Source: Candidatus Omnitrophota bacterium
GTDB taxonomy: Bacteria; Omnitrophota; Gorgyraeia; Duberdicusellales; 4484-171
NCBI GenBank assembly: GCA_016935525.1
Contig: JAFGQU010000005.1
Location: forward strand, 2,190-66,189
Direction: 5' to 3'
DNA length: 64,000 nucleotides
Below the pieces are notes generated by a model that had not been told where the DNA came from, did not search any database, and worked only from the letters and a program-made list of their open reading frames with translations. Positions within the stretch are counted from its first letter, which is position 1, and each line of letters opens with the position of its first letter. Positions 1-64,000 of this stretch are shown one piece after another. The position numbers and the translations under genes are program-made.

Positions 1-203
1 GATTATCCGGCATAAGATCATGAATACCCCGATTAATTCAAAAGAAATATTCCTTTTTCATGATGGTGCCGAAAAGTTCCCTATTGTCAGCCGGCGGGCT
101 ACGGTTGAGGTACTTCCTCACATTCTCCATCGTAACCAGAAAAACAACATCCATCCACTCACGCTTTCAGAGATGTTGGGTGTCTGAACAGGATTAACAT
201 ACT

Positions 204-734
204 ATGACGAAATATTCCCGGATAGGTATAGTCATTTTATGCGCAGCGATAGTATCTCTATGCGGGTGCGATGTTATCCTGAGGATACTGCAGAAAGAAA
301 TAGGCCAGGAAACCGAACTATTGGGCGACACAGCGGTCGCTCATAATCCCCAGATCGAATATCTTCAAAAAATGCTGCAAAGCCTGGGGTATGCCCCGGG
401 AATAATCGACGGGCAAATAGGGTTTCGTACCCGCAGTGCGATAAAGAAATTCCAGGAAGACTATGGTTTAGAAGATCACGGGTATGTCGATAGAAAGACC
501 TGGGACCGATTGATCCAGGAATATGAGACGATCGGCCTTACCTTGGAGCGGCTTACGCCTAAACAGATCCAGGCCGCATTAAAAGCGGCCGGCTTCTCAC
601 CGGGATCGATGGACGGGAAGATGGGGGTTCATACGATTGAGGCGCTAAAGAAATTCCAGAAATCTCAAGGGCTCCAGGCCGACGGAAAAGTCGGAATCCG
701 TACCTGGCGAGTATTAAAAGAATTCTTGCCCTAA
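204..734 (+). CDS. Lipoprotein with two peptidoglycan-binding (PG_binding_1-like) repeats
   Basis: Signal/lipobox LCGC. Two repeats of the G(Y/F)xPGxxDGxxGxxTxxAIKKFQ motif typical of PGRP/PG-binding domains. Confidence 0.5.
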   Translation: MTKYSRIGIVILCAAIVSLCGCDVILRILQKEIGQETELLGDTAVAHNPQIEYLQKMLQSLGYAPGIIDGQIGFRTRSAIKKFQEDYGLEDHGYVDRKTWDRLIQEYETIGLTLERLTPKQIQAALKAAGFSPGSMDGKMGVHTIEALKKFQKSQGLQADGKVGIRTWRVLKEFLP

Positions 735-880
735 TAAAGTTATATAAGAGAAATATAAAACGAAGATAAACTATTTTTTTGACTTTACCCGGCACGGTAG
801 TATAATGAAAAAGGAAAAATTATAGGTAAGGTATTTAAAAAAACTTTTTTTTGCCGATAAAAAAATAAATAGGGAAAATA

Positions 881-1252
881 TTGAACGAGATTGTCGAACA
901 ATATAATAACCTACTGGATATAATACTCACCCAGATAAAAGCGGTACAATGTCAACAATGGGATGAACTTCAGGATTTAACAAACCGCAAACAACAATGT
1001 TTAGAATTCCTGGTCGCGCGTGAAGAGGCGCTCACTGATACTGAGAAACAGCCGCTCCATGATAAGGTGTTGCCGGTCGTGCAACAGATCGTCAAAGAAG
1101 ACGCGCGCTTGAATACTTTGTTGCGGGAAAGTAAACATCATCTGGATATAGAAATAAAAAAAGTAAGCAGCGGCAAGAAAAATATGGGTAAGATTTCCGG
1201 TCTTTACGGAAAAAAATTTACTAACAACTCTGCATTTAATAAACAATGTTAG
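881..1252 (+). CDS. Hypothetical protein (TTG start; possible flagellar chaperone-like helical protein)
   Basis: 123-aa ORF with helical/coiled composition. No recognisable motif. Confidence 0.2.
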   Translation: MNEIVEQYNNLLDIILTQIKAVQCQQWDELQDLTNRKQQCLEFLVAREEALTDTEKQPLHDKVLPVVQQIVKEDARLNTLLRESKHHLDIEIKKVSSGKKNMGKISGLYGKKFTNNSAFNKQC

Positions 1253-2010
1253 ATTTTATCCAGGATACGGTTGAAAAAATACTGAAATTCATCCAGAAGG
1301 CCAACAAGGTTTATTTAGGTATCGGAGCCGCGGTCGCAATAATTCTGATTATTGCTATTGTGGTGATGATAACCCAGGGTGCCGACCGTCAAAAAGCACA
1401 ACTGGCGCGACAACAACTGGAACAGCAGGAGATCGACCAACAGATGGAAGCGCTCAGAATGGATGATCAACCGCTCAGCCCTGAGGAGATCATCGAACGG
1501 GAAAAACAGCTTATCGGCGAAGATGAGTTGCCAAAAGACCTCGGGGTAGCTCCTAAAGAAACACCTCAACCGGAAAAGCCGCGCACAGTAAATAAAAGCG
1601 ATCTTCAGTTAATGTCGGAATCAGGGCTGTTTGTCCATCTGTATGAAGTATTGCCTAAAGGTAAACCGGGCCCGATTGTGATGACTTTAAAGGTGATGAA
1701 AGATCGTGATATGGATGTAGTCGCGACGTTACGTAAAGTCATAATAAATTCTGCCGACGACCTTGCCATGCGTAAAAATGCGATATTAGGGCTTTATTAT
1801 ATCGGAGGGAAAGAAGTCATTCCGTTATTGAAAGCTTCGGCGCGCACCGATCCCGATGAAGGAGCGCGAAAGCTAGCGCTGTTTTGTGTGGATTTTCTTT
1901 CCGGAGCAACCGAAAAAGATTTTTTTGCGGAAATTGCCCAAAACGATCCGGCAGCGGAGATCCGTAAAGAAGCTCAAGAATATTTCGAAATCAGGAATAG
2001 AGGTCAATGA
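1246..2010 (+). CDS. Membrane-anchored HEAT/PBS-lyase-repeat protein
   Basis: N-terminal TM helix and coiled-coil. C-terminal HEAT-like repeats (LAMRKNAILGLYYIGGKEVIPLL...DPDEGARKLALFC). Confidence 0.35.
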   Translation: MLDFIQDTVEKILKFIQKANKVYLGIGAAVAIILIIAIVVMITQGADRQKAQLARQQLEQQEIDQQMEALRMDDQPLSPEEIIEREKQLIGEDELPKDLGVAPKETPQPEKPRTVNKSDLQLMSESGLFVHLYEVLPKGKPGPIVMTLKVMKDRDMDVVATLRKVIINSADDLAMRKNAILGLYYIGGKEVIPLLKASARTDPDEGARKLALFCVDFLSGATEKDFFAEIAQNDPAAEIRKEAQEYFEIRNRGQ

Positions 2011-2440
2011 GTAATCCTTGTATTTCACCGACTTTTTCCAGGATACGCAGGTTGTCGACCTCTTTATTCAATACTAATTTGAGCAGGTCTTCTAAAGAGT
2101 TGTCGATGCTTTCGATGGCGACCAGAATGTTTTGTTTTCCGCGCGGATTAAGATTAACTTTTTCGGAAAGGTGGTAGATGTTTTTCACCAGGAGGTCTAA
2201 AAAATTTTTTACGAGGCTTTTATATTTTAAAACGCTATCGAGAGTCCTTCGTGTGACCATCATTTTCCCTTCTTCTTCGATATCGAGGAGCATCCGGCTC
2301 AACTGTTTGCGCAATTCTTTTTTGATCGATTCTTGCAGGCTGTCTTTAAAACTTTGGGTTGAGGAACTTTTTATAACGGTCCGGGAAGAGATTTTCCGTT
2401 TGCGGCGGACAGTGCGGAGGGGGAACCGGTGTACTCTCAT
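1991..2440 (-). CDS. Hypothetical protein (possibly DUF327/YaaR-like)
   Basis: The only convincing minus-strand ORF (149 aa). Convergent with the upstream gene. Basic N-terminus, helical. Confidence 0.3.
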   Translation of the reverse strand: MRVHRFPLRTVRRKRKISSRTVIKSSSTQSFKDSLQESIKKELRKQLSRMLLDIEEEGKMMVTRRTLDSVLKYKSLVKNFLDLLVKNIYHLSEKVNLNPRGKQNILVAIESIDNSLEDLLKLVLNKEVDNLRILEKVGEIQGLLIDLYS

Positions 2441-2482
2441 CGCAAATAGATTATCTTATTCTTTAAATCAAGTCAATACGGC

Positions 2483-3121
2483 ATGATGGTAAGAAAGAAA
2501 TTATTACTTCCGTTCATTATCCTTTTGATCGCCGGCTGTGCCGGTCCGAACATCGAAAACTATTATACTGCGCCGAGGTTTACAAGTTACTATGTAAAAG
2601 ACGTAGGGTTTTTGGGGATTACTTCCCGGGAAGACCTGCCTCCGGATGTCGTCTCCCGGGTGGAAGAGACGTTCCTGCGCGAATTAAGGAAACGTAATTG
2701 GTACCGGGTCCAGAGGATTACCGAGGGAGATCTTAACGATTTTGATAAGATGAAGACTATCGATACGGTGCTTTGGGGGGAGATCCTTTATTACAAAAAC
2801 AATGAACCGTTCCGGTTCGGATTAAGCACCAAGATGAGATTTATCAATACCGACCAGATCATCTGGAGCGCTTATTATATTTTCGATGCCGCGAACCAAA
2901 AGACGATCGACCTGTTGGAAAATTATTATCAACAGCGGTTATATCCGCACTCGCCGTTATGGGGATATAAATTGTATTTATTGAATATGGATAAATTTGT
3001 GGAATTTTCTTGTAATAGCATTCTCGATACTATACAATTAGGATTAGAGGAAAAAGAAGAGGAAGAACGGCCAGCCGAATCAGAAACGCAAAACGGTGGT
3101 TCCTCTGGAGATGAAAAATAG
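2483..3121 (+). CDS. Lipoprotein, unknown function
   Basis: Lipobox LIAGCAG after a hydrophobic N-terminus. Acidic C-terminal tail. Confidence 0.35.
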   Translation: MMVRKKLLLPFIILLIAGCAGPNIENYYTAPRFTSYYVKDVGFLGITSREDLPPDVVSRVEETFLRELRKRNWYRVQRITEGDLNDFDKMKTIDTVLWGEILYYKNNEPFRFGLSTKMRFINTDQIIWSAYYIFDAANQKTIDLLENYYQQRLYPHSPLWGYKLYLLNMDKFVEFSCNSILDTIQLGLEEKEEEERPAESETQNGGSSGDEK

Positions 3122-3134
3122 CGGGGGAAGGAAT

Positions 3135-3593
3135 ATGAAGAAAACGATTTTGTTTCTCATGCCCATACTTTTTGGCGCGATGACGGTAAGTGCCGAACCT
3201 ATAGTCAATTTCCAGCCGAAAAACTTTTTCCAGAAAAAACATGTCGGCCCTAAAAGTTCCGGTCCGCGCATGATCGAAGTCGAAGAAGAGGTCTGGTTTG
3301 CGTTGCATGAAGAGATCAATACCCTGCGGGATGAAGCCCTGCGCATGCAGACAAGATTAAAAGTCGCTGAAGCTGAAATCGCCCGTCTAAGAGAAAGCCA
3401 GTATGTCGAAGGCGGCGGTGCGGGAGCGACCACCTATCAGGTAAAAGAAGAAGATAGCTTATGGAAGATCGCTAAAAAGTATTATAAAGACCCGTTTAAA
3501 TGGTTATGGTTGTTTAAAGCCAATATTGCTCAATTGGACGACCCCGATAAAATTTATCCCGGACAAATCCTGGATATCCCGAGGTACGAATGA
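3135..3593 (+). CDS. Secreted LysM-domain protein
   Basis: Signal peptide MKKTILFLMPILFGAMTVSA. C-terminal LysM (YQVKEEDSLWKIAKKYY...IYPGQILDIP). The ORF track starts at 3096; an internal ATG after an RBS is preferred. Confidence 0.5.
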   Translation: MKKTILFLMPILFGAMTVSAEPIVNFQPKNFFQKKHVGPKSSGPRMIEVEEEVWFALHEEINTLRDEALRMQTRLKVAEAEIARLRESQYVEGGGAGATTYQVKEEDSLWKIAKKYYKDPFKWLWLFKANIAQLDDPDKIYPGQILDIPRYE

Positions 3594-4903
3594 TGAAAAA
3601 AATATTCTTATTACTGGGCGTGTTTATGTTAGGGCTGTTTTTTTTCTGCTCGACCAAAGCCTTTGCGGCACCGGATATGAGCGGAAAAAACTATCGTTCC
3701 CGTTGGGAAGAAGCGGAAATGAAATATAAAGGAGAAGATAAAGAACGTAAAGCCCAGGAACGTAAACAGCTTTATACCAGAGTGTATTTTGAACTGGGAA
3801 AAGAATATTATACGTTAGAAGATTATGCCGCGGCGCTGGTCAGTTTCCGGCGGGTGATCGATTTAGAGCAAAATTTAGAACAAAAAGAATATACCCCGAT
3901 GGCCGAAGAATATCTTAAAGAAGTTGAAAAACGGCTTCCCCGGCAGATCGAGACTCAATATTCGGTGAGTTACGGAAAAGATCTGGGACGTCTTAAGAAA
4001 GGGATAGATTTTATTTTAGCGCAAAAACCCGAAGTCCAGCCGCCAGAAGAACCGGAGATGCCGGCCGAAGAAGCAATAGAAGAATCCGCCCCGGAATCGG
4101 CAGTGGAAGAAGCCGAGCTGTCCGTTGATACTGCCGGACAGGAAACCGTAGTAGTAATGATCCCGGCTGATATTCAGGACCCTAAAATGCAAAGGATCCA
4201 TGCTTTGCGCCAGCAGGTAGGAGAAACTCAGGAAGATTTAGAAAAAGACCGGGAATTGATGAGACTGGCGTTACAGAAAGAGGTCCTTCAGTCAAAAAAA
4301 GAGATAGAGAAGCTTATCTATGAACAGAAGATCAGACAGGTCGGCAACCGGGCGGAAGTGGAAAACCGGCTGATGACATTGAAAGAACTCTATGGCAGCG
4401 GAGATTATGCCAATGCCTTACCGGAAGCAAAGATGATCCTTGAATTAGACCCTACCAATCGTTTCGCCAAACGCGTAAAAGAGATCATTGAAACGAAAAA
4501 CCGTAAAGAACGGGAAGAGAAGATCCGTAAAGCCAAACAGGAAATGTGGCGTAAGCAGACGATTCAGGAACGTGCCCGGCTTAAGCAGGAACGGCAGGAA
4601 GCCTTACGCCGCCAGAAAGAATTAGCCGAGGCTGCCCGGAAAGAAAAAGAACAAGCCCGGCTGAGACGCGAAGAAGAAAAACAGGCAAAAGCCGAAGCCG
4701 CCCGTCAAAAAGAACTCGCGCTCCAGATCGAAGCAGATTTAGAAGAAGCGCAGGAATATATTTTACGCGAAGATTATACCCGGGCGACTTCCCGGATCAA
4801 AGAAGTACTCCAGATCGATCCCAACCATCCCGAAGCGTTGCGGCTGAAGGATTATATTGAATTACGGCTCCAGGGGATTACTCAGCAGTTGCAGACTTAT
4901 TAA
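3590..4903 (+). CDS. Secreted TPR/coiled-coil protein
   Basis: Signal peptide. TPR-like motifs (YANALPEAKMILELDPTN..., ATSRIKEVLQIDPNHPEA). Long E/K/R-rich coiled coil. Confidence 0.4.
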   Translation: MMKKIFLLLGVFMLGLFFFCSTKAFAAPDMSGKNYRSRWEEAEMKYKGEDKERKAQERKQLYTRVYFELGKEYYTLEDYAAALVSFRRVIDLEQNLEQKEYTPMAEEYLKEVEKRLPRQIETQYSVSYGKDLGRLKKGIDFILAQKPEVQPPEEPEMPAEEAIEESAPESAVEEAELSVDTAGQETVVVMIPADIQDPKMQRIHALRQQVGETQEDLEKDRELMRLALQKEVLQSKKEIEKLIYEQKIRQVGNRAEVENRLMTLKELYGSGDYANALPEAKMILELDPTNRFAKRVKEIIETKNRKEREEKIRKAKQEMWRKQTIQERARLKQERQEALRRQKELAEAARKEKEQARLRREEEKQAKAEAARQKELALQIEADLEEAQEYILREDYTRATSRIKEVLQIDPNHPEALRLKDYIELRLQGITQQLQTY

Positions 4904-4936
4904 AGGGCGGCGACGTGCCCATTTCTGGATGAAAGG

Positions 4937-5848
4937 ATGTCCCACATATACCGTCTTGTCGTTCCGGCGATTTTCAATCCAAATTCTTTCGAATATTTTC
5001 TAGACCAACTGCCCTCTCCCGATGACCTTCCGCAAAGCCTTATATTACTGGATCTGGGATTGGTGTCGGCGATCTCTCCTTATGGGATAGGGAGTCTGCT
5101 TATCCTTTATCGGTATACCTTAAACCTCGGTGCCCGGTTAGAGATCGATTTTTATGACAACGATTCCATGTACAGACGATTCCAAAGGTGGGGCATGTTT
5201 GAATATATGCCTTGCGGATATAACCGGAAAGATGCCTCCTCCGCCGAAGAAGAAAACCTGTCCACCGATATCTTTTTGAAATTACAGTTGATCAAAAGCG
5301 AAGACGATATATACAAAGCGATCGAGTTTTTAAGAGAGAATTTACAGCTTCCCCAGGAAGAATTCACCGATCTTATCGTGGTGATTTCCGAAATCACCCA
5401 GAACATACTTGAACATAGCGATACCGAAGGGTTTCTTAATATCGGGAGAGAATATCATCGTATCCGCCGGCGTAATTTTCTGCATATATGCGTTGCCGAT
5501 TCCGGATTAGGTATGGGGCAAAGCTTAAAAGAGAAATTACGCCACTATCAGGATGACTATCTTGACGGATTTGCGATCTATAAAGCGCTCTATGAAGGGA
5601 TTTCCCGTTATGACGACCCGGGCCGGGGCAACGGGGTGATCAAAACCAGAGGGATCGTGAAAAAATATCACGGGAAAATGGTGATTCGCTCCGGCTGTGC
5701 CAAACTCTGGGGCGATGTCCCGACCTGGCAGATCGAACGGTTTTTGCGTAAAAATCTTCGTTATCTTCCTGGAACTCAAGTACATATAACTTTTCCTATA
5801 TCCGTTTCCCCAGTCGAGCCGTCCTGTGCCCTGATAAAAAAATCTTGA
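4937..5848 (+). CDS. GHKL-family (histidine-kinase-like) ATPase, anti-sigma-kinase-like
   Basis: N-box-like EITQNILEHS and G1-box ICVADSGLGMG. No HisKA domain visible. Confidence 0.35.
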   Translation: MSHIYRLVVPAIFNPNSFEYFLDQLPSPDDLPQSLILLDLGLVSAISPYGIGSLLILYRYTLNLGARLEIDFYDNDSMYRRFQRWGMFEYMPCGYNRKDASSAEEENLSTDIFLKLQLIKSEDDIYKAIEFLRENLQLPQEEFTDLIVVISEITQNILEHSDTEGFLNIGREYHRIRRRNFLHICVADSGLGMGQSLKEKLRHYQDDYLDGFAIYKALYEGISRYDDPGRGNGVIKTRGIVKKYHGKMVIRSGCAKLWGDVPTWQIERFLRKNLRYLPGTQVHITFPISVSPVEPSCALIKKS

Positions 5849-5892
5849 CAAACCCGCCATTCGTGATATATTTCAATTGATTAATTTGAAAT

Positions 5893-6477
5893 ATGGCACC
5901 CCTTCAAATGCTTAAACTTAAAGAGGTGATACAAAAAGAGATCAATGGGACCTACGTTGACCTGGTCACGCGTCAGGTGGGGAGGGTTGTCTTTTCAAAG
6001 TTGGAATCAGAGATCAAGGGCCTTGCCGAGGGGACGGTATTGGTCATCGACTTCTCAGGGATCGGAGCGATCGATTATTCCTGCGCCGATGAGATCTTTG
6101 CAAAACTTATTTCCCGCCTGCAGTTAAATGAGTATGGAGAAAAATACATTGCGTTTAAAAACCTTACCTCGGGGCATAAAGAGAATATTCAGATAGTGTT
6201 AGAAAAAAAAGACCTTGCCGTATTGATCAGAGAAAAAAACGGCTGGGATATCCTCGGCGCGTTAGACGATTATCTGCTTCAGACTTTAAAAGTGATTATG
6301 AAGGAAGGGCAATTGTCTTCTTCGGAACTTTCGGTACGGTTTGATCTTGCGCTCAATACCGCCAGCATGCGCCTGAGCAATCTAAGTAAGTTGCGGTTAG
6401 TAAGTAAAAAGAGTTCGGTGAATACCGTGGGCAAGCGTTGTTTTATCTATAATGCTCTCTTAGATACAAAAAATTAA
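5893..6477 (+). CDS. STAS-like (DUF4325-type) protein with C-terminal winged-helix
   Basis: VLVIDFSGIGAIDYSCADEIF resembles STAS/anti-sigma-antagonist folds. C-terminal wHTH-like segment. Paired with the upstream GHKL ATPase. Confidence 0.3.
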   Translation: MAPLQMLKLKEVIQKEINGTYVDLVTRQVGRVVFSKLESEIKGLAEGTVLVIDFSGIGAIDYSCADEIFAKLISRLQLNEYGEKYIAFKNLTSGHKENIQIVLEKKDLAVLIREKNGWDILGALDDYLLQTLKVIMKEGQLSSSELSVRFDLALNTASMRLSNLSKLRLVSKKSSVNTVGKRCFIYNALLDTKN

Positions 6478-6574
6478 TTAATTGATTGCATAGGTAATCA
6501 TGTGCTTATATACTAATATTATAGTTATATATATGTCGGGCGCCGGAGATCCAGCTTCTTCATGCGTCAATGCC

Positions 6575-6603
6575 TTGACAAAAGAGAGGAGGTGAGATAT
6601 AAA
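6575..6603 (+). promoter_or_regulatory. Sigma-70-like promoter of the flgB operon (TTGACA-N17-TATAAA)
   Basis: TTGACA at 6575-6580, 17-nt spacer, TATAAA at 6598-6603. Read directly from the sequence. Confidence 0.5.
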
Positions 6604-6638
6604 TAACTTAGGTATTTTTTCAGTGGGGAGGAAGAATT

Positions 6639-6710
6639 ATGGCTGGACCGCACTGCGGAAGCTGTGTTGTCGCCGGTTTATTGCCGCGACTCAAAAGATG
6701 GTATTTTTAA
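6639..6710 (+). CDS. Putative 23-aa leader peptide MAGPHCGSCVVAGLLPRLKRWYF
   Basis: GGGGAGG RBS 8 nt upstream of the ATG. Sits between the promoter and an intrinsic terminator. Cys-rich (CxxC). Confidence 0.2.
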   Translation: MAGPHCGSCVVAGLLPRLKRWYF

Positions 6711-6713
6711 AAC

Positions 6714-6750
6714 AAAGCAACTCTTTTTGTTAAGAGTTGCTTTTTATTTT
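6714..6750 (+). terminator. Intrinsic terminator/attenuator immediately upstream of flgB
   Basis: Perfect 12-bp stem (aaagcaactctt / aagagttgcttt) with a 6-nt loop, followed by a T-run (tttatttttat). Confidence 0.6.
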
Positions 6751-6778
6751 TATGGGTGACATTTTTTTCGATAATCAG

Positions 6779-7168
6779 ATGTTAAATATTCTCCAGCAGG
6801 GGCTTAATGGAGTCTCTCAGCGTCATCGGGTCCTTTCCAACAATATCGCGAATGCCGATACGCCGAATTTTAAACGGTCGGACGTGGATTTCTACGGAAC
6901 CCTCAGCCGGATCATCCAAAAAGAATCAAAGACCGCGCCCCTGTATACCACTCATCCTGATCATTTGGCGGTTTCTCAACCGGTGATGTCTCCGGTGTTC
7001 GGGATCATGCAGTCTTTTGATACTACCCAGCGTGCCGACGGGAATAATGTCGATATCGAAAAAGAAATCGTAGAAGTGAATAAAAATGCGATTTTACACG
7101 ATACGTTGATTAATTTTGTATCCAGTGAATTCTCAGGACTGCGTTACGCAATCCAGGAGGGGAGGTAA
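6779..7168 (+). CDS. flgB: Flagellar basal-body rod protein FlgB
   Basis: SNNIANADTPNFKR rod N-terminal motif. First gene of the flgB-flgC-fliE cluster. The ORF track starts at 6737; ATG 6779 matches FlgB N-termini. Confidence 0.8.
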   Translation: MLNILQQGLNGVSQRHRVLSNNIANADTPNFKRSDVDFYGTLSRIIQKESKTAPLYTTHPDHLAVSQPVMSPVFGIMQSFDTTQRADGNNVDIEKEIVEVNKNAILHDTLINFVSSEFSGLRYAIQEGR

Positions 7169-7171
7169 ACA

Positions 7172-7606
7172 ATGAATTTTCTCGGTTTTGATATTAATGC
7201 TTCGGCGCTCACTGCCCAGCGGTTAAGAATGGACGTGATTGCCAGTAATATCGCCAATGTCAATACGACCCGTACCCCGGAGGGGGGACCTTATCGCCGA
7301 AAGATGGTCGTATTCCAGGAACAATTAAAAGATTCTATTGCGAGCATGCCGTTTTCTTCCGGTGAAAACGTTTTGGGCGGAGTAAAAGTATCGCAGATCG
7401 TTCAGAGCAATGAGTCGCCGCTCATCACGTATCAACCGGGTCACCCCGATGCCGATGAGAATGGGTATGTGGCGATGCCGAATGTGAACATTGTGCATGA
7501 GATGACCGATATGATCTCGGCTACGCGGGCTTATGAAGCTAATTTGATGACGATGAGTCTTGGGAAATCGATGTATACCCGGACTCTGGATATTATGAGA
7601 ATATAA
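7172..7606 (+). CDS. flgC: Flagellar basal-body rod protein FlgC
   Basis: ASNIANVNTTRTPEGGPYRRK motif. C-terminal MVDMISATRAYEAN. Confidence 0.85.
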   Translation: MNFLGFDINASALTAQRLRMDVIASNIANVNTTRTPEGGPYRRKMVVFQEQLKDSIASMPFSSGENVLGGVKVSQIVQSNESPLITYQPGHPDADENGYVAMPNVNIVHEMTDMISATRAYEANLMTMSLGKSMYTRTLDIMRI

Positions 7607-7650
7607 TGAGGTCACAACTTATGGAGCAAAAAGGACATAAGTTGTATGAC

Positions 7651-7700
7651 CGAATTATACCCTTGACAATTTTGGGTGAAATTGTCAAGGGTTCAATTCG
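7651..7700. mobile_element. Miniature inverted-repeat element (50 bp; MITE-like derivative of the GIY-YIG element IRs)
   Basis: cgaattatacccttgacaatttt-gggtg-aaattgtcaagggttcaattcg. The arms match the 23-bp IRs flanking the GIY-YIG gene at 50666/50953. Confidence 0.55.
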
Positions 7701-7760
7701 ACCAGGTAATTTACAATCAATGAGTTCCGTAAATTACGGTCTCATTGAAGGAGGTAGAAA

Positions 7761-8078
7761 GTGGTACATAACATAGATCTATATTCCTCTTCCCTTAAAG
7801 ATATCTATACTCAGGCCCGGGCCGATATGGTCAAACAAAGTCGGGGCGAGGCCGATTCTAATGCTTCGTTTATGGATTTTCTCCAGGGGGCGCTTGACCG
7901 CGTCAACTCCAATTTTATCGAAGCCGATGATGCGATGAAAGGGTTTATGCTGGGTAAAGGCGAGCTTCATGAGGTGTTGATGTCTATACAGAAAGCGAAT
8001 TTAGAATTTCGGTTTGCGATGCAGGTGCGTAATAAACTTATCGAGACCTATCAGGAAATCATGCGGATGCAGGTGTAA
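7761..8078 (+). CDS. fliE: Flagellar hook-basal body complex protein FliE
   Basis: 105 aa. Sits between flgC and fliF. C-terminal MQVRNKLIETYQEIMRMQV is typical of FliE. Confidence 0.75.
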   Translation: MVHNIDLYSSSLKDIYTQARADMVKQSRGEADSNASFMDFLQGALDRVNSNFIEADDAMKGFMLGKGELHEVLMSIQKANLEFRFAMQVRNKLIETYQEIMRMQV

Positions 8079-8146
8079 GCGAGAAGGAAGATAAAAATGA
8101 ACAGAGAGATAGCGTGGAATCAAAATAAAAGAAAGCGAGGCCGAAC

Positions 8147-9763
8147 GTGAGAGAATTTCTGCTTAAACTTCAATCTCAGTTCCAAAAATATTGGCAGAAT
8201 CTTTCTCAAGTCCAGAGAATCATCATAATAGGACTGGCACTTTTGATCCTTTTCTCTATAGTGGGATTCACGTTTTGGGCGACTCGTCCGGAATATGCGG
8301 TGTTATTTACCAATCTTTCTCCCGAAGATACCTCGGGCGTGATTGAAAAATTGCGCGAACGAGCAGTCCCTTATCGGATAAGTCGTGACGGAGGCACAGT
8401 CCTGGTCCCTTCTCCTAAAGTGTATGAAGTGCGGCTCGCCCTTGCCGGCGAAGGAGTACTGCAGGGCGGCGGGATAGGGTATGAATTATTCGACAAGAAC
8501 TTCTTCGGGATGACGGAGTTCACCCAAAACCTGAATTATCAACGGGCGTTACAGGGAGAATTGGAAAGGACTATCCGGCAGATCTCCGGTGTTGAAGGAG
8601 CGCGAGTCCATCTGGTACTGCCGAAAGAAGAATTATTTATTGAACAGCAAAAAGAACCGACCGCGAGCGTACTGCTTAAACTCGCTCCGGGAATAGAGAT
8701 CAACAAATCACAGATCCGGGCGATCGTGAATCTTGTGCAGACCAGCGTCGAGGGCCTCGATAAAGAGAATATATCGATCATCGATACTAACGGGGTGATC
8801 CTTTCGGATGTGATCGCCGACGAGTTCGAAATGCCGGGGATGTTGGCTGATGTCTTCCAGATGAAAAAGAAGATCGAACGTACCCTTCAGGAAGAAGTAA
8901 GAGTGCTCCTGGAGAGGATCGTCGGAAGGGGACGAGTCGCCGTCAAGGCGAATGTAGAATTGAATCTTGCCCGTCAGGAGACGACCGAAGAAGAATATAC
9001 GCCGGTGGTCGATGAGAAAAAAGGGATCGTCCGTAGTGAACAGAGAAAAACCGAACAGTTTAAAGGAACCGGTACCGGCGCCGGCGGCGTTCCGGGAACC
9101 GAGAGTAATGTGACCAGTATCCCTTCGTATCCTCAATCGGGAGGTTCCGGATCAAGTTCCGATTATTCCCGTCAGGAACAGGTCACTAATTATGAAATCA
9201 ACAAAAAACTTTCTCATGTACGATCGATACCCGGGGATGTAAAGAAAATATCTATTTCCGTACTTCTCGACGGAGAATTTCCCGAAGAAGTCATTGATAG
9301 TTTAAAACAGGTCGTTGCCTCCGGAATCGGTATCCAGCCTGACCGTGGCGATGATGTGGTGGTCGAGGCGTTCCATTTTGACAAGACCTATCTTGAAGAA
9401 GAAAAACTCGCTCAGGAACGGCTTGCCCGTCTGGAATTTCGCAATCTCATCTTTAAAGGAGGCGTGATCGGGTTTGTCACTTTGATCATTCTGCTCTTTA
9501 CTCTTTCTATGTTACGGCATGCCCGTCTTATCCGTAAAACCAAAGAACAGATAAAAGAAACGCAACAGAAGATAATCGGGCCCGACGGCCAGCCGATTGT
9601 GGTGGGCCCCGGAGGAGAGATTATCCCCGGGCAAGGAGGGTTTGCTGGGTTGCCTTTTGGCGGAGATGAGGTGGAAAATATGAAAGCTCAGTTAGCCGAG
9701 GTCGCGGTAAAGGACCCGGAAAAGGTCGCACGAGTAATAAAGGAACTGATAACCAGCAGGTGA
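8147..9763 (+). CDS. fliF: Flagellar MS-ring protein FliF
   Basis: 538 aa with two TM segments. YxxF family motifs (LFTNLSPEDTSGVIEKL...). Position before fliG. Confidence 0.85.
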   Translation: MREFLLKLQSQFQKYWQNLSQVQRIIIIGLALLILFSIVGFTFWATRPEYAVLFTNLSPEDTSGVIEKLRERAVPYRISRDGGTVLVPSPKVYEVRLALAGEGVLQGGGIGYELFDKNFFGMTEFTQNLNYQRALQGELERTIRQISGVEGARVHLVLPKEELFIEQQKEPTASVLLKLAPGIEINKSQIRAIVNLVQTSVEGLDKENISIIDTNGVILSDVIADEFEMPGMLADVFQMKKKIERTLQEEVRVLLERIVGRGRVAVKANVELNLARQETTEEEYTPVVDEKKGIVRSEQRKTEQFKGTGTGAGGVPGTESNVTSIPSYPQSGGSGSSSDYSRQEQVTNYEINKKLSHVRSIPGDVKKISISVLLDGEFPEEVIDSLKQVVASGIGIQPDRGDDVVVEAFHFDKTYLEEEKLAQERLARLEFRNLIFKGGVIGFVTLIILLFTLSMLRHARLIRKTKEQIKETQQKIIGPDGQPIVVGPGGEIIPGQGGFAGLPFGGDEVENMKAQLAEVAVKDPEKVARVIKELITSR

Positions 9764-9773
9764 GGAATTATTT

Positions 9774-10778
9774 ATGGCGGTAGATGTTGATAATTATAAA
9801 AAAGTAGCGATTCTGCTTGTTTCGTTGGGAATTGATGTGTCGGTAGAGATCTTCAAACATCTTGACGAATGGGAGATCGAGCTGATTTCCAAGGAAATCG
9901 CTCGTCTGGGAGAATTAGAACAGGAACAGATCGATGAAGTAATTAAAGATTTTCATCAACGGTTACTCTCGGCGGCGAGCACCGAAGGAGGGTTGCAATA
10001 TTTGCGAGAAGTGCTGGAACGCGCTATCGGTCCGGCAAAAGCCATGGGGATTATCCGTCATCTCCATCAGATCCGCCCGTTCTCCTACTTGGAGAGTGTG
10101 TCCGGCTCACAGATCGCCGAGATCGTTTCCGGAGAAGACCCCCAGATCATCGCTCTGGTGCTTTCTTATTTGCCGGCAAGCCACGCCGCCGAAGCGTTCG
10201 CCCAGCTGGGAGAAGGATTAAGAAAAGAAGTCGCCGGGCGGATGGTCTTGCTTCAGGATGTACATCGGGAAGCGATCGAGAACGTGCATAAAGCTCTGGA
10301 AAAAGTAGTATCCAACCGTGAACGGCGGATGTCGGAAAAGATCTCTTTTGCCGGCGAAGGGGTAAGGACGCTGGCGAATATTTTAAATGCCGCTCCTCAG
10401 CAAGTCGAAAAAAACGTCATGGATCATTTAAAGACCCTTGATGAGACACTTGCCGAAGAAGTGCGTAACAACATGTTCTTATTCGAAGATATGGTCAAGT
10501 TTGACGATGTATCGATGCAGAAAATATTGCGTCAGGTAGATATGCGTGACCTTACGCTGTCGCTCAAACTTGCCGACGAAGCTTTAAAACAGAAAGTATT
10601 CTCTAACTTATCGGAACGCGTGCGTGAGACGTGTCAGGAAGAACTTTCTTATCTGGGCCCAGTACGATTGAAACAGGTAGAAGAAGCCCAACAGAAAGTC
10701 ATTGCCACTGTCCGCCGGCTGGAAGCTGCCGGAGAGATAGAGATACCGCACAAAGGCCAAGAGGAAAAGTTTGTGTAA
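9774..10778 (+). CDS. fliG: Flagellar motor switch protein FliG
   Basis: 334 aa. C-terminal torque-helix region (MFLFEDMVKFDD...). Conserved gene order. Confidence 0.85.
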   Translation: MAVDVDNYKKVAILLVSLGIDVSVEIFKHLDEWEIELISKEIARLGELEQEQIDEVIKDFHQRLLSAASTEGGLQYLREVLERAIGPAKAMGIIRHLHQIRPFSYLESVSGSQIAEIVSGEDPQIIALVLSYLPASHAAEAFAQLGEGLRKEVAGRMVLLQDVHREAIENVHKALEKVVSNRERRMSEKISFAGEGVRTLANILNAAPQQVEKNVMDHLKTLDETLAEEVRNNMFLFEDMVKFDDVSMQKILRQVDMRDLTLSLKLADEALKQKVFSNLSERVRETCQEELSYLGPVRLKQVEEAQQKVIATVRRLEAAGEIEIPHKGQEEKFV

Positions 10779-10780
10779 GG

Positions 10781-11620
10781 ATGAAAGTAATAAAAAAAGA
10801 TCAAACCTGGGGGACAATATCGGTAAAGCCTCATTCTTGGACTTTGTTCGCCGGCAATACGGCTAAAGAGGAGGCCGAAGAAAAAGAATTACTCTCGGTC
10901 CTGGAGAAAGTCGAAGAAGAGACTCATCAGGCGGTCATCGAACAGATGATCGAAGCCAAAAAGATCGAGCGTGAAGAAGTAGAGATCAAAAATAAAAAAG
11001 AAGAAATATTAGAGGTGACAAAACAACAGGCGCAGGCGCAGGCCGATGCGATCATCACTGAGGCAAAACAAAAAGCCGAAGCCGTAAAAGAAGAAGCTTT
11101 TCAAAAAGGGGTCGAAGGAGGCGCGATCGAAGCGGAAAAAAGAGCCGAAGAGAAATATAGCGGCCTTTTTTCTGAAGAGATAGCTAAGTTAAAGAACGTT
11201 GAAAAAGCATTAGAGTCTTCTTATCAGGAGATCGTCAAAAATACCGAGGATAAGGTCGTTAAGCTGGCGTTGGATATCGCCAAGAAAATAATCAAGGAAG
11301 ATTGTAAAAAGAAGAGCCCGCTAATAACTAAAATGGTTCGCGAAGGGCTCTCCCGGCTTTCGGAACGCGTGCCGGTGAAAATAAGGCTTAACCCGGAACA
11401 ACTTCCCTTAGTCGAAAAGAATAAAAAAAAGTTGATCGAGGAGTTTAATAACGCGCAGACGATCGAGTTGATAGCCGATGCGGGAGTGATTGCCGGAGGA
11501 TGTGTGCTTGAGACCGCATCAGGAAGTATCGACTTGAGGATCGACCGGCAATTCAATGAAATACAAAGAAATTTAACCGGAGAAACCAGAGAAAAAAATG
11601 AGTTTGAATCAGACGATTAA
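10781..11620 (+). CDS. fliH: Flagellar assembly protein FliH
   Basis: E/K-rich coiled-coil N-terminus and FliH C-domain. Lies between fliG and fliI. The ORF track's start at 10631 overlaps fliG; ATG 10781 directly follows the fliG stop. Confidence 0.7.
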   Translation: MKVIKKDQTWGTISVKPHSWTLFAGNTAKEEAEEKELLSVLEKVEEETHQAVIEQMIEAKKIEREEVEIKNKKEEILEVTKQQAQAQADAIITEAKQKAEAVKEEAFQKGVEGGAIEAEKRAEEKYSGLFSEEIAKLKNVEKALESSYQEIVKNTEDKVVKLALDIAKKIIKEDCKKKSPLITKMVREGLSRLSERVPVKIRLNPEQLPLVEKNKKKLIEEFNNAQTIELIADAGVIAGGCVLETASGSIDLRIDRQFNEIQRNLTGETREKNEFESDD

Positions 11621-12920
11621 TTTAGATAAATATTTTCAGGTGCTCGATTCAGTCGATCCGGTGAAACTGAACGGGAAAGTGACTAAAGTCGTGGGATTAG
11701 TAGTGGAATCCGACGGCCCGGCAGTAGGGATCGGCGAACTTTGTTTTATTTATCCGAGAAAACGATCCCGGCCGGTCCGGGCCGAAGTCGTCGGATTTAG
11801 AGATAATAAAGTATTGCTTATGCCGTTGGGCGAGATGATCCAGATCGAACCGAACAGTGAAGTAGTCGCTTCCGGAGAATGTCTGGGGATACACGTATCT
11901 TCGGAATTATTAGGAAGGGTGTTAGACGGACTGGGGAATCCTCTGGACGGGAAACCCCAGGTGATCAGTAACGAACATTATTGTGTGACAAAAACACCGC
12001 CGCATCCGCTTACGCGTCAGAGGATAAAACGGCCGTTACCTACGGGAGTGCGGGCTGTTGACGGGACGTTGACTCTGGGTGAAGGACAACGTATCGGTAT
12101 TTTTTCGGGAAGCGGTATCGGTAAAAGCGTATTGTTAGGAATGATCGCCCGGTATACCAGCGCGGACGTGAATGTCATCGCTCTCATCGGAGAACGGGGC
12201 CGCGAGGTGCGGGATTTTATCGAAAAAGATCTGGGGCCGGATGGGCTTAAGCGTTCGGTGATCGTGGTGTCTACTTCGGACCAGCCGGCGTTGATCCGGA
12301 TCAAAGGAGCAGAAATCGCAACTGCTATCGCCGAATATTTCCGTGCTCAGGGGCTTAATGTGATGTTTATGATGGATTCGGTCACCCGGTTTGCGATGGC
12401 CCAGAGAGAAGTCGGCCTTGCGATCGGAGAGCCGCCGGCGACAAAAGGATATACTCCTTCGGTGTTTGCGATGTTGCCTAAACTTTTAGAACGAAGCGGG
12501 GCGTCACATACCGGAAGTATTACCGGTATTTATACCGTGCTGGTCGAAGCCGATGACATGAATGAACCGGTCGCCGATACTGTCCGCAGTATTCTTGACG
12601 GCCACATCGTGTTGTCGCGGGAGCTGGCTTCCGCCGGACATTATCCGCCGATAGACGTGTTGCCCAGTATTTCGCGGTTGATGATCGATGTGGTCGATGA
12701 AGGTCATTATGAGTGCGCGAATAAACTAAGAGATATTTTAGTGACGTACCGCGACGCTCAGGATCTGATAAATATCGGAGCGTATGTCCATGGAAGTAAT
12801 CCTAAAATCGATTATGCTCTGGAAAAATTTGACGCGGTCAACGCATTTTTAAGACAAAAAATAGAAGAGCCGGCAGATTTTTCCCAGACTATAGAAGGTT
12901 TAAAAAGCCTGTTTAATTAA
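11598..12920 (+). CDS. fliI: Flagellum-specific ATP synthase FliI
   Basis: Walker A GSGIGKSVLLGMIAR. F1-ATPase beta-like fold motifs. Confidence 0.9.
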   Translation: MSLNQTINLDKYFQVLDSVDPVKLNGKVTKVVGLVVESDGPAVGIGELCFIYPRKRSRPVRAEVVGFRDNKVLLMPLGEMIQIEPNSEVVASGECLGIHVSSELLGRVLDGLGNPLDGKPQVISNEHYCVTKTPPHPLTRQRIKRPLPTGVRAVDGTLTLGEGQRIGIFSGSGIGKSVLLGMIARYTSADVNVIALIGERGREVRDFIEKDLGPDGLKRSVIVVSTSDQPALIRIKGAEIATAIAEYFRAQGLNVMFMMDSVTRFAMAQREVGLAIGEPPATKGYTPSVFAMLPKLLERSGASHTGSITGIYTVLVEADDMNEPVADTVRSILDGHIVLSRELASAGHYPPIDVLPSISRLMIDVVDEGHYECANKLRDILVTYRDAQDLINIGAYVHGSNPKIDYALEKFDAVNAFLRQKIEEPADFSQTIEGLKSLFN

Positions 12921-12926
12921 TGAATA

Positions 12927-13397
12927 ATGATCCGATTTCGATTTCGGTTACAACGGGTATTAGAGTTGCGCACGCGAAAAGAAGAAGAGAAAGAGCGAGA
13001 ACTCGCTCATTTGAAAACGATGCTGCGCGAAGCCGAAGAATTTTTAGAAGAATTAAAAGACCAGAGTTTTCGTGTCTCGCAGCAGATCGGCTCTTTGCAC
13101 GACAATGACAGCCGATCGTTGGACATCCAGGAACTTTTGCGTTATTACGATTATTTGGAGTATGTGCGTAATATGATCGTCGACCAGATCGACGCGATAA
13201 AGACGATTATCATCAATCTCGACCGTAAACGCGAGGAATTGATCGAGGCTTCGAAAGAACGCAAGATCATAGAGAAGTTGAAAGATACGCAGTACAAAAA
13301 ATTCAGGGAATTTGTCAATCAATGGGAAAACAGGTTTATCGACGAGATGGGGACGATAAACTTCAATTATCGAAAAAATCAAGAAGAAAGGAGGTGA
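12927..13397 (+). CDS. fliJ: Flagellar export protein FliJ
   Basis: 156-aa coiled-coil protein immediately after fliI. Confidence 0.6.
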   Translation: MIRFRFRLQRVLELRTRKEEEKERELAHLKTMLREAEEFLEELKDQSFRVSQQIGSLHDNDSRSLDIQELLRYYDYLEYVRNMIVDQIDAIKTIIINLDRKREELIEASKERKIIEKLKDTQYKKFREFVNQWENRFIDEMGTINFNYRKNQEERR

Positions 13398-13403
13398 AAA
13401 AAG

Positions 13404-14642
13404 ATGAATACCATTATGCAGATGCTTTTACCAGTAATGCATCTGAATTCTGGGACGCAGTCCTCGTCTTTCCCCAGCGAGGCCAATGAGGTTTTTGCGA
13501 GATTGGTCGACGAAGAGGTAGGTAAGTTCTTAGGCCGGGATTGGCAGAAAAATGCCGATCTTGCCGCGCTGTTGAATTCGCCGCTCTTTGCCCAACTTTT
13601 AACCCATCTGAACGGTCTTTTGGATAAAGTAGGGGCGACCGATATTCAGAAACAGGAGTTGTTGGATCAGATTATCGCCAAGATAACCGAGAGTTTTGCC
13701 AACGGCGATACCGAAGGCCTCATTTCCTTTTTCTCGACTATATTGAACGCCGAGACTCCGCAGGATATCCAGCAGGCGCTGGATAAATTTGCGACCTCTA
13801 AGAATGAAACGGTTCAATATATCGATCAAAAAGGGAATGCTTTTGTGCCCCAGAATGCAGAGACTGATCAATCTCAGGTATTATCTGAGTTGACGGTTGA
13901 GACGACCAATAAAGACGTGATGGCGACTGCCAATGAACAGTTTGTCGCCGACGTCCCGAAGATTCTCGATACAGTGAATGGTGAACATGTACTCAACCGG
14001 CTGGTCGGGATGTTTGAGGAGAAAGAAGACGCTCTTACGGGATTCGTTAAATCCGGGGAGGTCAAGATCGATCCTGTGCTTAAACTGGATTCCGCGCAGA
14101 TGGAATTCGTGTCGTTGATGAAAGATATCGAGTTCAATGTCGATAAAGAAAGCGTGTTGGGATCGAATGCGGCCACTACCGCAGCCGATATCCAGGCCCG
14201 GATCGATATGATGAGCAGCATCAAAGAATTAGTCGAACGTATGGAGTTGAAAACGGCGCCTAAGGTCATCCAGACAGTGTTTGAATTAAAACCGCCTAAT
14301 ATGGGCCATACGCAGTTACGGTTGGAATTGTCCGATCAGAAAGTGATGCTTGATTTTCTGGTCGCCCGGGCTGAAGCTAAAGAGATGATCCAGAATTCGC
14401 TCAGCGATTTGCGCACTATGTTCCAGGATAAGGGGCTTGTGATCGGCGAGGTAAATGTCGATGTCGATCCTAACCTTTCGTTAGGACACGGGTTGTTCTC
14501 GCGGGACCTGGCTCAACAAAATTCTCATCATCAAGGGGCCTTATCAGGTAATGTCGCCGGTCCGGTCCTGTTTGATGAAGACAGTGTGCGCACCTATGAT
14601 ACTCTTTATCTGGATGCGGCAAGAGTGAATTGTTTAGCGTGA
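13404..14642 (+). CDS. fliK: Flagellar hook-length control protein FliK
   Basis: C-terminal Flg_hook domain (ELKPPNMGHTQLRLELSDQKVMLDFLVARAEAKEMIQNSL). Position before flgD. Confidence 0.65.
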   Translation: MNTIMQMLLPVMHLNSGTQSSSFPSEANEVFARLVDEEVGKFLGRDWQKNADLAALLNSPLFAQLLTHLNGLLDKVGATDIQKQELLDQIIAKITESFANGDTEGLISFFSTILNAETPQDIQQALDKFATSKNETVQYIDQKGNAFVPQNAETDQSQVLSELTVETTNKDVMATANEQFVADVPKILDTVNGEHVLNRLVGMFEEKEDALTGFVKSGEVKIDPVLKLDSAQMEFVSLMKDIEFNVDKESVLGSNAATTAADIQARIDMMSSIKELVERMELKTAPKVIQTVFELKPPNMGHTQLRLELSDQKVMLDFLVARAEAKEMIQNSLSDLRTMFQDKGLVIGEVNVDVDPNLSLGHGLFSRDLAQQNSHHQGALSGNVAGPVLFDEDSVRTYDTLYLDAARVNCLA

Positions 14643-14658
14643 GAGGAGGTGAAAGAAG

Positions 14659-15078
14659 ATGTACGTAAATAACATAAATGCGCCGGTAACAACGTTCGGG
14701 TATAACGAAAATAATATCGATGGTGCATTAGGTAAAGAAGATTTTTTACAGCTTCTGGTCGTACAGATGCAGACTCAGGATCCTCTGGATCCTTTAAAAA
14801 ACGAAGATTTTATTGCGCAGCTGGCTCAGTTCAATTCGTTAGAACAGATGATCACGCTTAACGACCAGATAACATCGCTGAGTTCGCTGCAGGCGCTTAG
14901 TTCCAGCAGCAGTCTCTTGGGGAAAACAGTCGAAGCCCTTGATGAAGACGGAAATACGCTTGAAGGTAAAGTGACCGAAGTACGGTATATCGATGGTGAA
15001 GTGCTGTTGACGTTGGAGAACGGAGGCGTTTCCAGTGAAGTCAGTTTCGCCAATATCGTAAAAGTGAGGGAGTCATGA
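14659..15078 (+). CDS. flgD: Flagellar hook capping/assembly protein FlgD
   Basis: DFLQLLVVQMQTQDPLDPLKNEDFIAQLAQFNSLEQ is the canonical FlgD N-domain. Confidence 0.85.
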   Translation: MYVNNINAPVTTFGYNENNIDGALGKEDFLQLLVVQMQTQDPLDPLKNEDFIAQLAQFNSLEQMITLNDQITSLSSLQALSSSSSLLGKTVEALDEDGNTLEGKVTEVRYIDGEVLLTLENGGVSSEVSFANIVKVRES

Positions 15079-15455
15079 GTCACATAGATCCTTTGAAGAA
15101 CAGTCAGGTTCATGGTGTCGGTAAAGTGACGCCTCAGGCGCCGGCTAAAGGCGTCTCAAAAGGCTCATCGTTTAAAGAGGTATTAGAATCGAAGCTTGAC
15201 CATGAAATAACATTTTCCGGTCATGCGTTAGAACGGATACAAAGACGAGAGATCAAATTCGATGAGACGCGCTTGAACAAACTGAAAACAGCCGTAGAGA
15301 TGGCCGACAAAAAAGGGGCTCGATCCTCGCTGGTGTTAATGGAGGATTTAGCGCTCATCGTGAGCATTAAGAATCGTACGGTGATTACCGCGATCGATGG
15401 CCGAAACGTCAAAGAGAACGTGTTTACCAATATCGATAGCGCGATCATCGTGTAA
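15075..15455 (+). CDS. Flagellar operon protein (TIGR02530-type, between flgD and flgE)
   Basis: Conserved position between flgD and flgE, as in Clostridia/Thermotogae. 126 aa. Confidence 0.5.
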   Translation: MSHIDPLKNSQVHGVGKVTPQAPAKGVSKGSSFKEVLESKLDHEITFSGHALERIQRREIKFDETRLNKLKTAVEMADKKGARSSLVLMEDLALIVSIKNRTVITAIDGRNVKENVFTNIDSAIIV

Positions 15456-15520
15456 AAACTTTGCGGGGCTGGACCTCGAATAGAGGAGGCCTCAAAAAAC
15501 CGGAAGGAGGATGAGGCGAA

Positions 15521-17215
15521 ATGTTACGTTCGATGTTTACCGGGATTTCTGGTTTGCGAAATCACCAGGTAAGATTAGATGTCGTTGCCAACAATATTGC
15601 CAATATCAATACAGTCGGGTTTAAACGGAGCCGGGCGCAATTTTCCGATATCTTAAGCCAGCTTCTGCAGGGAGCCAGTGCTCCTACAACCGGGCCGGGC
15701 GGAGATATCGGCGGAACAAACCCGAAACAGGTAGGGTTAGGGATGACGATTGCCAGTATCGACACTCTTTTCACGCAAGGAAATTTACAGCTTACCGGTG
15801 TCAATACTGATATCGCGATCCAGGGTGATGGGATGTTTAATCTGCGTGACGCTGACGGCGTCGATTTCTACACTCGCGCCGGACAGTTCACGTTCTCACC
15901 ACGTGACGCAGCCGGAAACATCTATCTGCAGAATGTTTCTAACGGATATCGGGTCCAGGGGTATGTGTATGATGCTACTCTCGGTGCGATTGATAATACT
16001 ACTATTACCGATATTTTAATACCGCCGACTCTTTATTCGCTCGCTCCTCAGGCGACTTCTCAGACGGTGTTCAATAACAACTTGAATGCCGAAACGATCG
16101 GTTCGTTCACGTCTAATGTTACGTCTCAGACGATTACTGACGGTGACGGTGCCGGTTCGACTACGATTACCTGGACCTTTACTCCGACCAGTAATTTCAA
16201 CGAATGGCAGGTTACCGGAACCTTAAGCGGAGCGACGGCAACCTGGGGAAGTAGCGGTACCAATACGCTTACCTATACGTTCCGGGTCGATGACACCGGA
16301 GCGATCACCGGTACCGCCGGTGAAGTATGGGCTGATACCGCGCCGGTCGGTGGAATAGATACTATCGATATCGACGGGGTAGCCGGTGCCGATGTACAGG
16401 TGAACCTTATCAGCAGTGTAGGGCCGACGGTGCTCGACGGTACGATAGATGATATTACGATTACCACTATAGGTATACTTCCGGATACAGTCGATGCCAA
16501 TTATGCCGGAACGTGGACGGCATCGTCGACACATACCGCGTCGATCAATATCTATGATTCGATGGGAGCGACCCATACGTTGCAGTTGCTGTTCCGTCAT
16601 GACCCGCAGGTAGCGAATCAATGGTCCTGGACCGCTCAGACATCAGATACGTCGATTACGGTCAATACCGGGGATGGGGTTCTGGCGTTTAATAACGACG
16701 GAAGTTTATCATCTTCGGTGATAAACAATCCGATCAATATTAGCGTAAATGTACCGGCGGCGGCGCCGATAAATATCACGACTCCTGATTTCAGCGCAGT
16801 GACGCAATACGCCGCCAACAACACTCTGGTCGCATTTTCTCAGAACGGATATGAAGCGGGAGAGTTAAATGCGTTCACCATAGGTTCTTCCGGAGTGATT
16901 ACCGGGATTTACACCAACGGGTTGAATGGAGAATTAGCTCAAGTCGTGTTAGCAAGATTTGACAATCCGGGAGGGTTGGTGAAAGAGGGAGATAACCTCT
17001 TTAGCCAAAGCGCCAACTCAGGAATGCCGGATATCGGTGTTGCTGAAACAGGAGGGCGAGGGTCGCTTTCCGCAGGATTTCTGGAAATGTCAAACGTGGA
17101 TCTCGCGCAAGAATTTGTCGATATGATCACTGCGCAACGGGGATTTCAGGTAAATTCCCGGAGTATCACGGTTTCCGATGAGATTTTGCAGGAATTGTTG
17201 ACTCTGAAACGATAG
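15521..17215 (+). CDS. flgE: Flagellar hook protein FlgE
   Basis: N-terminal SGLRNHQVRLDVVANNIANINTVGFKRSR. C-terminal GFLEMSNVDLAQEFVDMITAQRGFQ. Confidence 0.9.
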   Translation: MLRSMFTGISGLRNHQVRLDVVANNIANINTVGFKRSRAQFSDILSQLLQGASAPTTGPGGDIGGTNPKQVGLGMTIASIDTLFTQGNLQLTGVNTDIAIQGDGMFNLRDADGVDFYTRAGQFTFSPRDAAGNIYLQNVSNGYRVQGYVYDATLGAIDNTTITDILIPPTLYSLAPQATSQTVFNNNLNAETIGSFTSNVTSQTITDGDGAGSTTITWTFTPTSNFNEWQVTGTLSGATATWGSSGTNTLTYTFRVDDTGAITGTAGEVWADTAPVGGIDTIDIDGVAGADVQVNLISSVGPTVLDGTIDDITITTIGILPDTVDANYAGTWTASSTHTASINIYDSMGATHTLQLLFRHDPQVANQWSWTAQTSDTSITVNTGDGVLAFNNDGSLSSSVINNPINISVNVPAAAPINITTPDFSAVTQYAANNTLVAFSQNGYEAGELNAFTIGSSGVITGIYTNGLNGELAQVVLARFDNPGGLVKEGDNLFSQSANSGMPDIGVAETGGRGSLSAGFLEMSNVDLAQEFVDMITAQRGFQVNSRSITVSDEILQELLTLKR

Positions 17216-17258
17216 TGTAGGTAATTAGTGTGAGTTACAGATAAGTCTGTACCCTGCT

Positions 17259-17297
17259 AATAAATACCCTCGTCGTAGCCCGGCGGGGGTATTTATT
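17259..17297 (+). terminator. Hairpin after flgE (weak terminator-like)
   Basis: aataaataccc...gggtatttatt inverted repeat. No clean T-run follows. Confidence 0.3.
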
Positions 17298-17328
17298 AGA
17301 AAGGGATAGAAAGAGAGGTGAACAGATA

Positions 17329-17535
17329 ATGGTAAAACTCAAACAGATTAACGGTGAATTGATCGTGATAAATGCCGATTTGATCAGTTATATTAAAGCG
17401 CATCCCAATACTGTCTTAACTCTTACCAACGGCGACCGAGTAGTAGTCGAAGAATCGATTGATGAAGTGATGAAAAGGGTAGTAGAGTATAAACAAAAAA
17501 TATACCAGGTACATGTTGTAAAAGACGAGGAGTAG
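17329..17535 (+). CDS. flbD: Flagellar protein FlbD
   Basis: 68 aa. MVKLKQINGELIVINADLISYIKAHPNTVLTLTNGDRVVVEESIDEV matches the FlbD family. Confidence 0.8.
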   Translation: MVKLKQINGELIVINADLISYIKAHPNTVLTLTNGDRVVVEESIDEVMKRVVEYKQKIYQVHVVKDEE

Positions 17536-17539
17536 AGTT

Positions 17540-18379
17540 ATGGATTTTGCCAGTATTTTCGGTCTCTTTGCTGGAGTCACTTTAATTTTTCTTGCGATTC
17601 GCGAAAACTTTTTTCTTTTTCTCAGCGCGCCGGCGGCGATGATTACTTTCGGGGGAGCGTTTGCGGCGACCTGTCTGCACTTCCCTATAGGAGATGTCAT
17701 GAAAGTAATGAAAATCGTCAGTAAAGTATTTTTTACCCGGCCGCATAATCCTTATGACGCGGTCGAGACGATCGTCGGCCTTGCCGAAAAAGCCCGGCGC
17801 GAAGGGTTTTTGGCTCTGGAGGCGGAACTTGCCAACGTGAACGACGAGTTTCTCAAGCGGGGCGTCCAGAACGTTATCGACGGCGTGAGCCGTGACGAGA
17901 TAAAAGATACGTTGACGAAACAATTGGAGTTTCTCACTGCCCGCCATGAATCCGGGCAGGAGATCCTGGTCTCGATGGGGACGTATACTCCCGCTTTCGG
18001 GATGGCCGGTACGCTTATCGGGCTGGTTATCATGCTTTATAACCTTGATGATCCGAAAAAAGTAGGGCCGGGGATGGCGTTGGCGATCATCACGACGATG
18101 TACGGGGTACTTGCGGCGTATCTGTTTTTGATTCCTATGGCCGGGAAATTGAAAGTACGGGCTCAGCAGGAGCAGATCATTAAAGAGGTGACGATCGAAG
18201 GGATCATCTCGCTCCATGCCGGAGAAGCTCCTCGGTTAATGCGGGAAAAATTGCACGCCTATCTCGATCCGCGGATGAAAAAAATGCCTATAGGTGGAGC
18301 AAAAGCGCCGAGTCCCTCAGAAGGTGGCGTTCAGGAAAAGAAAACCGAAACGAAAGAAGAGAAAAAGGAAGGGTCATGA
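17540..18379 (+). CDS. motA: Flagellar motor stator protein MotA
   Basis: Four TM helices. MotA/TolQ/ExbB motif GTLIGLVIML...AIITTMYG. Confidence 0.85.
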   Translation: MDFASIFGLFAGVTLIFLAIRENFFLFLSAPAAMITFGGAFAATCLHFPIGDVMKVMKIVSKVFFTRPHNPYDAVETIVGLAEKARREGFLALEAELANVNDEFLKRGVQNVIDGVSRDEIKDTLTKQLEFLTARHESGQEILVSMGTYTPAFGMAGTLIGLVIMLYNLDDPKKVGPGMALAIITTMYGVLAAYLFLIPMAGKLKVRAQQEQIIKEVTIEGIISLHAGEAPRLMREKLHAYLDPRMKKMPIGGAKAPSPSEGGVQEKKTETKEEKKEGS

Positions 18380-19053
18380 AAACAAAAGGAGTCCAATTAT
18401 CAAAACCGTCTCCAGCGTGGATGCTTACCTATGGAGACATGGTAACCTTGATCCTGGTGTTTTTTGTCCTGCTGTTTACTCTTTCCGATATCAATATCGT
18501 AAAGTTCAGCAGTTTCTTTAAGAAGATGAAGAAACCGCCGGTAGTGTTGGATGAAGAACAATTGCGTCGGGTGATGCTGGAGCTGGCAAACTATGCTCAA
18601 GAGAAAGGATTAGAAGATAAAATCGGCCTGGCGATCGATCTTCAGGGATTGACCATTACGCTTACCGAGAGCATCATGTTCCGTTCCGGGCAGGCGGTTC
18701 TTATGCCGGAAGCTCTTCCGATCCTGGATGTGGTAAGCGACAAGATCATTAATCTGCCTAATCCGCTGATGATCGAAGGGCATACTGATAATATCCCGAT
18801 CCGTAACGAGAAGTTCCCTTCGAACTGGGAGCTTTCGTTGTCGCGTGCGGTGAACGTGTTGAAGTACCTTATTGAGAAAAAAGGAGTTGAACCGGCGCGT
18901 ATTTCGGCGGCAGGATATGCCGAATACCGGCCGGTCGCATCGAACGATACTCCCGAAGGGCGTGCGGGAAATAGAAGAGTCGTGTTAGTCGTGTTACGGC
19001 AGGAAATGAAAGGTTTTGAAAGTAAACCGGAGGAGGTTGAGAATGGGAACTAA
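18376..19053 (+). CDS. motB: Flagellar motor stator protein MotB (OmpA-like)
   Basis: N-terminal TM with a conserved Asp (YGDMVTLILVFF). C-terminal OmpA-like peptidoglycan-binding domain (GHTDNIPI...NRRV). Confidence 0.85.
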   Translation: MKTKGVQLSKPSPAWMLTYGDMVTLILVFFVLLFTLSDINIVKFSSFFKKMKKPPVVLDEEQLRRVMLELANYAQEKGLEDKIGLAIDLQGLTITLTESIMFRSGQAVLMPEALPILDVVSDKIINLPNPLMIEGHTDNIPIRNEKFPSNWELSLSRAVNVLKYLIEKKGVEPARISAAGYAEYRPVASNDTPEGRAGNRRVVLVVLRQEMKGFESKPEEVENGN

Positions 19054-19948
19054 TGTCACGAGTAAAGATTTAAAGATGATCCAACAGGTAAACGGCGAGA
19101 TCGCCAAAAAGATCACAAAAGTGTTTTCTACTCTTTTAGGCAAACCGGTCCAGATGCTTTTCAAGGAGATCCGTATCGATACGTTAGACAATATTTCGGC
19201 TCAGTTGCCTCAGGAGGCGTTAGGGTTCAAATATATTGTCGATCATGATGCGAAAGCGGCCGGGATGAGGATGTTTCCCAAAAAACTCGCGTTGCTTTTA
19301 GCCGAACTGCTCCTTGGCCAGGACGGAAAGAACCCTCCGGCGGAACTTTCCGAACAGCATATCGAAGCCCTCAGCCATGCCTTTAAAAAACTATTAGAAG
19401 CCGAAGGGACCGCGTATGCGCAATTGCTGAGTAAAAAATTCGTGTTTGAGTTGCAGGAAGTAAAGACGATAACTCCTTCGGCGCTTTTGAAAGAGATGGA
19501 TACCAAAGAACAGAAAGTACTGGGAGTGACCACTATCGGTGTCGAAGGGTTTTTTGAGGAAACCGCCTATGACGTAGCTCCCCTGACTTTTGTGAATGCG
19601 GTACTGGAGATGGCGGCGCTTAAAATATCACCACAGGGCGGAAAAGTCGAAGGATGGAATTTAGGCGAATTGAAAAAAGAAAAAACTGCTTCCGCCGCGC
19701 TCAATGATATCTCATTTTTGTTGGATACCCCGCTCCATCTTACCGTCGAGATCGGCCGGGCAAAGCTGTCTTTGCGTGATGTGCTGGAACTGGGTATCGG
19801 TTCGATTGTCGAATTAGAAAAACTTGCCGGGGAACCGGTAGACATCAAAGTGAATAATAAACTTTTGGCTAAAGGGGAAGTCGTAGTGATCGATGAGAAT
19901 TTTGGCGTAAGGATCATGAACATTATCAGTCCGCATGAACGAGTATAG
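19016..19948 (+). CDS. fliN: Flagellar motor switch protein FliN/FliY family (310 aa, N-terminal extension + C-terminal SpoA domain)
   Basis: C-terminal LSLRDVLELGIGSIVELEKLAGEPVDIKVNNKLLAKGEVVVIDENFGVRIMNI is a canonical FliN/SpoA domain. No clear CheC motif in the N-terminal part. Confidence 0.7.
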   Translation: MKVNRRRLRMGTNVTSKDLKMIQQVNGEIAKKITKVFSTLLGKPVQMLFKEIRIDTLDNISAQLPQEALGFKYIVDHDAKAAGMRMFPKKLALLLAELLLGQDGKNPPAELSEQHIEALSHAFKKLLEAEGTAYAQLLSKKFVFELQEVKTITPSALLKEMDTKEQKVLGVTTIGVEGFFEETAYDVAPLTFVNAVLEMAALKISPQGGKVEGWNLGELKKEKTASAALNDISFLLDTPLHLTVEIGRAKLSLRDVLELGIGSIVELEKLAGEPVDIKVNNKLLAKGEVVVIDENFGVRIMNIISPHERV

Positions 19949-20513
19949 GAAACGTATACTTTTGCTGGTTCTTTTTTTGACCGTAGCGGCGGTTCTACCG
20001 CTTTGGGCGCAAAGTCCGAAAGAAGCCGCACCGGCGGTGGCCGAATATATTCCGCCGCAACCGGCCGGGCCCCCGTCTACTTTTTGGGGGTTTATGGGGA
20101 CAATGTTTAAAATCGCCGCGTCGCTTGCGGTGATCATTGTGTTCATCTACCTTACGGTATACGTGCTGAAGAATATCACCGCTGCTTCCGGGCAACGGGT
20201 CGATCTCCATTTTGGAAACCTTTCGGTCGTGGATTCGTTATATTTGGGGCCGGGAAAATATCTCTATCTTGTGAAAGCCGCACACGAAGTATTGGTGCTT
20301 TCGGCATCGGAGAAAGACCTCGGGTTACTTTCCAAGATCACCGATCCTGAGGTAATCGAAGAACTGATCAAAAAACGCGATGAAAAATGGCAGCAGACAA
20401 AACCGTTTCGTGAATATTTGTACGCGGCTCAGAATACGCACCAGTTAAGGACGTATTTACGGGAATCGTTAGGGTCTTTAAAAAACATGTTGAAGCCTAA
20501 AAAACCAGAATGA
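19935..20513 (+). CDS. fliO: Flagellar biosynthesis protein FliO/FliZ
   Basis: Single-TM 192-aa protein immediately upstream of fliP. Confidence 0.55.
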   Translation: MNEYRKRILLLVLFLTVAAVLPLWAQSPKEAAPAVAEYIPPQPAGPPSTFWGFMGTMFKIAASLAVIIVFIYLTVYVLKNITAASGQRVDLHFGNLSVVDSLYLGPGKYLYLVKAAHEVLVLSASEKDLGLLSKITDPEVIEELIKKRDEKWQQTKPFREYLYAAQNTHQLRTYLRESLGSLKNMLKPKKPE

Positions 20514-21268
20514 AATTTCGTCGCACGCTCATTTTTGCTTTTCTTGTAGGGATGCTCAGCCTGGGGGTGTTCGGTGTGTACGCTCAAAATATTCCTATCC
20601 CGAGCGTGTCGATCAACTTCGGGGAATCGCAAAACCCTAAAGACGTCGCGTTCACCCTGCAGATCCTGTTCATCCTCACTATCCTTACCCTGGCTCCGGC
20701 TATCGTGATCATGTTGACTTCATTCACCCGGATCGTCATCGTCTTGGCATTTGTCCGCCAGGCACTGGCAACTCAGCAGATCCCGCCTAACCAGGTATTG
20801 ATCGCGTTGTCCCTTTTTCTGACTTTTTTTGTCATGTCGCCGGTCATCGATAATATCAATGGTAACGCGTTTCAACCTTACCTGAAAGGAGAGATGACTC
20901 AGGCGGCGGCGTTTGATACGTCGTTGGGGTATTTAAGGGAATTCATGATAAAACAGACCAGGCCTAACGATATCGCTTTGTTCATCCATCTTTCCCGTTC
21001 GGCTCAGCCTACCGTAGCTGCCGATATCCCTAATACCGTCCTTATCCCCGCGTTTATATTAAGTGAGATCAAAACCGCTTTTCAATTAGGGTTCGTTATA
21101 TTTATTCCGTTTTTGATTATCGATCTGGTCGTGGCCAGTACGCTTATTTCGATGGGAATGTTGCTGTTGCCCCCGATCCTTATTTCTTTTCCGTTTAAAT
21201 TGTTGTTATTTATTATGGTCGACGGGTGGCATTTGATCACCCGTTCTCTGGTATACAGTTTCCGGTAA
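20510..21268 (+). CDS. fliP: Flagellar export apparatus protein FliP
   Basis: Signal peptide plus TM helices. Conserved FliP motifs (SFTRIVIVLAFVRQALATQQIPPNQVLIALSLFLTFFVM). Confidence 0.9.
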   Translation: MKFRRTLIFAFLVGMLSLGVFGVYAQNIPIPSVSINFGESQNPKDVAFTLQILFILTILTLAPAIVIMLTSFTRIVIVLAFVRQALATQQIPPNQVLIALSLFLTFFVMSPVIDNINGNAFQPYLKGEMTQAAAFDTSLGYLREFMIKQTRPNDIALFIHLSRSAQPTVAADIPNTVLIPAFILSEIKTAFQLGFVIFIPFLIIDLVVASTLISMGMLLLPPILISFPFKLLLFIMVDGWHLITRSLVYSFR

Positions 21269-21322
21269 CAGTGGTGTCGATAAATGAATGGGTATATGCG
21301 AGTGTTTTTTATTCTCGTAATG

Positions 21323-21345
21323 CGAACGACGAACGACGAACGACG
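21323..21345. repeat. Tandem heptamer repeat (CGAACGA)x3 in the fliP-fliQ spacer
   Basis: cgaacgacgaacgacgaacgacg. The same word recurs at 23539 and, reverse-complemented, at 47384. Confidence 0.6.
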
Positions 21346-21350
21346 GGCTT

Positions 21351-21620
21351 ATGACTGAAGCATATCTTTTAGGATTGGGTCAGAACGCGCTGGTGATCTA
21401 TCTCCAGTTAGCCGGTCCGATTTTAGCGTTTGCGCTTACTGCCGGCCTTCTGGTGAGTATCGTCCAGGCGGTAACGCAAATACAGGATATGACCTTGACG
21501 TTTATCCCGAAGATCGTCGCGACGGTATTAGCGTTAGTCCTTTTCGGGCCCTGGATGTTAAAATCGATTATCAAATTTACTTTCGATTTGTTGGTTTCAA
21601 TGCCTAATTTAGTACGTTAA
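21351..21620 (+). CDS. fliQ: Flagellar export apparatus protein FliQ
   Basis: 89 aa with two TM helices. Lies between fliP and fliR. Confidence 0.85.
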   Translation: MTEAYLLGLGQNALVIYLQLAGPILAFALTAGLLVSIVQAVTQIQDMTLTFIPKIVATVLALVLFGPWMLKSIIKFTFDLLVSMPNLVR

Positions 21621-21621
21621 C

Positions 21622-22410
21622 ATGGAAATGTTAAATTCGTTATTACAATTCAACACTCCTCAATTCCAGAGTTTCATTCTTTTAGTCGCCCGGTTCTCCG
21701 GGTTATTTCTTACCGCTCCGGTATTCAGCAACCCGGTTATCCCCAAGATGGTAAAACTCGGATTAATGTTTTTTCTGGGGTTTATCATATTTCCGTTTGT
21801 CGAAAAGATCCCGCTCGTATATGAAAACCCGTTTACTCTTTTTGTCGCCCTGGTGAAAGAGTTCGGGATAGGGGTGTTTCTCGGTTTTTTCGTGAGTTTG
21901 ATCTTCATCGGATTGCAACTTGCCGGGCAGTTTATCGATTACCAGACCGGGTTTGGACTGGTCAATGTCATCGACCCGGAATCACAGGTACAGGTCCCGC
22001 TGGCCGGCCGGTTCCTTTATATTCTTGCCGCGCTTCTTTTTCTGATTATCGGGGGGCATCATCTGATCATTAAAAGTTTAGCCGAAAGCTTCCGTGTATT
22101 TCCGTTGGGAAATTTTACATTTGATCTTCGTCTTCTGGCGGTGATCAACAGGACCTTCGTCCAGTTATTTTTCATTGCGTTTAAGATCGCCGCTCCGGTA
22201 GTCGCGGCGGTATTTCTGGCGGAGATGTCGTATGGAGTAGTTGCCCGGGCGATTCCGCAATTGAATATTCTTATTGTCGGGTTGCCGTTAAAGCTCGGAT
22301 TGGGGACCTATTTTCTTCTGCTTACTCTGCCGTTTTTTTTCTGGATCGTCAAACGGGAGTTTTTTAACATTTTTTTAAGTATCCGTAACCTTTTTCAATT
22401 GTTGAGGTAA
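21622..22410 (+). CDS. fliR: Flagellar export apparatus protein FliR
   Basis: 262 aa, polytopic. Conserved position. Confidence 0.85.
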   Translation: MEMLNSLLQFNTPQFQSFILLVARFSGLFLTAPVFSNPVIPKMVKLGLMFFLGFIIFPFVEKIPLVYENPFTLFVALVKEFGIGVFLGFFVSLIFIGLQLAGQFIDYQTGFGLVNVIDPESQVQVPLAGRFLYILAALLFLIIGGHHLIIKSLAESFRVFPLGNFTFDLRLLAVINRTFVQLFFIAFKIAAPVVAAVFLAEMSYGVVARAIPQLNILIVGLPLKLGLGTYFLLLTLPFFFWIVKREFFNIFLSIRNLFQLLR

Positions 22411-22411
22411 T

Positions 22412-23479
22412 ATGCCCGAGACTGATAAAAGATATCCTGCGACTCCGCACCGTCGGCGCGAAGCGCGCCAAAAAGGACAGGTTGCCAAAAGTATTGAGAT
22501 CAATACGGCAGTCGTCCTTTTCGGCGGATTTATTGTCTTACGGTTTGTATCGGCTTATATGTTTACCAATTTAAAAGATATCGTGGTGACCAGCTTTACT
22601 TTTATTCCGCAGCAGGACATCAGCATGACGTTAGTGCTCGCTCACGCGCCGGCATTAACCCTGAAATTCCTTATGATGATCGCGCCGGTCTTATTAGCGA
22701 TTGCCGTGATCGCGGTACTGGCGAACATATTGCAGATTGGGTTTCTTACCTCGAACGAAGCGATCAAACCGCAGTTAAACCGGCTGAATCCGATTAACGG
22801 GTTTAAACGGATCTTTTCCGCCCGGGCGTTAGTCGAACTTTTTAAGTCGCTGATGAAGATCTCCGTGACCGCGGCGATTACGTATGCCGTTATTCGTTCT
22901 TCTTTGCATCGGTTGGTCTATATGATCGCGATGGAGCCTCAACTGGGGATGTCTATCATCGGTCAGATCGTTTTTTCGTTGATCGCGAAATTATGTACCG
23001 CTCTTGGCGGTATTGCCGTGCTCGATTATCTTTATCAGCGCTGGGAACATGAGCGGTCTTTACGTATGACCCATCAGGAATTGAAAGAAGAGATCATCCG
23101 TTATGAGGGAAGACCGGAAGTGAAACAGCGGATAAAGACCTTGCAGCGTCAATATGCCACCCGACGGATGATGCAGGAAGTCCCTAAAGCCGATGTGGTG
23201 GTCACCAACCCGACGCATCTTGCGGTCGCGATAATGTACGATCCTAAACACGGTACCGCGCCGATGGTCGTTGCCAAGGGCGCACGTAACATAGCTGAAA
23301 AGATTATTGCTCTGGCAAAGGAGCACGGGGTGCCGGTGGTCGAAAATAAACCGTTAGCTCAAATGCTTTTTAAAATGGTCGAGATAGGCAAGATGATCCC
23401 GGTAACGATGTATCAAGCGGTAGCCGAAGTACTGGCTTATTTATACCGTTTAGGGAAACTGAAGAAAAGATGGAACTAA
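22412..23479 (+). CDS. flhB: Flagellar export apparatus protein FlhB
   Basis: N-terminal ATPHRRREARQKGQVAKS. NPTH autocleavage motif (VVVTNPTHLAVAI). Confidence 0.9.
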   Translation: MPETDKRYPATPHRRREARQKGQVAKSIEINTAVVLFGGFIVLRFVSAYMFTNLKDIVVTSFTFIPQQDISMTLVLAHAPALTLKFLMMIAPVLLAIAVIAVLANILQIGFLTSNEAIKPQLNRLNPINGFKRIFSARALVELFKSLMKISVTAAITYAVIRSSLHRLVYMIAMEPQLGMSIIGQIVFSLIAKLCTALGGIAVLDYLYQRWEHERSLRMTHQELKEEIIRYEGRPEVKQRIKTLQRQYATRRMMQEVPKADVVVTNPTHLAVAIMYDPKHGTAPMVVAKGARNIAEKIIALAKEHGVPVVENKPLAQMLFKMVEIGKMIPVTMYQAVAEVLAYLYRLGKLKKRWN

Positions 23480-23538
23480 TGCATATAGTCGATAGTCGTT
23501 GGTCGAGAGTATCTAGTGAAAAAATAGGATGCCATATA

Positions 23539-23560
23539 CGAACGACGAACGACGAACGAC
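23539..23560. repeat. Tandem heptamer repeat (CGAACGA)x3 in the flhB-flhA spacer
   Basis: cgaacgacgaacgacgaacgac, immediately upstream of the flhA start. The ORF-track N-terminus of flhA (TNDERRTTKDER) is just this repeat translated. Confidence 0.6.
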
Positions 23561-23576
23561 CAAAGACGAAAGAAGT

Positions 23577-25649
23577 ATGACAGAGGATATAGCGGTTTTA
23601 AAAAGATTTACGCAGCTCGGCGAACTTTTGCTGGGGCTAGGGTTGCTGATCGTCATCGGCATGTTGCTTTTGCCGCTGCCGCCTTTTCTATTAGACCTGT
23701 TCCTGGTATTTAATATCGGGATTTCGTTGGTAGTGCTTTTGGTGACGATGTATATCCAGGAATCGGTACATTTCTCTATTTTTCCCAGCGCGTTATTGAT
23801 GATGACGTTATTCCGGTTGGGATTGAATATCGCCGCGTCGCGCGCGATTTTGACGCGCGGGATCAATGCCGGTAATATTATCAGTTCGTTTGGGACCTTT
23901 GTGGTCGCCGGGAATTATGTGGTCGGGTTGGTTATTTTTATTATCCTGGTGATCATCCAGTTTATTGTCATCACTAATGGCGCCCAACGTGTCGCCGAGG
24001 TCGCCGCCCGGTTTACCTTGGACGCGATGCCGGGGAAACAGATGTCTATCGACGCCGATTTAAATGCCGGGCTTATCACTGAGACCGACGCGCGCCAGCG
24101 CCGGGCCAATATCGAAAAAGAGGCCGATTTTTATGGAGCGATGGATGGAGCGGCCCGGTTTATCCGGGGAGACGCGATCGCGGCTATCATCATTATCATA
24201 GTAAACATTATCGGCGGATTTATTGTCGGGGTGTTTCAGCAGAATATGGCTTTACAGGACGCCTTGCGTACGTATGTGTTACTCACCATCGGTGCGGGAA
24301 TCGCCATGCAGATCCCGGCTTTGTTTATCGCGACCGGTACCGGTATTATCGTATCCCGGGTATCCAACGAATCGAATTTAGGAAAAGACCTATCGTCTCA
24401 GATTTTCAGCCAACCGCAGGCGTTGGTCGTGACGGCCGGGCTTCTTTCCCTTTTACTTTTTATTCCGGCATTACCGAAACTGCCTATTTTTCTTATTGCT
24501 CTTTCAACCGGAGGAATCGCCTATATTGTGAAAAACGCGGCAAAACGGGCGACCGCAGAAGAAGGTAAACGGACCGAAAAAGAAGCGATGCTTAAACGTA
24601 AACCGGAAAACGTCATTAACTTACTTAAAGTAGATCCGATCGAACTGGAGATCGGCTATGGACTTATTCCTCTGGTAAATCCCGAGCAAGGCGGGACGTT
24701 GCTTGACCGGGTCGGTCTTATCCGGCGTCAATTAGCGCTTGACCTGGGGATTGTCGTTCCGCCGGTACGTATCCGGGATAACATTCAGCTGGCCCCTAAT
24801 CAGTATAGTATTAAGATCAAAGGGATCGAAGTCGCCAGGAAAGAGGTCCAGCTTAATCACTATCTTGCGATCAATCCCGGTAAGGTCAAAGAAGAGATAA
24901 GGGGTATTGCCGGCAGCGAACCGGTATTCAATTTACCGGGGGTATGGATCATGGAAGGGCAACGGCGTAAAGCCGAAGTGAACGGGTATACGGTGGTTGA
25001 TATCGCGACGGTTATTTCCACTCATCTTAGCGAGATCATTAAATCGAATGCCCCGGAACTGGTCACCCGCCAGGATATCCAGAACCTTCTCGATAATCTG
25101 AAGAAAGATTATCCGGCAGTGGTCGACGAACTGGTACCGAATGTGATGAACGTAGGAGATATCCAGAAAATACTGAAAGGTCTATTACGAGAACGCGTGC
25201 CGGTAAGGGATCTGGTGACCGTATGTGAGACCCTTGCCGACCATGGCCGGCTGACTAAAAATATCGATGTCTTGATCGAAACCGTAAGAGCCGCGTTAGG
25301 CCATAATATCTGTAAACAATATGTTTCTCCGGACAAGATCCTTTACGTGACGACGTTGAGCCCGCAAATCGAACGGCAGATAGCCGATAGGATCCAGAAT
25401 CAGGATGAACCGGGAGAGATCGCTTTTGACCCGGAATTCGTCAAAGAGGTCCTGAATTCTACTGCGAAAGCTTTAGAGAATCTGCTGGCGAAAGGCTGCC
25501 AACCGGTGATCCTGGTATCGCCGCATGTCCGGTTGGCGTTACGCCGGATGACCGAACGCAGCCTTCCTAACCTGGCGGTACTCTCTTATCGGGAAATACC
25601 GGTCGGTCAGGAAGTAAAAGTGTTGGGGAGCGTGATGAGTCCAGTATGA
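23577..25649 (+). CDS. flhA: Flagellar export apparatus protein FlhA
   Basis: ~690 aa. TM domain plus the conserved FHIPEP region (RFTLDAMPGKQMSIDADLNAGLI). Start moved from ORF-track 23529 to ATG 23577, downstream of the repeat. Confidence 0.9.
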   Translation: MTEDIAVLKRFTQLGELLLGLGLLIVIGMLLLPLPPFLLDLFLVFNIGISLVVLLVTMYIQESVHFSIFPSALLMMTLFRLGLNIAASRAILTRGINAGNIISSFGTFVVAGNYVVGLVIFIILVIIQFIVITNGAQRVAEVAARFTLDAMPGKQMSIDADLNAGLITETDARQRRANIEKEADFYGAMDGAARFIRGDAIAAIIIIIVNIIGGFIVGVFQQNMALQDALRTYVLLTIGAGIAMQIPALFIATGTGIIVSRVSNESNLGKDLSSQIFSQPQALVVTAGLLSLLLFIPALPKLPIFLIALSTGGIAYIVKNAAKRATAEEGKRTEKEAMLKRKPENVINLLKVDPIELEIGYGLIPLVNPEQGGTLLDRVGLIRRQLALDLGIVVPPVRIRDNIQLAPNQYSIKIKGIEVARKEVQLNHYLAINPGKVKEEIRGIAGSEPVFNLPGVWIMEGQRRKAEVNGYTVVDIATVISTHLSEIIKSNAPELVTRQDIQNLLDNLKKDYPAVVDELVPNVMNVGDIQKILKGLLRERVPVRDLVTVCETLADHGRLTKNIDVLIETVRAALGHNICKQYVSPDKILYVTTLSPQIERQIADRIQNQDEPGEIAFDPEFVKEVLNSTAKALENLLAKGCQPVILVSPHVRLALRRMTERSLPNLAVLSYREIPVGQEVKVLGSVMSPV

Positions 25650-26830
25650 AGGTAAAACGGTACGAAGGAAAAAACATCCAGGACGTGATCTCTAAGATCA
25701 AAGTCGATCTTGGCCCGGGAGCGACTATCCTTTACATGAAAGATATTACTCAGAAACGATTGTTCAGGAAAAAGATCAAGAAAATAGAGGTCGTCGCCGG
25801 CAGAGAAGAGACCAAGCCGTCTCTGGATACGGCTAAGATCGAATTGCTCCAGTGGGAACTGAAAGAATTGAAAGAGAGCGTGAAAACCATCACCTCTAAA
25901 ATAACCAACGGACACATAGACCGTCCGGCCGTATCACCCCAGCCCGGCGGTGGCGGCCAACCTTTTTCTATGGTGCCGGGAGAAAACGCCGACCGTAAAA
26001 ATACGTTTGCGCCGGTCATCCGTAATATGAAAAAACGCCTGCGTGATCTCGATATTGAGGAAGAAATAGTCGATTTGGTGATCGAAGAGTTCCAAAATAA
26101 ATACAGTGAGAAAGAATTCATGAACCCGCTTCTTTTTGATGATTTTATCTCAAATTATATTCAGCATCAGATCGCGATTGCCGGCCCGATCGTGACCGGC
26201 GGGCGTAAAGTAGTCGCTTTTGTCGGCCCCACGGGAGTCGGTAAGACTACGACGATCGCCAAGCTTGCCGCTCACTTTTCTCTGGTGGAACGCAAGCGAG
26301 TCTCTTTGTTGACCGTCGATACCTACCGTATCGCCGCGGTCGATCAGTTAAAGACCTACGCTGAGATCATCGGGATACCGGTCGAAGTAGTGTTTAGTCC
26401 CAATGAATTCCTGGCCGCGTTAAGCCGGAACCAGGATAAAGACCTGGTACTTATCGATACTCCGGGCGGGAATCCTTTTGATACGATCCGTATGAGCGAA
26501 TTAAAAAAGTTTCTCGAACAGGATACCCATATCGAAAACCATCTGCTTATCAGCCTTACTACGAAAGCAAAAGAACTGATTGAGATATTCAACTGTTACA
26601 GCGTGATGCATATCGATAAGGTGATCTTTACTAAGTTGGATGAATGTAAAACATTCGGCAATATCCTCAATGTCGCGGCAAAGGTCAATCAGCCGATTTC
26701 TTACGTGACTACGGGACAGAATGTGCCGGATGATATTGAAGTGGGTGAGACAAACCGTCTTATGAATCTTATCTTACGGGGGAGAGAGAGTCTCTTCCAG
26801 GGCCGAAAACTGGAAGGAATAAGAAGATAG
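25646..26830 (+). CDS. flhF: Flagellar biosynthesis GTPase FlhF (SRP-type)
   Basis: G1 motif VAFVGPTGVGKTTTIAKLAA and DTPG (LIDTPGGNP). Follows flhA. Confidence 0.85.
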   Translation: MKVKRYEGKNIQDVISKIKVDLGPGATILYMKDITQKRLFRKKIKKIEVVAGREETKPSLDTAKIELLQWELKELKESVKTITSKITNGHIDRPAVSPQPGGGGQPFSMVPGENADRKNTFAPVIRNMKKRLRDLDIEEEIVDLVIEEFQNKYSEKEFMNPLLFDDFISNYIQHQIAIAGPIVTGGRKVVAFVGPTGVGKTTTIAKLAAHFSLVERKRVSLLTVDTYRIAAVDQLKTYAEIIGIPVEVVFSPNEFLAALSRNQDKDLVLIDTPGGNPFDTIRMSELKKFLEQDTHIENHLLISLTTKAKELIEIFNCYSVMHIDKVIFTKLDECKTFGNILNVAAKVNQPISYVTTGQNVPDDIEVGETNRLMNLILRGRESLFQGRKLEGIRR

Positions 26831-26838
26831 GGAAAACC

Positions 26839-27699
26839 ATGGGCATGATGAACATTGATCAAGCTGACAGTCTGCGCCGGATGATCGAAAAGATCTCTAA
26901 AGGGGTAAACCTGGGATTTTTGAATATTATGGGTTCGATATTCCCTAGAGATAAACCGATATTTGTGTTATCGGGTACGGAAAAAGAATTACTTTCTTTA
27001 AGTAACCTTTCCGGTAATCTGGGGATTGCGCTTGCGACCATGAATCAAAGAGTCGGTATTCTTGACGCTCATTCTCAGAGCGTGAACACTTCGTTGATCC
27101 TGGGAATAGACGCCCCGTTGGGCGTTGCCGATATAGAGAGCGAACGGTATTCATTGAAAGATGTCCTCTACACCGGCCCGTTACGGGTCCAGTTTTTAAA
27201 AGGGTTTGAGATCATTGAAAATATACAATTGTGGGACGGAGTGTATCGCGATCGATTCCTGCAGGATATCCAACAGTTTTTTCAGCGCGAGGCCAACGTG
27301 GTTCTTATCAATGAGATCCGTCCGCGGTTTTCCTTTATGTTGCCGAGGGTGGTGATCGTGTTTTCTCCGACCGAAGAATCAAAAATCGCCGCGTATAAAC
27401 GACTCAAAAAGATGTGTGAGGCAAACCCCGATGCCCAGGTCAGTTTTATTATTAATAACGCCCGGTCTCTGGCCGAAGCCGATAGCATTGCTGAGAACTT
27501 TATGGTTACCGCGAAGAAATTTTTGCATAAAGAAGTAAAGTATCTGGGAGTGATCGCGGTGAGTGCCGATATGGTAAAAAGCATTAAGTTGCGCCGGCCG
27601 TTTATGATCGGTTATCGTTATTCTAAGGCAGCGGAATATATCCGTATCGTAGCAAAAAACATTCTGAATGTATCGGCTCAGACCGTAACGCCGACGTAA
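26839..27699 (+). CDS. flhG: FlhG/MinD-like protein with FlhF-activating N-terminus but degenerate P-loop
   Basis: N-terminal MNIDQADSLRRMIEK matches the DQAxxLR FlhF-activator helix of FlhG. At the position of the deviant Walker A (KGGxGK[ST]) the sequence reads LSGTEKELLSLSNL, so no intact P-loop is present. Confidence 0.55.
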   Translation: MGMMNIDQADSLRRMIEKISKGVNLGFLNIMGSIFPRDKPIFVLSGTEKELLSLSNLSGNLGIALATMNQRVGILDAHSQSVNTSLILGIDAPLGVADIESERYSLKDVLYTGPLRVQFLKGFEIIENIQLWDGVYRDRFLQDIQQFFQREANVVLINEIRPRFSFMLPRVVIVFSPTEESKIAAYKRLKKMCEANPDAQVSFIINNARSLAEADSIAENFMVTAKKFLHKEVKYLGVIAVSADMVKSIKLRRPFMIGYRYSKAAEYIRIVAKNILNVSAQTVTPT

Positions 27700-27723
27700 A
27701 GGTAAACGAGTTGATTTGAATCG

Positions 27724-28431
27724 ATGGGGTTTTTAGGTTTAACTACTAAAGAACGCAGTATATGGAATATGATCCAAAGTGGTGATAAAGTGCGGATAAG
27801 ACCCAAAGAAACAAAAGATAAAACCCATGGGAGTTTTGTTTCGCATATAGAAGCGGCGGCGCTCTATGTCAACACCCCGCTTGACGGAACGACTTATTTC
27901 GAGATCGCCCCCCGTACTCCGGTAGAGGTCGACATCGAAATCCTCGGTTATGGCGGAGGGCGGGTAGAATTTTCATCCCGGATCGTTTCTCAACAATGGG
28001 ACAAAAAACGGCTGACCAAGATCGCCTGTCCCCGGAAATTATCCTGGGTGCAGATGCGTCGGTACGTACGTATCGACGTGGTCGTTGATATCGAATTTTC
28101 TGTCGTCGATGCCAAGAAGCCTTCAAAGAACGTATCATTAGGATATCCCCGGTTTCAGGGGGTCACTAAGAATGTGTCTGAGGGGGGATTGATGCTTTTG
28201 GTTGCTAAATCTTCTCAGGTCGACGTGAACCAGCTGATCGACATGCAGGTAAAACTGGACCGCGATGATTCTTTTAAAGTGCGGGGAAAAATATTGCGTC
28301 AGATCGGATTACCCGTCCAGGATAAATATGTGTTAGGCGTCCAGTTTACGCATATTTCGGATGCGGATAAGGAAAAATTAAGACGGTTTATTTTTGAAAC
28401 AGGTAAAAAGAGGAATTTAAGAACAAGGTAA
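27724..28431 (+). CDS. PilZ-domain c-di-GMP receptor, YcgR/flagellar-brake-like (paralog 1 of 3)
   Basis: C-terminal PilZ motifs RRYVR (RxxxR) and NVSEGG (D/NxSxGG). N-terminal PilZN-like domain. Lies between flhG and fliA. Confidence 0.7.
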   Translation: MGFLGLTTKERSIWNMIQSGDKVRIRPKETKDKTHGSFVSHIEAAALYVNTPLDGTTYFEIAPRTPVEVDIEILGYGGGRVEFSSRIVSQQWDKKRLTKIACPRKLSWVQMRRYVRIDVVVDIEFSVVDAKKPSKNVSLGYPRFQGVTKNVSEGGLMLLVAKSSQVDVNQLIDMQVKLDRDDSFKVRGKILRQIGLPVQDKYVLGVQFTHISDADKEKLRRFIFETGKKRNLRTR

Positions 28432-28437
28432 GGTGGT

Positions 28438-29154
28438 ATGGGTATTTTTGGATTGAGCTTTAAAGAGAAAAAGGTATGGAATAGTATTGCTCCCGCAAAT
28501 AAGATCTCTGTGCGTCTTAAAGAGAGCCCTCACGACGTATATCGTAGCAATGTGATCGAAGTGACGAAAAAAATTTTGATGATCAAAACCCCGATGTTAG
28601 GGATGGTATACCTGGAAATAATGCCCAACACAGTCGCGATGCTGGAAGTCGAGATATTAAACCCTCTCAACGGCCGTATTTTCTTCTCATCAAAGATCAT
28701 TTCTCAGGAATGGATGAAAGAAAGAACTACCAGGATTGCTGTTCCCCGTTCGATAAAATGGGTCCAGCTGCGCAGGTGTTTTCGTCTGGAGATCGTATTG
28801 GATTGCGAATACGCCTTAACCGGTGCCCGGTCGCCGAAAGATAAATTTGATCTGACTTCCCCGGTCCTGTTCGGGCTGGTAAGAAACATCTCTGAGCTCG
28901 GCGTTTTTTTGATTACGGAAAATATAATTAATATAGACGTGGGAACCCAGCTTAATCTGAAAGTAAATCTTGCTCCCGGTCTTCTTTTCCGCGGCCGGGG
29001 TAAAGTATTAAGGATAGAGAAAGTGGGAGATAAGTTCGGACTTGGCATAGAATTCCTTGCCACCCGGGAGAACGACCGGGAAATGTTGCGGAAATTTATT
29101 TTCAGTACGGACCGTAAATGGAATATCAGAACACAAGAACAAGAGGCGAAATAA
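28438..29154 (+). CDS. PilZ-domain protein, YcgR-like (paralog 2 of 3)
   Basis: LRRCFRLEI (RxxxR) and RNISELGVF: the canonical GG is replaced by LG. Same architecture as paralog 1. Confidence 0.65.
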   Translation: MGIFGLSFKEKKVWNSIAPANKISVRLKESPHDVYRSNVIEVTKKILMIKTPMLGMVYLEIMPNTVAMLEVEILNPLNGRIFFSSKIISQEWMKERTTRIAVPRSIKWVQLRRCFRLEIVLDCEYALTGARSPKDKFDLTSPVLFGLVRNISELGVFLITENIINIDVGTQLNLKVNLAPGLLFRGRGKVLRIEKVGDKFGLGIEFLATRENDREMLRKFIFSTDRKWNIRTQEQEAK

Positions 29155-29182
29155 ATAACGCAAAGAGAGGCGGTGAATTTTT

Positions 29183-29902
29183 ATGGGAATTTTTTGGTTG
29201 AATAGAACTGAACGAACTATATGGCGTTCAATACAGCCGAACGATATCGTTAAATTCATGTTACAGGATGATCCTCAGGAGATTTACGGTACGAAAGTGG
29301 TCCGGGTAAAAGACAAATCGATCACGGTCGTCACCCCTTTAATCGAAGGAGCTTACCTGGAACTTTTGCCCCAGACTCCCCTCCAGCTGGAATTGTATAC
29401 TTCCGTATTCGGTAAAATCCGCTTTATTTCTCATGTGCTGGGACAGGAATGGATTAAAGACCAGGTGCTCGAGATCTCCCGCCCCCGCCGGCTTACCCGG
29501 ATACAATTAAGACGTTATTATAGGATCGAGGCGGTATTAGAGGTAGATTACGTGGTCTTTTCATCTACCGGAGCGCATCTGCCGGGTGAGGCCCGGCAAT
29601 ATGCTCCTTATCGTGCCGTAACGAAAAACATCTCGGAAACCGGAATGATGTTCGTCGGCGACCACAGTTTGAATAAGGGCGATTATATTGATATGAAGAT
29701 CAAAGTGACGTATCCGCCGGAAAGCCAGTTGGATTCCGAAGAAGTGAAAGCTCGCGGGAGGATTGTCCGGTGTACTCAGATCGAAGTCGGTAGCCGTTAC
29801 GCGGTAGCAATAGAGATAGGTAAGATCGATGCAGAGAATCAGGAAAGGTTGAGAAGATATATCTTCCATAAGGGAAGAGATCTCTACTCGCGTACCAAAT
29901 GA
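29183..29902 (+). CDS. PilZ-domain protein, YcgR-like (paralog 3 of 3)
   Basis: LRRYYRIEA (RxxxR) and KNISETGMMF: GG replaced by TG. Same length and N-terminal MGIFxL motif as the other paralogs. Confidence 0.65.
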   Translation: MGIFWLNRTERTIWRSIQPNDIVKFMLQDDPQEIYGTKVVRVKDKSITVVTPLIEGAYLELLPQTPLQLELYTSVFGKIRFISHVLGQEWIKDQVLEISRPRRLTRIQLRRYYRIEAVLEVDYVVFSSTGAHLPGEARQYAPYRAVTKNISETGMMFVGDHSLNKGDYIDMKIKVTYPPESQLDSEEVKARGRIVRCTQIEVGSRYAVAIEIGKIDAENQERLRRYIFHKGRDLYSRTK

Positions 29903-30294
29903 AAAAAGCGTCGGAAATCCGCAGTATATTCGCGGCAGTAGCTTTATTAAGTTTTCTGCTTGTTGAGTTGTTCAGTTTTGTGAGAGGTTACTCGCTTACT
30001 ACGATCCTTGTGCGAGGGGTCGGGGTATATGTGGGTATTATTTTTCTGGGTGCGGTGTTTATCTATGTAGTCAAAAGCACCGATATTTTTAAAGTAATCA
30101 GTCAATTAGAAAAAGATGATTCCGATGTTTCCCAAAAGTCTTCGTTAGATATAAAAATAGACGATTCTTTCGATATCGGCCAAAGCCAAGAGAAAAAAGA
30201 GTATAATCCCATGGAAGACATAAAAGAAGCGGTAGCGAGAAACCCTAAAGAGATCGCCAGCGCTATCAAGAAAATGATGGGGCATAAGAAATAA
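29899..30294 (+). CDS. Small membrane protein with acidic C-terminal tail
   Basis: Two TM helices then a D/E/K-rich tail. Immediately upstream of fliA. Confidence 0.3.
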   Translation: MKKASEIRSIFAAVALLSFLLVELFSFVRGYSLTTILVRGVGVYVGIIFLGAVFIYVVKSTDIFKVISQLEKDDSDVSQKSSLDIKIDDSFDIGQSQEKKEYNPMEDIKEAVARNPKEIASAIKKMMGHKK

Positions 30295-30300
30295 GGAGGA

Positions 30301-31020
30301 GTGACGTTCAACACTATGCAGAAACAGGAAACGCCGATCGCCCGCGAGAAAATACTGGAATACCTGCCTTTGATTAAAAAGGTGGTTTCCCGGATATTTC
30401 CCAGTATCCCTTCCCAGCTTGTCGATTTTGAAGATCTGGTGGGATATGGGATCGTGGGGTTGATTGAAGCGATGAATACGTATGATTCTAAAAAAGGCGT
30501 CAAACTCTCTACGTATGCGTTTTATCGTATTCGCGGCGCGATACTCGATGCATTACGTTCTTTTGATTGGATTCCCCGGCAGATGAGAAAAAAATTCCAT
30601 ATAATATCACAAGGTTTGAACGAACTTACGGCTTTATTAGGCCGGGAACCGACGAGCGAAGAGGTTGCCGCCCATGTAAAGATGGACCCTCAGGAAGTAG
30701 ATTCTTTATTAATGGATATTTCCCAAAGTGAAGTCCTCTCTTTAGAAGACCAGCTGCACAATTACCTTAAACAGAAGACCGATAATTTCTTGAATATGAA
30801 CGAATTCGAGTTTGAAGATCTGAAAAAAGCGATGAGCCAGGCGATTGATGAACTCCCCGAACGGGAACGCCTGGTCCTGGTCCTGTATTATTATGAAGAG
30901 CTCAATTTAAAAGAGATCGGCAAAGTCCTGGAGATATCCGAATCACGGATTTCCCAGATCTTGAAAAAAGCGACGGTTCATCTGCGGGAAAAACTGGATT
31001 TTATAGAAAAAGAGCTGTGA
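30301..31020 (+). CDS. fliA: Flagellar sigma factor FliA (sigma-28/SigD)
   Basis: Region 2 (LSTYAFYRIRGAILDALR). Region 4.2 HTH (LKEIGKVLEISESRISQILKKA). Size ~239 aa. An alternative ATG start is at 30316. Confidence 0.85.
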   Translation: MTFNTMQKQETPIAREKILEYLPLIKKVVSRIFPSIPSQLVDFEDLVGYGIVGLIEAMNTYDSKKGVKLSTYAFYRIRGAILDALRSFDWIPRQMRKKFHIISQGLNELTALLGREPTSEEVAAHVKMDPQEVDSLLMDISQSEVLSLEDQLHNYLKQKTDNFLNMNEFEFEDLKKAMSQAIDELPERERLVLVLYYYEELNLKEIGKVLEISESRISQILKKATVHLREKLDFIEKEL

Positions 31021-31071
31021 ACAAGGATAGTTAAAGGAGAACGGAGAGAGCAGAATAGTTAAGGAGCATAT

Positions 31072-31359
31072 ATGCCGTTACGGCCTATGGATTTACAGGT
31101 CATCTTGCAAGTCTCAAGGAATGTTGAGAAGATGCAAATGCTCCAGCAACAATATAGTCAGCGGCAGCAGGAACAGCTTTCATTGTATATGCAGAGAAAT
31201 TTCCGGGCCCGGCAGCATCAGACTGAAGCTGCCCAACAAAGCACCGAAGGCTGGATGAACCAGATTTCCGAAGACGGCAAGAGGAGAGAACAACAGAAAC
31301 GTAAAAAGAAAGATAAGGAGAAAAAGAAGATCGGTGGAAACATCGATTTCTTTGTGTGA
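31072..31359 (+). CDS. Hypothetical Q/K/R-rich small protein
   Basis: 95 aa, low complexity, immediately after fliA. Confidence 0.25.
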   Translation: MPLRPMDLQVILQVSRNVEKMQMLQQQYSQRQQEQLSLYMQRNFRARQHQTEAAQQSTEGWMNQISEDGKRREQQKRKKKDKEKKKIGGNIDFFV

Positions 31360-31362
31360 GCT

Positions 31363-32052
31363 ATGAGATCAAAAGAAATATTAAACAAAGAAGTAGTCAG
31401 TATCAAAGAAGGCAATTCTCTAGGTAAGATCCGTATGCCGATCATCGACGGTACTCATCAGAGGATCATCGGGTTTATCGTCGACGACCGGGAATGGTAT
31501 CTGGAGACGAAAATCGTGCTCTTCCCGTCGGTGCGCGGAATGCAGCAGGAAGTGGTGACCGTTGACGACGATTCTTCGATAGTGCCGGTAAGAAATATGT
31601 ATAAAATACATCCGTACCTTAAAGATAATATTCAATTGATCGCAATCAAGATCTTTTCCGAAGCCGGACGGCTTCTGGGCGAGGTGGAAGATTTTGTATT
31701 TAATCATCAGACCGGGAAAATCGAATCGTACCTGGTCCTGGGCAGTTTTATGTCGATCAGCTGGAAAGACGTCTATTCGGTGGGGAAGGGGATGCTTATT
31801 GTCAAGGATGACTTAAGCCCCGAGACGGCCGATTCGGCCAATATCGATTTGAACACGGTAGACCTGAACTCGCTTTTTGAACAGCGCCAAGTTTCGTTTC
31901 TTTTAGGAAAAATGCTCAGCCGGGATATGCGTGATGATAATGGGGATCTGATCCTCCCGGCCGGGAGCATTATCAATGAAGCGTCTATCGATAAAATAAA
32001 GATGCTCGGTAAATTTACCGAATTATTGATGAGCGTGGAGGCGGAAGAATAA
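31363..32052 (+). CDS. PRC-barrel domain protein (two PRC-like repeats)
   Basis: KEVVSIKEGNSLGKIRMPIIDGTHQRIIGFIVDD resembles PRC-barrel/YlmC-like domains. A second similar half (LGEVEDFVFNHQTGKIESYLV) follows. Confidence 0.35.
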   Translation: MRSKEILNKEVVSIKEGNSLGKIRMPIIDGTHQRIIGFIVDDREWYLETKIVLFPSVRGMQQEVVTVDDDSSIVPVRNMYKIHPYLKDNIQLIAIKIFSEAGRLLGEVEDFVFNHQTGKIESYLVLGSFMSISWKDVYSVGKGMLIVKDDLSPETADSANIDLNTVDLNSLFEQRQVSFLLGKMLSRDMRDDNGDLILPAGSIINEASIDKIKMLGKFTELLMSVEAEE

Positions 32053-32552
32053 TGACTATTCTTTTTATGGTATTGATTTTGGTAGGGATATTCTTATTGA
32101 TAGCCAGCGTGATTATCCATGCCTTGAAGATGAAGACTCAAAAAGAAGAAATCATTCCGGTAGGGGATTTCCATTTAAATATGGACCGGGAAGAACTTGA
32201 TCAGGAAGTACAGATGTTCCGTTCACTGGTGGATGAGAGTGTCGAAAAAGTCAGAAAAGAATACGAAAAAATAGTCCAGACTCAAGAAAAATTGGAAAAA
32301 ATGCTTATGGAAGCGACCGAAAGCATCAAAAAAATGGAGAAATTGAGAGAAGAGATATCCCTCCAGCTGCTCCAGAAACAAGAACCTCAGGATAATCCTG
32401 AGTCGGCACCGCAGTCCGAGGTTGCCGCTTTTCTCCATCGGGATATCAGTTTAGAAGATGTCGCCCAGCAGCTCAATATGGGTATCGGCGAGTTGAAGTT
32501 GAGGCTGTCTCTTTTGAAAAAAGAAAATTTATATTATGCGAATCGTAAATAA
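32052..32552 (+). CDS. Single-pass membrane coiled-coil protein
   Basis: N-terminal TM helix (ILFMVLILVGIFLLIASVII) then an E/K-rich coiled coil. Confidence 0.3.
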   Translation: MTILFMVLILVGIFLLIASVIIHALKMKTQKEEIIPVGDFHLNMDREELDQEVQMFRSLVDESVEKVRKEYEKIVQTQEKLEKMLMEATESIKKMEKLREEISLQLLQKQEPQDNPESAPQSEVAAFLHRDISLEDVAQQLNMGIGELKLRLSLLKKENLYYANRK

Positions 32553-33366
32553 ATTTAACGCTGTCCAGGCTAAGAACGTGAAAATCCCGGGACATTCCCG
32601 CCCCGGACGTGTTTCCTCCGGTAGGAGGATTATCAGTCCGGATTCAGTTTCGGCACATACCCTGGCGGGTGAAAAATTGTTCCGGGGATCGCTCTTTTTA
32701 AAATTAGAACTTCTTCTTGCACTCTTTAAAGGGGCCCCGTCCAGTCCGGTATCTGAGAAAAATAGTGAGCTCATCAAAACGATACGTGAATTTATGAGAT
32801 TCATTCAGGATGCGAAACAATATTCTCCCGGTTCGCTCAAAAACGCCGTCAGTCTTTTTTCTGAATTGGCAAAATTGCGGGCAGTGTCAGTGCGGTCACC
32901 TAGCCAAGAAGCCGCGGATGGTGCTTTATCTAAAGAGACAAAAGCGGCCAAAGAATTCTTTGAGCATTTCCAGATGTATGAAGCATTGAACCGGGATTAT
33001 GAAGGAAAGACGTTTTTAGCCTTTCCGCTTGTTAATATTTTTAAAAGAGAAAATGATATCAAGGTCTTTTTATATCTGGAACAGCCGGGAACCCGTGACG
33101 ATGAATCGTCACGGACCTTTTCATTCCGTTTAGATGTTCCTACCCGGCATATGGGACAGATAAGCGTGTGGGGAAGATTACAGGCCAAGACCGTCGATAT
33201 CGAGATAGAAGTGGAAAACGAACGGTATCTTGCCCCGTTTGAACGTCACAGCCGGCAACTTAAAAACGATTTAAACGAACAGGAATATATACTGGAAAAA
33301 ATACTGGTGAGATTAGCCAGATCAAATACGGCTGTTATCAAAAAAGGAGTAGAGTTTATCGCATGA
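32536..33366 (+). CDS. Possible FliK-like hook-length-control paralog
   Basis: Weak resemblance to the Flg_hook C-domain. Conserved pairing with the downstream FlhB-C-terminal-like gene, as in other Firmicutes-type loci. Uncertain. Confidence 0.25.
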   Translation: MRIVNKFNAVQAKNVKIPGHSRPGRVSSGRRIISPDSVSAHTLAGEKLFRGSLFLKLELLLALFKGAPSSPVSEKNSELIKTIREFMRFIQDAKQYSPGSLKNAVSLFSELAKLRAVSVRSPSQEAADGALSKETKAAKEFFEHFQMYEALNRDYEGKTFLAFPLVNIFKRENDIKVFLYLEQPGTRDDESSRTFSFRLDVPTRHMGQISVWGRLQAKTVDIEIEVENERYLAPFERHSRQLKNDLNEQEYILEKILVRLARSNTAVIKKGVEFIA

Positions 33367-33623
33367 AGAAGAAAGCGGTCGCGCTTAAATACCGTCAAAA
33401 AAAAGATAAAGCTCCGCGTCTTACCGCAAAAGGTCAGAATTCGGTCGCCGAAAGAATAATCACCCTGGCAAAGGAAACTCGTGTCCCGGTCTATGAAGAC
33501 CCAGGGCTTACCAACGCGCTCTATCCTTTGCAGTTGGGGGAATATATTCCGGAGGAGTTTTATGAAGTGGCGGCCACAATATTAGCATGGGTTTATTCAC
33601 TCGATAAAAAGGAGGCCAGATAA
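33363..33623 (+). CDS. FlhB C-terminal-domain-only paralog (YlqH/EscU-like)
   Basis: 86 aa. TAKGQNSVAERIITLAKETRVPVYEDPGLTNALYPLQLGEYIPEEFYEVAATILAWV matches the FlhB cytoplasmic C-domain after the NPTH site. Confidence 0.7.
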   Translation: MKKKAVALKYRQKKDKAPRLTAKGQNSVAERIITLAKETRVPVYEDPGLTNALYPLQLGEYIPEEFYEVAATILAWVYSLDKKEAR

Positions 33624-33624
33624 T

Positions 33625-34587
33625 ATGAGGAATGATAAAGATATCTTATCGCCTAAAGAAATAGAGGACCTGGTAAAGGGTTCCGACGATATGAATATGG
33701 GCGAAAAAACGGTGTATCCGTACGATTTTCGTTCTCCCAGTCTTCTTTCTAAAGGGAAATTGAGGATCTTCCAGCTGTTGATGGAAGAATTTGTCAGCCA
33801 GATACAAAGTTTTGTAGCGGCTCAACTCAAGATCCCTCTGGAGGTACAGATCGGCGATATCCGTCAAAGCGCGTATAGCCAGTTCCAGGAACGGAATGAA
33901 GAGACGTTTATGGTGGTATTCAATATGCCTCCGCTTGAGGGGACGTCGATCCTTGAGATTAAACTCCCTTTTATTATTTTCATCAATCAGGTCCTTCTGG
34001 GAAAAGCGCTTGAAAAATTTCCTGAACCGCGCGCGATTACTCCGGTCGAAGAAGAGACCGCGACATTTCTGGCCGAACGGTTCCTGTATACGCTGCAGGA
34101 ATCATTCAGCAAACTGATTAAATTCAATTTCAATATCATATCGAAAGAACGTAACCCGCAGCTCTTGTTTCTTGCTTCTCCGGACGAACCGACCGTAATC
34201 GTTTCGGTGCAGTTCAAGCTTGGTGAAGAAGTGAGCCAGATCGATTTTTGTTTCCCTTATATCGTGTTCAATTCGCTTCTGCCGTATCTCGATGTGAAGA
34301 AATGGTTTTCGATTACTCAACGTAAAAAAGACGAACGGATCGATAAACTCATCAAAGACAATATTGAAAACATTAAAGTAGATCTGGTATGCGAACTTGG
34401 CTCGTTGGATCTCGCGTTGCGGGAGATACTGCATCTGGAAAAAGGCGATTATCTTTGCCTGAACGTCGATAACGACGCTCTGCTTAATTTAAAGATCGGT
34501 AATTTCAAGAAATTTAAAGTGTTTCCGGGGATTTCTCATAAAAAAGTCGCGTTACGTATCGAAAAAATAATAGATGAAGGGAGGTAA
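33625..34587 (+). CDS. fliM: Flagellar motor switch protein FliM
   Basis: N-terminal CheY-P-binding peptide ILSPKEIEDLV (cf. LSQDEIDALL). ~320 aa with a C-terminal SpoA-like domain (LEKGDYLCLNVDNDALLNLKIGNFKKFKVFPG). Confidence 0.8.
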   Translation: MRNDKDILSPKEIEDLVKGSDDMNMGEKTVYPYDFRSPSLLSKGKLRIFQLLMEEFVSQIQSFVAAQLKIPLEVQIGDIRQSAYSQFQERNEETFMVVFNMPPLEGTSILEIKLPFIIFINQVLLGKALEKFPEPRAITPVEEETATFLAERFLYTLQESFSKLIKFNFNIISKERNPQLLFLASPDEPTVIVSVQFKLGEEVSQIDFCFPYIVFNSLLPYLDVKKWFSITQRKKDERIDKLIKDNIENIKVDLVCELGSLDLALREILHLEKGDYLCLNVDNDALLNLKIGNFKKFKVFPGISHKKVALRIEKIIDEGR

Positions 34588-34631
34588 ACTGAGACTCAGT
34601 TTTTTTCAAGATGTTATCGTAGAAAAAAGCT

Positions 34632-34713
34632 GTAGTCGAATTTTACCCTTGACATTCGTTTCACGTGAACCGAATGTCAAGGATCCAATTCGCAGACGTC
34701 CTTACGGACTACA
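34632..34713. mobile_element. Miniature inverted-repeat element, second MITE-like copy (between fliM and flgF)
   Basis: tgtagtcgaattttacccttgacattcg-tttcacgtgaac-cgaatgtcaaggatccaattcg...ggactaca. The arms match the GIY-YIG element IRs, including the outer gtagtc/gactac. Confidence 0.5.
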
Positions 34714-34771
34714 ACTTACGTTCACGTTGTTCCGTAAATTGTCTGCTCATTGAAGAAGGGAGGTGACATAG

Positions 34772-35521
34772 ATGATAAGAGGTATCTATACCGCAGCTTC
34801 CGGGATGAGTACGCACCTTAAGAATCAGGAAATAATCAGCAATAACCTGGCAAACGCAGATACTGCCGGGTTTAAAAGAGACCAGCTGGTGATCACTTCG
34901 TTTCGCGAGTTTCTTATCAACCGGATCAACGACCCTAAAGATCAGGGGCATGCGCCGCTCATCGGCAGTTACTCTTTAGGTACCGAGCCGTTGGGGACGT
35001 ATACCGACCATAGTGAAGGAGGGATAATCTCTACCGAACGGAAATTTGATGTGGCGATTCAGGGGGATGGGTTTTTTGTGATCGACACCCCCCAAGGCGA
35101 ACAGTATACCCGGGCCGGGTCATTTTATCTGTCTAACGAACAGACGCTGGTGACTTCCGAAGGGTATCCGGTACTGGGAGAAAATGGCCTGGTCACGATT
35201 ACCGATGAAAACTTTATTATCGGGCCTGAAGGTGAGGTGGTCGTCGACGGTACTATCGTGAACCGACTGCTCATCGTCGATCTGCCGCCGCAGGCTATGA
35301 TCAAATCCGGCGATTCTCTCTGGCGGGTCGAAGGCGAAGGCGGAGCCGCTCCGGCGACCGGATATAAAATCGTTCAGGGGCATCTTGAATCGTCCAACGT
35401 GAACGTCGTGAAAGAGATGGTGGATATGATCGCCGGAATGCGTACCTATGAGGCTAACCAGAAAACACTGGTCATGCAGGACGAGACATTAGGAAGATTG
35501 ATCAGTGAATTGGCGAGATAA
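34772..35521 (+). CDS. flgF: Flagellar basal-body rod protein FlgF/FlgG family
   Basis: MIRGIYTAASGMSTHLKNQEIISNNLANADTAGFKRDQ. C-terminal rod motif SSNVNVVKEMVDMIAGMRTYEANQK. Confidence 0.8.
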   Translation: MIRGIYTAASGMSTHLKNQEIISNNLANADTAGFKRDQLVITSFREFLINRINDPKDQGHAPLIGSYSLGTEPLGTYTDHSEGGIISTERKFDVAIQGDGFFVIDTPQGEQYTRAGSFYLSNEQTLVTSEGYPVLGENGLVTITDENFIIGPEGEVVVDGTIVNRLLIVDLPPQAMIKSGDSLWRVEGEGGAAPATGYKIVQGHLESSNVNVVKEMVDMIAGMRTYEANQKTLVMQDETLGRLISELAR

Positions 35522-35641
35522 TATGAACTACGCACAGAGTGCCACAGATAAAGATTACAGATATCCGCAGAAGAAAGATCTGCGATCATCTGTGTCTCAA
35601 AGATCTGTGATCATCTGCGCACTAAAGGAGGTGAATGAGCT

Positions 35642-36433
35642 ATGATGCGATCATTGTGGACGGCAGCGACAGGAATGCAGGGACAGCAGACCAACATCGA
35701 TGTGATTTCAAATAACCTTGCGAACGTGAACACTACGGCATTTAAAAAATCCCGGGTAGATTTCAAAGACCTTTTCTATCAGGTTCTGCAAATGCCGGGG
35801 ACGCCGGTAGCTAATGGTGAGACAGAGCTCCCGGTAGGTTCTCAGATCGGTTCGGGCGTAAGGCCGGGCGCGATCTTTAAGATCTTCACTACCCAGAGTT
35901 ATCAGGAAACTCAGAATCCGTTGGACCTGGCCATTGAAGGAGACGGATTTTTCCAAGTACAGCTCCCTGACGGGACCGAAGGGTATACCCGTGACGGAGC
36001 GTTTAAGATCGATTCCGAAGGGACGTTGGTGACTTCCGACGGGTATATCCTGCAACCGGAAATTACTATTCCCGATGATGCGATCTCGGTTACGGTGAAT
36101 AAGTACGGGACAGTATCGGTCGCCCGGGCCGGGGTAGTCGGAGTCGAAGATCTAGGTACACTTGAAATGGCAAGATTCATAAACCCGTCGGGATTACAGG
36201 CTATCGGAGATAATTTTTATCGCGAAACCGACGCGTCCGGGATACCTATTGTGGGCGATCCGGGAGAAGAAGGGATCGGAACTATCATTCAAGGGTTTCT
36301 GGAAAGTTCTAACGTGAACGTAGTAGAAGAAATGGTAAAAATGATTATTGCCCAACGGGCGTATGAGGTAAATTCCCGGTCGGTACAAACATCGGACGAG
36401 ATGCTTTCTATCGCTAACGCCTTGCGCCGGTAA
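35642..36433 (+). CDS. flgG: Flagellar distal rod protein FlgG
   Basis: MMRSLWTAATGMQGQQTNIDVISNNLANVNTTAFKKSR. C-terminal SSNVNVVEEMVKMIIAQRAYEVNS. Confidence 0.85.
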   Translation: MMRSLWTAATGMQGQQTNIDVISNNLANVNTTAFKKSRVDFKDLFYQVLQMPGTPVANGETELPVGSQIGSGVRPGAIFKIFTTQSYQETQNPLDLAIEGDGFFQVQLPDGTEGYTRDGAFKIDSEGTLVTSDGYILQPEITIPDDAISVTVNKYGTVSVARAGVVGVEDLGTLEMARFINPSGLQAIGDNFYRETDASGIPIVGDPGEEGIGTIIQGFLESSNVNVVEEMVKMIIAQRAYEVNSRSVQTSDEMLSIANALRR

Positions 36434-36468
36434 TAGTCGAGATCGACAGCAATCGAAGGTAAGCGTAC

Positions 36469-37209
36469 ATGGGGTATAAACGGTTTTACAGGACATTCGG
36501 GGTAAAGATCAAGCTTTTCCTGTTGGGAGCGATGTTGTTGCTTCCTTACGGGACTCTCTGGGCGGCGACGGTGACTGCTCAGGATGTCTATGATGCGGCG
36601 TTTAGTTACATCGTCAATGAGACCGGATATCCGGCCGATCAGATCATTCTGGAGTTCCGGTCGCCTTTTCCGGCCATAGAGGTTCCTGATGATAAAAAAT
36701 TGGAATTATCTATTTCCGGGGAGATCGGACTTGATACCATAGGGCGTCTGCCGCTTCAAGCTGAGATCTTTGTCGACGAAGGGCTTTACAAGACTTTTTA
36801 TCCCATCTTTGAGTTTGACCGGTATACCCCGGCAGTAGTTGCGATGCGTTGGATAAAACGGGGTGAAGAATTTACTCCTTCAAACGTATCGCTTTTGACC
36901 GTACGGGCTTCTTCGCTCCCTACGCAGGCGCTGGATGATCTAAGGATCCTTCAAGGGAGGATCGCTAAAGTATCTTTGCCTAAAGGGCGAGTGATCAGTT
37001 ATAACCAGATCGAGATCCCGCCGTTGGTCGAAAAGAAGCAGATAGTGAACATTATCGCCCAAAACGCCACGTTTAAAGCGCAAACCCGCGGGGTCGCGCT
37101 TATGGACGGGAAAGACGGGGAAATGATCAAGGTCAAAAATATTGATTCCGGGAGGATCGTGTACGGTAGAGTCTATGACGAAAATACGGTAATCGTGGAG
37201 ACACCTTAA
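36469..37209 (+). CDS. flgA: Flagellar P-ring chaperone FlgA (SAF domain)
   Basis: Signal peptide. C-terminal SAF/FlgA motif (GRIAKVSLPKGRVISYNQIE). Position before flgH and flgI. Confidence 0.6.
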   Translation: MGYKRFYRTFGVKIKLFLLGAMLLLPYGTLWAATVTAQDVYDAAFSYIVNETGYPADQIILEFRSPFPAIEVPDDKKLELSISGEIGLDTIGRLPLQAEIFVDEGLYKTFYPIFEFDRYTPAVVAMRWIKRGEEFTPSNVSLLTVRASSLPTQALDDLRILQGRIAKVSLPKGRVISYNQIEIPPLVEKKQIVNIIAQNATFKAQTRGVALMDGKDGEMIKVKNIDSGRIVYGRVYDENTVIVETP

Positions 37210-37379
37210 TTATGAGATCCCAAGAAGGGAAAATAACCAATGACCAATTTCCCCCGTGGAATTCGGAGAATTCCCGGGGCTAAGTCCCTGAAATCACCGC
37301 CCTAGGGGAAGGTGATTTCTAGGGGAAATAAACTTCGAACTATTTGGTCATTGGCGCTTGGGGTTTGGAGATTTGAGGA

Positions 37380-38021
37380 TTGGGGGATATGATGAAAAAG
37401 AGCATGATGATTTTCATAGGATTACTGATGGTACTCAACTTTGCGTATGCGGATTCACTATGGAAACAAGCGCAATTCGCCGATGCCAACACTTCTCTTT
37501 ACCGTGATGATCGGGCCTCACAAATAGGAGATATCATTACGGTATTGATCGTAGAGCAGGCGGCGATGACTCAGCAGGCGACGTCGAATACGACCAGAGA
37601 TTCGAATATCAAAGGAGAGGTGAAAAATTGGGTGAATCTGCAGTTTAAAGGCATCAAAGTCGATACTGAAGAAGCCGGTGTGCTTCCTAAATGGGAAATC
37701 GACACCCAGAACGAATTTGAAGGGACCGGGTCATATAAAGGCGATTATGCCGTTACCGGGACCATTACGACTCGGGTCATCGATATTCTTACCAACGGTG
37801 ATTTAGTGATCGAAGGGAAGAGCATGGTGAAAAATAATGAAGAAGAAAATATCATTGCGCTTTCCGGGATAGTCCGTACGCAGGATATCGGTCCGAACAA
37901 TACCGTGCTTTCAACGCAGGTAGCTGATAAAACAATCCATGTAGTAGGACGAGGTCCAATCAATGACAAGACCAAACGCGGGGTCTTAGGCAGATTGTTA
38001 GATTGGTTCTGGCCCTTCTAG
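37380..38021 (+). CDS. flgH: Flagellar L-ring lipoprotein FlgH
   Basis: SLWKQAQFADANTSLYRDDRASQIGDIITVLIVEQAAMTQQATSN is the canonical FlgH sequence. Confidence 0.85.
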   Translation: MGDMMKKSMMIFIGLLMVLNFAYADSLWKQAQFADANTSLYRDDRASQIGDIITVLIVEQAAMTQQATSNTTRDSNIKGEVKNWVNLQFKGIKVDTEEAGVLPKWEIDTQNEFEGTGSYKGDYAVTGTITTRVIDILTNGDLVIEGKSMVKNNEEENIIALSGIVRTQDIGPNNTVLSTQVADKTIHVVGRGPINDKTKRGVLGRLLDWFWPF

Positions 38022-38037
38022 GAGAGGGGGGAGAAAT

Positions 38038-39162
38038 ATGAAGAGATGTATCGGTATACTCATTATTGGCGGAATACTGGTTTCTTTGATTACACCGGGT
38101 TTTGCCGCACCAAGGATAAAAGACATCGCGTATGTAGAAGGCGTACGGGAAAATCAGCTTCTGGGTTATGGTCTGGTGGTAGGGTTAAACCGTACCGGAG
38201 ACCGGCAGACGTCGTTCCCTACGCTTCAGACCGTAGGAAATATGTTGCGGCGTTTGGGGATTTATATTTCTCCCAATGAAGTAGAAAGTAAACTGAAGAC
38301 AAGGAATATCGCCGCGGTAATGGTGACGGCAAAACTGCCGCCGCTGGCCCGTCCGGGAACAAAGATCGATGTGGTCGTTTCCTCCATCGGCGATGCGACT
38401 TCGCTGGAAGGCGGAGTATTGCTGCAGGCGCCTCTGCAGGCTGCCGACGGTAAGGTTTATGCGGTCGCTCAGGGTTCGCTTTCTACCGGCTTAGGGGTTA
38501 CCGGGAATACCCGGGGCGGAGCGTCACTCACGGTTGCCCGGGTCCCGGAGGGAGCTTATGTCGAGAGAGAAGTGCCGGCGACCATTGTAACAGAAAATGC
38601 GATCTCTATTATTCTCAAAGAACCTGATTTTACGACTGCCTCGCGGGTGATCGAAAATATCAACGAGCAGTTAGGTGGACTCCGCGCGACCGCCAGCGAT
38701 GCCGGGTATGTACGCGTCAAGATTCCCGAAGAATACCAAGATAATATCGTGGGATTTGTCTCATTAATAGAGAATGTGCCGATTATCCCCGATGCCCGTG
38801 CCAAAGTAGTGATAAATGAACGTACCGGTACGATCGTCGCCGGGAAAGACGTAAAGATCGCGACCGTAGGGGTAAGCCACGGTAATATCAACGTGCAGGT
38901 GACCAATCAACGGCAATATTCAGAGACTTCCGCCGGCTCCTCTGAAGATACTTTAACGAAAGTCATCGAACAATCGGTGAATGAATCTTCATCGGCCAAC
39001 GGTACGGGTATGAAAAATATGGAAGTCATCGAAGAAAGCGTAAGCGTAAACGATCTGGTACAGTCATTGAACGCCTTAGGGGTCGCACCGAAAGATCTGA
39101 TCGCGATTTTACAGGCGATTAAAGAAGCCGGCGCGCTTCATGCTGAACTGGAGGTATTATGA
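38038..39162 (+). CDS. flgI: Flagellar P-ring protein FlgI
   Basis: Signal peptide. IKDIAYVEGVRENQLLGYGLVVGLNRTGD is a canonical FlgI N-terminus. Confidence 0.9.
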   Translation: MKRCIGILIIGGILVSLITPGFAAPRIKDIAYVEGVRENQLLGYGLVVGLNRTGDRQTSFPTLQTVGNMLRRLGIYISPNEVESKLKTRNIAAVMVTAKLPPLARPGTKIDVVVSSIGDATSLEGGVLLQAPLQAADGKVYAVAQGSLSTGLGVTGNTRGGASLTVARVPEGAYVEREVPATIVTENAISIILKEPDFTTASRVIENINEQLGGLRATASDAGYVRVKIPEEYQDNIVGFVSLIENVPIIPDARAKVVINERTGTIVAGKDVKIATVGVSHGNINVQVTNQRQYSETSAGSSEDTLTKVIEQSVNESSSANGTGMKNMEVIEESVSVNDLVQSLNALGVAPKDLIAILQAIKEAGALHAELEVL

Positions 39163-39638
39163 TTTCATTACATTCTATTCTACCTTCAAGCGGAGCCAAT
39201 TATATCCAGAAAGGATTCGCTTTGCCCGGTAAAGAAGAGCTTTTTGAAAAAATCGGCGCCCAGTTGAAACAAGCTGCCGAAGAAAATTTATGGTGGCCGC
39301 CTAACGGGGGGATTCTTTCGTCCGGCGAACAGAAGGCTACGCATGATGAACTGGTCAGCCAGGTCTCCTCACAAGAGCAGCCTGACCTTGAGGAAGAAGC
39401 GAAACTCAAAGATGCCTGCACGCAGTTTGAGTCATTTTTCCTCTATTATCTTTTGAAAGAAATGGATAAAACTATCCCGCGCGAACAAGGGCTCATGGGG
39501 AACAGTCTCACCCAGAAATTCTATCGGGAGATGTTTTATGAACGGCTGGCCGATACGATGTCTGAAGGGGGTATGGGGCTTGGCACATATCTCTATGATC
39601 AATTAAGCCAATCGTTAGTAAACCGTATATATAAATAG
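39159..39638 (+). CDS. Rod-binding protein (FlgJ N-terminal domain only, no muramidase)
   Basis: ACTQFESFFLYYLLKEMDKTI...GLGTYLYDQL matches the Rod_binding domain. 159 aa. Confidence 0.7.
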   Translation: MISLHSILPSSGANYIQKGFALPGKEELFEKIGAQLKQAAEENLWWPPNGGILSSGEQKATHDELVSQVSSQEQPDLEEEAKLKDACTQFESFFLYYLLKEMDKTIPREQGLMGNSLTQKFYREMFYERLADTMSEGGMGLGTYLYDQLSQSLVNRIYK

Positions 39639-39640
39639 GC

Positions 39641-40153
39641 TTGAAATCCATGACAGACACCCACAGACCCTTACGGGATGAATTGGTCCGTATTGTTTCA
39701 GAGGAGTGTGTGCTCTACGCGCAGCTCCTGGCTTTGATGAAAGCCAAGACGGATATTTTAGTGAACAATGATGTCGGCGCGCTGAATAAAAACACCTCCG
39801 ATGTGAACGAATTCATCGCTCACCTAGAAGATCTGGAAAGTGCGCGTAAAGACGTGATCCTGGCTATTTCGCAAAAAGAGAACATTCCGCTCAAAGAAGT
39901 GACCGTGACCAGGCTTACCACGCATTGGAACGATCCTTCTTTGATCGAATTGCAACAGAAATTGCAGGCAGTGATGCAGGATCTAAAAGATATCAATCAA
40001 CGTAACCAACGGCTGGTAAAGCAGGCCCACGATATGTTTTCTTTTATGAGAGACCTTTTCTATTCGGCATTTGCTCAGGGCCCGGCTACCAGTTATACCA
40101 GCGAAGGTAAAATCGATCAACGGGAAGGAGGCTCCTTTGAAAAAGAAATTTAA
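39641..40153 (+). CDS. Possible FlgN-like export chaperone
   Basis: 170-aa helical protein in the flgJ-...-flgM neighbourhood. Weak similarity to FlgN organisation. Confidence 0.3.
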   Translation: MKSMTDTHRPLRDELVRIVSEECVLYAQLLALMKAKTDILVNNDVGALNKNTSDVNEFIAHLEDLESARKDVILAISQKENIPLKEVTVTRLTTHWNDPSLIELQQKLQAVMQDLKDINQRNQRLVKQAHDMFSFMRDLFYSAFAQGPATSYTSEGKIDQREGGSFEKEI

Positions 40154-40820
40154 AGCTCCTAGAGCGCCGTTTATTATCGGTGACACCGGCGGGCTTAAAA
40201 ATCTGGGCGAAAAAGGGGTAGCGAATAAATGCCGGTTGATGAAATTGGCTAACATCGATGCGGTAAGCGTTGAATTGAAAAGCAAGGAAGACTGGCAGCT
40301 GCTTCCGGCCGCCTATTCGCACGTGAAAAAACATAAGATGTATCTTTTAGGGTCTTTAAAAAACATCCCGGCGCATCGTAAAGAGATCCTTTCGTTAGAC
40401 GGGGTGAAAACGAGTCTTGATTTCTATAAAAACAATACGTTGCTTAACGTGTGCCAGCGGGACAACGTCCCTTTATTTATCTATGTGTCCGAAAAAGATA
40501 AAACAAAAGTCAGGATGATACTTAAGAAGATCGGGAGAAAATACAGTTTCCCTCTGGTTTTTATGGCAAAAGACCCGCATATGGGGCTTTTTTCATTTTT
40601 AAATGAGATACGGGGTAGACATACGCATATGTATATCGGATATAAAGATTCTACCGAAGGGATCGTATCGGCCCTTTTAGCCTTAGCCTGGGGCGGCCAG
40701 TTTATTGAGAAAAAGATCAGGTTAGAAGACATAAGTACTTCTCGCACAGATAGTTATACAATTCCTGAGTTCAGGATCTTCTCGGCGCTTTTAGAAGAAA
40801 GTAAAAAATATCTTCATTAG
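40071..40820 (+). CDS. Hypothetical protein (true start probably downstream of 40071)
   Basis: 249-aa ORF overlapping the previous gene in another frame. No confident motif. Confidence 0.25.
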   Translation: MLRARLPVIPAKVKSINGKEAPLKKKFKAPRAPFIIGDTGGLKNLGEKGVANKCRLMKLANIDAVSVELKSKEDWQLLPAAYSHVKKHKMYLLGSLKNIPAHRKEILSLDGVKTSLDFYKNNTLLNVCQRDNVPLFIYVSEKDKTKVRMILKKIGRKYSFPLVFMAKDPHMGLFSFLNEIRGRHTHMYIGYKDSTEGIVSALLALAWGGQFIEKKIRLEDISTSRTDSYTIPEFRIFSALLEESKKYLH

Positions 40821-40822
40821 CC

Positions 40823-40849
40823 TAAAGTTTTTCTATAAAGTGCCGATAA
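40823..40849 (+). promoter_or_regulatory. Sigma-28 (FliA) promoter upstream of flgM
   Basis: TAAAGTTT (40823-40830), 11-nt spacer, GCCGATAA (40842-40849). Exact match to the enteric/Bacillus sigma-28 consensus. ATG of flgM 19 nt downstream. Confidence 0.8.
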
Positions 40850-40867
40850 GAAAAGTGGAGGAAAAGT

Positions 40868-41206
40868 ATGGATATTTTCAGTTTAGGCAGTATTTTAAAT
40901 GCCTTAAAATTCAATAAAAAGGTAGAATCTCCTCAAAAATCTTCAAAAGTAGAGGAGAATAAAGGGGCCAAAGAGACTTCGGCGTCTTCGGATTCTCAAG
41001 ATACGGTCACTATCTCTCAAGAAGCATTTCTCAAGTCCAGCGTTGAAAACGTCGCCAGCGACGTCCAGAGAGACCAGGAGATCGTAAGAGAAGAAAAAGT
41101 CGCCCAGATCAAAGAGAAGGTCCAAAACGACGAATATGAGGTCTCCTCACAAAAAGTAGCCGATAAACTCATCCGCGGCATTGATATTTACGAAATCTTT
41201 AAATAA
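40868..41206 (+). CDS. flgM: Anti-sigma-28 factor FlgM
   Basis: DTVTISQEAFLKSSVE...VAQIKEKVQNDEYEVSSQKVADKLIRG is a canonical FlgM C-terminal sigma-binding region. Confidence 0.8.
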   Translation: MDIFSLGSILNALKFNKKVESPQKSSKVEENKGAKETSASSDSQDTVTISQEAFLKSSVENVASDVQRDQEIVREEKVAQIKEKVQNDEYEVSSQKVADKLIRGIDIYEIFK

Positions 41207-41327
41207 CCGTAATCCCTCGCCATTTTTGTCCATTTCTTTTCTCACGAACAATAAAAAAACCACAAATTGAGCTGATGTGATGATTATGATAGAATAACAT
41301 TAAAATGGATCATAATACATCTCACAT

Positions 41328-42788
41328 ATGCCCGATTTAAAAGTATTGATCATCAATCCGCCGGTACGGTTTGACGACAAGCCGCGAAATCTCCCTCATG
41401 GCTTGGCAATTCTTGCCAATATTATCCGTAATAAAATGAACATCACCCCGCAATTCTTAGATATCAATGCGTTCCGGTATTCACCGGAGCGATTAAGCGA
41501 AATCCTCAAAACTTCCGATTTTAACGTTGTCCTTATCGGCGGGATCGCCTCAGCCTACCGTCAGATCGTGGAATTGTCCCGGTTGGTCAAAGAGATCGTG
41601 CCGCAGGCAATGATCATCGCCGGCGGATATGTGGTCATGCCGGTCCCGACCCTTTTATTGCAGAATTCTGCGGTAGATATAGTCTGCACCGGAGAAGGGG
41701 AACTTACTATAGTCGAATTATTGGACCGGTTGAGTATACAGGGATTTAATGCCGATATTTCCGATATCGCCGGGGTCTGTTATAAGCCACGAACCGGCGC
41801 ACCGTTTCATTGTACCGGGCCGCGCCGACTTATCGATGATCTTGATGCGACGAGTGCGATGCCGGCATATGACCTGTTGCCGATGGATGTGTATCTTTCT
41901 AATCCGGTCGTGGGAATAGGCCGTGATATCGATATGGTTACTATCCGCGGATGTCCTTATCAATGTTCTTTTTGTTACCAACCCTGGGGGAGGGTCCCGA
42001 GAAGTTATTCGATCGATACTATTGCCGGTACGATCCACACGTTACGCCGGGAATATCGGGTCGATTTCATATCGTTTCAGGATGACGAATTTATGGTTGA
42101 TGAAACCAGAGTAAAAGAGTTTTGTGAGCGGCGTAACCGGCTGTTCCCCGAAGTCCTCTGGTCCTGTACGGGCCGAAGCAATATCATCGCCCGTAACCCC
42201 GATATCGTCAAACTTATGAAACAATCAGGATGTACGCTTATCTCCTGCGGATTCGAATCGGGTTCGCCAAGGATGCTGGAAAGTATGCATAAGATGCAAA
42301 GAATAGATCAAATGGAAGCTACAGTCAAGATCCTCCGGGCCCAGGAGTTGCCGGTTCCGGCATCGTTCATCATCGGTATGCCGGGAGAAGACGAGGCAAG
42401 TTGTCAGGAAACGCTCGATTTTTGTCTACGCAATAATCTGCCGCTTGAGTCACTGATGTTTGCGACTCCTTATCCCGGTACGGAGATTTTTGACTTCGCG
42501 CTTAAGACCGGCCGGGTCGATAAAGACCATATTCATGAATTCATGATGGAACTGGGCGATGCCCGGAAATTCGTGGTCAATCTTACCGACAGTTTTTCCG
42601 ATGAAGGGCTTGTTGCCACACGTACCGAGATGATGGCGATCGCCCGTAAAAATTACGAGAAATTTATCTCGCAAAATGAGATAATGGATAAGATGAAAAA
42701 ACTGTTCGGCCCGCTTTTAGAGCGAGTGCGCCTTGATGAGACCGATTTAGCACACCGGGCAAAACACGGGGGGATGAGCACGTTTTGA
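41328..42788 (+). CDS. B12-binding radical SAM enzyme (class B rSAM, likely methyltransferase-type)
   Basis: N-terminal B12-binding Rossmann-like region. CxxxCxxC motif (CPYQCSFC). 486 aa. First gene of the sugar island. Confidence 0.7.
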   Translation: MPDLKVLIINPPVRFDDKPRNLPHGLAILANIIRNKMNITPQFLDINAFRYSPERLSEILKTSDFNVVLIGGIASAYRQIVELSRLVKEIVPQAMIIAGGYVVMPVPTLLLQNSAVDIVCTGEGELTIVELLDRLSIQGFNADISDIAGVCYKPRTGAPFHCTGPRRLIDDLDATSAMPAYDLLPMDVYLSNPVVGIGRDIDMVTIRGCPYQCSFCYQPWGRVPRSYSIDTIAGTIHTLRREYRVDFISFQDDEFMVDETRVKEFCERRNRLFPEVLWSCTGRSNIIARNPDIVKLMKQSGCTLISCGFESGSPRMLESMHKMQRIDQMEATVKILRAQELPVPASFIIGMPGEDEASCQETLDFCLRNNLPLESLMFATPYPGTEIFDFALKTGRVDKDHIHEFMMELGDARKFVVNLTDSFSDEGLVATRTEMMAIARKNYEKFISQNEIMDKMKKLFGPLLERVRLDETDLAHRAKHGGMSTF

Positions 42789-42790
42789 AG

Positions 42791-42872
42791 GTCACAAGGA
42801 CACACGTCACACGTCACACGTGATGGGGAGAAAATGTTTTTCGTGTGTCTATGTGGCTATGTGTCGTGTGAC
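42791..42872. repeat. GTCACA-rich long palindromic intergenic repeat (copy 1 of 4)
   Basis: gtcacaaggacacacgtcacacgtcacacgtg...cgtgtgtctatgtggctatgtgtcgtgtgac. Its translation produced the spurious N-terminus (MFFVCLCGYVSC) of the next ORF. Confidence 0.7.
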
Positions 42873-42890
42873 TTTAATAAAGGAGTAACA

Positions 42891-43610
42891 TTGAGTATAT
42901 TTTCACTGATCGTCGCCCGTAAAGGGAGTAAAGGATTGCCGAATAAGGTGGTCCGGAAGATCAACGGCAAATATGTATTTCAATATTCGGTAGAATATTC
43001 CTGTTCGTTATCGGATATCATCAAAGAAGAAGTCGTGACTGCGGTATCTTCTGATTGCGAGGAGATTAAAGAATATTGTGCCGGACAGAACGTTGTGTTC
43101 ATCGACCGCCAGGCACATCTCGCTTCCGATCAGGTAAAGATCGAAGAGGTGATCTATGATGCCTACAGTAAGGGAGGGAACCGTTGTGAATATGTCTCTT
43201 TGCTGTACGGAAACATCCCTACCCGGTACCCTGAGGAATTTAAACGGGCATTCGATTTTTTAGAAGCGCATACAGATTATGATGCCGCGCTCAGCATGCA
43301 GAATGTCGAAAAATATAATCCGGCCTGGATGTTTGCGTTACACGAAGAACTATTACCGGAAAAAGACCTGCGAGGATACCGCCGTCAGGACCTGGAACAG
43401 TTCATGATTCATGACGGCCATACCATCCTTTTCCGTGCGGGATATTTTGTCCGGTTCATGGAGAGTCGCCGGGCGGCAAGAAAGATGTATGAACAATTCG
43501 GCGAAAAGATAAAACCGGTATTATGTAACCGGCTGATTATCGATGTGGATACCGAAAGAGATCTTATAGCCGCCGAGGCAATATTGAAATATAACAATGG
43601 AGGGGTATAG
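42891..43610 (+). CDS. CMP-nonulosonic acid synthetase (NeuA/PseF/LegF-like cytidylyltransferase)
   Basis: IVARKGSKGLPNKV is the cytidylyltransferase signature. TTG start at 42891 with RBS aaaggag at 42879-42885. The ORF track starts at 42834, inside the repeat. Confidence 0.7.
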   Translation: MSIFSLIVARKGSKGLPNKVVRKINGKYVFQYSVEYSCSLSDIIKEEVVTAVSSDCEEIKEYCAGQNVVFIDRQAHLASDQVKIEEVIYDAYSKGGNRCEYVSLLYGNIPTRYPEEFKRAFDFLEAHTDYDAALSMQNVEKYNPAWMFALHEELLPEKDLRGYRRQDLEQFMIHDGHTILFRAGYFVRFMESRRAARKMYEQFGEKIKPVLCNRLIIDVDTERDLIAAEAILKYNNGGV

Positions 43611-43700
43611 GAAATATGCTTCGCGAAATACATAGAAATACGCTTACGCGAAATACAATTGTATTTCCATGCATTTCTATTGTATTTCAACTGTATTTCG
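43611..43700. repeat. GAAATAC/GTATTTC word palindrome in intergenic spacer
   Basis: gcgaaatacatagaaatacgcttacgcgaaatacaa / ttgtatttccatgcatttctattgtatttcaactgtatttcg is an imperfect long hairpin. Confidence 0.55.
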
Positions 43701-43704
43701 ATAT

Positions 43705-44757
43705 ATGAGTTTAAAGAAGAGAATACGCATAGGCAATAAAGTGATCGGCGAAGGAAAACCTTGTTTCATCATCGCTGAGGCCGGGGTGAACCATAACGGG
43801 AAGATCCGTCTGGCCAAGCGTCTCATCGATGCGGCAAAGACTGCCGGCGCCGACGCGGTAAAGTTTCAGACGTTTACCGCGGGCGAACTGGTCGGAGAAG
43901 ACATCGCCTTGGCCGGATATCAGAAAAAGAATATGCCCCGGATGAAAAACCAGAAAGAGATGCTGGCAACATTAGAGCTTACCGCGAAAGATTTCGTCAT
44001 GCTCAAGAAATATTGCGATAAAAAAAAGATCGTTTTTCTTTCAACGCCGCATACCGAAGGAGCGCTTGCGATACTCGAGGATATCGTGCCGGCGTATAAG
44101 GTCGCATCCGGCGATATTACCAATATCCCGTTTTTAATAAAAATCGCAAAAAAGAAAAAACCGGTGATCCTTTCGACCGGAATGGCGACGTTAAAAGAGG
44201 TCCAGACCGCAGTCGGTGCCGTAACACGCTATACCGATAAACTGGTGGTACTCCATTGTACGACGAACTATCCCTGTCCGGCAGATGAGGTGAATCTGCG
44301 GGCGATGGATACATTAAAAGAAAAAGGTAAAAACCTTACCGGTTATTCCGATCATACTTCAGGCTATGAGATCTCTCTTGCGGCAGTCGCCCTCGGCGCG
44401 GTCATAATCGAAAAACACCTTACGTTAGACCGGACCTTACCCGGGCCGGACCATCGGGGGAGCCTCACCCCGGGAGAATTTAAAGCTATGATAAAAGCTA
44501 TCCGTATTGTCGAGAGATCGCTGGGCAGTGCTAAGAAAGAACCGACGGTACATGAAAGGAAAATAGCTTCGGTCGTACGTAAAAGTATCGTTGCCCACGT
44601 AGCGATCGATAAAGGAACACAGATCGTTCCGGATATGGTGACTGTCCGTCGTCCGGCCACTGGGATCGCGCCTTATGAGATCAGCCGGGTTATCGGGAAA
44701 AAGGTAAAAAAAAATATCCCAGCAAATACTGTGCTTACGTGGGGAATGCTTATATAA
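43705..44757 (+). CDS. neuB: Nonulosonic acid synthase (NeuB/PseI/LegI family) with C-terminal SAF domain
   Basis: IGEGKPCFIIAEAGVNHNG signature. Start moved to ATG 43705, outside the palindrome. Confidence 0.85.
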   Translation: MSLKKRIRIGNKVIGEGKPCFIIAEAGVNHNGKIRLAKRLIDAAKTAGADAVKFQTFTAGELVGEDIALAGYQKKNMPRMKNQKEMLATLELTAKDFVMLKKYCDKKKIVFLSTPHTEGALAILEDIVPAYKVASGDITNIPFLIKIAKKKKPVILSTGMATLKEVQTAVGAVTRYTDKLVVLHCTTNYPCPADEVNLRAMDTLKEKGKNLTGYSDHTSGYEISLAAVALGAVIIEKHLTLDRTLPGPDHRGSLTPGEFKAMIKAIRIVERSLGSAKKEPTVHERKIASVVRKSIVAHVAIDKGTQIVPDMVTVRRPATGIAPYEISRVIGKKVKKNIPANTVLTWGMLI

Positions 44758-44779
44758 TGAAAAAAGGGAGATATACGGT

Positions 44780-46279
44780 ATGATCTCAAAATCGCCTTAT
44801 GGCGATACGTTTAAATATGAAATCGATGATACGTTCGAACGCGAAAAAATCGACGCGTTCCTGAAAAAAAGGAAAACCGTCGTCGTCCAGGGGTTAGGGT
44901 TTGTCGGCTCGGCCATGGTCGCGGCGCTTGCGTTAAGCCGCGCTCAGGACGGTTCTCTGCGGTATAACGTGATCGGGGTCGATCTGCCGGATGAAAAAAA
45001 TTTCTGGAAGATCGCCCGGATAAATAACGGAGTCCCTCCGGTACGTTCGTTTGACAAAAAGATGGACGAAGCGTATGCGCAGGCATCTCAAAATAAAAAT
45101 GTCCTTGCTACATATAGTCCCTATGCTTACAGTAAAGCCGATGTGGTGGTCATCGATATCCATCTCGATATCAAAAAAAAGGAACTGGGCGCGCCATATG
45201 AATACGAATTTTCTTACGATGGGTTTAAAACAGCGATTGAAACCGTCGCTCAACATATCGTTGAGGATACTCTGGTGATCATAGAGACTACCGTTCCCCC
45301 GGGAACGACCGAACAGGTAGTGTATCCGCTGTGTAAAGAAGTATTCTCCCGCCGCGGGTTGGATATCAATAAATTATATCTGGCTCATTCCGGAGAACGG
45401 GTCATGCCGGGGACGAACTATCTTGATTCGATCGTGAATTTTTATCGGGTTTATTCCGGTATCAATAGCGAATCAAAAATCCGGGCGCGGGAATTTTTTG
45501 AATCGTTTGTGAATACCCGGGATTTTCCTATTACTGAGATGCATTCACCGACGGCGTCGGAGATGGTGAAGGTACTGGAAAACTCCTATCGTGCCGTCAA
45601 CATCGCGTTTATCCAGGAGTGGACCGAATTTGCCGAGGAGGCCGATGTGAATTTATTTGAAGTGGTCAAGACTATCCGTAAGCGTCCTACTCATCAGAAC
45701 ATCATGTGGCCGGGATTCGGGGTGGGGGGGTATTGTCTCACTAAAGACGCGTTATTGGCCGATTGGGCGTACCGGAATCTGTTCAATAAAGAAGAAAATC
45801 TCGGTATGTCGCTGGCAGCGATCGGAATAAACGATCTTATGCCGGAATTCACTTTTGAATTATTACAACGGGAGTTGCTCGACGACCTTAACGGAAAATA
45901 TATCACTATTTTAGGCGTTTCTTATCTTAACGATGTCGCCGATACCCGTTCGTCGCCTACCCAGGTTTTTTATGAGATGTGCGAAAACCGCGGGGGCCGT
46001 CTCACCGTTCATGATCCGCTGGTGAGTTTCTGGCCGGAAAAACAATTAGAAATAGATACCGACATAAAAAATCTAGCCGATAAAAAGCATGATATTGCCG
46101 TATTTGCCGTACGTCACCATGAGTACGTAACCCTTTCGGCTAAAGAAATCCGGGAAATCCTTCCCGGAGTAAGGATCATTATCGACGCCAATAACGTATT
46201 GACTGATGAGACAGCGCGCGAACTTGCTCAAGCCGAGATCATCGTAACCGGCGTCGGTAAAGGACATTGGAACCTGTAG
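44780..46279 (+). CDS. Nucleotide-sugar dehydrogenase (UDP-glucose/GDP-mannose dehydrogenase family)
   Basis: N-terminal Rossmann VVVQGLGFVGSAMVAALA. 499 aa. Confidence 0.6.
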   Translation: MISKSPYGDTFKYEIDDTFEREKIDAFLKKRKTVVVQGLGFVGSAMVAALALSRAQDGSLRYNVIGVDLPDEKNFWKIARINNGVPPVRSFDKKMDEAYAQASQNKNVLATYSPYAYSKADVVVIDIHLDIKKKELGAPYEYEFSYDGFKTAIETVAQHIVEDTLVIIETTVPPGTTEQVVYPLCKEVFSRRGLDINKLYLAHSGERVMPGTNYLDSIVNFYRVYSGINSESKIRAREFFESFVNTRDFPITEMHSPTASEMVKVLENSYRAVNIAFIQEWTEFAEEADVNLFEVVKTIRKRPTHQNIMWPGFGVGGYCLTKDALLADWAYRNLFNKEENLGMSLAAIGINDLMPEFTFELLQRELLDDLNGKYITILGVSYLNDVADTRSSPTQVFYEMCENRGGRLTVHDPLVSFWPEKQLEIDTDIKNLADKKHDIAVFAVRHHEYVTLSAKEIREILPGVRIIIDANNVLTDETARELAQAEIIVTGVGKGHWNL

Positions 46280-46287
46280 AAAGGATG

Positions 46288-46373
46288 GTCACAAGGTCAC
46301 ATAGACACATAGTCACACGTAATAGAATATCAATTTGTCTTGACGTGTGACCTGTGACGTGTGACTGTGTGAC
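46288..46373. repeat. GTCACA-rich long palindromic intergenic repeat (copy 2 of 4)
   Basis: gtcacaaggtcacatagacacatagtcacacgt-[AT loop]-gacgtgtgacctgtgacgtgtgactgtgtgac. Confidence 0.75.
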
Positions 46374-46385
46374 TTTTAAAAAAGT

Positions 46386-47378
46386 ATGAGTAAGATATTG
46401 ATTACCGGAGGAGCAGGGTTTATCGGATATTTTGTTGCCGAAAAACTGTCCCAAAATCCCGAGAATCAAATCACGGTACTGGATAATCTGTCCCGCGGCT
46501 GTAACGACAAAGAATTCGAAACTCTTTGCGCAAAATCCAACGTTACGTTTGTCCAGGGAGATCTGACTTCTCAGGCTACGATTGATGATATCAGCCGGGA
46601 TTATGAATATATATACCATCTTGCCGCTCTGGTCGGGGTGAAAAACGTAAAAGACGCGCCGGACCGGGTGCTTTCGGTAAATATCCGTTCGACATTGAAC
46701 CTTTTTGAAGCTGCCCGCAGTTTTTACCGGTTACGAAAGATATTCTTTTCATCGACCAGTGAGGTCTATGCCGGTACGTTCATGCATTTTGCGGTAGGAG
46801 TACCGACATCGGAATCGGTTCCTCTGGCCGTGAGCGATATTACTTCGGCCCGGTCTACGTACGCGATAAGTAAGATGTGCGGAGAATCAATATGTTTTTC
46901 TTACGGTGAAAAGTACCAGATCCCTTTTGTCATCGGCCGGTATCATAACGTGTATGGCCCGCGGATGGGTTGGGCGCATGTGATCCCGGAGATGTATGCC
47001 AAGATCACCAACAATGCCGAACTTACCGTGACTTCTCCCGGCCATAGCCGGGCGTTCTGTTATATTGACGATGCCGTAGAATTTACGGTCCGGCTTACCG
47101 AACATTACCAGACTGAAGGAGAAATATTCCATATCGGCAATCCCACCGAAGAGATCAGGATAAAAGACCTGGTCAAACTTATCGCCCGGGTGATGAATCG
47201 TCAGGTGTTTGTAGAGACCGGAAGAGATATGCCGGGTTCTCCGCATCGGCGTTGTCCGGATACCGCAAAAGCCGAGCGGCGTACCGGATATCGGGCGAAC
47301 ATCGCGTTAGAAGAAGGGGTGAAGAAAACATATCAATGGTATCAATCACGGCTCGATTCTTATGAGGAAGGCCGCTAA
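46386..47378 (+). CDS. NAD-dependent sugar epimerase/4,6-dehydratase (SDR, LegB/PseB-like)
   Basis: ILITGGAGFIGYFVAEKL glycine-rich NAD motif. 330 aa. Confidence 0.7.
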   Translation: MSKILITGGAGFIGYFVAEKLSQNPENQITVLDNLSRGCNDKEFETLCAKSNVTFVQGDLTSQATIDDISRDYEYIYHLAALVGVKNVKDAPDRVLSVNIRSTLNLFEAARSFYRLRKIFFSSTSEVYAGTFMHFAVGVPTSESVPLAVSDITSARSTYAISKMCGESICFSYGEKYQIPFVIGRYHNVYGPRMGWAHVIPEMYAKITNNAELTVTSPGHSRAFCYIDDAVEFTVRLTEHYQTEGEIFHIGNPTEEIRIKDLVKLIARVMNRQVFVETGRDMPGSPHRRCPDTAKAERRTGYRANIALEEGVKKTYQWYQSRLDSYEEGR

Positions 47379-47383
47379 ATGCA

Positions 47384-47405
47384 GTCGTTCGTCGTTGGTC
47401 GTTCG
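47384..47405. repeat. Reverse-complement copy of the CGAACGA heptamer repeat
   Basis: gtcgttcgtcgttggtcgttcg directly after the stop codon. Followed by AGAGACTAG word repeats at 47448-47470. Confidence 0.5.
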
Positions 47406-47473
47406 TATTTAGTGGGAAAATATAATACAAAACAGAAACTATATACCAGAGACTAGAGACCGGAGACTAGAAT

Positions 47474-48571
47474 ATGGAACTGGACGCTCCTAATATTGGC
47501 CAATTAGAGAAAGAATATCTCAACAAGGTGCTTGAGAGTAATTTTATTTCGACGTTCGGCCCTTATGTCAACGATTTTGAAGAAAAATTTGCCACCCGGT
47601 TACACGCGACATCTGCGGTATCGACGCAAAGCGGGACTGCCGCGTTACATGTCACGCTTTGCGAATTAGGGATAAAAGCCTCAGATGAAGTGATCGTTCC
47701 CGCGCTCACTTTTGTCGCGACAGCTAATCCCGTAGTCTATACCGGGGCGCACCCGGTATTTGTCGATGTCGACCTTCATACCTGGAATATCCTGCCGGAG
47801 GAGATCGAAGAGGCGATCACGCCGCGTACTCGCGCGATCATTCCCGTGCATTTTTACGGGAACCCCTGCGCGATGGATAAGATCATGAATATTGCCCAAA
47901 AACATGATCTTTATGTGATCGAGGATGCGACTGAAAGCCTGGGCGCGTCTTTCGGCGGGCAGTATACCGGTACGTTCGGTGATTTCGGATGTTTTAGTTT
48001 TAACGGGAATAAGATAATTACTACCGGTGGCGGGGGGATGGTCCTGGGGAAAGACCATACACAGTTAGAACATATCCGGTTTCTGGTAAACCAGGCCCGT
48101 GACGGTTCGCGGGGATTCTTTCATCCGGAGATAGGATTTAATTATCGGATGACCAATCTTGAAGCCGGGTTAGGGCTTGCCCAGCTTACCAGGCTGGACG
48201 ATTTTTTAGAGAAAAAGAAAGGATTCAATACACTGTACCGTAAAGAACTTACCCCTATCGCTGAAATAGGGTTTCAGGCGGAATACCCCTGCGCTGAGAG
48301 TTCCTGGTGGTTTACCGGTATTACCGTCAAAGAAAAGATGGATGCCGCGACGTTGCAGCAGAAGTTAAAAGAGAAAAATATTCCGTCACGGCGGGTATTC
48401 ATGCCGCTGGTAGAATTTCCTCCGTATAAAGAGCATAAGAAAAGAGAATATACACACAGTTATGAAATCTATAATCGCGGGTTATGCCTGCCGTCTTCCA
48501 CGCTCAATACGTCTGACGATATATATGAGGTATGTAAGGCCATAAAGGAAATTTTTGGGAAGAAATACTAA
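47474..48571 (+). CDS. DegT/DnrJ/EryC1-family sugar aminotransferase (PseC/LegC-like)
   Basis: 365 aa. N-terminal fold motifs and GGGGMV. Lysine region typical of the family. Confidence 0.75.
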   Translation: MELDAPNIGQLEKEYLNKVLESNFISTFGPYVNDFEEKFATRLHATSAVSTQSGTAALHVTLCELGIKASDEVIVPALTFVATANPVVYTGAHPVFVDVDLHTWNILPEEIEEAITPRTRAIIPVHFYGNPCAMDKIMNIAQKHDLYVIEDATESLGASFGGQYTGTFGDFGCFSFNGNKIITTGGGGMVLGKDHTQLEHIRFLVNQARDGSRGFFHPEIGFNYRMTNLEAGLGLAQLTRLDDFLEKKKGFNTLYRKELTPIAEIGFQAEYPCAESSWWFTGITVKEKMDAATLQQKLKEKNIPSRRVFMPLVEFPPYKEHKKREYTHSYEIYNRGLCLPSSTLNTSDDIYEVCKAIKEIFGKKY

Positions 48572-48578
48572 TGGGAGA

Positions 48579-48663
48579 GTCATAAGGTCACAAAGACACA
48601 TAGTCACACGTAAGAAATGTTTAATGTATTCAGACGTGTGTCGTGTGACATGTGACGTGTGAC
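48579..48663. repeat. GTCACA-rich long palindromic intergenic repeat (copy 3 of 4)
   Basis: gtcataaggtcacaaagacacatagtcacacgt-[loop]-gacgtgtgtcgtgtgacatgtgacgtgtgac. Confidence 0.75.
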
Positions 48664-48682
48664 TTTCCAGCGGAGCTGGATT

Positions 48683-49327
48683 ATGAAAGAAGAAATTATA
48701 TTAATCGGCGGCGGTGGACATTGTAAATCCTGTATTGACGTGATCGAAAAAGGAGAAATATTCTCGATCGCCGGAATAGTCGATGTGAACGAAAAGGTGA
48801 ATCTCGATGTGTTGGGATATAAGATCTTCGCGACCGACGAAGAATTGCCCGGACTGGTCAAAGAATACGATTTCTTTCTGGTCACGCTCGGCCAGATCAA
48901 AATCGCCGAACCGCGGAAAAAAATATTTTCGTTTTTAAAAGGATTAGGCGCGAACCTCCCGGTGATACTCTCTCCCCGCTCATCGGTCGCCGCCTCATCC
49001 AGTATCGACGAGGGTACGATAGTGATGCATGATGTGATCGTGAATTCGCAAACCTCGATCGGAAAAAACTGCATCCTGAACAACAAATCCTGTATCGAAC
49101 ATGACGTCCATATCGGTGATCATTGCCATATTTCTACGGCAGCGATCATCAACGGCAACTGTACCGTTGATGAGGGGGCTTTTATCGGCAGCAACAGCGT
49201 GATCAATAATGGAGTGTATATCGGTAAGCATGTGGTGATCGGCGCCGGGAGCGTGGTGATCCATTCGATCGAAGAGGCTGGTATCTATGCCGGCAACCCG
49301 GCAGAAAAGATAGGGGATATTACTTGA
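48683..49327 (+). CDS. Hexapeptide-repeat sugar N-acetyltransferase (PglD/NeuD/LegH-like)
   Basis: N-terminal ILIGGGGHCKSCIDVIE Rossmann-like part plus left-handed beta-helix hexapeptide repeats. Start moved to ATG 48683, outside the repeat. Confidence 0.7.
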   Translation: MKEEIILIGGGGHCKSCIDVIEKGEIFSIAGIVDVNEKVNLDVLGYKIFATDEELPGLVKEYDFFLVTLGQIKIAEPRKKIFSFLKGLGANLPVILSPRSSVAASSSIDEGTIVMHDVIVNSQTSIGKNCILNNKSCIEHDVHIGDHCHISTAAIINGNCTVDEGAFIGSNSVINNGVYIGKHVVIGAGSVVIHSIEEAGIYAGNPAEKIGDIT

Positions 49328-49338
49328 TCTTAAGTAAA

Positions 49339-49405
49339 GTCACACGTCACAAAGTCACATAGACACACGTTGAAGAATCAATGCGTGTGTCGTGTGACAT
49401 GTGAC
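49339..49405. repeat. GTCACA-rich long palindromic intergenic repeat (copy 4 of 4)
   Basis: gtcacacgtcacaaagtcacatagacacacgt-[loop]-gcgtgtgtcgtgtgacatgtgac. Confidence 0.75.
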
Positions 49406-49458
49406 TCACGAATAGACGTTCTGTGATGATTGGTTTAGTGGCAGAATAAGGATAAAGA

Positions 49459-50625
49459 ATGGGAAACAAGCGTAAGGTTTGTATAGTCAGCGGGTCCCGC
49501 GCCGATTACGATCTTTTATATCCGCTATTGTGCGAATTAAAAGATTCATCGAAGGTGGAGGTGCAGATCATTGCGACGGGGATGCATCTTGAAAAAAAAT
49601 TCGGTGCGACCTGGCGCAATATTGAAGCCGATAGATTTAGGATCGATGCCCGCGTGCCGATCCAGTTAACCGGTGATACCCCGCAGCATATCAGTTCATC
49701 GGTAGCCAGAGCGATTCAGTTGTTAGCGGCAGTCTATAAGAAAATCGAACCTGATATTATCGTACTTTTAGGAGATCGGTTTGAAATCTTTGCCGGTGCG
49801 GTCGGTGCGCTTATCTGTGGTATTCCCGTTGCCCATCTTCACGGGGGAGAGGCGACATTTGGGGCGTTTGATGAGGCTCTTCGCCATTCGATTACCAAGA
49901 TGAGTCATCTCCATTTTACGGCAACAGAAAAATACCGCATGCGTGTGATCCAATTGGGCGAGAATCCGGAACGTGTATTTAATGTCGGCGCGTTAGGTAT
50001 CGATAATATCAGACGGGAGACGTTTTTGACTAAAGAAGAACTTGAGAGCAACCTGCAGATCAAGTTTAAACCGCAGAATCTGCTCATTACGTTTCATCCG
50101 GTGACCTTAGAGAAAAATACGAGCGGCGGACAATGTGAAGAACTACTTACGGCGCTTGATGAGTTAGAAAATACCCAGCTGATATTTACCAAAGCTAATG
50201 CCGATACCTATGGGAAAATTATTAATACTGCTCTTGAGGCATATGTGAAAAAACATAAAGAAAAGGCTGTTCTTTTTGATTGCTTAGGCAGAAGACGATA
50301 TTTGTCGTTAATGCAGTATATTGATGCGGTTGTGGGTAATTCTTCCTCGGGGATCATTGAGGCATCAAGTTTTCATATTGGTACAATCAATATCGGAGAC
50401 CGGCAAAAGGGAAGAATCCGCCCCAGTAGTGTCATCGACTGCGAGCCGACAACCTCCGGCATCCGTGATGGATTAAAGAGGCTGTATAGCCAGGAATTCC
50501 AGGGGAGCCTAAAGGATGTCACGAACCCTTACGGAGAAGGTGAAGCGGCAATAAAGATAAAAGAAGTATTAGAAACATACCCGTTGGAGGGAATATTAAA
50601 GAAAGAATTTTGGGACATTAAATGA
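49459..50625 (+). CDS. neuC: UDP-N-acetylglucosamine 2-epimerase (hydrolysing), NeuC/LegG-like
   Basis: KRKVCIVSGSRADYDLLYPL N-terminus is typical of NeuC-type hydrolysing 2-epimerases. 388 aa. Confidence 0.75.
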   Translation: MGNKRKVCIVSGSRADYDLLYPLLCELKDSSKVEVQIIATGMHLEKKFGATWRNIEADRFRIDARVPIQLTGDTPQHISSSVARAIQLLAAVYKKIEPDIIVLLGDRFEIFAGAVGALICGIPVAHLHGGEATFGAFDEALRHSITKMSHLHFTATEKYRMRVIQLGENPERVFNVGALGIDNIRRETFLTKEELESNLQIKFKPQNLLITFHPVTLEKNTSGGQCEELLTALDELENTQLIFTKANADTYGKIINTALEAYVKKHKEKAVLFDCLGRRRYLSLMQYIDAVVGNSSSGIIEASSFHIGTINIGDRQKGRIRPSSVIDCEPTTSGIRDGLKRLYSQEFQGSLKDVTNPYGEGEAAIKIKEVLETYPLEGILKKEFWDIK

Positions 50626-50657
50626 GACTTGGACTTTTAGAGCGTGAGCGAATAAAA

Positions 50658-50974
50658 GTCCGTAGTCGAATTGAACCCTTGACATTTTTCGATGGGCATT
50701 ATTTATTACGTTTACATTTTAGAATGTGCTGATGGTACTAAGTATTATGGTCATACAGATGATTTAAGAAAACGTATTGTTTCCCACTCGAAAGGGTATG
50801 TCTATTCAACAAAAAATAAAAGGCCGTTGCAGTTGATTTATTATGAAGAACACGATTCACGTTCAGCGGCGTTTAAAAGAGAGATGCAGTTTAAAAATGG
50901 CAAGACACGAAAAAAAAACCATAGAGGAAATGATAGGTTCATTTTCTCAAGAAAAATGTCAAGGGTTCAATTCG
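50658..50974. mobile_element. Compact GIY-YIG element bounded by perfect 23-bp inverted repeats
   Basis: Left IR cgaattgaacccttgacattttt (50666-50688). Right IR aaaaatgtcaagggttcaattcg (50953-50974). Inserted between the neuC-like gene and the CBS-nucleotidyltransferase gene. Confidence 0.6.
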
Positions 50975-51015
50975 TGCCTGTGACTTATGTTCACTCGATA
51001 AAGCTCGTTCCATAA
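50692..51015 (+). CDS. GIY-YIG nuclease family protein
   Basis: YYVYILECADGTKYYGHTDDLRKRIVSH...KREMQFKNGKTRKKN is a canonical GIY-YIG/URI motif. The 3' end of the ORF reads through the right IR. Confidence 0.75.
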   Translation: MGIIYYVYILECADGTKYYGHTDDLRKRIVSHSKGYVYSTKNKRPLQLIYYEEHDSRSAAFKREMQFKNGKTRKKNHRGNDRFIFSRKMSRVQFVPVTYVHSIKLVP

Positions 51016-51041
51016 GTCACGCACTCATTGAAGGAGCTATC

Positions 51042-52115
51042 ATGGAAAAAAAAGATCTATTTATTCTTCCGAATGAAACAATAAAAGAAGCGTTGAAAAA
51101 GCTGGACAAAACCGCCGAGAAAGCGTTACTGGTCGTCGATGAACACCAAAAGCTTCTGGGGACGCTTTCTGACGGCGACGTACGCCGCTGTTTATTGAAA
51201 GGGGAAGGGTTAGACGGAGATATTTCCGCGGTATTTAACCGTTCCCCGCGGGTGTTGCATAACGATACCTATACATTAGCCCAGGTTCGCGATGTCCTTT
51301 TGACTCACAAGATCCAGCTTTTGCCTCTGATTGATAGTCAAAACCGGGTAGTCGATTTTATTACCTGGAACCAGGTGTTTAAGAAAGAAAGAATAAGTCC
51401 GGCGGCGGAAAAAAAATTGGAGATACCGGTAGTGATCATGGCCGGAGGTAAAGGAACGCGGCTTGACCCGTTTACCCGTATTTTACCTAAACCACTTATT
51501 CCTATCGGTGACCGGCCGGTGATCGAGGTTATCATCGATGAGTTCAGGAAACAGGGAGTACGTAAATTTTATCTTATCCTTAATTACAAAGCCGAGATGA
51601 TCGAATCATATTTTGCCCATATCGATAAAGATTATGAGATCGAATATGTGAAAGAACCGGATTTTTACGGAACCGCGGGAAGTTTAAAATTGATTCAGGA
51701 CCGGATTGCCGATCTTTTTATCGTCTCGAATTGTGATGTGATGGTCCGGGCTCACCTTCAGGAAGTCATCGATCTCCATAATGCCCAGAAAGCTTTATTT
51801 ACCGTGCTCTCTTCGATCCAGCACCATAAGATCCCTTACGGGGTCATTGAGTTTAAAGAGCAGGGTGAAGTCGTCGATATCGTGGAAAAACCTGAATATA
51901 CCTTTGCGATAAATACCGGGGTCTATATCCTGAACCGCGAAGTTCTTAAGACCATTCCGGCGCATTCCCGGTTCGATATGACCGATCTGATGCAGGCTCT
52001 TTTCAAAGAAAAGAAAAAAGTGCTCACCTATCCGGTCAACGAGAGTGATTACATCGATATCGGCCAATGGGAAGAGTATAAACAAGTTATCGATAAATTC
52101 CAGATATTTCCTTAA
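51042..52115 (+). CDS. CBS-domain sugar-phosphate nucleotidyltransferase (PtmE-like)
   Basis: N-terminal CBS pair. C-terminal nucleotidyltransferase (VVIMAGGKGTRLDPFTRILPKPLIPIG). Confidence 0.7.
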   Translation: MEKKDLFILPNETIKEALKKLDKTAEKALLVVDEHQKLLGTLSDGDVRRCLLKGEGLDGDISAVFNRSPRVLHNDTYTLAQVRDVLLTHKIQLLPLIDSQNRVVDFITWNQVFKKERISPAAEKKLEIPVVIMAGGKGTRLDPFTRILPKPLIPIGDRPVIEVIIDEFRKQGVRKFYLILNYKAEMIESYFAHIDKDYEIEYVKEPDFYGTAGSLKLIQDRIADLFIVSNCDVMVRAHLQEVIDLHNAQKALFTVLSSIQHHKIPYGVIEFKEQGEVVDIVEKPEYTFAINTGVYILNREVLKTIPAHSRFDMTDLMQALFKEKKKVLTYPVNESDYIDIGQWEEYKQVIDKFQIFP

Positions 52116-52217
52116 TTTATCCTTTAAAACCACTGCTCCCCGGATTTTCTCATGATTTTACTGTAAGCGCTTACAGTAAAAATGCCCTTTATTTTCTGCC
52201 TATTTTCGTCTTAACGT

Positions 52218-52244
52218 TAAAGTTTTCTGGCTGATGACCGATAA
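52218..52244 (+). promoter_or_regulatory. Sigma-28 promoter upstream of the flgK operon
   Basis: TAAAGTTT (52218-52225), 11-nt spacer, ACCGATAA (52237-52244). ATG at 52263. Confidence 0.75.
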
Positions 52245-52262
52245 TAAAAGTGAGGTTAAAAA

Positions 52263-52496
52263 ATGAGAGGGGTTATGGAAAGAAGAACCGCAACAAAAAT
52301 AATGACCCGGAGAGAAAAGGCGCGGATCGCTTATTTCCCTCACGCGTATAATTACATCATGAAAGAAGAGATCCTCAAAGGATTTCATTCGGTAAATAGA
52401 GAAAAGGTAGAAAGTATTAAAGAATTATTAAAAAATAATCTCCATATTGCGGAGAAGGCATCGGAAGTTGCCGAAAAAATAATCAAGGGGGTATAA
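52263..52496 (+). CDS. Small hypothetical protein upstream of flgK
   Basis: 77 aa, basic. First ORF after the sigma-28 promoter. Confidence 0.3.
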   Translation: MRGVMERRTATKIMTRREKARIAYFPHAYNYIMKEEILKGFHSVNREKVESIKELLKNNLHIAEKASEVAEKIIKGV

Positions 52497-52499
52497 AAA

Positions 52500-53966
52500 A
52501 TGGCTGTATCACCATTTTTCGGAATTGAAATAGGATTAAGAGCGCTTCAGGCCCAGAAATTGGCGATGAACGTATTGTCTCATAATGTCGCCAATGCCAA
52601 TACTCCCGGATATTCCCGGCAACAAGTCAATCTGACCGCAAGCGATCCTTATACCGTCCCCGGTTTCAACCGGGGAATAGGAGCCGGACAGGTCGGATCC
52701 GGCGTTGAAATCGTAAGTATTACCCGGGCGAGAGATAACAGCCTTACCCGTCAGGTCCGTGATAATGTGAACCTTTTTCAGGAATATGAGACTCGGGAAA
52801 GTTTTTATCAGAGGATCGAAGCGGTATTCAACGAACCGGGCGCGACGGGACTGAGCCAGTTGATGAACGATTTTTTTAACGCGTGGCGGGAACTGGCAAC
52901 GACTCCGGAAAGTAACGCGGCCCGAGCCCTGGTAAAACAGAAAGGTCAGTCTTTATCCGATTATTTTAACCGTATCGATAACGACCTGACCGCGATGCAA
53001 AAAGATGTCGATAATAATATCCGTGCGGTATCAACCGATATCAATACGCTTCTGCGCCAGTTAGGCGAGACCAACGTACTCCTGCGGGGAGTCGTAGCTC
53101 AAGGCGATAACCCTAATGATCTGTTAGACCGGAGGGATTCTCTGCTTGAAGAGCTTTCCGGATATGTGGATATCCAGGTCGTGGAACAACCCGATCTTAC
53201 CGTCAATGTCTATGTGAGCGGCCGGAATCTAGTGCAAGCCGATATCGTCCGGGAGATCGTCGTACAAAATAATGCCAGCAACAATTTTTATGCCCAGTTA
53301 AAGGTCGAAGGAGAAGAGACCGGAGCCGATCTGGTAGTCAACGGCGGAGAACTGAAAGCGTTGTTGGATACACGTGACGATACGACTATCGGTATCGAAG
53401 GATACCTTAACAGTATAGACCAATTAGCCTATAATCTGGCTGCGGGAATAAATACTATCCATGGTGCCGGGTACGGATTAGACGGGGTAAACGGCCGGGA
53501 TTTTTTTATCGATGTGACGGCGTTTACGGTCGCGGGTACCGCCGGCCGGCTTTCACTTTCAACGAACATCACCGATCCCACAAACGGTTTGCGTAATGTC
53601 GCTGCCTGTGGTCTACTTGATCCGGTCACCGGTCTGCCGATGGTTCCCGGAGACGGCAGTAATGCGTTAGCGATCGCTCAGTTACAGGATGATACCGCGA
53701 TTATGAGCGGCCTTACTGTTCACGATTTTTATAATAATACGATTTCGGGATTAGGGATCTATTCGCAAGAAGAGACTAAAAATAGAGAAAACCAGGAATT
53801 TTTATTAAATCAATTACGTAATCTGGAAGATAGTACTTCCGGGGTCAATCTCGATGAAGAAGCCGCCAAGATGATCACGTTTGAAAACGCCTATAACGCG
53901 GCGGCTCAAGTGATCCGTATCATGGATGAGACGATCCAGACGTTGATCGAATTATTAGGAAGCTGA
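52500..53966 (+). CDS. flgK: Flagellar hook-associated protein 1, FlgK
   Basis: LRALQAQKLAMNVLSHNVANANTPGYSRQQ N-terminus. 488 aa. Followed by flgL. Confidence 0.85.
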   Translation: MAVSPFFGIEIGLRALQAQKLAMNVLSHNVANANTPGYSRQQVNLTASDPYTVPGFNRGIGAGQVGSGVEIVSITRARDNSLTRQVRDNVNLFQEYETRESFYQRIEAVFNEPGATGLSQLMNDFFNAWRELATTPESNAARALVKQKGQSLSDYFNRIDNDLTAMQKDVDNNIRAVSTDINTLLRQLGETNVLLRGVVAQGDNPNDLLDRRDSLLEELSGYVDIQVVEQPDLTVNVYVSGRNLVQADIVREIVVQNNASNNFYAQLKVEGEETGADLVVNGGELKALLDTRDDTTIGIEGYLNSIDQLAYNLAAGINTIHGAGYGLDGVNGRDFFIDVTAFTVAGTAGRLSLSTNITDPTNGLRNVAACGLLDPVTGLPMVPGDGSNALAIAQLQDDTAIMSGLTVHDFYNNTISGLGIYSQEETKNRENQEFLLNQLRNLEDSTSGVNLDEEAAKMITFENAYNAAAQVIRIMDETIQTLIELLGS

Positions 53967-53995
53967 TTTTGAAGACTTAAGGAGGAGGAGTTACT

Positions 53996-54949
53996 ATGCG
54001 TATTTCCACGGCAGGATTATTAAGAACGTCGGTATTTAATATTCAAAAACATTTCGAACGGTTGGCGGATAATCAGGAGCAGTTAGCCTCCGGGATACGG
54101 GTACAGCTCCCTTCCGATGACCCGGTCGCGACCCAACGAATATTGAGTTGGCGGAAAGTACGGGATAATATCGGACAACACCACCGTAATATCAGCAGCG
54201 CGCAGATCTGGCTGAATACGACCGAAACGATGGTCTCTTCTATCCAGGATCTGGTCGAACGGGCCTATGAACTGGCTTTAGGCGCATCGAATGAGCTTCT
54301 TCCCCAAACAGTACGCCAAACCTACTCCGAAGATATCGATACGATATTAAAAGAAGTCTTACGGTTGTCCAACCAGGTGATCGACGATTTTTATCTGCTC
54401 GGCGGTCATCAAAGTGATGTCACACCGTTTAGCGCAGTGACGGCGGGAACTACGATCGTGAGCGTAGATTATAACGGAAACGGCGGGCAACGTGATGTGG
54501 AATTAAGCCCGCAGACGACCATGACGATCAATACCTTAGGCAGTAACGACCGGGATGATGACGGAATCGCCGATGACGCTATCCCGGCGGTATTGAGGGA
54601 TGCGAACCTGGGGATTGATGTATTCGATACGCTTATTGATCTGCGTGACGACATGATCGCCGGAAACGTACCGAATATCCTTAATAACCGCCTTCCCGAA
54701 ATGGAAGCGATCATCGATAACCTGGCGTTACATCGTTCCGAGATAGGGTTGAAATTACAGTCGGTCGATCTTATCCAGGATATTATTTCTCAGGAAGAAC
54801 TTGATGTGAACGTTGATATCCAACAGAACGAACAGGCGGATTATGCCACGGTAGTCTCCAATATCAGTTATGAGCAGACGATATATCAGGCAGCGAATGT
54901 TACTACCAGCCGGTTGATCCAGGGAAGTCTATTTGACTTTTTACAGTGA
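53996..54949 (+). CDS. flgL: Flagellar hook-associated protein 3, FlgL
   Basis: Flagellin-like N and C termini. 317 aa. Position after flgK. Confidence 0.75.
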   Translation: MRISTAGLLRTSVFNIQKHFERLADNQEQLASGIRVQLPSDDPVATQRILSWRKVRDNIGQHHRNISSAQIWLNTTETMVSSIQDLVERAYELALGASNELLPQTVRQTYSEDIDTILKEVLRLSNQVIDDFYLLGGHQSDVTPFSAVTAGTTIVSVDYNGNGGQRDVELSPQTTMTINTLGSNDRDDDGIADDAIPAVLRDANLGIDVFDTLIDLRDDMIAGNVPNILNNRLPEMEAIIDNLALHRSEIGLKLQSVDLIQDIISQEELDVNVDIQQNEQADYATVVSNISYEQTIYQAANVTTSRLIQGSLFDFLQ

Positions 54950-54980
54950 TATGGTGTATACATGGTAAGAGGAGACAAAT

Positions 54981-55418
54981 ATGAGTGAAGTAAAAAACAT
55001 TGATTATCAGGTCCTCGATTTGAAAAAAGAGAATATTTTTACCTTTTCCGAAGGGATCCCCGGGTTCGAAAAAGTCCAGCGGTTCGCGATCCTTACCAAC
55101 CCTGAGGAAGCGCCGTTTGGGAGGCTTACCGCGATAGAACATGACCTGTGTTTTATTATTATCAACCCCTGGACAGTATATCCTGAATACAAGCCGGATA
55201 TCGACCAGGAAGATATCGATAAGATCGAATCCCCTTCAAACGAGGAGATCCTTATCCTGGCGATTGTGACGATCCCGGAAGGAGCCCCGCAGGAAGCGAC
55301 GATGAATTTGGTCGCGCCCCTGATCATTCATACCAAAAAGGGGCTGGGCCGGCAGGTGATTTTGAACAATTATAAGGAATATTCTTCTAAGTATAGGCTG
55401 TGGAAGGACTTAGAATAG
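54981..55418 (+). CDS. fliW: Flagellar assembly factor FliW
   Basis: FTFSEGIPGFEKVQRFAIL...FIIINPW matches the FliW family. Adjacent to csrA. Confidence 0.85.
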   Translation: MSEVKNIDYQVLDLKKENIFTFSEGIPGFEKVQRFAILTNPEEAPFGRLTAIEHDLCFIIINPWTVYPEYKPDIDQEDIDKIESPSNEEILILAIVTIPEGAPQEATMNLVAPLIIHTKKGLGRQVILNNYKEYSSKYRLWKDLE

Positions 55419-55552
55419 ATCTCGCTGCGTGAGCAACTCGTTCTTTGATCACAGTGATGAACAGAAAACCTATATAGGGGGGACAAAAATAAATATTCTC
55501 TATATATAGCACATAATTACTGAATCTTTTTAAACATCACCGTAATCTCTAC

Positions 55553-55580
55553 TAAAGTTTCTTTGAAAAGTGGTCGATAA
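55553..55580 (+). promoter_or_regulatory. Sigma-28 promoter upstream of csrA-flagellin
   Basis: TAAAGTTT (55553-55560), 12-nt spacer, GTCGATAA (55573-55580). csrA ATG at 55605. Confidence 0.7.
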
Positions 55581-55604
55581 TAATATTGGAGCCAAGGAGG
55601 GGCT

Positions 55605-55877
55605 ATGCTGGTACTGACAAGGAAGTTAGATGAATCGATTATTATTGGCGAGAACATTGAAATCAAGGTCCTAGAAGTAAGAGGGGAACAGGTCCGGTTA
55701 GGGATTGTTGCCCCCAGAAGCATCAGTGTTCACCGTAAAGAGCTCTATGATAAAATAAAGAGTATTAATGTCGAGTCGGTAAAAACCAAGACCGACAAAA
55801 TAACCGTTCCCTTTAAATCCAAGGAAGGAGGTGAACAGAAGCCAGATTCAACACAAAACGGGGAACATGCAGAATAG
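55605..55877 (+). CDS. csrA: Carbon storage regulator CsrA (flagellin translational repressor)
   Basis: [48 protein letters not shown] is canonical CsrA. Confidence 0.9.
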
Positions 55878-55919
55878 ATTGACAAGGATGTAGTCAGAGA
55901 AACACACAAGGAGGTAAAA

Positions 55920-56750
55920 ATGCCATTATACATACTGAGCAACATTCCATCAATGCGCGCCCAGAGACATTTGGGCGTCCAGCAGAGAGGGTTAAACACA
56001 ACTCTCGAAAGACTCGCTTCCGGTAAAAGAATCAACACCGCGAAAGATGACCCAGCCGGGTTGTTACTTTCAACCCGTTTAGGGAAAAGCGTAACGGCAT
56101 GGACTTCAGGCTCTAACAGCTTAAATATGGGGTTAGACCTGATCGCTACCGCCGACAGCTTTTTGACTATTCTCGTTGAAGATTTAGAAAGATTGTACCA
56201 GTTAGCTTCCGATGCGATGAACGGGTTACTTTCTAATGGTGAAAGATCCCTTCTGAACGAAGAATATTCAAGAATCCTTCCGGAAATGCAGAGATTGGCT
56301 CTGAATACCAAATTCTTAGACCAGACTCTGTTGGCCGGAGGAATGACAGTATCTATCCGTGTAGGTGAAGGTGCCGGTAATAACGTTACGATTATGATCG
56401 GTGCGTTGACCTATGGTGGTGGTGCATTAGCTATTTCTAATACATCGATCACCTCTCAGGGAGCTGCCTCTGCGGCATTACAGGCTCTTTCCAATGCTTT
56501 CTCCTCGATCGGACAAGTTATTGCTGAAATCGGTGCTCAAGGTAACGCGTTTACCAAGAGTGTCGACGCACAGAATGCGTTGGTCGAGAACCTGAGCGCT
56601 GCTAAAGGGAGAATCATGAATGCTGATCTGGCTGTGGAAACTACGAACCTGACGAATCAACAGATCGTAGTCCAATCGGGTATCTCAGCGTTAGTACAGG
56701 CAAACTCAGCCCAGACATTAGCGTTAGCTCTTTTAGGCGGAGGATTCTAA
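55920..56750 (+). CDS. fliC: Flagellin
   Basis: Conserved flagellin N-terminal (RLASGKRINTAKDDPAGL) and C-terminal (LTNQQIVVQSGISALVQANSAQTLALALL) domains. Short 276-aa form. Confidence 0.9.
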   Translation: MPLYILSNIPSMRAQRHLGVQQRGLNTTLERLASGKRINTAKDDPAGLLLSTRLGKSVTAWTSGSNSLNMGLDLIATADSFLTILVEDLERLYQLASDAMNGLLSNGERSLLNEEYSRILPEMQRLALNTKFLDQTLLAGGMTVSIRVGEGAGNNVTIMIGALTYGGGALAISNTSITSQGAASAALQALSNAFSSIGQVIAEIGAQGNAFTKSVDAQNALVENLSAAKGRIMNADLAVETTNLTNQQIVVQSGISALVQANSAQTLALALLGGGF

Positions 56751-56765
56751 GTTACGTGAATAAAT

Positions 56766-56810
56766 GTCAGGGGGGCTTGTACCCCCTGACTAGTATTGAT
56801 AATTTTTAAA
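56766..56810 (+). terminator. Terminator-like hairpin after flagellin
   Basis: gtcaggggg-gcttgta-ccccctgac then a T-rich tail (tagtattgataattttt). Confidence 0.45.
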
Positions 56811-56823
56811 TTATGGGGTAAAC

Positions 56824-57306
56824 ATGGAAGAGCACGAAGTAATAAAAAATGTGGATTTTAAAGAGATAAAGACGCGGTTTTCGTATCTTAATCTAAAAAA
56901 CGATCCGCGGGCGCACATACGTAAAACTCAATCCCGGACCGAGAAGTTACAGGAATTGACTGAAGAACAGCTTAAAGAAGCAAACTCACGCTCACAAGAG
57001 AATGAGTATGAATATTTTAAGTACGGGGTCGATCATACTGCGCAAGGCGCGACCAAGAAGACCCAGGAGCTCGTTGAGAGAATAAAAGATACATCGCTGT
57101 ATATCCGGTTTCAAGAGACCGAAGGAGCGATGCGGGCGCATGTGATGAATAAAGTAACTCATGAATTAGTGGCGATCATACCCTGGTCGCAAAGAGTGAG
57201 AGACCAGCAGGTCCAGCAGAACCGTGAGTTTGTGCAGTTAAACTCACAGATCTTCGGCGTATTCGGTTCTACTCTTGCTGGCGGGGAGGTGGATAAACAG
57301 ATATGA
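56824..57306 (+). CDS. flaG: FlaG-family flagellar protein
   Basis: Position between flagellin and fliD. C-terminal ...THELVAIIP... resembles the FlaG conserved end. Confidence 0.45.
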   Translation: MEEHEVIKNVDFKEIKTRFSYLNLKNDPRAHIRKTQSRTEKLQELTEEQLKEANSRSQENEYEYFKYGVDHTAQGATKKTQELVERIKDTSLYIRFQETEGAMRAHVMNKVTHELVAIIPWSQRVRDQQVQQNREFVQLNSQIFGVFGSTLAGGEVDKQI

Positions 57307-58721
57307 TACAAGGAATTTATTCAACCAGTATTGATGTAACCACGATCGTCTCGCAATTGATGTTACAGGCGGCTCAGCCGCTCACGACGTACCAAAATAA
57401 ACAGACGACGTTTCAGACCGAACTTTCGTCGCTTACCGCGGTACAGAGCAAGTTGGCGGCGTTACAGAACGCGTTACAGCCGCTTTTGACGGTAAGTTCG
57501 ACCAGCGCGTTTAAACATAAACTGGCGACCTCATCAGATGAATCGACATTGACTGCCACGGCCGACAGTACCGCGGCAAACGGGACCTATAACGTGACCG
57601 TAAATACCTTGGCGACTTATCATAAGATTGCATCCACTCAAGGGTCGCAAGCTGGTTTACAAGTTATTACCAATGTCGGAGCCGGTCTGCGTACGGTGCG
57701 CTTTACCGTTGATGGGACGGATTATGATATTGATGTAACCTTGGCCGCCGGTGAAGATAATGAGACGATTTTACAGAACTTCGCCGATGCGATCAATGCT
57801 TCTGGCGCGCCGATGAGTGCGATAGTAGTCAATGAGACCGGGACAAGTACCCGGTTAGTGATAACTGCCGATGATTCCGGGACGGTCGGCGAGATAACAA
57901 ATGTCGAAGATTTGGCCGGAAATCTTGCTACTTTTATCCAATTAAGTACTGGCGGTCCGGGATGGACTCCGGCGAACGAATTGGTTGCCGCTCAAAATGC
58001 TGATTTCGATATCGACGGATTGAATTTTGTCCGTTCGACCAATAGTGTCGGCGATGCGATCGGCGGAGTCACCTTAAATCTCCTGCAGGATGCCGGAGCG
58101 ACTTCCACGGTTACCGTGGGAGTGGATACCAGTGCTATTATTGAAGATATTCAGAGTTATATCGACGCGTATAATACCGCGATCAGCGCGATAGATTCCG
58201 AAACAGCCTATGATTTAAAGACCAATACCGGTAAACCGCTTTTCCATGAAACCGTGGTGAAAAGGATGCCGCTCAAGTTACGTCAGTTGTCTACCCGGTC
58301 GGTTGCCGGACAGCCGCTCGCGACGAATTCGCTCTATATGATCGGTATCGAAGTCACTAAAGAAGGTGAGATGCGTATCTATGATAGTTCCAAACTCTCT
58401 AACGCGTTAGAAACGTCTCTGGATGATGTGCAAAGCCTGTTCAATGACCCGGTTGATGGGGTCGCAACCCGTCTTGATCAACAACTCGATGATTATCTGC
58501 TTCCTACTACCGGATCATTAGCCCGGCTTCTGGACACGACCAACAAAAATATCCAGAAGATCGAAGATAAAATAAGCGATTTCGAAGCTTATTTGACTAA
58601 TCTGGAAGAAAAACTCTTTTTACGATGGTCTAAAGTCCAACAGGCGCTCAGTTTTAACGATAGTTTGAGTTTATTTATGTCGCAAAGATTACTGAATTCT
58701 TCTCAACAGCAATCCTACTAA
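57303..58721 (+). CDS. fliD: Flagellar filament cap protein FliD
   Basis: N-terminal SSLTAVQSKLAALQNALQPL. C-terminal cap domain. 472 aa. Confidence 0.85.
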   Translation: MIQGIYSTSIDVTTIVSQLMLQAAQPLTTYQNKQTTFQTELSSLTAVQSKLAALQNALQPLLTVSSTSAFKHKLATSSDESTLTATADSTAANGTYNVTVNTLATYHKIASTQGSQAGLQVITNVGAGLRTVRFTVDGTDYDIDVTLAAGEDNETILQNFADAINASGAPMSAIVVNETGTSTRLVITADDSGTVGEITNVEDLAGNLATFIQLSTGGPGWTPANELVAAQNADFDIDGLNFVRSTNSVGDAIGGVTLNLLQDAGATSTVTVGVDTSAIIEDIQSYIDAYNTAISAIDSETAYDLKTNTGKPLFHETVVKRMPLKLRQLSTRSVAGQPLATNSLYMIGIEVTKEGEMRIYDSSKLSNALETSLDDVQSLFNDPVDGVATRLDQQLDDYLLPTTGSLARLLDTTNKNIQKIEDKISDFEAYLTNLEEKLFLRWSKVQQALSFNDSLSLFMSQRLLNSSQQQSY

Positions 58722-58829
58722 GGATTCAGGGTATAGTTCTTTCTCACAATGTATGATACAATAGGTAAAACAAAAGTCGGCTTTTCCGTACTACGCGGAA
58801 AAGCCTTCTTTTTTAAGGAATATTGTTAG

Positions 58830-59048
58830 TTGATGTTAGAAGAAAAGACTGATCTTCAAGAAGAGATCCTCAAAGCGTTACTACAGAAGAACGCTACCTA
58901 CGCCCATCCGTTAAATTCAGAAAAGATCTCACAGATCCTTAATATAAATTCGTCATACGCCCGGTTTCAGATCGGCCGGTTGAGAGAATATATCGGTGTA
59001 CGCCGGGGAAAACACGGGGGATATTATCTTAAAGAAAGAAAACGATGA
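58830..59048 (+). CDS. Small hypothetical basic protein
   Basis: 72 aa. Within the fliD-fliS block. Confidence 0.25.
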   Translation: MMLEEKTDLQEEILKALLQKNATYAHPLNSEKISQILNINSSYARFQIGRLREYIGVRRGKHGGYYLKERKR

Positions 59049-59317
59049 CTGATCCGGTTTTAAAAGAAAACCTGCAGAAAACAGTATCTTCGTTACGTAA
59101 AGGCGATGTGGCCGCCGCCGCGACCGGTATTCCCCAGATCGTCGCGGGCCTGAAAAGTTTGACTGCCGGAAAAGAAGATGCTCAGGTAAAAGACCTGGCG
59201 CTTGCCGTGCGGGCGATCGTGAGCAGTTTCGAACACCGTGACTATGTGTTGATGGCTGATTTTATCGAATTTGAGATCTTACCGTTTTTAAACGAACAGG
59301 ACAGAAATGGGAAATAA
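59045..59317 (+). CDS. Small hypothetical protein
   Basis: 90 aa. Translationally coupled to its neighbours. Confidence 0.25.
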   Translation: MTDPVLKENLQKTVSSLRKGDVAAAATGIPQIVAGLKSLTAGKEDAQVKDLALAVRAIVSSFEHRDYVLMADFIEFEILPFLNEQDRNGK

Positions 59318-61178
59318 TTTTTACGAGACTAACCTGGGAGCGCTTAAAGAACGCTATCCCCAGCTGTATGAGAAAATAGTCGCTCATCAGGATACTCTAT
59401 CTACCGAGATGATCGATTCCCGGTCCGGGATGCCTACGTTACGCGTACACGGCAAGTTTTTTCATAGTGCTTATGACCCGATGCATGAGGCCGGATATTT
59501 GCTGGAAGACCTCAATCTTAAACAATACGAGGGGATAGTCCTTGTCGGGATGGGATTAGGGTACCATCTTAAGAAAATATGGATGGACCCCTATTTCCAG
59601 GGCAAGATGCTTATTGTCGAAAAAAATATTACGGTATTTAAACAGGCGTTAGCTGCCAGTGACCTGTCCACTATTATCCGCGACGGACTGGTACTGTTTG
59701 TCGTTGAAGAAGATGAGCAAGAAGCCGCACGGATCATTGAGGTATGCGGATTCTTCAGGATCAACATCACCAAGGTCGGTGTGATCATCCATCCGCCCAG
59801 TATGCAGATGTTCATGGAATACTATCTGGTCATCTGTAAAAAAATCAGGTCGCTCTTAGGCTTTATGCGCAGTTCGCTGGGTTCACTGAAACAGTTCCAG
59901 GATTTCTGGGTCAATAACGCGATGGAAGATACCGTCGATATTGTCGCATCTCCCGGTATTAGGGATCTAGGGGAGATGGGTAAAGGTACCCCGGCGATCA
60001 TCGTTTCGGCCGGGCCGTCACTTGATCGGGATATCGAGACGATCCGCCAGGCTAAAGGCAAGATTTTTATTTTTGCCGTAGGGACCGCGTACCGGGTACT
60101 GTTGAAAAACGGGATTAAGCCTGATGTCGTAGTCGTCGTCGATGCCCATGAAGTCATCCTGAAACAGTTTAAAGATATCGATCCTTCCGGGACATATTTG
60201 TTTTCGGCCAATTTTGTCCGTAAAGAGATCATCGATGCATTCATGCCTGACGTATTTTTCTATTTCCCTTCGACTATTCCCTACGACGTGCTTCTGCCCG
60301 ATTCACAGCGGGCAAAAGGGCGCGCTTACGCCGGCGGGTCGGTCGCCCATTCCGCGCTCGATATCGCCGTACAATTAGGGTTTAACCCGGTCATCCTTGT
60401 CGGGCAGGATTTATCGTACGCTTCCAGCGGCCAGACCTATGCGTCCGGTTCGGTCTATGACGGTAAAACGATTCAATATCAGGACGAACGTGATTTTCAC
60501 ACACAAGGGTTAGTATGGATGCGAGGTAATTATGAGGATAAAGTGATCGGGTCGCAAGTGTTCTATATTTTCGTGTCCAGTTTCGAACAGTATATCCGCC
60601 GCCATCCCGAAGTAACGTATATCAACGCTACTTCCGGCGGGGCCTATATCGAAGGTACCACATTGATGCCGCTGGCCGAGGTGCTTTCCCATTACGCAGA
60701 TAAAGGTGACCCGGCCGCCTGCCGGGAAACCATGAAGAAAGTGCAGGCCGGGTTTGTCCCGAACTGGGAAGGGTTTCACGAGATCCTGGAAAAAGTGTTA
60801 AACCATTTTAATCAGATCGTAAACGACCTGGAATCAAGCTGCGAGAAAGCCAAACATTTTAAAATGTTGCTTAAAGAAGGGCATCAGTTACCGAAAGAAT
60901 TACAGACGATCCCTACTGAACTGATCGAACTGGGGAAACGCCTTGATGAAAACAGCCTTACCGCATTGCTTCAGTATGGGAAAGGGTATTTTAAGTTTTT
61001 GATCATGAACATGGAATTACGATCGGCTCAGAATGTACGGCAGATGCAGGAGGTCTTCTGTAATTCAGTCGAAGAGGTGTATGAAGGGTTTTTAGAAACA
61101 GCGACCTTTATCCGCGATAAAATAACGGACATGTTAAACAGGAGTGATATATGGAAGAAAACAGAAAATATACGATAG
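59307..61178 (+). CDS. maf: Motility-associated factor (Maf/DUF115) flagellin nonulosonic-acid glycosyltransferase
   Basis: 623 aa. IIVSAGPSLD and MptE-like core are typical of Maf/PseE-family flagellin glycosyltransferases. Adjacent to fliS, with the nonulosonic-acid island upstream. Confidence 0.6.
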   Translation: MGNNFYETNLGALKERYPQLYEKIVAHQDTLSTEMIDSRSGMPTLRVHGKFFHSAYDPMHEAGYLLEDLNLKQYEGIVLVGMGLGYHLKKIWMDPYFQGKMLIVEKNITVFKQALAASDLSTIIRDGLVLFVVEEDEQEAARIIEVCGFFRINITKVGVIIHPPSMQMFMEYYLVICKKIRSLLGFMRSSLGSLKQFQDFWVNNAMEDTVDIVASPGIRDLGEMGKGTPAIIVSAGPSLDRDIETIRQAKGKIFIFAVGTAYRVLLKNGIKPDVVVVVDAHEVILKQFKDIDPSGTYLFSANFVRKEIIDAFMPDVFFYFPSTIPYDVLLPDSQRAKGRAYAGGSVAHSALDIAVQLGFNPVILVGQDLSYASSGQTYASGSVYDGKTIQYQDERDFHTQGLVWMRGNYEDKVIGSQVFYIFVSSFEQYIRRHPEVTYINATSGGAYIEGTTLMPLAEVLSHYADKGDPAACRETMKKVQAGFVPNWEGFHEILEKVLNHFNQIVNDLESSCEKAKHFKMLLKEGHQLPKELQTIPTELIELGKRLDENSLTALLQYGKGYFKFLIMNMELRSAQNVRQMQEVFCNSVEEVYEGFLETATFIRDKITDMLNRSDIWKKTENIR

Positions 61179-61588
61179 AAAACCTTAAATCGATGTCGGA
61201 TCTGGAAGCGCTTATCCTGCTGTACGATAAGATCCTGGAAGCCGGCGAAGCTGCCCAGAAAGCCTGGGAAGAAAAGGATCTTGAGGCGTTCCACCAGAAA
61301 ACCGACTGGATGGTAAAGATCATCGAAGGACTGATCGCCCTGGTCGATATGAAGATCGATCCGAAATTAGGGGGTAACCTTCTGCATATCTATGATTATG
61401 CCCGAAGAAGGATCGCGGTCGCTCAATCCGAAGTCCGGCAGACGCCGCACATAATAAAAGAATGTTGTGACCTGCTCGGTAAATTGCGCGATGCCTGGAT
61501 CGAAGTAAAAGAAAAAGGCGATATAACCGCGTCGTTTCGTGCGCATCTGACGTCTGAAGACGCGAGGTTTTTGAATATTGAAATTTAA
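61151..61588 (+). CDS. fliS: Flagellin-specific chaperone FliS
   Basis: LILLYDKILEAGEAAQKAW...KIIEGLIALVDMKIDPKLGGNLLHIYDYARRRIAVAQ...DLLGKLRDAW is the canonical FliS four-helix bundle. Confidence 0.85.
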   Translation: MEENRKYTIENLKSMSDLEALILLYDKILEAGEAAQKAWEEKDLEAFHQKTDWMVKIIEGLIALVDMKIDPKLGGNLLHIYDYARRRIAVAQSEVRQTPHIIKECCDLLGKLRDAWIEVKEKGDITASFRAHLTSEDARFLNIEI

Positions 61589-61718
61589 AAGTTCGCGCGT
61601 TCACCCGTACTCGCGTTATCCCGTTAAAAAACGGGTACACGGGTAAACGGGGGAACGGGTTAACCCGACTATATACTAGAGACCAGAGACTAGTAACTGA
61701 AAAGATGAGGGGATACGT

Positions 61719-62651
61719 ATGAAAAAAACATTGGTTTTCTTAGGAATTCTTACCTGTATTTTTTTCTTTACCCGCAATGGGTCCGGTCAGGCGCCTGAAG
61801 AATCGGCACATACCGCAGGAGTAGGGCTTTCAGTCATGCCGGGAGAGATGGTCGTCCAGAACATTGTTCCCGGTGAACCGTTTGATTTAGGCGAAAAAGC
61901 CGATATCGGGCTTATCGTCCGTAACCAATCCGATAAAACCCGTTCTTATAAGATCGCCGTGACTCAACCCAGCCAATTACGGCTAAAAAATGTAAAAGGA
62001 TATTCGGTATTACCGGACCCCTCATGGCTACAGTTGGAAAAAGATACTATTGAGGTCGGCCCGTTTTCTCAAGGTACCGTAAAGATGGTCATACACGTAC
62101 CCGATGACCCGCAGTATTTTAACCAGAAATGGGCTGTTGCCCTTTCGGTGACGTCGGTCCCCAAAGCCAACGAAAAAATCAATCTGCGGGTCACGCCGGT
62201 TTATTATATCGAGACCGTAGCTAATAGCGAAATTTTAACTCCTCCGGCCGGCCGGTTGGGGGTAAGTCCCGGGGCAATAAATTTAGGCATTATCACTCTT
62301 GGTGAACATAAAGATGTCGCGAAAATAAAAATCTATAATAACGACACTAAAGCTCATGTATACAGTATTTCTCCCTTTGTCCCGACTCAAGAGAGCGGTT
62401 CACGAAAGATCATCGTTTCACCGAATTATTTCTGGATCTATGAGAAAGAATGGATCAGCGCGCAAGTCCCTAAGGTAAAAATAGGCCCGAAGAAATCGAA
62501 AGAAATAGCGATTAATCTTACTATTCCGGATGTCCCGGTATATGTGAAAAAGCTCTTTGAAGGTCTTATTTTTATTGAAGCTCTTGACGATGAAACGCTT
62601 TCAGATTTCGTACGGGTGAAGATGAACACCCGTAAGAAACCGAAAGAATAA
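61719..62651 (+). CDS. Secreted hypothetical protein
   Basis: Signal peptide MKKTLVFLGILTCIFFF. 310 aa. No motif recognised. Confidence 0.4.
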   Translation: MKKTLVFLGILTCIFFFTRNGSGQAPEESAHTAGVGLSVMPGEMVVQNIVPGEPFDLGEKADIGLIVRNQSDKTRSYKIAVTQPSQLRLKNVKGYSVLPDPSWLQLEKDTIEVGPFSQGTVKMVIHVPDDPQYFNQKWAVALSVTSVPKANEKINLRVTPVYYIETVANSEILTPPAGRLGVSPGAINLGIITLGEHKDVAKIKIYNNDTKAHVYSISPFVPTQESGSRKIIVSPNYFWIYEKEWISAQVPKVKIGPKKSKEIAINLTIPDVPVYVKKLFEGLIFIEALDDETLSDFVRVKMNTRKKPKE

Positions 62652-62751
62652 ACAGCCGTGAATCCGGAAACGAATGCGAAAAAAATCCGTTGATTTTCAT
62701 AACTCATTGAAAATGAGCAAGTTATAAAAAGTAATTTTTTCGTGCTCGGGG

Positions 62752-62781
62752 TTGAAATGGTCTTTATCGATGTGGTATAAA
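62752..62781 (+). promoter_or_regulatory. Candidate sigma-70 promoter for the riboswitch transcript (TTGAAA-N18-TGnTATAAA)
   Basis: TTGAAA 62752-62757. Extended -10 tggTATAAA ending at 62781. An alternative TTGACA lies at 62807-62812. Confidence 0.4.
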
Positions 62782-62819
62782 TGTCATGTACACACGGGCT
62801 TAGTATTTGACAATTAGAA

Positions 62820-62980
62820 TCACGATAAAGGCAAACCCGCTGAAAGGCGGGGACGCAAAGCCTTGGGCCTAAAGGAAAAATCCTATGGTTGCCAGGTTAC
62901 CGAATGAACCTCAATATACGTTGAGGGGGAATCGAGTAATTATAACCCGCGCTATAGGAATATAGCGCGGGTTTTTTTTG
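62820..62980 (+). ncRNA. c-di-GMP-I (GEMM) riboswitch with intrinsic-terminator expression platform
   Basis: Aptamer GGCAAACC-cgct-GAAAG-gcgg-GGACGCAAAGCC-ttg-GGCCTAAA...GGTTGCCAGGTTACCGAATG closely parallels the Vc2 GEMM aptamer (GGCAAACC...GACGCAAAGCC...GGCCUAAA...GGUUACCGAUGG). The terminator is acccgcgctatagg-aa-tatagcgcggg plus T8 (62946-62979). Confidence 0.7.
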
Positions 62981-63001
62981 GCCTCTTTTGGGGCCGGTTT
63001 A

Positions 63002-63770
63002 GGGCTTGGGTAAGGAAAAATAATGATAATTCGTTCGCAGATTGTATGGTCAAGATGGGTCTCTCTTGGTGAGTGTATGGATGCTACACCGCACTGTGTT
63101 TCTTTATACAGTGCGGTTTTTTTATGTCTTCTTTTTGGGGTTGGGCCCTCAATAAGAAGAACTGTGAGCGTTTTATAGGGCTATAAAACGCTCACGATCA
63201 GGGTTTGGGTAAGGAAATATGTTTAGTTTTTTAAAATCACGCATACTCTATTCTTTTACGTCTTTTTTTGCACACCCTCTTTCTTTCATTTCCTGTTTCT
63301 TTACTCAAAACCCGAAACAAACAATAAGCACAGATAAAAGCCCTTCTTTTCCTCCAACATTTTCCTTACCCAAGCCCATACATATACAGAACGCCCTGAT
63401 TTCAACAATCTGTATATGTTGTTTTATTCTGATGTTTTCCTTACCTAAGCCCACGTACACACAGGCATTGCCCAGTATGTATTCCTCTTATTTTAAAAGA
63501 GGGGCTTGTGTGTACTGTTTTCCTCAGTTTTCCTTACCTAAGCCCAAGCACGTGCAGTTGGTATCGATCATCTGCGCGTGCGGTCTTTTTATGTTTTCCT
63601 TACCTAAGCCTGAGCGTATTCTACCGGCAGTGGCGAGTCTTGCGTTGTATTGTCTCCTTTTCGCGGTTGTCGCTGCTGCCGGCTTTATATGCTTTAGACG
63701 CGAGAGTCTCTGTCGTGTGTGTACAGATGAAAAAGCCCGGATGATGAATGAATATTCTTTACCCAAACCC
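63002..63770. repeat. Array of an 18-bp motif (GGGCTTGGGTAAGGAAAA / TTTTCCTTACCYAAGCCC) in both orientations, each flanked by a hairpin
   Basis: Copies: 63002-63019 and 63201-63218 (GGG...AAA orientation). 63360-63377, 63435-63452, 63528-63545, 63594-63610 and degenerate 63755-63770 (TTT...CCC orientation). Each copy is followed within 0-7 nt by a 10-12 bp stem hairpin of unique sequence. A + strand terminator sits at 63088-63124. Confidence 0.7.
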
Positions 63771-63863
63771 AAAAGTTTTGAGGAGGTGTATATGAGGGAA
63801 AATAATAATAGGGGAATACAAAATACGAACATAATGGTAATCAATAAAAAAGGAGGTTATGCC

Positions 63864-64000
63864 ATGAAGTTCAAAATATTAGGAGTGGTGTTCGTTGGAT
63901 TAGCGATGCTCTTTGGCGTCACGAGTAATGCCTGGGCGTTAGCGTCAGAAGATATCGTATTGACGGTAACGATCCAGATATTGAGTGTCGACGTCGAAGA
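63864..64000 (+). CDS. Secreted protein, 5' partial in window (runs off the end)
   Basis: RBS aaaggagg, then ATG 63864. MKFKILGVVFVGLAMLFGVTSNAWA signal peptide. Confidence 0.45.
   Translation, partial: MKFKILGVVFVGLAMLFGVTSNAWALASEDIVLTVTIQILSVDVE

Follow-up and report, generated by a model that had tools for sequence, protein, structure and literature searches.

The three tandem genes found between an flhG-like gene and fliA in the flagellar cluster of the MAG of an uncultured Omnitrophota bacterium are members of the known MotI/YcgR family and represent a modest lineage-specific expansion of it. Together they are predicted, as the most likely reading, to be three sub-functionalised c-di-GMP-dependent motor effectors. 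The window analysed was a stretch of 64,000 nucleotides; all coordinates refer to it. The triplet, the FlhG-like, FliA, MotA/MotB and FliG genes, a 131-aa ORF next to copy 3 and a c-di-GMP-I riboswitch, each described below, are on the forward strand. The co-oriented triplet was recovered as the sequence-only reading had described it, with copy 1 at 27724..28431 (235 aa, PilZN(R)-PilZ), copy 2 at 28438..29154 (238 aa, PilZN-like and PilZ) and copy 3 at 29183..29902 (239 aa, PilZNR-PilZ). The FlhG-like gene is located upstream (26839..27699) and the gene for FliA/sigma-28 downstream (30301..31020; TIGR02479, 247 bits).

The intergenic gaps were 6 nt between copies 1 and 2 and 28 nt between copies 2 and 3, and an ATGA overlap joined the stop of copy 3 to the start of the following ORF, indicating that the genes are likely co-transcribed. 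Promoter- and terminator-like patterns were no more numerous in the 25–32 kb region than in shuffled sequence. The MotA and MotB stator genes (17540..19053, with MotA at 17540..18379) and the gene for the FliG rotor protein (9774..10778) were found in the same flagellar cluster as the triplet, and FliM is encoded at 33625-34587; by analogy with MotI and FlgZ the stator would be the target, and by analogy with E. coli YcgR the rotor protein would be the alternative (PMC8203827). The ORF overlapping copy 3 (29899..30294) encodes a small, conserved hydrophobic protein of 131 aa that is probably located in the membrane. It was absent from the earlier description of the locus, and in all related loci except L004 it separated the PilZ gene(s) from fliA. 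The public gene model of copy 1 places the start 15 codons too far downstream, and for this reason an exact-sequence look-up of copy 1 gave no match.

The PilZ assignment was upheld by profile searches, in which Pfam PilZ (PF07238, cut-off 22.5 bits) scored 57.8, 41.2 and 55.2 bits for copies 1, 2 and 3, respectively. For the N-terminal half, PilZNR (PF12945, cut-off 23) scored above the cut-off in copy 3 (25.4) and below it in copy 1 (19.3), and no match to this model was found in copy 2. A pLDDT of 85 was obtained for the AF2 model of copy 2, and the full-length models of copies 2 and 3 consisted of two beta-barrels and a single C-terminal helix and were aligned to MotI (5vx6) over 217–229 columns. 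Copy 1 was alignable by sequence with copies 2 and 3 from end to end. The PilZNR score of copy 3, the AF2 fold of copies 2 and 3 and the alignment of copy 1 thus bear out the YcgR/MotI-type two-domain architecture proposed earlier.

Among solved structures, MotI/YpfA (5vx6) was the closest relative in sequence-profile searches (E 1.2e-9 and 2.9e-15), and it also ranked at the top when copies 2 and 3 were searched by fold with Foldseek, followed by VCA0042, MrkH, PP4397 and YcgR. The E. coli-type YcgR equivalog model (NCBIfam NF047947, cut-off 400) gave 12.6 bits for copy 1 and no match for copies 2 and 3. Word-indexed homolog searches returned 2 and 7 matches and the family became visible through an exhaustive HMMER search; the first metagenome scan detected 0 loci and the second 2 loci. 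No paper tying Omnitrophota flagella to PilZ was found in a literature search.

The accepted c-di-GMP motif consists of RxxxR and (D/N)xSxxG (bioRxiv 10.1101/2020.02.11.943704; PMC8322970 citing Galperin & Chou 2020). The motif strings first described were confirmed as RRYVR/NVSEGG in copy 1, RRCFR/NISELG in copy 2 and RRYYR/NISETG in copy 3. Each copy carries R112 and R116, in the loop that precedes the barrel, and NVSEGG, NISELG and NISETG all satisfy (D/N)xSxxG. Across 26 subfamily sequences R112, R116, S152 and G155 were invariant and N/D150 was conserved. The change of GG to LG or TG falls on the free x5 position and motif loss is therefore rejected, so that the graded motif degeneration read from these strings has to be withdrawn; nor was any sign of c-di-GMP-independent variants seen, the motif residues being intact in every copy. 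Among 147 related cluster representatives, 33 had a residue other than G at x5, with L (1/147) and T (2/147) being rare, and binding may consequently be weakened in copies 2 and 3. At this position L is conserved among the copy 2 orthologs, and T among the copy 3 orthologs and in P0008. The residue just before RxxxR (position 111) is M or L in the three copies; a non-basic residue there has been linked to monomeric c-di-GMP binding (bioRxiv 10.1101/2020.02.11.943704).

The common N-terminus noted in the sequence-only reading, M-G-x-x-x-L...E...W, is real and conserved across the three copies. In the subfamily it takes the form of a 16-residue peptide, MG-hydrophobic-F-x-L...E...W, which is missing from the nearest outgroup representatives and from MotI and has no counterpart in YcgR. 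A membrane-binding amphipathic helix was considered for this peptide but not adopted, as its hydrophobic moment was unremarkable and inconsistent between copies (0.26–0.62).

The copies share 29–39% pairwise identity, and orthologs across genomes share 54–73%. Since identity between copies is this low, recent duplication or gene conversion is rejected. Each copy formed its own ortholog group with two other genomes at 100% bootstrap (support computed with a numpy implementation). The deep nodes of the paralog tree had about 50–60% support, leaving the order of duplication uncertain. Between L001 and L002, dN/dS was 0.115 for copy 1, 0.051 for copy 2 and 0.070 for copy 3, showing strong purifying selection on each copy, and all copies were intact ORFs in the three genomes with the same triplet. 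Copy 1 evolves fastest. Copy 3 is the most divergent; of 31 two-state diverged sites, 17 set it apart from the other two copies. In total, 41 alignment columns were fixed within the ortholog trios and differed between them, 29 of which are in the PilZ domain, including x5. Paralog-specific fixed differences were found inside and beside both ligand motifs, at positions 115, 119 and 154. The fully supported ortholog groups, the low dN/dS and the trio-fixed columns make sub-functionalisation, as suggested earlier, plausible.

Those syntenic relatives that carry a name are Omnitrophota or "Planctomycetia" MAGs. Three copies were present in the window, L001, L002 and L005, with the orthologous triplet in unchanged order in L001 and L002; two were present in L004 and L015, at least two in L003, and one in L009 and L010. 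One copy downstream of a canonical flhG was found in the outgroups L011 and L018, in agreement with the earlier remark that a single gene is usual at this position; three informative outgroup loci were examined, and the remark held in these two. The locus had been called Firmicutes-type, a label contradicted by the taxonomy of the MAG and by the presence of L- and P-ring genes.

We favour with moderate confidence the explanation that the triplet comprises three functional MotI/YcgR-family paralogs, derived from old tandem duplications, which act as c-di-GMP-dependent motor effectors and divide the task among them. A single YcgR-like gene downstream of flhG, as in L009, L010 and the two outgroup loci, would have undergone old lineage-specific tandem duplications, and the three resulting genes would be transcribed together within the flagellar operon. 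Each protein is expected to bind c-di-GMP through its C-terminal PilZ barrel, the N-terminal barrel corresponding to PilZN/PilZNR; the motifs and a c-di-GMP-I riboswitch in the window lend indirect support to such binding. The c-di-GMP-loaded protein would then dock onto the MotA stator and/or the FliG rotor, and rotation would be slowed or disengaged. Precedents for such partners are MotI-MotA, FlgZ-MotC and YcgR-FliG/FliM/MotA, with B. subtilis MotI acting on MotA as a c-di-GMP-dependent clutch (PMC8203827). The copies may share out the job by differing in c-di-GMP threshold or in the motor surface contacted. A far more specific version is doubtful: a multi-threshold, multi-target motor controller of this Omnitrophota clade, with affinities set by x5 and the residues inside RxxxR, with MotA, FliG, or FlhF and the ATPase-dead FlhG-like protein as partners, with docking through the N-terminal peptide and the co-translated membrane protein, and with a graded rather than on/off response.

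MotI (YpfA/DgrA) of B. subtilis shares with the copies the PilZNR-PilZ layout, a length of ~217–240 aa and RxxxR and NxSxGG-type motifs, whereas identity in structural alignments is only 16–20%, MotI carries RRxxxR where the copies carry [L/M]RxxxR, and the 16-residue peptide sets the copies apart. The gene for MotI lies outside the fla/che operon. [quoted passage not shown] The copies are nevertheless not YcgR orthologs, their N-domain matches the PilZNR model and not classical PilZN, and taxonomy and operon position differ as well. PlzD (VCA0042) of Vibrio cholerae (2rde/3kyg) shares the two-domain fold and has a non-basic L135 just before RxxxR, like the M or L here, but it is distant in sequence and is one of five Vibrio Plz paralogs that are dispersed and not arrayed in tandem within a flagellar operon.

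An alternative that we regard as unlikely is that at least one copy, while still a c-di-GMP receptor, has been retargeted off the motor. The new target would be flagellar placement or number, by way of FlhF and the FlhG-like protein that lacks a P-loop, or else FliA/FlgM activity. The FlhG-like gene and fliA flank the triplet. The FlhG-like protein of the window showed weak ParA/MinD matches and an N-terminal DQAxxLR and lacks the Walker A P-loop, and the same absence of Walker A with retention of the FlhF-activating DQAxxLR was seen in every inspected locus of the clade, whereas the FlhG of outgroup L011 retains both. The outlying position of copy 3 at the two-state sites also fits such a change, as does a proposal for Leptospirales, where YcgR-like proteins have undergone a lineage-specific expansion to 3–8 per genome and the YcgR-GAZ paralogs are suggested to retain c-di-GMP binding and gain new partners (PMC11800159). 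Those proteins differ in having an inserted GAF-like domain, which the copies lack, and the paper reports no tandem arrangement of them within a flagellar operon and describes their genomic context as uninformative (PMC11800159), whereas the copies here are in tandem within the flagellar operon. Against retargeting, the placement of the gene behind flhG is ancestral and is also seen with canonical FlhG (L011 and L018), so that adjacency alone says little on function. Moreover, the degenerate FlhG is already present in the single-copy loci L009 and L010, indicating that the duplication is not tied to the loss of Walker A.

Rather improbable is a purely structural role, in which the proteins would be constitutive motor parts, possibly a hetero-oligomer, serving stator or rotor stability and not a signal-dependent brake. 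The precedent is FlgX of Campylobacter jejuni, a tetrameric PilZ-family protein and structural stator scaffold (PMC11725899). Tetrameric PilZ proteins have a helical insertion through which the tetramer forms, and their c-di-GMP motifs usually differ or are missing. Placement of the genes within the core flagellar operon, apparently co-transcribed with flhA/F/G and fliA, tight linkage to the conserved membrane ORF and the subfamily-specific N-terminal peptide, which could serve as a docking element, are in line with such a role. However, the invariance of the ligand-contact residues across the subfamily is unexpected if c-di-GMP is irrelevant, and one or two copies suffice in close relatives. 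The fold is also of the monomeric two-domain MotI type with complete motifs, unlike the tetramer-forming FlgX scaffold; the tetrameric PilZ structures of the FlgX/XCC6012 type (3rqa and 3ph1) were weak partial matches with E ≥ 1e-3, far below MotI.

Redundancy, with the copies kept for dosage only or with one or two of them decaying, accords with the tandem array and with the architecture and motifs that the copies share, but is very improbable given an identity between copies well below that between orthologs, dN/dS of 0.05–0.12 for every copy, intact ORFs throughout the three genomes sharing the triplet and the 41 fixed paralog-specific columns.

At present the analysis mainly corrects an over-reading of the motifs and documents a conserved copy-number series of 1, 2 and 3 for a MotI-like gene whose place in the operon is constant, which can assist the annotation of c-di-GMP effectors and comparative studies of them and establishes no new mechanism. 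If the copies differ in c-di-GMP affinity or motor partner, they would provide a compact natural example of graded motor control by one second messenger, and brake/clutch biology would be extended to Omnitrophota, a largely uncultured phylum. A point against the favoured reading is that no GGDEF, EAL or HD-GYP gene was found among the ~59 window ORFs scanned. A c-di-GMP-I riboswitch aptamer with an intrinsic terminator downstream was detected in the window (62820..62904, 88.9 bits), showing that the organism uses c-di-GMP.

The tandem triplet of YcgR/MotI-like PilZ genes that the sequence-only reading placed between flhG and fliA proved real. Three plus-strand ORFs occupy positions 27724–28431 (copy 1, 235 aa), 28438–29154 (copy 2, 238 aa) and 29183–29902 (copy 3, 239 aa), with intergenic gaps of 6 nt (copy 1/copy 2) and 28 nt (copy 2/copy 3), and all scored well over the Pfam PilZ (PF07238) cut-off of 22.5 bits (57.8, 41.2 and 55.2 bits for copies 1, 2 and 3, respectively). 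The triplet is preceded by flhA, flhF and an FlhG-like gene (26839–27699, +) and followed by a small hydrophobic ORF (29899–30294, +; 131 aa), the start of which overlaps the stop of copy 3, and then by fliA (30301–31020, +). Among the scanned ORFs, the region from ~6.7 to 62 kb formed one plus-strand flagellar supercluster, interrupted solely by a sugar-biosynthesis island and containing flgB/C, fliF, fliG, fliH, flgE, motAB, fliN/O/P/R, flhB/A/F, fliA, fliM, the rod and L/P-ring genes, flgM/N, flgK/L, flagellin, fliD/S/W and maf. Between 25 and 32 kb, promoter- and terminator-like patterns did not exceed the number seen after shuffling the sequence, and the triplet is likely transcribed together.

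The PilZNR domain (PF12945, cut-off 23 bits) was detected in copy 3 (25.4 bits), fell slightly under the cut-off in copy 1 (19.3 bits) and gave no match in the Pfam scan of copy 2. Profile searches with the paralogs recovered Bacillus subtilis MotI/YpfA (PDB 5vx6) as the sole significant full-length solved relative (E = 1.2e-9 with a six-sequence profile and 2.9e-15 with a 26-sequence profile). AF2 models of copies 2 and 3 (pLDDT 85.3 and 83.6) each combined a pair of beta-barrels with a long helix at the C-terminus and a short one near the N-terminus (residues 8–16), and Foldseek ranked MotI first for both, followed by VCA0042/PlzD, MrkH, PP4397 and E. coli YcgR over 217–254 aligned columns. 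The NCBIfam equivalog model for E. coli YcgR reached only 12.6 bits against a cut-off of 400, ruling out orthology to enterobacterial YcgR; with MotI as the best match, this places the copies in the YcgR-type di-domain PilZ family as MotI-like members.

When 1.84 billion cluster representatives were searched exhaustively with HMMER, 2214 matched at E ≤ 1e-3 and only 24 at E ≤ 1e-30. The top-scoring set aligned nearly always from residue 1, and nearly all of its inspected members carried an N-terminal peptide, MG[ILFW]F.L...E...W, which is present in copies 1–3 but lacking in MotI. Below this set, scores dropped to 102 and then ~88 bits, into a general pool of ~220-aa PilZNR-PilZ proteins, and the peptide was absent from all five representatives inspected right under the drop. 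Copies 1 and 2 had identical counterparts among the proteins of a MAG recorded at NCBI as "Candidatus Omnitrophica bacterium". The public gene model of copy 1 (220 aa) begins at Met16; the longer start is the correct one because the 15 upstream codons (27724–27768) encode the peptide kept in all paralogs and orthologs.

Syntenic loci in other genomes, whose named records were Omnitrophota or generic "Planctomycetia" MAG labels, shared the order flhA, flhF, an extra ~250-aa ORF in some, FlhG-like, PilZ(n), small membrane ORF and fliA. Three PilZ copies were found in the window, L001, L002 and L005, two in L004 and L015, at least two in L003, where the contig ends, and one in L009 and L010. Three outgroup contexts were informative: L011 and L018 each had a single YcgR-like gene immediately 3' of a canonical flhG, with che genes next, and L017 had a stand-alone YcgR-like gene. 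The contexts in L011 and L018 indicate that the position 3' of flhG is ancestral and that the multiplication is specific to the window's clade. A sister clade with the N-terminus MGWF... was represented by P0024 (L006, 6001–6708), a stand-alone gene with an RRxxxR motif between groEL and guaB, a non-flagellar locus.

The 131-aa ORF next to the array, which had no Pfam match, was kept at its place before fliA in L001, L002, L005, L009 and L015 (26–51% identity), directly after the PilZ gene(s), and was absent from L004. The extra 250-aa ORF between flhF and the FlhG-like gene was found in L009 and L010 (coiled-coil-like in L009, with only a sub-threshold DUF6377 match), a similar-sized gap in L004, L005 and L015, and no such ORF in the window, L002 and L003. 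The FlhG-like protein retains the N-terminal, FlhF-activating DQAxxLR motif and has SGTEKELLSLS in place of the Walker A P-loop SGKGGVGK[ST]. This loss was common to all six orthologs examined (window, L002–L005 and L009), and the outgroup L011 FlhG has a canonical Walker A motif; by its sequence, the protein is probably an ATPase-dead FlhG.

The sequence-only reading had also proposed graded degeneration of the c-di-GMP-binding motifs. The accepted signature is RxxxR plus (D/N)xSxxG (bioRxiv 10.1101/2020.02.11.943704), given as "RxxxRhxh, DhSxxG" in PMC8322970, citing Galperin & Chou 2020. Copies 1, 2 and 3 read RRYVR...NVSEGG, RRCFR...NISELG and RRYYR...NISETG; since the G/L/T difference lies at the fifth position of the second motif, a free x, all three carry the complete canonical signature, and degeneration was ruled out. 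Only M1, L6, P103, R112, R116, S152 and G155 were invariant in the 26-sequence subfamily alignment, so that conservation in these proteins is strongest at the ligand-contact residues. In the 147 nearest cluster representatives with both motifs, the fifth position was mostly G (114), followed by S (15), N (8), T (2) and L (1); G is thus favored without being obligatory, and L and T are unusual. The residue was L in each of the three copy-2 orthologs, T in each of the three copy-3 orthologs as well as the representative P0008, and G in copy 1 and most other members; representatives grouping with copy 2 (bootstrap only 51%) had R or K. The substitution is thus lineage-specific and stable, and is fairly described as a conserved, paralog-specific change adjoining the ligand site.

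A second difference precedes RxxxR. MotI has RRxxxR, whereas residue 111 is M or L in copies 1–3; L, M or V occupied this position in 24 of 28 flagellar-locus clade sequences, which often have R following the first Arg of the motif, and R occurred there in the outgroup sequences and five of eight sister-clade sequences. PlzD has L135 at the matching position, and by this analogy the change may shift c-di-GMP stoichiometry from dimer to monomer.

The copies share 29–39% identity with one another and 54–73% with their positional orthologs in L001 and L002, and each of the three ortholog groups received 100% support in a bootstrapped NJ tree. Two deeper groupings reached only about 50–60%: a "first-position" lineage that holds copies 1 and 2, and a cluster joining copy 3 to three further representatives. 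The L005 triplet may be partly independent. Between L001 and L002, at dS 0.7–1.0, dN/dS was 0.115, 0.051 and 0.070 for copies 1, 2 and 3; by comparison, fliA and the small membrane ORF gave 0.021 and 0.177. Forty-one columns were uniform inside each ortholog trio but differed from one trio to another, and the PilZ domain accounted for 29 of these, among them 115 and 119 (in/after RxxxR) and 154 (the fifth motif position); copy 3 was the odd one at 17 of 31 two-state sites. The copies are all maintained, diverged genes, with simple redundancy or decay unlikely.

Characterized members of the family dock on the motor once they have bound c-di-GMP; the partners are MotA for MotI, MotC for FlgZ and FliG/FliM/MotA for YcgR (PMC8203827). 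By analogy, the best-supported reading is that copies 1–3 would bind c-di-GMP, then dock on the MotA and FliG encoded in the same cluster, and share out the motor role by threshold or by partner. The lineage-specific YcgR-like expansion of Leptospirales, with ligand residues kept and other surfaces diverging (PMC11800159), is a precedent, and the sub-functionalization proposed earlier is plausible. Alternatively, one copy might be re-targeted to FlhF, the FlhG-like protein or FliA, or plain dosage might explain the three copies. A further alternative is a constitutive structural or hetero-oligomeric role, for which FlgX (PMC11725899) offers a precedent; the invariant ligand residues argue against a role independent of c-di-GMP. 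No description of this tandem PilZ array was found in the literature that could be searched. The array enlarges a well-known family by a small step, in a phylum that is uncultured, and is not a new kind of system.

The Pfam scan of ~59 ORFs of the window found no GGDEF, EAL or HD-GYP domain. A full-length c-di-GMP-I riboswitch (RF01051; 62820–62904, +; 88.9 bits, gathering score 35, E = 2.7e-16), followed by a strong intrinsic terminator (hairpin and T-run, about 62947–62980, +), sits at the 3' border of the flagellar cluster and is independent evidence of c-di-GMP signaling in the organism. The next long ORF encodes a signal-peptide protein (start ~63880) and runs off the window. The intervening ~900 nt are ORF-free and hold, at 63339–63615 (+), four to five direct repeats that share the core GTTTTCCTTACCTAAGCCCA and lie 66–93 nt from one another. 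Within the flagellar cluster, the stretches 41328–52115 and 59307–61178 hold a nonulosonic-acid/sugar biosynthesis island, with radical SAM, cytidylyltransferase, NeuB, dehydrogenase, epimerase, aminotransferase and acetyltransferase genes, and a Maf-like glycosyltransferase; because both are embedded there, flagellin glycosylation is suggested.

Follow-up and report, generated by a model that had tools for sequence, protein, structure and literature searches.

Ten co-directional genes on the + strand (41328-52115), flanked by flgM and flgK in a flagellar supercluster of Candidatus Omnitrophota, appear to form a flagellin glycosylation island in the late (sigma-28) part of that supercluster. 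Together they would build a CMP-activated 5,7-diacetamido ulosonic ("sialic-acid-like") sugar that is moved to flagellin by a Maf transferase, and we place the joint probability of this whole explanation at roughly 0.6. The radical SAM (rSAM) step and the carbon-removing pair of enzymes described below are uncharacterised in such pathways, so the flagellar sugar is probably a new one. To our knowledge, neither a B12-type radical enzyme nor a dehydrogenase and decarboxylase pair replacing the dehydratase has ever been characterised in a sialic-acid-like pathway.

Gene content and flagellar setting

The DNA analysed, hereafter the window, is 64,000 nucleotides long. All island ORFs are present on the + strand at the following coordinates:

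41328..42788, +, class-B (B12-binding domain) rSAM protein of an uncharacterised family tied to ulosonic-acid clusters (B12-binding 39.5 bits, Radical_SAM 77 bits)
42834..43610, +, divergent CMP-ulosonic acid synthetase, CTP_transf_3 (PF02348, 40.5 bits)
43669..44757, +, NeuB-type ulosonic acid synthase (PEP condensation) with SAF domain (TIGR03569, 419.9 bits, cutoff 399.65)
44780..46279, +, NDP-HexNAc 6-dehydrogenase, WecC/Cap5O-like, first half of the dehydrogenase-SDR cassette (all three domains; PDB 4r16, 143 bits, and 3g79, 139 bits)
46386..47378, +, extended SDR, predicted and probable NDP-HexNAc-uronate C4-oxidase/C6-decarboxylase of Pcryo_0617/UXS/ArnA type (matches 8vr2; fails the LegB model)
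47474..48571, +, LegC-like DegT PLP aminotransferase, acting on a 4-keto sugar (PF01041, E 4.5e-108; TIGR04181, 401 bits, cutoff 420)
48659..49327, +, PglD/NeuD-type N-acetyltransferase, PglD_N and hexapeptide (TIGR03570, 194 bits, cutoff 160.8)
49459..50625, +, NeuC-type hydrolysing 2-epimerase (TIGR03568, 464 bits, cutoff 235.9)
50692..51015, +, small GIY-YIG protein, 107 aa (PF01541, E 3e-14)
51042..52115, +, PtmE-like CBS and sugar-1-phosphate nucleotidyltransferase for the NDP-GlcNAc entry substrate (CBS, NTP_transferase)

With ten co-oriented genes and E-values that reach 1e-139, the island is far beyond chance. A first-pass annotation had placed rSAM, NeuC, NeuB, NeuA-like, DegT, acetyltransferase, CBS-nucleotidyltransferase and dehydrogenase genes between flgM and flgK, and had read them, with a Maf transferase, as a flagellin glycosylation island of legionaminic-type logic; ORFs and domain models bear this out. 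That annotation omitted the GIY-YIG ORF, which is missing from the collinear locus L006 and is probably a passenger insertion rather than a pathway enzyme.

Among the biosynthetic enzymes, the CTP_transf_3 protein scored 55.8 bits against the PseF model (cutoff 205.7), and its sole PDB relative is the CMP-Neu5Ac synthetase 1eyr (E 2.4e-7); tblastn revealed no second copy in the window. The nearest solved relatives of the PtmE-like enzyme include mannose-1-P guanylyltransferases and HddC.

The surrounding flagellar features are:

30301..31020, +, FliA-type (sigma-28 family) sigma factor, downstream of FlhA and FlhF (Sigma70 regions 2, 3 and 4)
40152..40820, +, unassigned ORF in the flgN-flgM interval with a degenerate NeuB-like segment, start uncertain
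40823..40849, +, sigma-28-type promoter consensus TAAAGTTT-N11-GCCGATAA, upstream of flgM
40868..41206, +, flgM, anti-sigma-28 factor (PF04316, E 2.1e-12)
52156..52181, +, 11-bp terminator-like hairpin past the last island gene (fold about -10 kcal/mol)
52218..52244, +, second sigma-28-type promoter TAAAGTTT-N11-ACCGATAA, upstream of a 77-aa ORF and flgK
52500-53966, FlgK, flanking the island
55553..55580, +, third sigma-28-type promoter TAAAGTTT-N12-GTCGATAA, upstream of csrA-flagellin (1 mismatch to the pattern)
55920..56750, +, short flagellin, 276 aa (Flagellin_N, Flagellin_C)
59307..61178, +, Maf-type flagellin glycosyltransferase (MptE-like E 2.7e-41, Maf_flag10_N)
61151-61588, fliS

The sigma-28 consensus has two matches in the window, against 0.04 expected, and the promoter upstream of flgM is conserved in L006 as TAAAGTTT-N11-GTCGATAA. 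Neither a sigma-28 promoter belonging to the island itself nor a terminator downstream of flgM was found, so the island is probably transcribed by read-through from the flgM promoter. The FliA-type sigma factor presumably controls the late flagellar promoters. The short flagellin, which has several Ser/Thr residues in its short central segment, is the presumed glycan acceptor. The Maf gene overlaps fliS, in keeping with the earlier placement of the two side by side, and its product scored 108 bits against the PseD model (cutoff 670). The unassigned ORF upstream of flgM has no Pfam match and only faint NeuB/PseI matches (E about 0.009), with 13/30 identities to the window NeuB by BLASTP (E 3e-4); its C-terminus is kept in L006.

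The dehydrogenase-SDR cassette

The SDR had been labelled a dehydratase in the first-pass annotation, and this label is probably wrong. Against the LegB model the protein scored 141 bits (cutoff 475), and the SDR of locus L005 likewise failed, whereas the SDRs of L012 and L013, which occupy the equivalent operon position in a gene order otherwise as in the window, passed (513 and 521). The closest solved relative is Pcryo_0617 (8vr2; 155.7 bits, or 182 bits using the family profile), then UXS and UGA-epimerase; 4,6-dehydratases trail by at least 55 bits. Foldseek also placed 8vr2, annotated "oxidoreductase/decarboxylase", on top, followed by human UXS. In 6/6 loci the dehydrogenase lies immediately upstream of the SDR and the pair co-evolves, the upstream dehydrogenase being 57-75% identical to that of the window in L006 and L088-L090 and 46% in L005. 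Four NulO operons carry the pair exactly at the LegB position of their sister operons, directly before the aminotransferase. In L005, a truncated LegB relic of 45 residues (73% identity, E 1e-24) directly precedes the cassette, and the remaining enzymes are 56-70% identical to their counterparts in LegB-type loci.

Judged from its sequence relatives, then, the SDR is probably not LegB, and the cassette would be expected to remove C6 and leave an 8-carbon backbone. Given the failed LegB model, the uronate decarboxylase and epimerase relatives and the constant pairing with the dehydrogenase, the product is probably not canonical legionaminic acid, although the Leg-type logic proposed earlier is supported. 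The NeuBs of these loci and of LegB loci are not split into separate clades, so the model has to assume that NeuB accepts a pentose.

We consider it unlikely that the island encodes the canonical GDP-GlcNAc route to CMP-legionaminic acid, with the SDR a divergent LegB, the dehydrogenase unrelated and the rSAM enzyme C-methylating Leg. RmlB and LegB are indeed the top NCBIfam matches of the SDR (150 and 141 bits, versus 87 for UXS and 78 for ArnA), and every other Leg-type enzyme is present, but such a route gives the dehydrogenase neither a function nor a transferase, and it fits poorly with a LegB score far under cutoff beside sister loci that have true LegBs, with best solved relatives that are uronic-acid enzymes, with the obligate coupling of the pair and with the relic in L005. 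The S-T-S-E-V-Y motif of the SDR also occurs in true LegBs, which counts in favour of that route; the T-S-E motif does not discriminate, because true LegBs carry it too.

The pair might instead supply a separate second sugar nucleotide for the flagellin glycan (e.g., NDP-XylNAc or NDP-GalNAcA), with a LegB or PseB from another part of the genome providing the 4-keto sugar for the aminotransferase. A LegB could lie beyond the window, UDP-GlcA 4-epimerase is the second-best solved relative of the SDR, and L089 and L090 are ordinary polysaccharide clusters in which the pair lacks an aminotransferase downstream, so that a reduced or epimerised sugar may be another of its products. We regard this explanation as improbable, however, for Maf is the only glycosyltransferase found in the island or the 64-kb window, tblastn detected no second LegB/PseB-like gene within the window, and both the position of the pair before the aminotransferase in the four NulO operons and the truncated LegB in L005 count against it as well.

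The B12-type radical SAM enzyme

The rSAM protein, which has a 100% identical NCBI counterpart in a Candidatus Omnitrophica MAG, carries its CxxxCxxC motif at C209/C213/C216. Scoring of 8,000 candidates yielded 881 relatives at E<=1e-10, the best 120 of which are 51-100% identical; relatives occur in Omnitrophota, Altiarchaeales, Dehalococcoidia, Bathyarchaeia, Planctomycetia, Scalindua, Parcubacteria and Nitrospinota, and all orthologues come from metagenome-assembled genomes. The family is tight: its bacterial and archaeal members share 50-75% identity, whereas the next full-length relative reaches only 38%. When 1.84 billion representatives were searched exhaustively, the family formed one full-length 50% cluster (561 bits), beyond which the next full-length match scored 318 bits.

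The rSAM gene has a CTP_transf_3 gene within 500 bp in 18/20 non-redundant orthologue loci versus 5/65 paralogue loci, and a NeuB gene within 10 kb in 15/20 versus 19/65; one orthologue, in L008, lies outside any sugar cluster. The nearest relative outside the family, in the sister clade, is an rSAM-NeuB fusion. Protein P0123 joins B12-rSAM, NeuB and SAF in a clean 847-aa ORF, P0149 joins Maf_N to rSAM, and further relatives are fused to GT9, GT1/GT4 or Glyphos_transf domains. From this adjacency and the NeuB and Maf-N fusions, which agree with the earlier assignment of a class-B rSAM enzyme to the sugar pathway, we infer a real late-stage ulosonic-acid synthesis enzyme that is not specific to flagella. 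It is very improbable that the enzyme modifies flagellin or another flagellar protein post-translationally, or is an unrelated passenger. MgmA, the structure that matches it best, C-methylates a protein (MCR, as does Mmp10), and three flagellar loci (the window, L006 and L018) have an orthologue, but most orthologue loci, archaeal ones included, have NeuB, NeuC and CTP_transf_3 and no flagellar genes, and the sister clade is fused to NeuB.

C-methylation is our most likely guess for the chemistry. As the first-pass annotation stated, methylation is typical of class B as a whole; for this protein, however, the top curated (NCBIfam) matches, HpnJ and BchE, are both non-methylases and far below cutoff, as is every curated score, and the top structural matches are a methylase (MgmA, first) and a dehydratase (AprD4, second), so methylation is offered as a hypothesis. 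The structure model has a class-B fold (pLDDT 93) and matches MgmA, AprD4, OxsB, TsrM, CysS and TokK, at no more than about 23% sequence identity to any solved class-B member.

With the pathway otherwise as proposed, the enzyme may not methylate at all, and this is a real if lesser possibility: it would catalyse epimerisation, dehydration/deamination, ring contraction or carbon-skeleton rearrangement, with cobalamin an electron sink or absent. The curated matches favour this, and HpnJ acts on a sugar-derived moiety; AprD4, a sugar 1,2-diol dehydratase, is moreover the best PDB sequence match. However, AprD4-type chemistry needs a vicinal diol, which on chemical reasoning a 5,7-diacetamido acid does not have, MgmA remains the best structural match, and a comparison with the N-terminal domain by itself recovered the Cbl-binding domains of TokK, CysS, MgmA and OxsB but not AprD4. 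A 2026 review describes several class-B members with non-methyl chemistry, but the majority of characterised members are methylases, and none on its list is a nonulosonic-acid enzyme (PMC12931638). We found no publication tying radical SAM enzymes to these nonulosonic-type sugars. Overall, the interpretation given in the first-pass annotation is partly supported.

Proposed route and comparison with known systems

In the route that we propose, enzyme identities are at family level and substrates and products are inferred. NDP-GlcNAc made by the PtmE-like enzyme would be oxidised by the 6-dehydrogenase to the uronic acid, from which the SDR, following Pcryo_0617/ArnA/UXS logic, would oxidise C4 and release C6 as CO2 to give a 4-keto-pentose. 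The LegC-like aminotransferase and PglD-like acetyltransferase would then add a second acetamido group, NeuC would release and 2-epimerise the free sugar, and NeuB, with PEP, would form the predicted 8-carbon 5,7-diacetamido-3,5,7-trideoxy-octulosonic acid (canonical Leg is a 9-carbon tetradeoxy form). The rSAM enzyme, alongside the adjacent CMP-transferase, would modify the acid at the free-acid or CMP-sugar stage, most likely by C-methylation of an unactivated or carbinol carbon.

In overall logic and in most of its enzyme families, the island resembles the Campylobacter jejuni CMP-legionaminic acid pathway (PtmE, LegB, LegC, LegH, LegG, LegI, LegF; Maf; gene list in bioRxiv 10.64898/2026.04.20.719630). 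Common to both are the CBS-nucleotidyltransferase, DegT aminotransferase, PglD-type acetyltransferase, NeuC, NeuB, CMP-transferase and a Maf by flagellar genes; the window differs in having a 6-dehydrogenase and decarboxylase-like SDR in place of LegB, an additional B12-type rSAM enzyme, a highly divergent CMP-transferase and a backbone predicted at 8 carbons before any rSAM step.

The cassette itself is like known routes to 4-amino pentoses by oxidative decarboxylation, namely Ugd-ArnA-ArnB (UDP-L-Ara4N) and, in Psychrobacter cryohalolentis, Pcryo_0617 (8vr2, the closest solved homologue of the window SDR) with an aminotransferase and N-acetyltransferase: all run from 6-dehydrogenase to SDR C4-oxidase/decarboxylase, DegT aminotransferase and N-acyltransferase. 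Here, by contrast, the cassette leads into a NeuC/NeuB/CMP-transferase module, so the amino-pentose would not serve as a direct pentose donor but would be lengthened with PEP to an ulosonic acid. We know of no system that combines the two.

The rSAM enzyme shares domain architecture and fold with GenK, GenD1, Fom3, MgmA/QCMT and AprD4. GenK and GenD1 perform aminoglycoside C-methylation, and AprD4 is a sugar diol dehydratase without cobalamin binding. Sugar C-methylation has a precedent in GenK (PMC12931638), and recognition by a B12-rSAM enzyme of a CMP-activated substrate from a cytidylyltransferase has one in Fom3, which methylates 2-HEP-CMP (PMC8992657). The alphaproteobacterial loci L062 and L064 have another B12-rSAM family, 28-29% identical to the window enzyme. 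Magnetospirillum gryphiswaldense has orphan C10 "higher-carbon" CMP-ulosonic acids, Leg/Pse-type with one extra backbone carbon and no biosynthetic gene assigned (PMC8157484; bioRxiv 10.64898/2026.04.20.719630); a C-methylating rSAM enzyme in a LegB-type cluster, if real, would yield exactly such C10 acids.

Gene content and flagellar setting of the island

The glycosylation island between flgM and flgK is confirmed. We found ten co-directional ORFs in window 41328-52115, and their domain content bears out the gene list of the first-pass annotation, which had described a legionaminic-type flagellin glycosylation island headed by a B12-dependent radical SAM protein. Every domain on that list is present; a GIY-YIG ORF had been left out.

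Genes of the island, with domain content from domain search
41328-42788 (+), B12-binding and Radical_SAM protein (class-B radical SAM gene, first of the island)
44780-46279 (+), NDP-sugar 6-dehydrogenase with three domains
46386-47378 (+), extended SDR
50692-51015, GIY-YIG ORF of 107 aa, between the NeuC and PtmE-like genes
within the island, CTP_transf_3 protein
within the island, NeuB and SAF protein
within the island, DegT aminotransferase
within the island, PglD_N/hexapeptide acetyltransferase
within the island, NeuC-type epimerase
within the island, CBS and NTP_transferase protein (PtmE-like)

The GIY-YIG ORF is absent from the collinear flagellar locus L006 and was therefore probably inserted. 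Scalindua locus L027, which carries NeuB and a B12-binding radical SAM paralogue, has a GIY-YIG ORF that is 42% identical to it.

The island is preceded by FlgI, an FlgJ-like protein, FlgN, an unknown ORF and FlgM, and is followed by FlgK, FlgL, FliW, CsrA, a 276-aa flagellin, FliD, Maf and FliS. The remainder of the 64-kb window forms a single flagellar supercluster that also encodes FliF, FliG, FliI, FliK, FlgE, MotA, FlhB, FlhA, FlhF, three PilZ proteins and a FliA-type sigma factor. The unknown ORF between flgN and flgM (40152-40820) contains a degenerate NeuB-like segment (GYKDSTEG...IEKKIRLE, compared with GYSDHTSG...IEKHLTLD) from which the metal-binding histidine is apparently gone; its C-terminus is kept in L006. 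Unannotated ORFs of 77 aa (52263-52496, between a sigma-28 promoter and flgK, no Pfam match), 72 aa (58830-59048, winged-helix, Rrf2/HrcA-like) and 90 aa (59045-59317) were also observed, the latter two between fliD and Maf.

A perfect sigma-28 consensus (TAAAGTTT-N11-GCCGATAA) lies upstream of flgM and is conserved in L006; this consensus has 2 matches in the window against 0.04 expected. Near-consensus sites lie upstream of flgK and of csrA-flagellin. Our search found no sigma-28 promoter of the island's own, the 121-nt spacer between flgM and the radical SAM gene has no significant structure (z = 0.54) and no terminator, and a hairpin of 11 bp lies beyond the island's last gene. Given these three features, it is plausible that flgM and the island are transcribed together as one late flagellar operon. 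A sigma-70-like site at 41267-41295 was considered as an island promoter and rejected as weak and no better than chance. An Rfam search of the island gave no match, and hence no riboswitch.

A c-di-GMP-I riboswitch (RF01051, 88.9 bits) occupies 62820-62904 on the forward strand, at the flagellar cluster's far end, with a terminator-like hairpin after it at about 62946-62981. Together with the three PilZ/YcgR-like proteins, encoded at 27724-29902, this riboswitch makes c-di-GMP control of motility likely. Downstream of it, an apparently non-coding stretch (63000-63620) holds at least six copies of a motif of about 18 nt, TTTTCCTTACCYAAGCC, including direct copies at 63359, 63434, 63527 and 63593 and reverse-complement copies at 63001-63021 and 63200-63220.

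The class-B radical SAM enzyme and its relatives

The first gene of the island encodes a member of the class-B radical SAM enzymes, in which both the core motif and an N-terminal Rossmann-type B12-binding domain are present. The Radical SAM core (PF04055) scores 77 bits, the cysteines of the CxxxCxxC [4Fe-4S] motif (C209, C213 and C216) are invariant across 73 sequences, and the B12-binding domain (PF02310) scores 39.5 bits against a gathering score of 32.1. Three further invariant cysteines, C266, C280 and C302, were set aside as evidence of an auxiliary cluster, since they also align with AprD4. The AlphaFold model (pLDDT 93) has the class-B fold, with MgmA (a glutamine C-methylase), AprD4 (a diol dehydratase), OxsB, TsrM, CysS and TokK as its best structural matches. 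A profile of the N-terminal domain alone recovers the cobalamin-binding domains of TokK (E 1.7e-4), CysS, MgmA and OxsB, yet does not recover AprD4. The latter does not bind cobalamin, illustrating that related domains can lack the cofactor (PMC12931638). This pattern of recovery makes cobalamin dependence of the island enzyme likely.

The curated NCBIfam class-B models, which cover HpnJ, BchE, PhpK, MgmA-type, HpnR, AprD4, BzaD and others, yielded no equivalog. All 23 matches were far under cutoff, led by HpnJ (148.3 against 577.6) and BchE (148.2 against 481.35), and naming the protein as a known equivalog was dropped on these scores. The window protein is identical to one from a Candidatus Omnitrophica MAG. 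Its best 120 database relatives share 51-100% identity with it and include bacterial as well as archaeal proteins. When 1.84 billion representatives were searched exhaustively, the family was recovered as one full-length 50% cluster (561 bits), with the next full-length match at 318 bits and 38% identity. Judged by these searches, the family is unusually tight and isolated.

Of 20 orthologous, non-redundant loci examined for the genomic context of the family, 18 have a CTP_transf_3 gene no more than 500 bp from the radical SAM gene, compared with 5 of 65 paralogue loci, and in one of the two exceptions the contig ends 69 bp past the radical SAM gene. NeuB is found within 10 kb in 15/20 and a PtmE-like gene in 13/20. 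Only three loci have a flagellar setting, namely the window, L006 and L018, where the gene comes after FliM/FliN; the non-flagellar loci, archaeal ones included, are surface-polysaccharide clusters. Outside the family, the nearest full-length protein (P0123) joins B12-binding, radical SAM, NeuB and SAF domains in one continuous fusion and keeps the C-terminal HRxxHG motif of the family; in other relatives the fusion partner is a Maf N-domain or glycosyltransferase domains. Further, paralogous B12-binding radical SAM families recur in nonulosonic-acid and flagellin islands. One, of 462 aa and with more than 4,500 relatives, is present in a Syntrophorhabdus Maf/Leg island and in a Magnetococcales locus with a gene for a Maf-like protein, and another sits in a pseudaminic-type flagellin island of Desulfosudis oleivorans. 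Together, the family, context, fusion and paralogue results mark the protein as a late-stage enzyme of ulosonic-acid biosynthesis that works beside the synthase and CMP-transferase, with no restriction to flagellar systems.

Several of these relatives have unusual settings of their own. The D. oleivorans island (L042, 2625-19014), from a cultured organism, is a possible experimental model; it encodes flagellin, a MerR-fused PseB-like SDR, a DegT aminotransferase, a methyltransferase, the B12-binding radical SAM paralogue, a HisF-like protein, a PseG-PseH fusion, a NeuB homologue and a TPR protein with a weak GT9 match. Four giant proteins of 2,000-2,600 aa (P0197, P0211, P0212 and P0247) match the radical SAM query in two to four stretches and are apparently multi-radical SAM fusions. 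Another protein (P0127) has two B12-binding radical SAM units, and in P0167 such a unit is fused to a SPASM radical SAM. In Ca. Gorgyraea atricola (L088, 1-8470), two more B12-binding radical SAM genes lie upstream of a nonulosonic-acid operon of the dehydrogenase-SDR type, accompanied by FkbH, a carrier protein, a phosphopantetheinyl transferase, a MaoC dehydratase and a methyltransferase; these upstream genes may form a module for an unusual acyl substituent.

Legionaminic-type enzymes and the dehydrogenase-SDR cassette

Curated models were passed by the PglD/NeuD-type N-acetyltransferase (194.1 against 160.8), the NeuC-type hydrolysing 2-epimerase (464.2 against 235.9) and the NeuB-type synthase (419.9 against 399.65), and the DegT protein scored 401.4 bits on the LegC aminotransferase model TIGR04181 (cutoff 420). 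The candidate CMP-transferase (LegF/NeuA-like) scored 40.5 bits on CTP_transf_3 (22.6) and 55.8 on the PseF model (205.7), and its sole PDB match is a CMP-Neu5Ac synthetase (E 2.4e-7). The PtmE-like protein has the CBS plus NTP_transferase architecture of the PtmE-type GlcNAc-1-P guanylyltransferase, and its relatives include guanylyltransferases. The Maf protein, encoded beside flagellin, fliS and the nonulosonic-acid pathway, combines an MptE-like core with a Maf N-domain, and its score on the PseD model (108 against 670) indicates that it is not a PseD equivalog. The Ser/Thr residues in the flagellin's short central segment are the only sign of putative O-glycosylation.

The first-pass annotation had called the SDR a dehydratase and had given the dehydrogenase no explanation. 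That label is probably wrong, while the broader proposal of a legionaminic-like island with a sugar-pathway radical SAM enzyme was retained. Specifically, the SDR scores 141 bits on the LegB NAD-dependent 4,6-dehydratase model TIGR04180, against a cutoff of 475, and its closest solved relatives are uronate enzymes. As positive controls, the SDRs of two LegB-type loci, L012 and L013, which hold the same operon position in an otherwise identical gene order, pass this model with 513 and 521 bits. The order in L012 and L013 is LegB-LegC-PglD-NeuB-NeuC-PtmE-rSAM-CMPtr (rSAM, radical SAM; CMPtr, CMP-transferase), and that in the related locus L005 is DH-SDR-LegC-PglD-NeuB-NeuC-PtmE-rSAM-CMPtr (DH, 6-dehydrogenase). 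No other LegB/PseB-like gene was found in the 64-kb window, where CTP_transf_3 is single-copy.

Whether sequence, the family profile or fold is compared, the solved protein nearest to the SDR is 8vr2 (Pcryo_0617, an oxidoreductase/decarboxylase from Psychrobacter cryohalolentis). Next come UDP-glucuronate 4-epimerase and human UDP-glucuronate decarboxylase, and 4,6-dehydratases trail by at least 55 bits. Residues S123, T124, S125, E126, Y159, K163, R288 and R289 are invariant, and the protein has the T-S-E and YxxxK catalytic residues and conserved C-terminal Arg of UXS/ArnA/Pcryo_0617-type enzymes. The use of T-S-E versus T-D-E to discriminate decarboxylases from dehydratases was dropped; true LegBs carry S-T-S-E too. 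Scores on the curated decarboxylase models are below cutoff (UXS, 86.8 against 294; ArnA, 77.8 against 777), so the SDR is a relative of the NDP-hexuronate C4-oxidase/C6-decarboxylases and not an equivalog; the generic RmlB and LegB models still score above both.

A 6-dehydrogenase of 486-533 aa lies directly upstream of the SDR in all six loci that hold a close homologue (the window, L005, L006, L088, L089 and L090). The two genes co-evolve, and their stop and start codons often overlap. In L005, a 49-aa LegB relic (2045-2194) lies directly upstream of the cassette; it comprises the first 45 LegB codons, and 33 of the 45 residues (73%) are identical to the N-terminus of L012 LegB (E 1e-24). 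This relic resembles what a gene replacement would leave behind, and the remaining L005 enzymes are 56-70% identical to those of LegB-type loci. The simplest reading of these sequences is that the cassette replaces LegB. This reading has caveats: besides the RmlB and LegB scores and the non-discriminating T-S-E motif, the pair also occurs in some loci (L089, L090) without an aminotransferase, and the two cluster types are not separated by their NeuB sequences.

In such a replacement, the 6-dehydrogenase would carry out oxidation to a uronic acid, and the SDR would oxidize C4 and then decarboxylate, giving a 4-keto-pentose as aminotransferase substrate; NeuB would then yield an 8-carbon 5,7-diacetamido acid. 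Two features suggest the decarboxylation to a 4-keto-pentose: an aminotransferase comes next, and L005 keeps its LegB relic. The ArnA-ArnB and Pcryo_0617 systems use the same logic to reach an aminotransferase, and a paper on B. cereus UDP-XylNAc reportedly provides a precedent.

Predicted chemistry and significance

Class-B enzymes characterized so far are mostly C-methylases, among which GenK methylates a sugar carbon (PMC12931638) and Fom3 a CMP-linked substrate (PMC8992657). Because of this predominance and these two precedents, C-methylation of the free or CMP-activated acid appears to be the most likely chemistry of the radical SAM step, with about an even chance of being correct; the main alternative is that the enzyme performs other radical chemistry instead. 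A call between methylase and non-methylase from structure was given up, MgmA (methylase) and AprD4 (dehydratase) being about equally close. If the enzyme is a C-methylase, one possibility is that it puts back the lost C9 methyl in dehydrogenase-SDR clusters. However, the radical SAM enzymes of L005 (dehydrogenase-SDR type) and L011/L012 (LegB type) are 70% identical, which suggests the same reaction on both backbones and counts against C9-methyl restoration.

A C-methylating enzyme in a LegB-type cluster would yield a C10 acid like that of M. gryphiswaldense, in which two mass-spectrometry studies, neither assigning genes, describe CMP-activated ulosonic acids whose backbone is extended to C10 (PMC8157484; bioRxiv 10.64898/2026.04.20.719630). 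Magnetospirillum was not among the 120 matches listed for the family-2 B12-binding radical SAM search. A 2026 list of characterized class-B enzymes contains no nonulosonic-acid enzyme (PMC12931638), and a full-text search outside subscription journals found no paper tying radical SAM enzymes to nonulosonic acids or flagellin glycosylation.

Together, these observations predict new sugar backbones from two uncharacterized portable modules. The most far-reaching reading, to which we give roughly three chances in ten, is that undescribed sialic-acid-like sugars are made by two interchangeable modules: a dehydrogenase/decarboxylase cassette that stands in for LegB and leads to an 8-carbon "nor-legionaminic" acid, and a CMP-transferase-coupled cobalamin radical SAM enzyme that C-methylates the free or CMP-activated acid, the same family producing the orphan C10 acids in clusters that keep LegB. 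If true, nonulosonic-acid biosynthesis would gain its first radical SAM enzyme, and uncultured Bacteria and Archaea would have in it a widespread route to varied surface sugars. Nonulosonic acids (sialic, legionaminic and pseudaminic) affect how flagella assemble, as well as immune evasion and recognition by phages, and their known diversity lies in stereochemistry and in N- and O-substituents. The radical SAM step would bring carbon-skeleton chemistry to these sugars, and the exchange of LegB for a decarboxylase would bring chain-length variation.

Both modules are widespread, occurring in Omnitrophota, DPANN and other Archaea, CPR, anammox bacteria and Desulfobacterota, lineages that are almost wholly uncultured; this spread would account for some of the ulosonic-acid masses that environmental surveys have left unassigned. 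The modules would also give candidate genes for the orphan C10 acids, and, being compact and portable, the radical SAM-CMP-transferase pair and the dehydrogenase-SDR cassette are suited to heterologous reconstitution and glyco-engineering. Among known systems, the island would work like the Campylobacter Leg/Maf system, but differs from it in an SDR that falls short of the LegB model and in carrying two added modules.

Follow-up and report, generated by a model that had tools for sequence, protein, structure and literature searches.

We propose that the 5' leader of a secreted-protein operon in Omnitrophota combines two controls in series, a c-di-GMP OFF switch and, behind it, a gate that depends on translation of the leader, and we regard this combined model as likely. 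The riboswitch is an ordinary new example of a large and well-understood class, and it is the long translated leader behind it that is unusual; the design of this leader, placed behind a known riboswitch class, is undescribed. The analysis concerns a stretch of 64,000 nt (hereafter the window) together with orthologous loci from other assemblies. If confirmed, the arrangement would represent a riboswitch stacked on translation-coupled antitermination, and it would provide a cis link from c-di-GMP to a secreted-protein cluster in a phylum without cultured models.

A class-I c-di-GMP aptamer behind the flagellar genes

The aptamer lies at the edge of a flagellar locus, where the first-pass annotation of the window had placed it: FliW, CsrA, flagellin, FliD, a Maf-like protein and FliS are encoded upstream on the same strand, and the aptamer comes after FliS. 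The features of this part are as follows.

27724-29902: three tandem YcgR-like PilZ proteins
61719-62651: neighbouring 310-aa protein
62820-62904, + strand: c-di-GMP-I (GEMM-I) aptamer (RF01051), P1a with a GAAA tetraloop, P2 with CCUAAA/UAUGG receptor-like blocks

When all Rfam families were scanned, RF01051 (c-di-GMP-I) at 62820-62904 on the + strand was the sole match above gathering in the 64-kb window; the cmscan score of 88.9 bits lies far above the gathering threshold of 35 (E 2.7e-16), and the model is covered in full, from position 1 to 87 of 87. The GEMM-I blocks that had been read by eye at 62829-62906, and attributed to this family, are all present. The placement is that of a 5' leader element, with the aptamer on the coding strand, a promoter at 62752-62780, a terminator (T1) at 62944-62981 and the genes on the same strand. 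Taken with the conservation described below, this leaves little doubt that 62820-62904 represents a class-I c-di-GMP riboswitch aptamer. The three PilZ proteins, which had been taken to point to dense c-di-GMP control of whatever lies downstream, do exist, but at a distance of 33 kb upstream, and with a presumed role as flagellar-motor brakes, they are silent on the genes downstream of the riboswitch.

In aptamers of this class, G20 makes a Hoogsteen contact to G-alpha, A47 intercalates and C92 forms a Watson-Crick pair with G-beta. In the cmscan alignment, the equivalents of G20, A47 and C92 in the window are the canonical G, A and C, found respectively before GCAAA, after CGC and within UACCGA, the placement of A47 and C92 leaning in part on what we take to be the Vc2 numbering. 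G20 and C92 (Vc2 numbering) recognise both guanines of c-di-GMP, and A replaces G20 in the cGAMP-sensing GEMM-Ib RNAs (PMC6140456). With G at this position (AAAGGCAAAC) and the A and C named above, the window copy is expected to be selective for c-di-GMP, its predicted preferred ligand. The orthologous aptamers described below have A at the G20 position in L002 (AAUAGCAAAC) and in L048/L052 (AAGAGCAAAC) and G in L049, and because of this A, sensing of cGAMP or of both ligands would be possible in the former; the same locus may thus differ in ligand between sister lineages.

Orthologous aptamers and covariation

Matches to RF01051 were found at one syntenic site, after fliS and before the secreted-protein cluster, in three further distinct Omnitrophota lineages.

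L002, 7576-7660: aptamer, RF01051, 69 bits
L048, 10580-10668: aptamer, RF01051, 76.7 bits
L049, 11590-11724: aptamer, RF01051, 51.1 bits, with a 68-nt two-hairpin insertion

The aptamer of L050 has the same sequence as that of L049, L048 has two close relatives, L051 and L052, and L001, a Logan contig, is identical to the window across 7,430 nt, so that five independent assemblies were compared (window/L001, L002, L048, L052/L051 and L049/L050). Of the pair cells in the four distinct aptamers, 95% are canonical, and four P1a pairs show compensatory double changes; the covariation score was reached by none of 500 shuffles, and pairing fell to 23-49% once partners were slid by 1-3 columns as a control. 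Although four sequences afford modest statistical power, the P1a and P2 helices covary in these orthologues, and the P1/P2 fold on which the earlier identification depended is therefore consistent with covariation. Between L048 and L052, aptamer and T1 differ at 0 of 151 positions, compared with 8.5% in the leader ORF.

Wider searches yielded more distant material. The contig of P0006, a protein 85% identical to the neighbouring 310-aa protein, ends short of the aptamer, and genome contigs searched with the 310-aa protein itself gave no match. A contig search with the alignment of the 310-aa family returned just distant relatives from other phyla (21-32% identity), none of which has the leader motif described below; one distant relative locus, L010, bears GEMM-clan riboswitches. 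A metagenome search with the secreted-protein family gave six short contigs only, none with leader sequence.

Terminator, antiterminator and predicted sign of regulation

The expression platform consists of the following elements.

62752-62780, + strand: sigma-70-type promoter, -35 TTGAAA (62752-62757), 17-nt spacer, extended -10 TGG-TATAAA (62772-62780)
62880-62900, + strand: antiterminator strand (AUCCUAUGGUUGCCAGGUUAC) within the aptamer 3' half (P2 3' strand), complementary to 62942-62960
62909-62928, + strand: linker hairpin CCUCAAU-AUAC-GUUGAGG between aptamer and T1, apex of the antiterminator structure
62944-62981, + strand: intrinsic terminator T1, stem 62944-62973 (-22.2 kcal/mol), GGAA loop, T8

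The promoter that had been judged plausible upstream of the aptamer gains support from the alignment, in which its TGGTAT core is invariant in all four orthologous upstream regions; transcription is predicted to start at about 62787-62789. A simple promoter scan missed 62752-62780 because it demands T at position 6 of the -10 hexamer. The intrinsic terminator reported downstream is likewise recovered, with a perfect stem of 13 bp. A small hairpin is seen by eye at the equivalent linker site in L048 and L049.

The antiterminator strand is complementary to 62942-62960, which comprises the 5' arm of T1 plus its loop. In the window this duplex has an energy of -18.5 kcal/mol, which 0.2-0.3% of shuffled arms match (p 0.003). 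Against shuffled arms, the corresponding duplexes give -17.6 kcal/mol in L002 (p 0.02), -18.8 kcal/mol in L049 (p 0.026) and a weaker -11.2 kcal/mol in L048 (p 0.28); the duplex is better than shuffles in three of the four lineages, and its sequence is different in each. For the nascent window transcript ending at 62960, the minimum free energy (MFE) structure pairs 62880-62900 with 62942-62960, and enforcing the aptamer fold abolishes this helix at a cost of 4.8 kcal/mol; the difference made by the aptamer constraint is 7.1 kcal/mol in L002. The nascent MFE structure of L048 uses the antiterminator pairing despite its p of 0.28, and that of L049 does not. Once the window leader is complete, T1 outweighs the antiterminator in stability (-22.2 kcal/mol vs -18.5 kcal/mol), and T1 is present in the equilibrium MFE structure whether the aptamer is constrained or not. 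Since T1 is favoured at equilibrium, read-through, and with it any control, would have to be kinetic.

The terminator lies 40 nt past the aptamer and has no strand in common with it. The geometry is that of an OFF switch, because the aptamer 3' strand is complementary to the terminator 5' arm and is not shared with it. From this arrangement we consider it fairly probable that the switch is a transcriptional OFF switch, with c-di-GMP-induced termination predicted at T1; on this sign the first-pass annotation had made no prediction. For class-I switches, the sign in one species does not foretell that in another and needs to be determined case by case; an OFF switch of this class, Cd1 of C. difficile, terminates transcription ahead of motility genes (PMC6366702).

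Two other readings of the same elements have to be weighed. T1 could be constitutive behind a genuine aptamer, in which case the promoter-to-T1 product of about 190 nt would be a stand-alone c-di-GMP-binding sRNA, serving as a sink or acting in trans, and the operon would be transcribed from elsewhere. The persistence of T1 at equilibrium with or without the aptamer enforced, the great strength of this terminator (13 bp and T8) and the location of a second terminator a mere 110 nt downstream are all consistent with it, and in Bdellovibrio a massively expressed, terminated GEMM-I RNA has reportedly been proposed as a c-di-GMP sink. A constitutive terminator, however, has no need of complementarity between the aptamer and the T1 arm, yet this is present in four lineages with different sequences; moreover, the stretch from T1 to the first gene has no recognisable conserved promoter, and the leader is conserved as a single unit at the head of the operon. 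We consider this reading unlikely. An ON switch, by which c-di-GMP would promote read-through of T1 and induce the surface-protein operon, seems to us similarly improbable. Adhesins are commonly induced by c-di-GMP, and the distant L010, a metagenome-assembled genome, carries a GEMM-clan aptamer upstream of a secreted-protein gene with an ON geometry, in which the aptamer 3' strand doubles as the terminator 5' arm. Among class-I switches, the ON type has a precedent in Bc2 of B. thuringiensis (PMC6366702). Against this stands the architecture of the window, where T1 follows 40 nt beyond the aptamer without a shared strand and the complementarity between them corresponds to OFF geometry.

A long open frame behind the terminator

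The predicted OFF switch is followed by a leader segment with the following features.

63002-63019, + strand: motif copy +1 (GGGCTTGGGTAAGGAAAA), SD-like TAAGGA, then ATG at 63023; a small hairpin (62982-62997) before it
63023-63178, + strand: ORF1, a short ORF of 51 codons that crosses terminator T2
63088-63124, + strand: intrinsic terminator T2 inside ORF1, 12-bp stem, T7, -19.4 kcal/mol
63201-63218, + strand: motif copy +2 (GGGTTTGGGTAAGGAAAT); hairpins 63127-63160 and 63163-63196 before it
63219-63863, + strand: leader ORF, 215 codons, stop-free, in frame with the first gene
63360-63377, 63435-63452, 63528-63545, 63594-63611, 63753-63770: inverted motif copies in the leader ORF
63380-63682, + strand: hairpins after inverted copies (63380-63419, 63455-63515, 63548-63581, 63624-63682), -11 to -30 kcal/mol

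This segment is organised around a motif of 14-18 nt (GGGCTTAGGTAAGGA), whose last + copy precedes the ATG that opens a stop-free frame to the first gene. In the window, the 18-nt form begins at 63002 and 63201 on the + strand and at 63360, 63435, 63528, 63594 and 63753 in inverted orientation, and it is absent from the remainder of the 64 kb. Its 14-nt core GGCTTAGGTAAGGA recurs with hardly any variation in the leaders of L002, L048/L052 and L049; in the 630 kb of loci fetched the motif is confined to these leaders, the approximately five near-matches with two mismatches being the chance expectation. Each + copy comes after a terminator, a hairpin or both and is followed by an ATG 1-6 nt later. 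The first + copy of the window, like that of L002, is the start of a short ORF over T2; the L002 equivalent of ORF1 (7778-7849) ends with a stop codon where the 3' arm of its T2 begins, and the T2/ORF1 unit is absent from the leaders of L048 and L049.

It had been noted that no long ORF follows the terminator for ~880 bp. This does not hold, since the frame opened by ATG 63219 is free of stops up to and past the gene start at 63864, the TAA of motif copy +2 being the last in-frame stop before it. The repeat array reported at this place, and treated there as non-coding, is real; it lies, however, within this open leader ORF, which reaches the first regulated gene. The leader frame has 0 stops, compared with 9 and 15 in the other two frames; shuffled window sequences contain 11.8 stops on average, and none of 20000 was stop-free (P(0) <5e-5). 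The orthologous leader ORFs are likewise stop-free against the expectation from shuffling, with 98 codons in L002 (P(0) 0.0018), 105 in L048 (0.0006) and 179 in L049 (0.00005). In two leaders, those of the window and L002, the frame runs on into the first gene as an in-frame fusion, although these first genes differ; in L048 it stops 58 nt short of the gene, and in L049 there is a 13-nt overlap with the start codon. When L048 is compared with L052, the leader ORF has a single in-frame 3-nt indel and a first half rich in amino-acid changes, with an almost invariant anti-motif/hairpin part, which argues that the open frame is kept and that the peptide sequence is weakly constrained. By eye, the leader translations show no run of particular codons.

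The four lineages have between 2 and 5 inverted copies per leader. All five copies of the window lie in one reading frame (SLPKP), as do 11 of the 12 copies in all lineages, reading (S/T/L)L(P/S)(K/E)P. Directly after each inverted copy, the last excepted, there is a stable hairpin of variable sequence; most of these array hairpins have U-rich tails in the window, L048 and L049, and the first three of the window, with such tails, are terminator-like on the + strand. Two G-U pairs of the window hairpins, as read from the sequence, exist on the + strand only. In whole-leader folds, + and inverted copies pair over 15-18 bp in the window, L002 and L049; the fold of L048 leaves its + copy unpaired with the inverted copies, and the L048 and L049 folds show the SD and AUG of the first gene paired to inverted copies. 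Partner-specific changes are also found: + copy 2 and inverted copy 5 of the window share a C-to-T change, and + copy 1 and inverted copy 2 of L002 share a terminal T/A. We infer that the motif would be an SD-containing element and its inverted copies anti-SD elements. Complementarity alone does not explain the near-invariance of the motif, which may reflect combined SD, pairing and frame constraints, or a trans-acting factor. Its persistence across lineages whose proteins share ~50% identity is a hint of a trans-acting factor that stands outside the model proposed here.

Inverted repeats also raise the question of DNA inversion, namely that the 18-nt repeats are recombination sites of an invertible, phase-variable switch and that the orientation of the hairpin array sets expression. 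The perfect 18-nt inverted repeats at 63002-63019 and 63360-63377, the copies in both orientations and the array hairpins that are terminator-like on the + strand only would suit it, as would the C. difficile flgB leader, where the Cd1 riboswitch is combined with an invertible flagellar switch (PMC5386303); we nonetheless consider it very improbable, given that all five assemblies share one orientation, the one with the open leader frame, that the reverse complement has 4-17 stops per frame in the four lineages, that the partner-specific base changes fit RNA pairing equally well, and that no recombinase is found next to the locus, the flanks of which are incomplete.

Several other interpretations of the array were considered. 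The locus is not a CRISPR array, for which direct repeats of at least ~23 nt, regular spacing and unique spacers are expected: the core has 14-18 nt, the spacing is irregular (75, 93, 66 and 159), both orientations occur and the 'spacers' are hairpins. A coding shufflon is rejected by the minus strand, where each frame has 5-14 stops in the window and 4-17 when all four lineages are counted. A RiPP-like multi-core precursor with a repeated FSLPKP is unlikely: at ribosome-binding sites the motif runs in the opposite direction, conservation between the repeats concerns hairpins and not peptides, and non-synonymous changes between L048 and L052 have accumulated in the N-terminal half of the ORF. 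With a permissive Rfam E-value, no known RNA family was found in the repeat array (62650-64000 searched), the matches being weak, terminator-like and of the chance kind. The motif holds AAGGA, and the locus encodes FliW and CsrA, which brings to mind a CsrA site or sponge; the flagellin leaders bear canonical CsrA sites (ACAAGGAUGU), unlike the motif, and the G-U wobbles of the hairpins favour a + strand RNA over a minus-strand sponge transcript. A role of CsrA is possible and gains no support here.

The putatively regulated genes

63864-64000, + strand: first regulated gene, with strong SD AAGGAGGT, ATG and signal peptide MKFKILGVVFVGLAMLFGVTSNAWA, cut by the window end

Homologues of this gene (P0001-P0004) encode secreted proteins of ~212 aa. 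Searches of Pfam, NCBIfam and PDB sequences gave nothing significant for the family, and the AlphaFold model of the downstream secreted protein is unusable (pLDDT 34, four input sequences). The syntenic cluster of L002 holds several ~212-aa secreted-protein paralogues, two Ig/fn3-like proteins of 300 aa and a protein of >3,747 aa with CLIPPER and SdrD_B domains; together these form a cell-surface module, and the last of its members is a giant adhesin-like protein. c-di-GMP commonly promotes adhesion, and an OFF switch on surface or adhesin-like genes would run contrary to this common pattern. The predicted OFF sign would place the secreted proteins with the motile, and not the sessile, programme.

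Proposed mechanism

We hypothesise that the aptamer would be transcribed from its own sigma-70 promoter at 62752-62780 and would head the 5' leader of the secreted-protein operon. Without ligand, 62880-62900 would pair with 62942-62960 and RNA polymerase would read on; with c-di-GMP bound, the antiterminator strand would be kept in the aptamer, T1 (62944-62981) would form and transcription would stop. The operon would then be expressed at low c-di-GMP, alongside the motility genes. Transcripts that read through would meet a second gate, made up of the ribosome-binding motifs (GGGCUUAGGUAAGGA) at 63002 and 63201, ORF1 over T2, and the 215-codon leader ORF, which crosses five anti-motif/hairpin units, three of them terminator-like. 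A ribosome initiating before the anti-SD units are transcribed would trail the polymerase and suppress the terminators within the ORF, and afterwards the pairing of motif with anti-motif over 15-18 bp would close the leader.

A more general form of this idea can be put forward tentatively, and we hold it to be possible rather than probable: the 14-nt motif GGCUUAGGUAAGGA would start an ORF of 98-215 codons that has to be translated through terminator-like units to bring RNA polymerase into the operon, after which pairing of motif and anti-motif would lock the leader, possibly with a trans-acting RNA or protein as reader of the motif, and the alternation of G20 and A20 may represent a c-di-GMP/3',3'-cGAMP switch at a single locus.

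Comparison with known systems

The blocks of Vc2 of V. cholerae, the structural reference of RF01051, are shared with the window (GGCAAAC, the GAAA tetraloop, GACGCAAAGCC, CCUAA...UAUGG and UACCGA), and so are the equivalents of its G20, A47 and C92. Neither class-I riboswitch of V. cholerae controls transcription termination (PMC6366702), whereas the window has a terminator/antiterminator platform. The GEMM-Ib 3',3'-cGAMP riboswitches, such as Gs1761 of Geobacter, have the same fold and belong to the same Rfam clan as the window aptamer; their hallmark, A at G20 (PMC6140456), is carried by the L002 and L048/L052 orthologues, and the window has G.

The segment behind T1 resembles the trp, his and leu attenuators and the ermC-type leaders in that a short ORF lies over an intrinsic terminator (ORF1 and T2), SDs are masked by complementary downstream segments, and the position of the ribosome would decide folding. 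It departs from the attenuators in the length of its leader ORF (98-215 codons), which reaches the first gene or fuses with it in frame and in which no run of regulatory codons was recognised, and in having a repeated anti-SD element plus hairpins and a place behind a riboswitch.

A close parallel is Cd1 (Cdi-1-3) in the flgB leader of C. difficile, which, as here, is a class-I aptamer in a long 5' leader tied to flagellar genes. Its logic is a terminator-based OFF, the terminated product building up at high c-di-GMP (PMC6366702), and the same is predicted for the window. The host is C. difficile in one case and a member of Omnitrophota in the other, and the targets differ, being early flagellar genes for Cd1 and secreted proteins downstream of late flagellar genes in the window. 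Both systems have a second regulatory module between the riboswitch and the first gene; in Cd1 this module is an invertible DNA switch, whereas in the window it is a translated leader ORF with SD/anti-SD repeats.

The leader between aptamer and first gene

A conserved motif of 14-18 nt, GGGCTTAGGTAAGGA, recurs in direct and inverted copies in the window and in L002, L048 and L049, which are further Omnitrophota lineages with an orthologous aptamer at the same syntenic site, and every inverted copy except the last is directly followed by a variable hairpin.

Motif arrays, and hairpins or loops 5' of direct copies
Window 63002-63863, array
L002 7762-8213, array
L048 10783-11115, array
L049 11801-12357, array
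Window 62982-62997 and 63127-63160, hairpins/loops
L002 7725-7754 and 7865-7897, hairpins/loops
L048 10734-10759, hairpin/loop
L002 and L049, loops of the intrinsic terminator 3' of the aptamer

The array is enclosed by a leader ORF of 98-215 codons, free of stops in all four lineages, which extends to the first gene (encoding a secreted protein) or is fused with it in frame, and in this frame 11 of the 12 inverted copies read SLPKP. Since an internal GAGGAGG SD with an ATG at 63792 lies in the leader frame of the window (63778-63794), 24 codons upstream of the signal-peptide ATG at 63864, the real start codon of the first gene is ambiguous; a gene caller placed it at 63744 on L001, a contig identical to the window over 7,430 nt. 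The loops of hairpins upstream of direct copies frequently carry UUGGGC(U/A), and its complement, GCCC(A/U)A, is frequent in the loops of hairpins after inverted copies, as exemplified in L048 by GGGCUAAU and AUUAGCCC. This complementarity suggests loop-loop contacts, which could seed long-range pairing in the leader.

The flagellar neighbourhood

Three YcgR-like paralogues of 235-239 aa, with PilZNR and PilZ domains, stand in tandem inside the flagellar cluster (window 27724-29902). A FliW and CsrA module lies directly 5' of the flagellin gene (window 54981-55920).

54981-55418, FliW
55606-55878, CsrA
55920, flagellin

The flagellin leader contains canonical CsrA sites, GACAAGGAUGUA and, overlapping the SD, CACAAGGAGGU, which are also found in L002 (1860-1895), and a sigma-28-like promoter, TAAAGTTT-N12-GTCGATAA, is located upstream of csrA at about 55553-55581.

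Divergence among the aptamers

In L049, a 68-nt stretch (11606-11673; identical in L050) replaces the usual 19 model positions, despite which the aptamer still scores 51 bits; by eye, the stretch appears to contain the P1a hairpin and, ahead of the closing GC pair, two additional hairpins. In L010, a distant MAG of unclassified phylum, two GEMM-clan aptamers flank a gene cluster, one product of which is distantly related to the 310-aa fn3_5-like protein.

L010 3495-3572, first aptamer
L010 12439-12515, second aptamer

Their best-matching models are the variants RF03168 (UAU) and RF03167 (GGC), and the platform of the first is clearly of the ON type, its terminator making use of the aptamer 3' strand.

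G20-equivalent position (aligned aptamer position)
Window 62830, G
L002 7586, A
L048 10590, A
L052 (close relative of L048) ~2178, A

The L049 aptamer shares the G of the window. As an A in place of G20 is the hallmark of cGAMP-sensing GEMM-Ib (PMC6140456), sister lineages may differ in the ligand specificity of this one locus.
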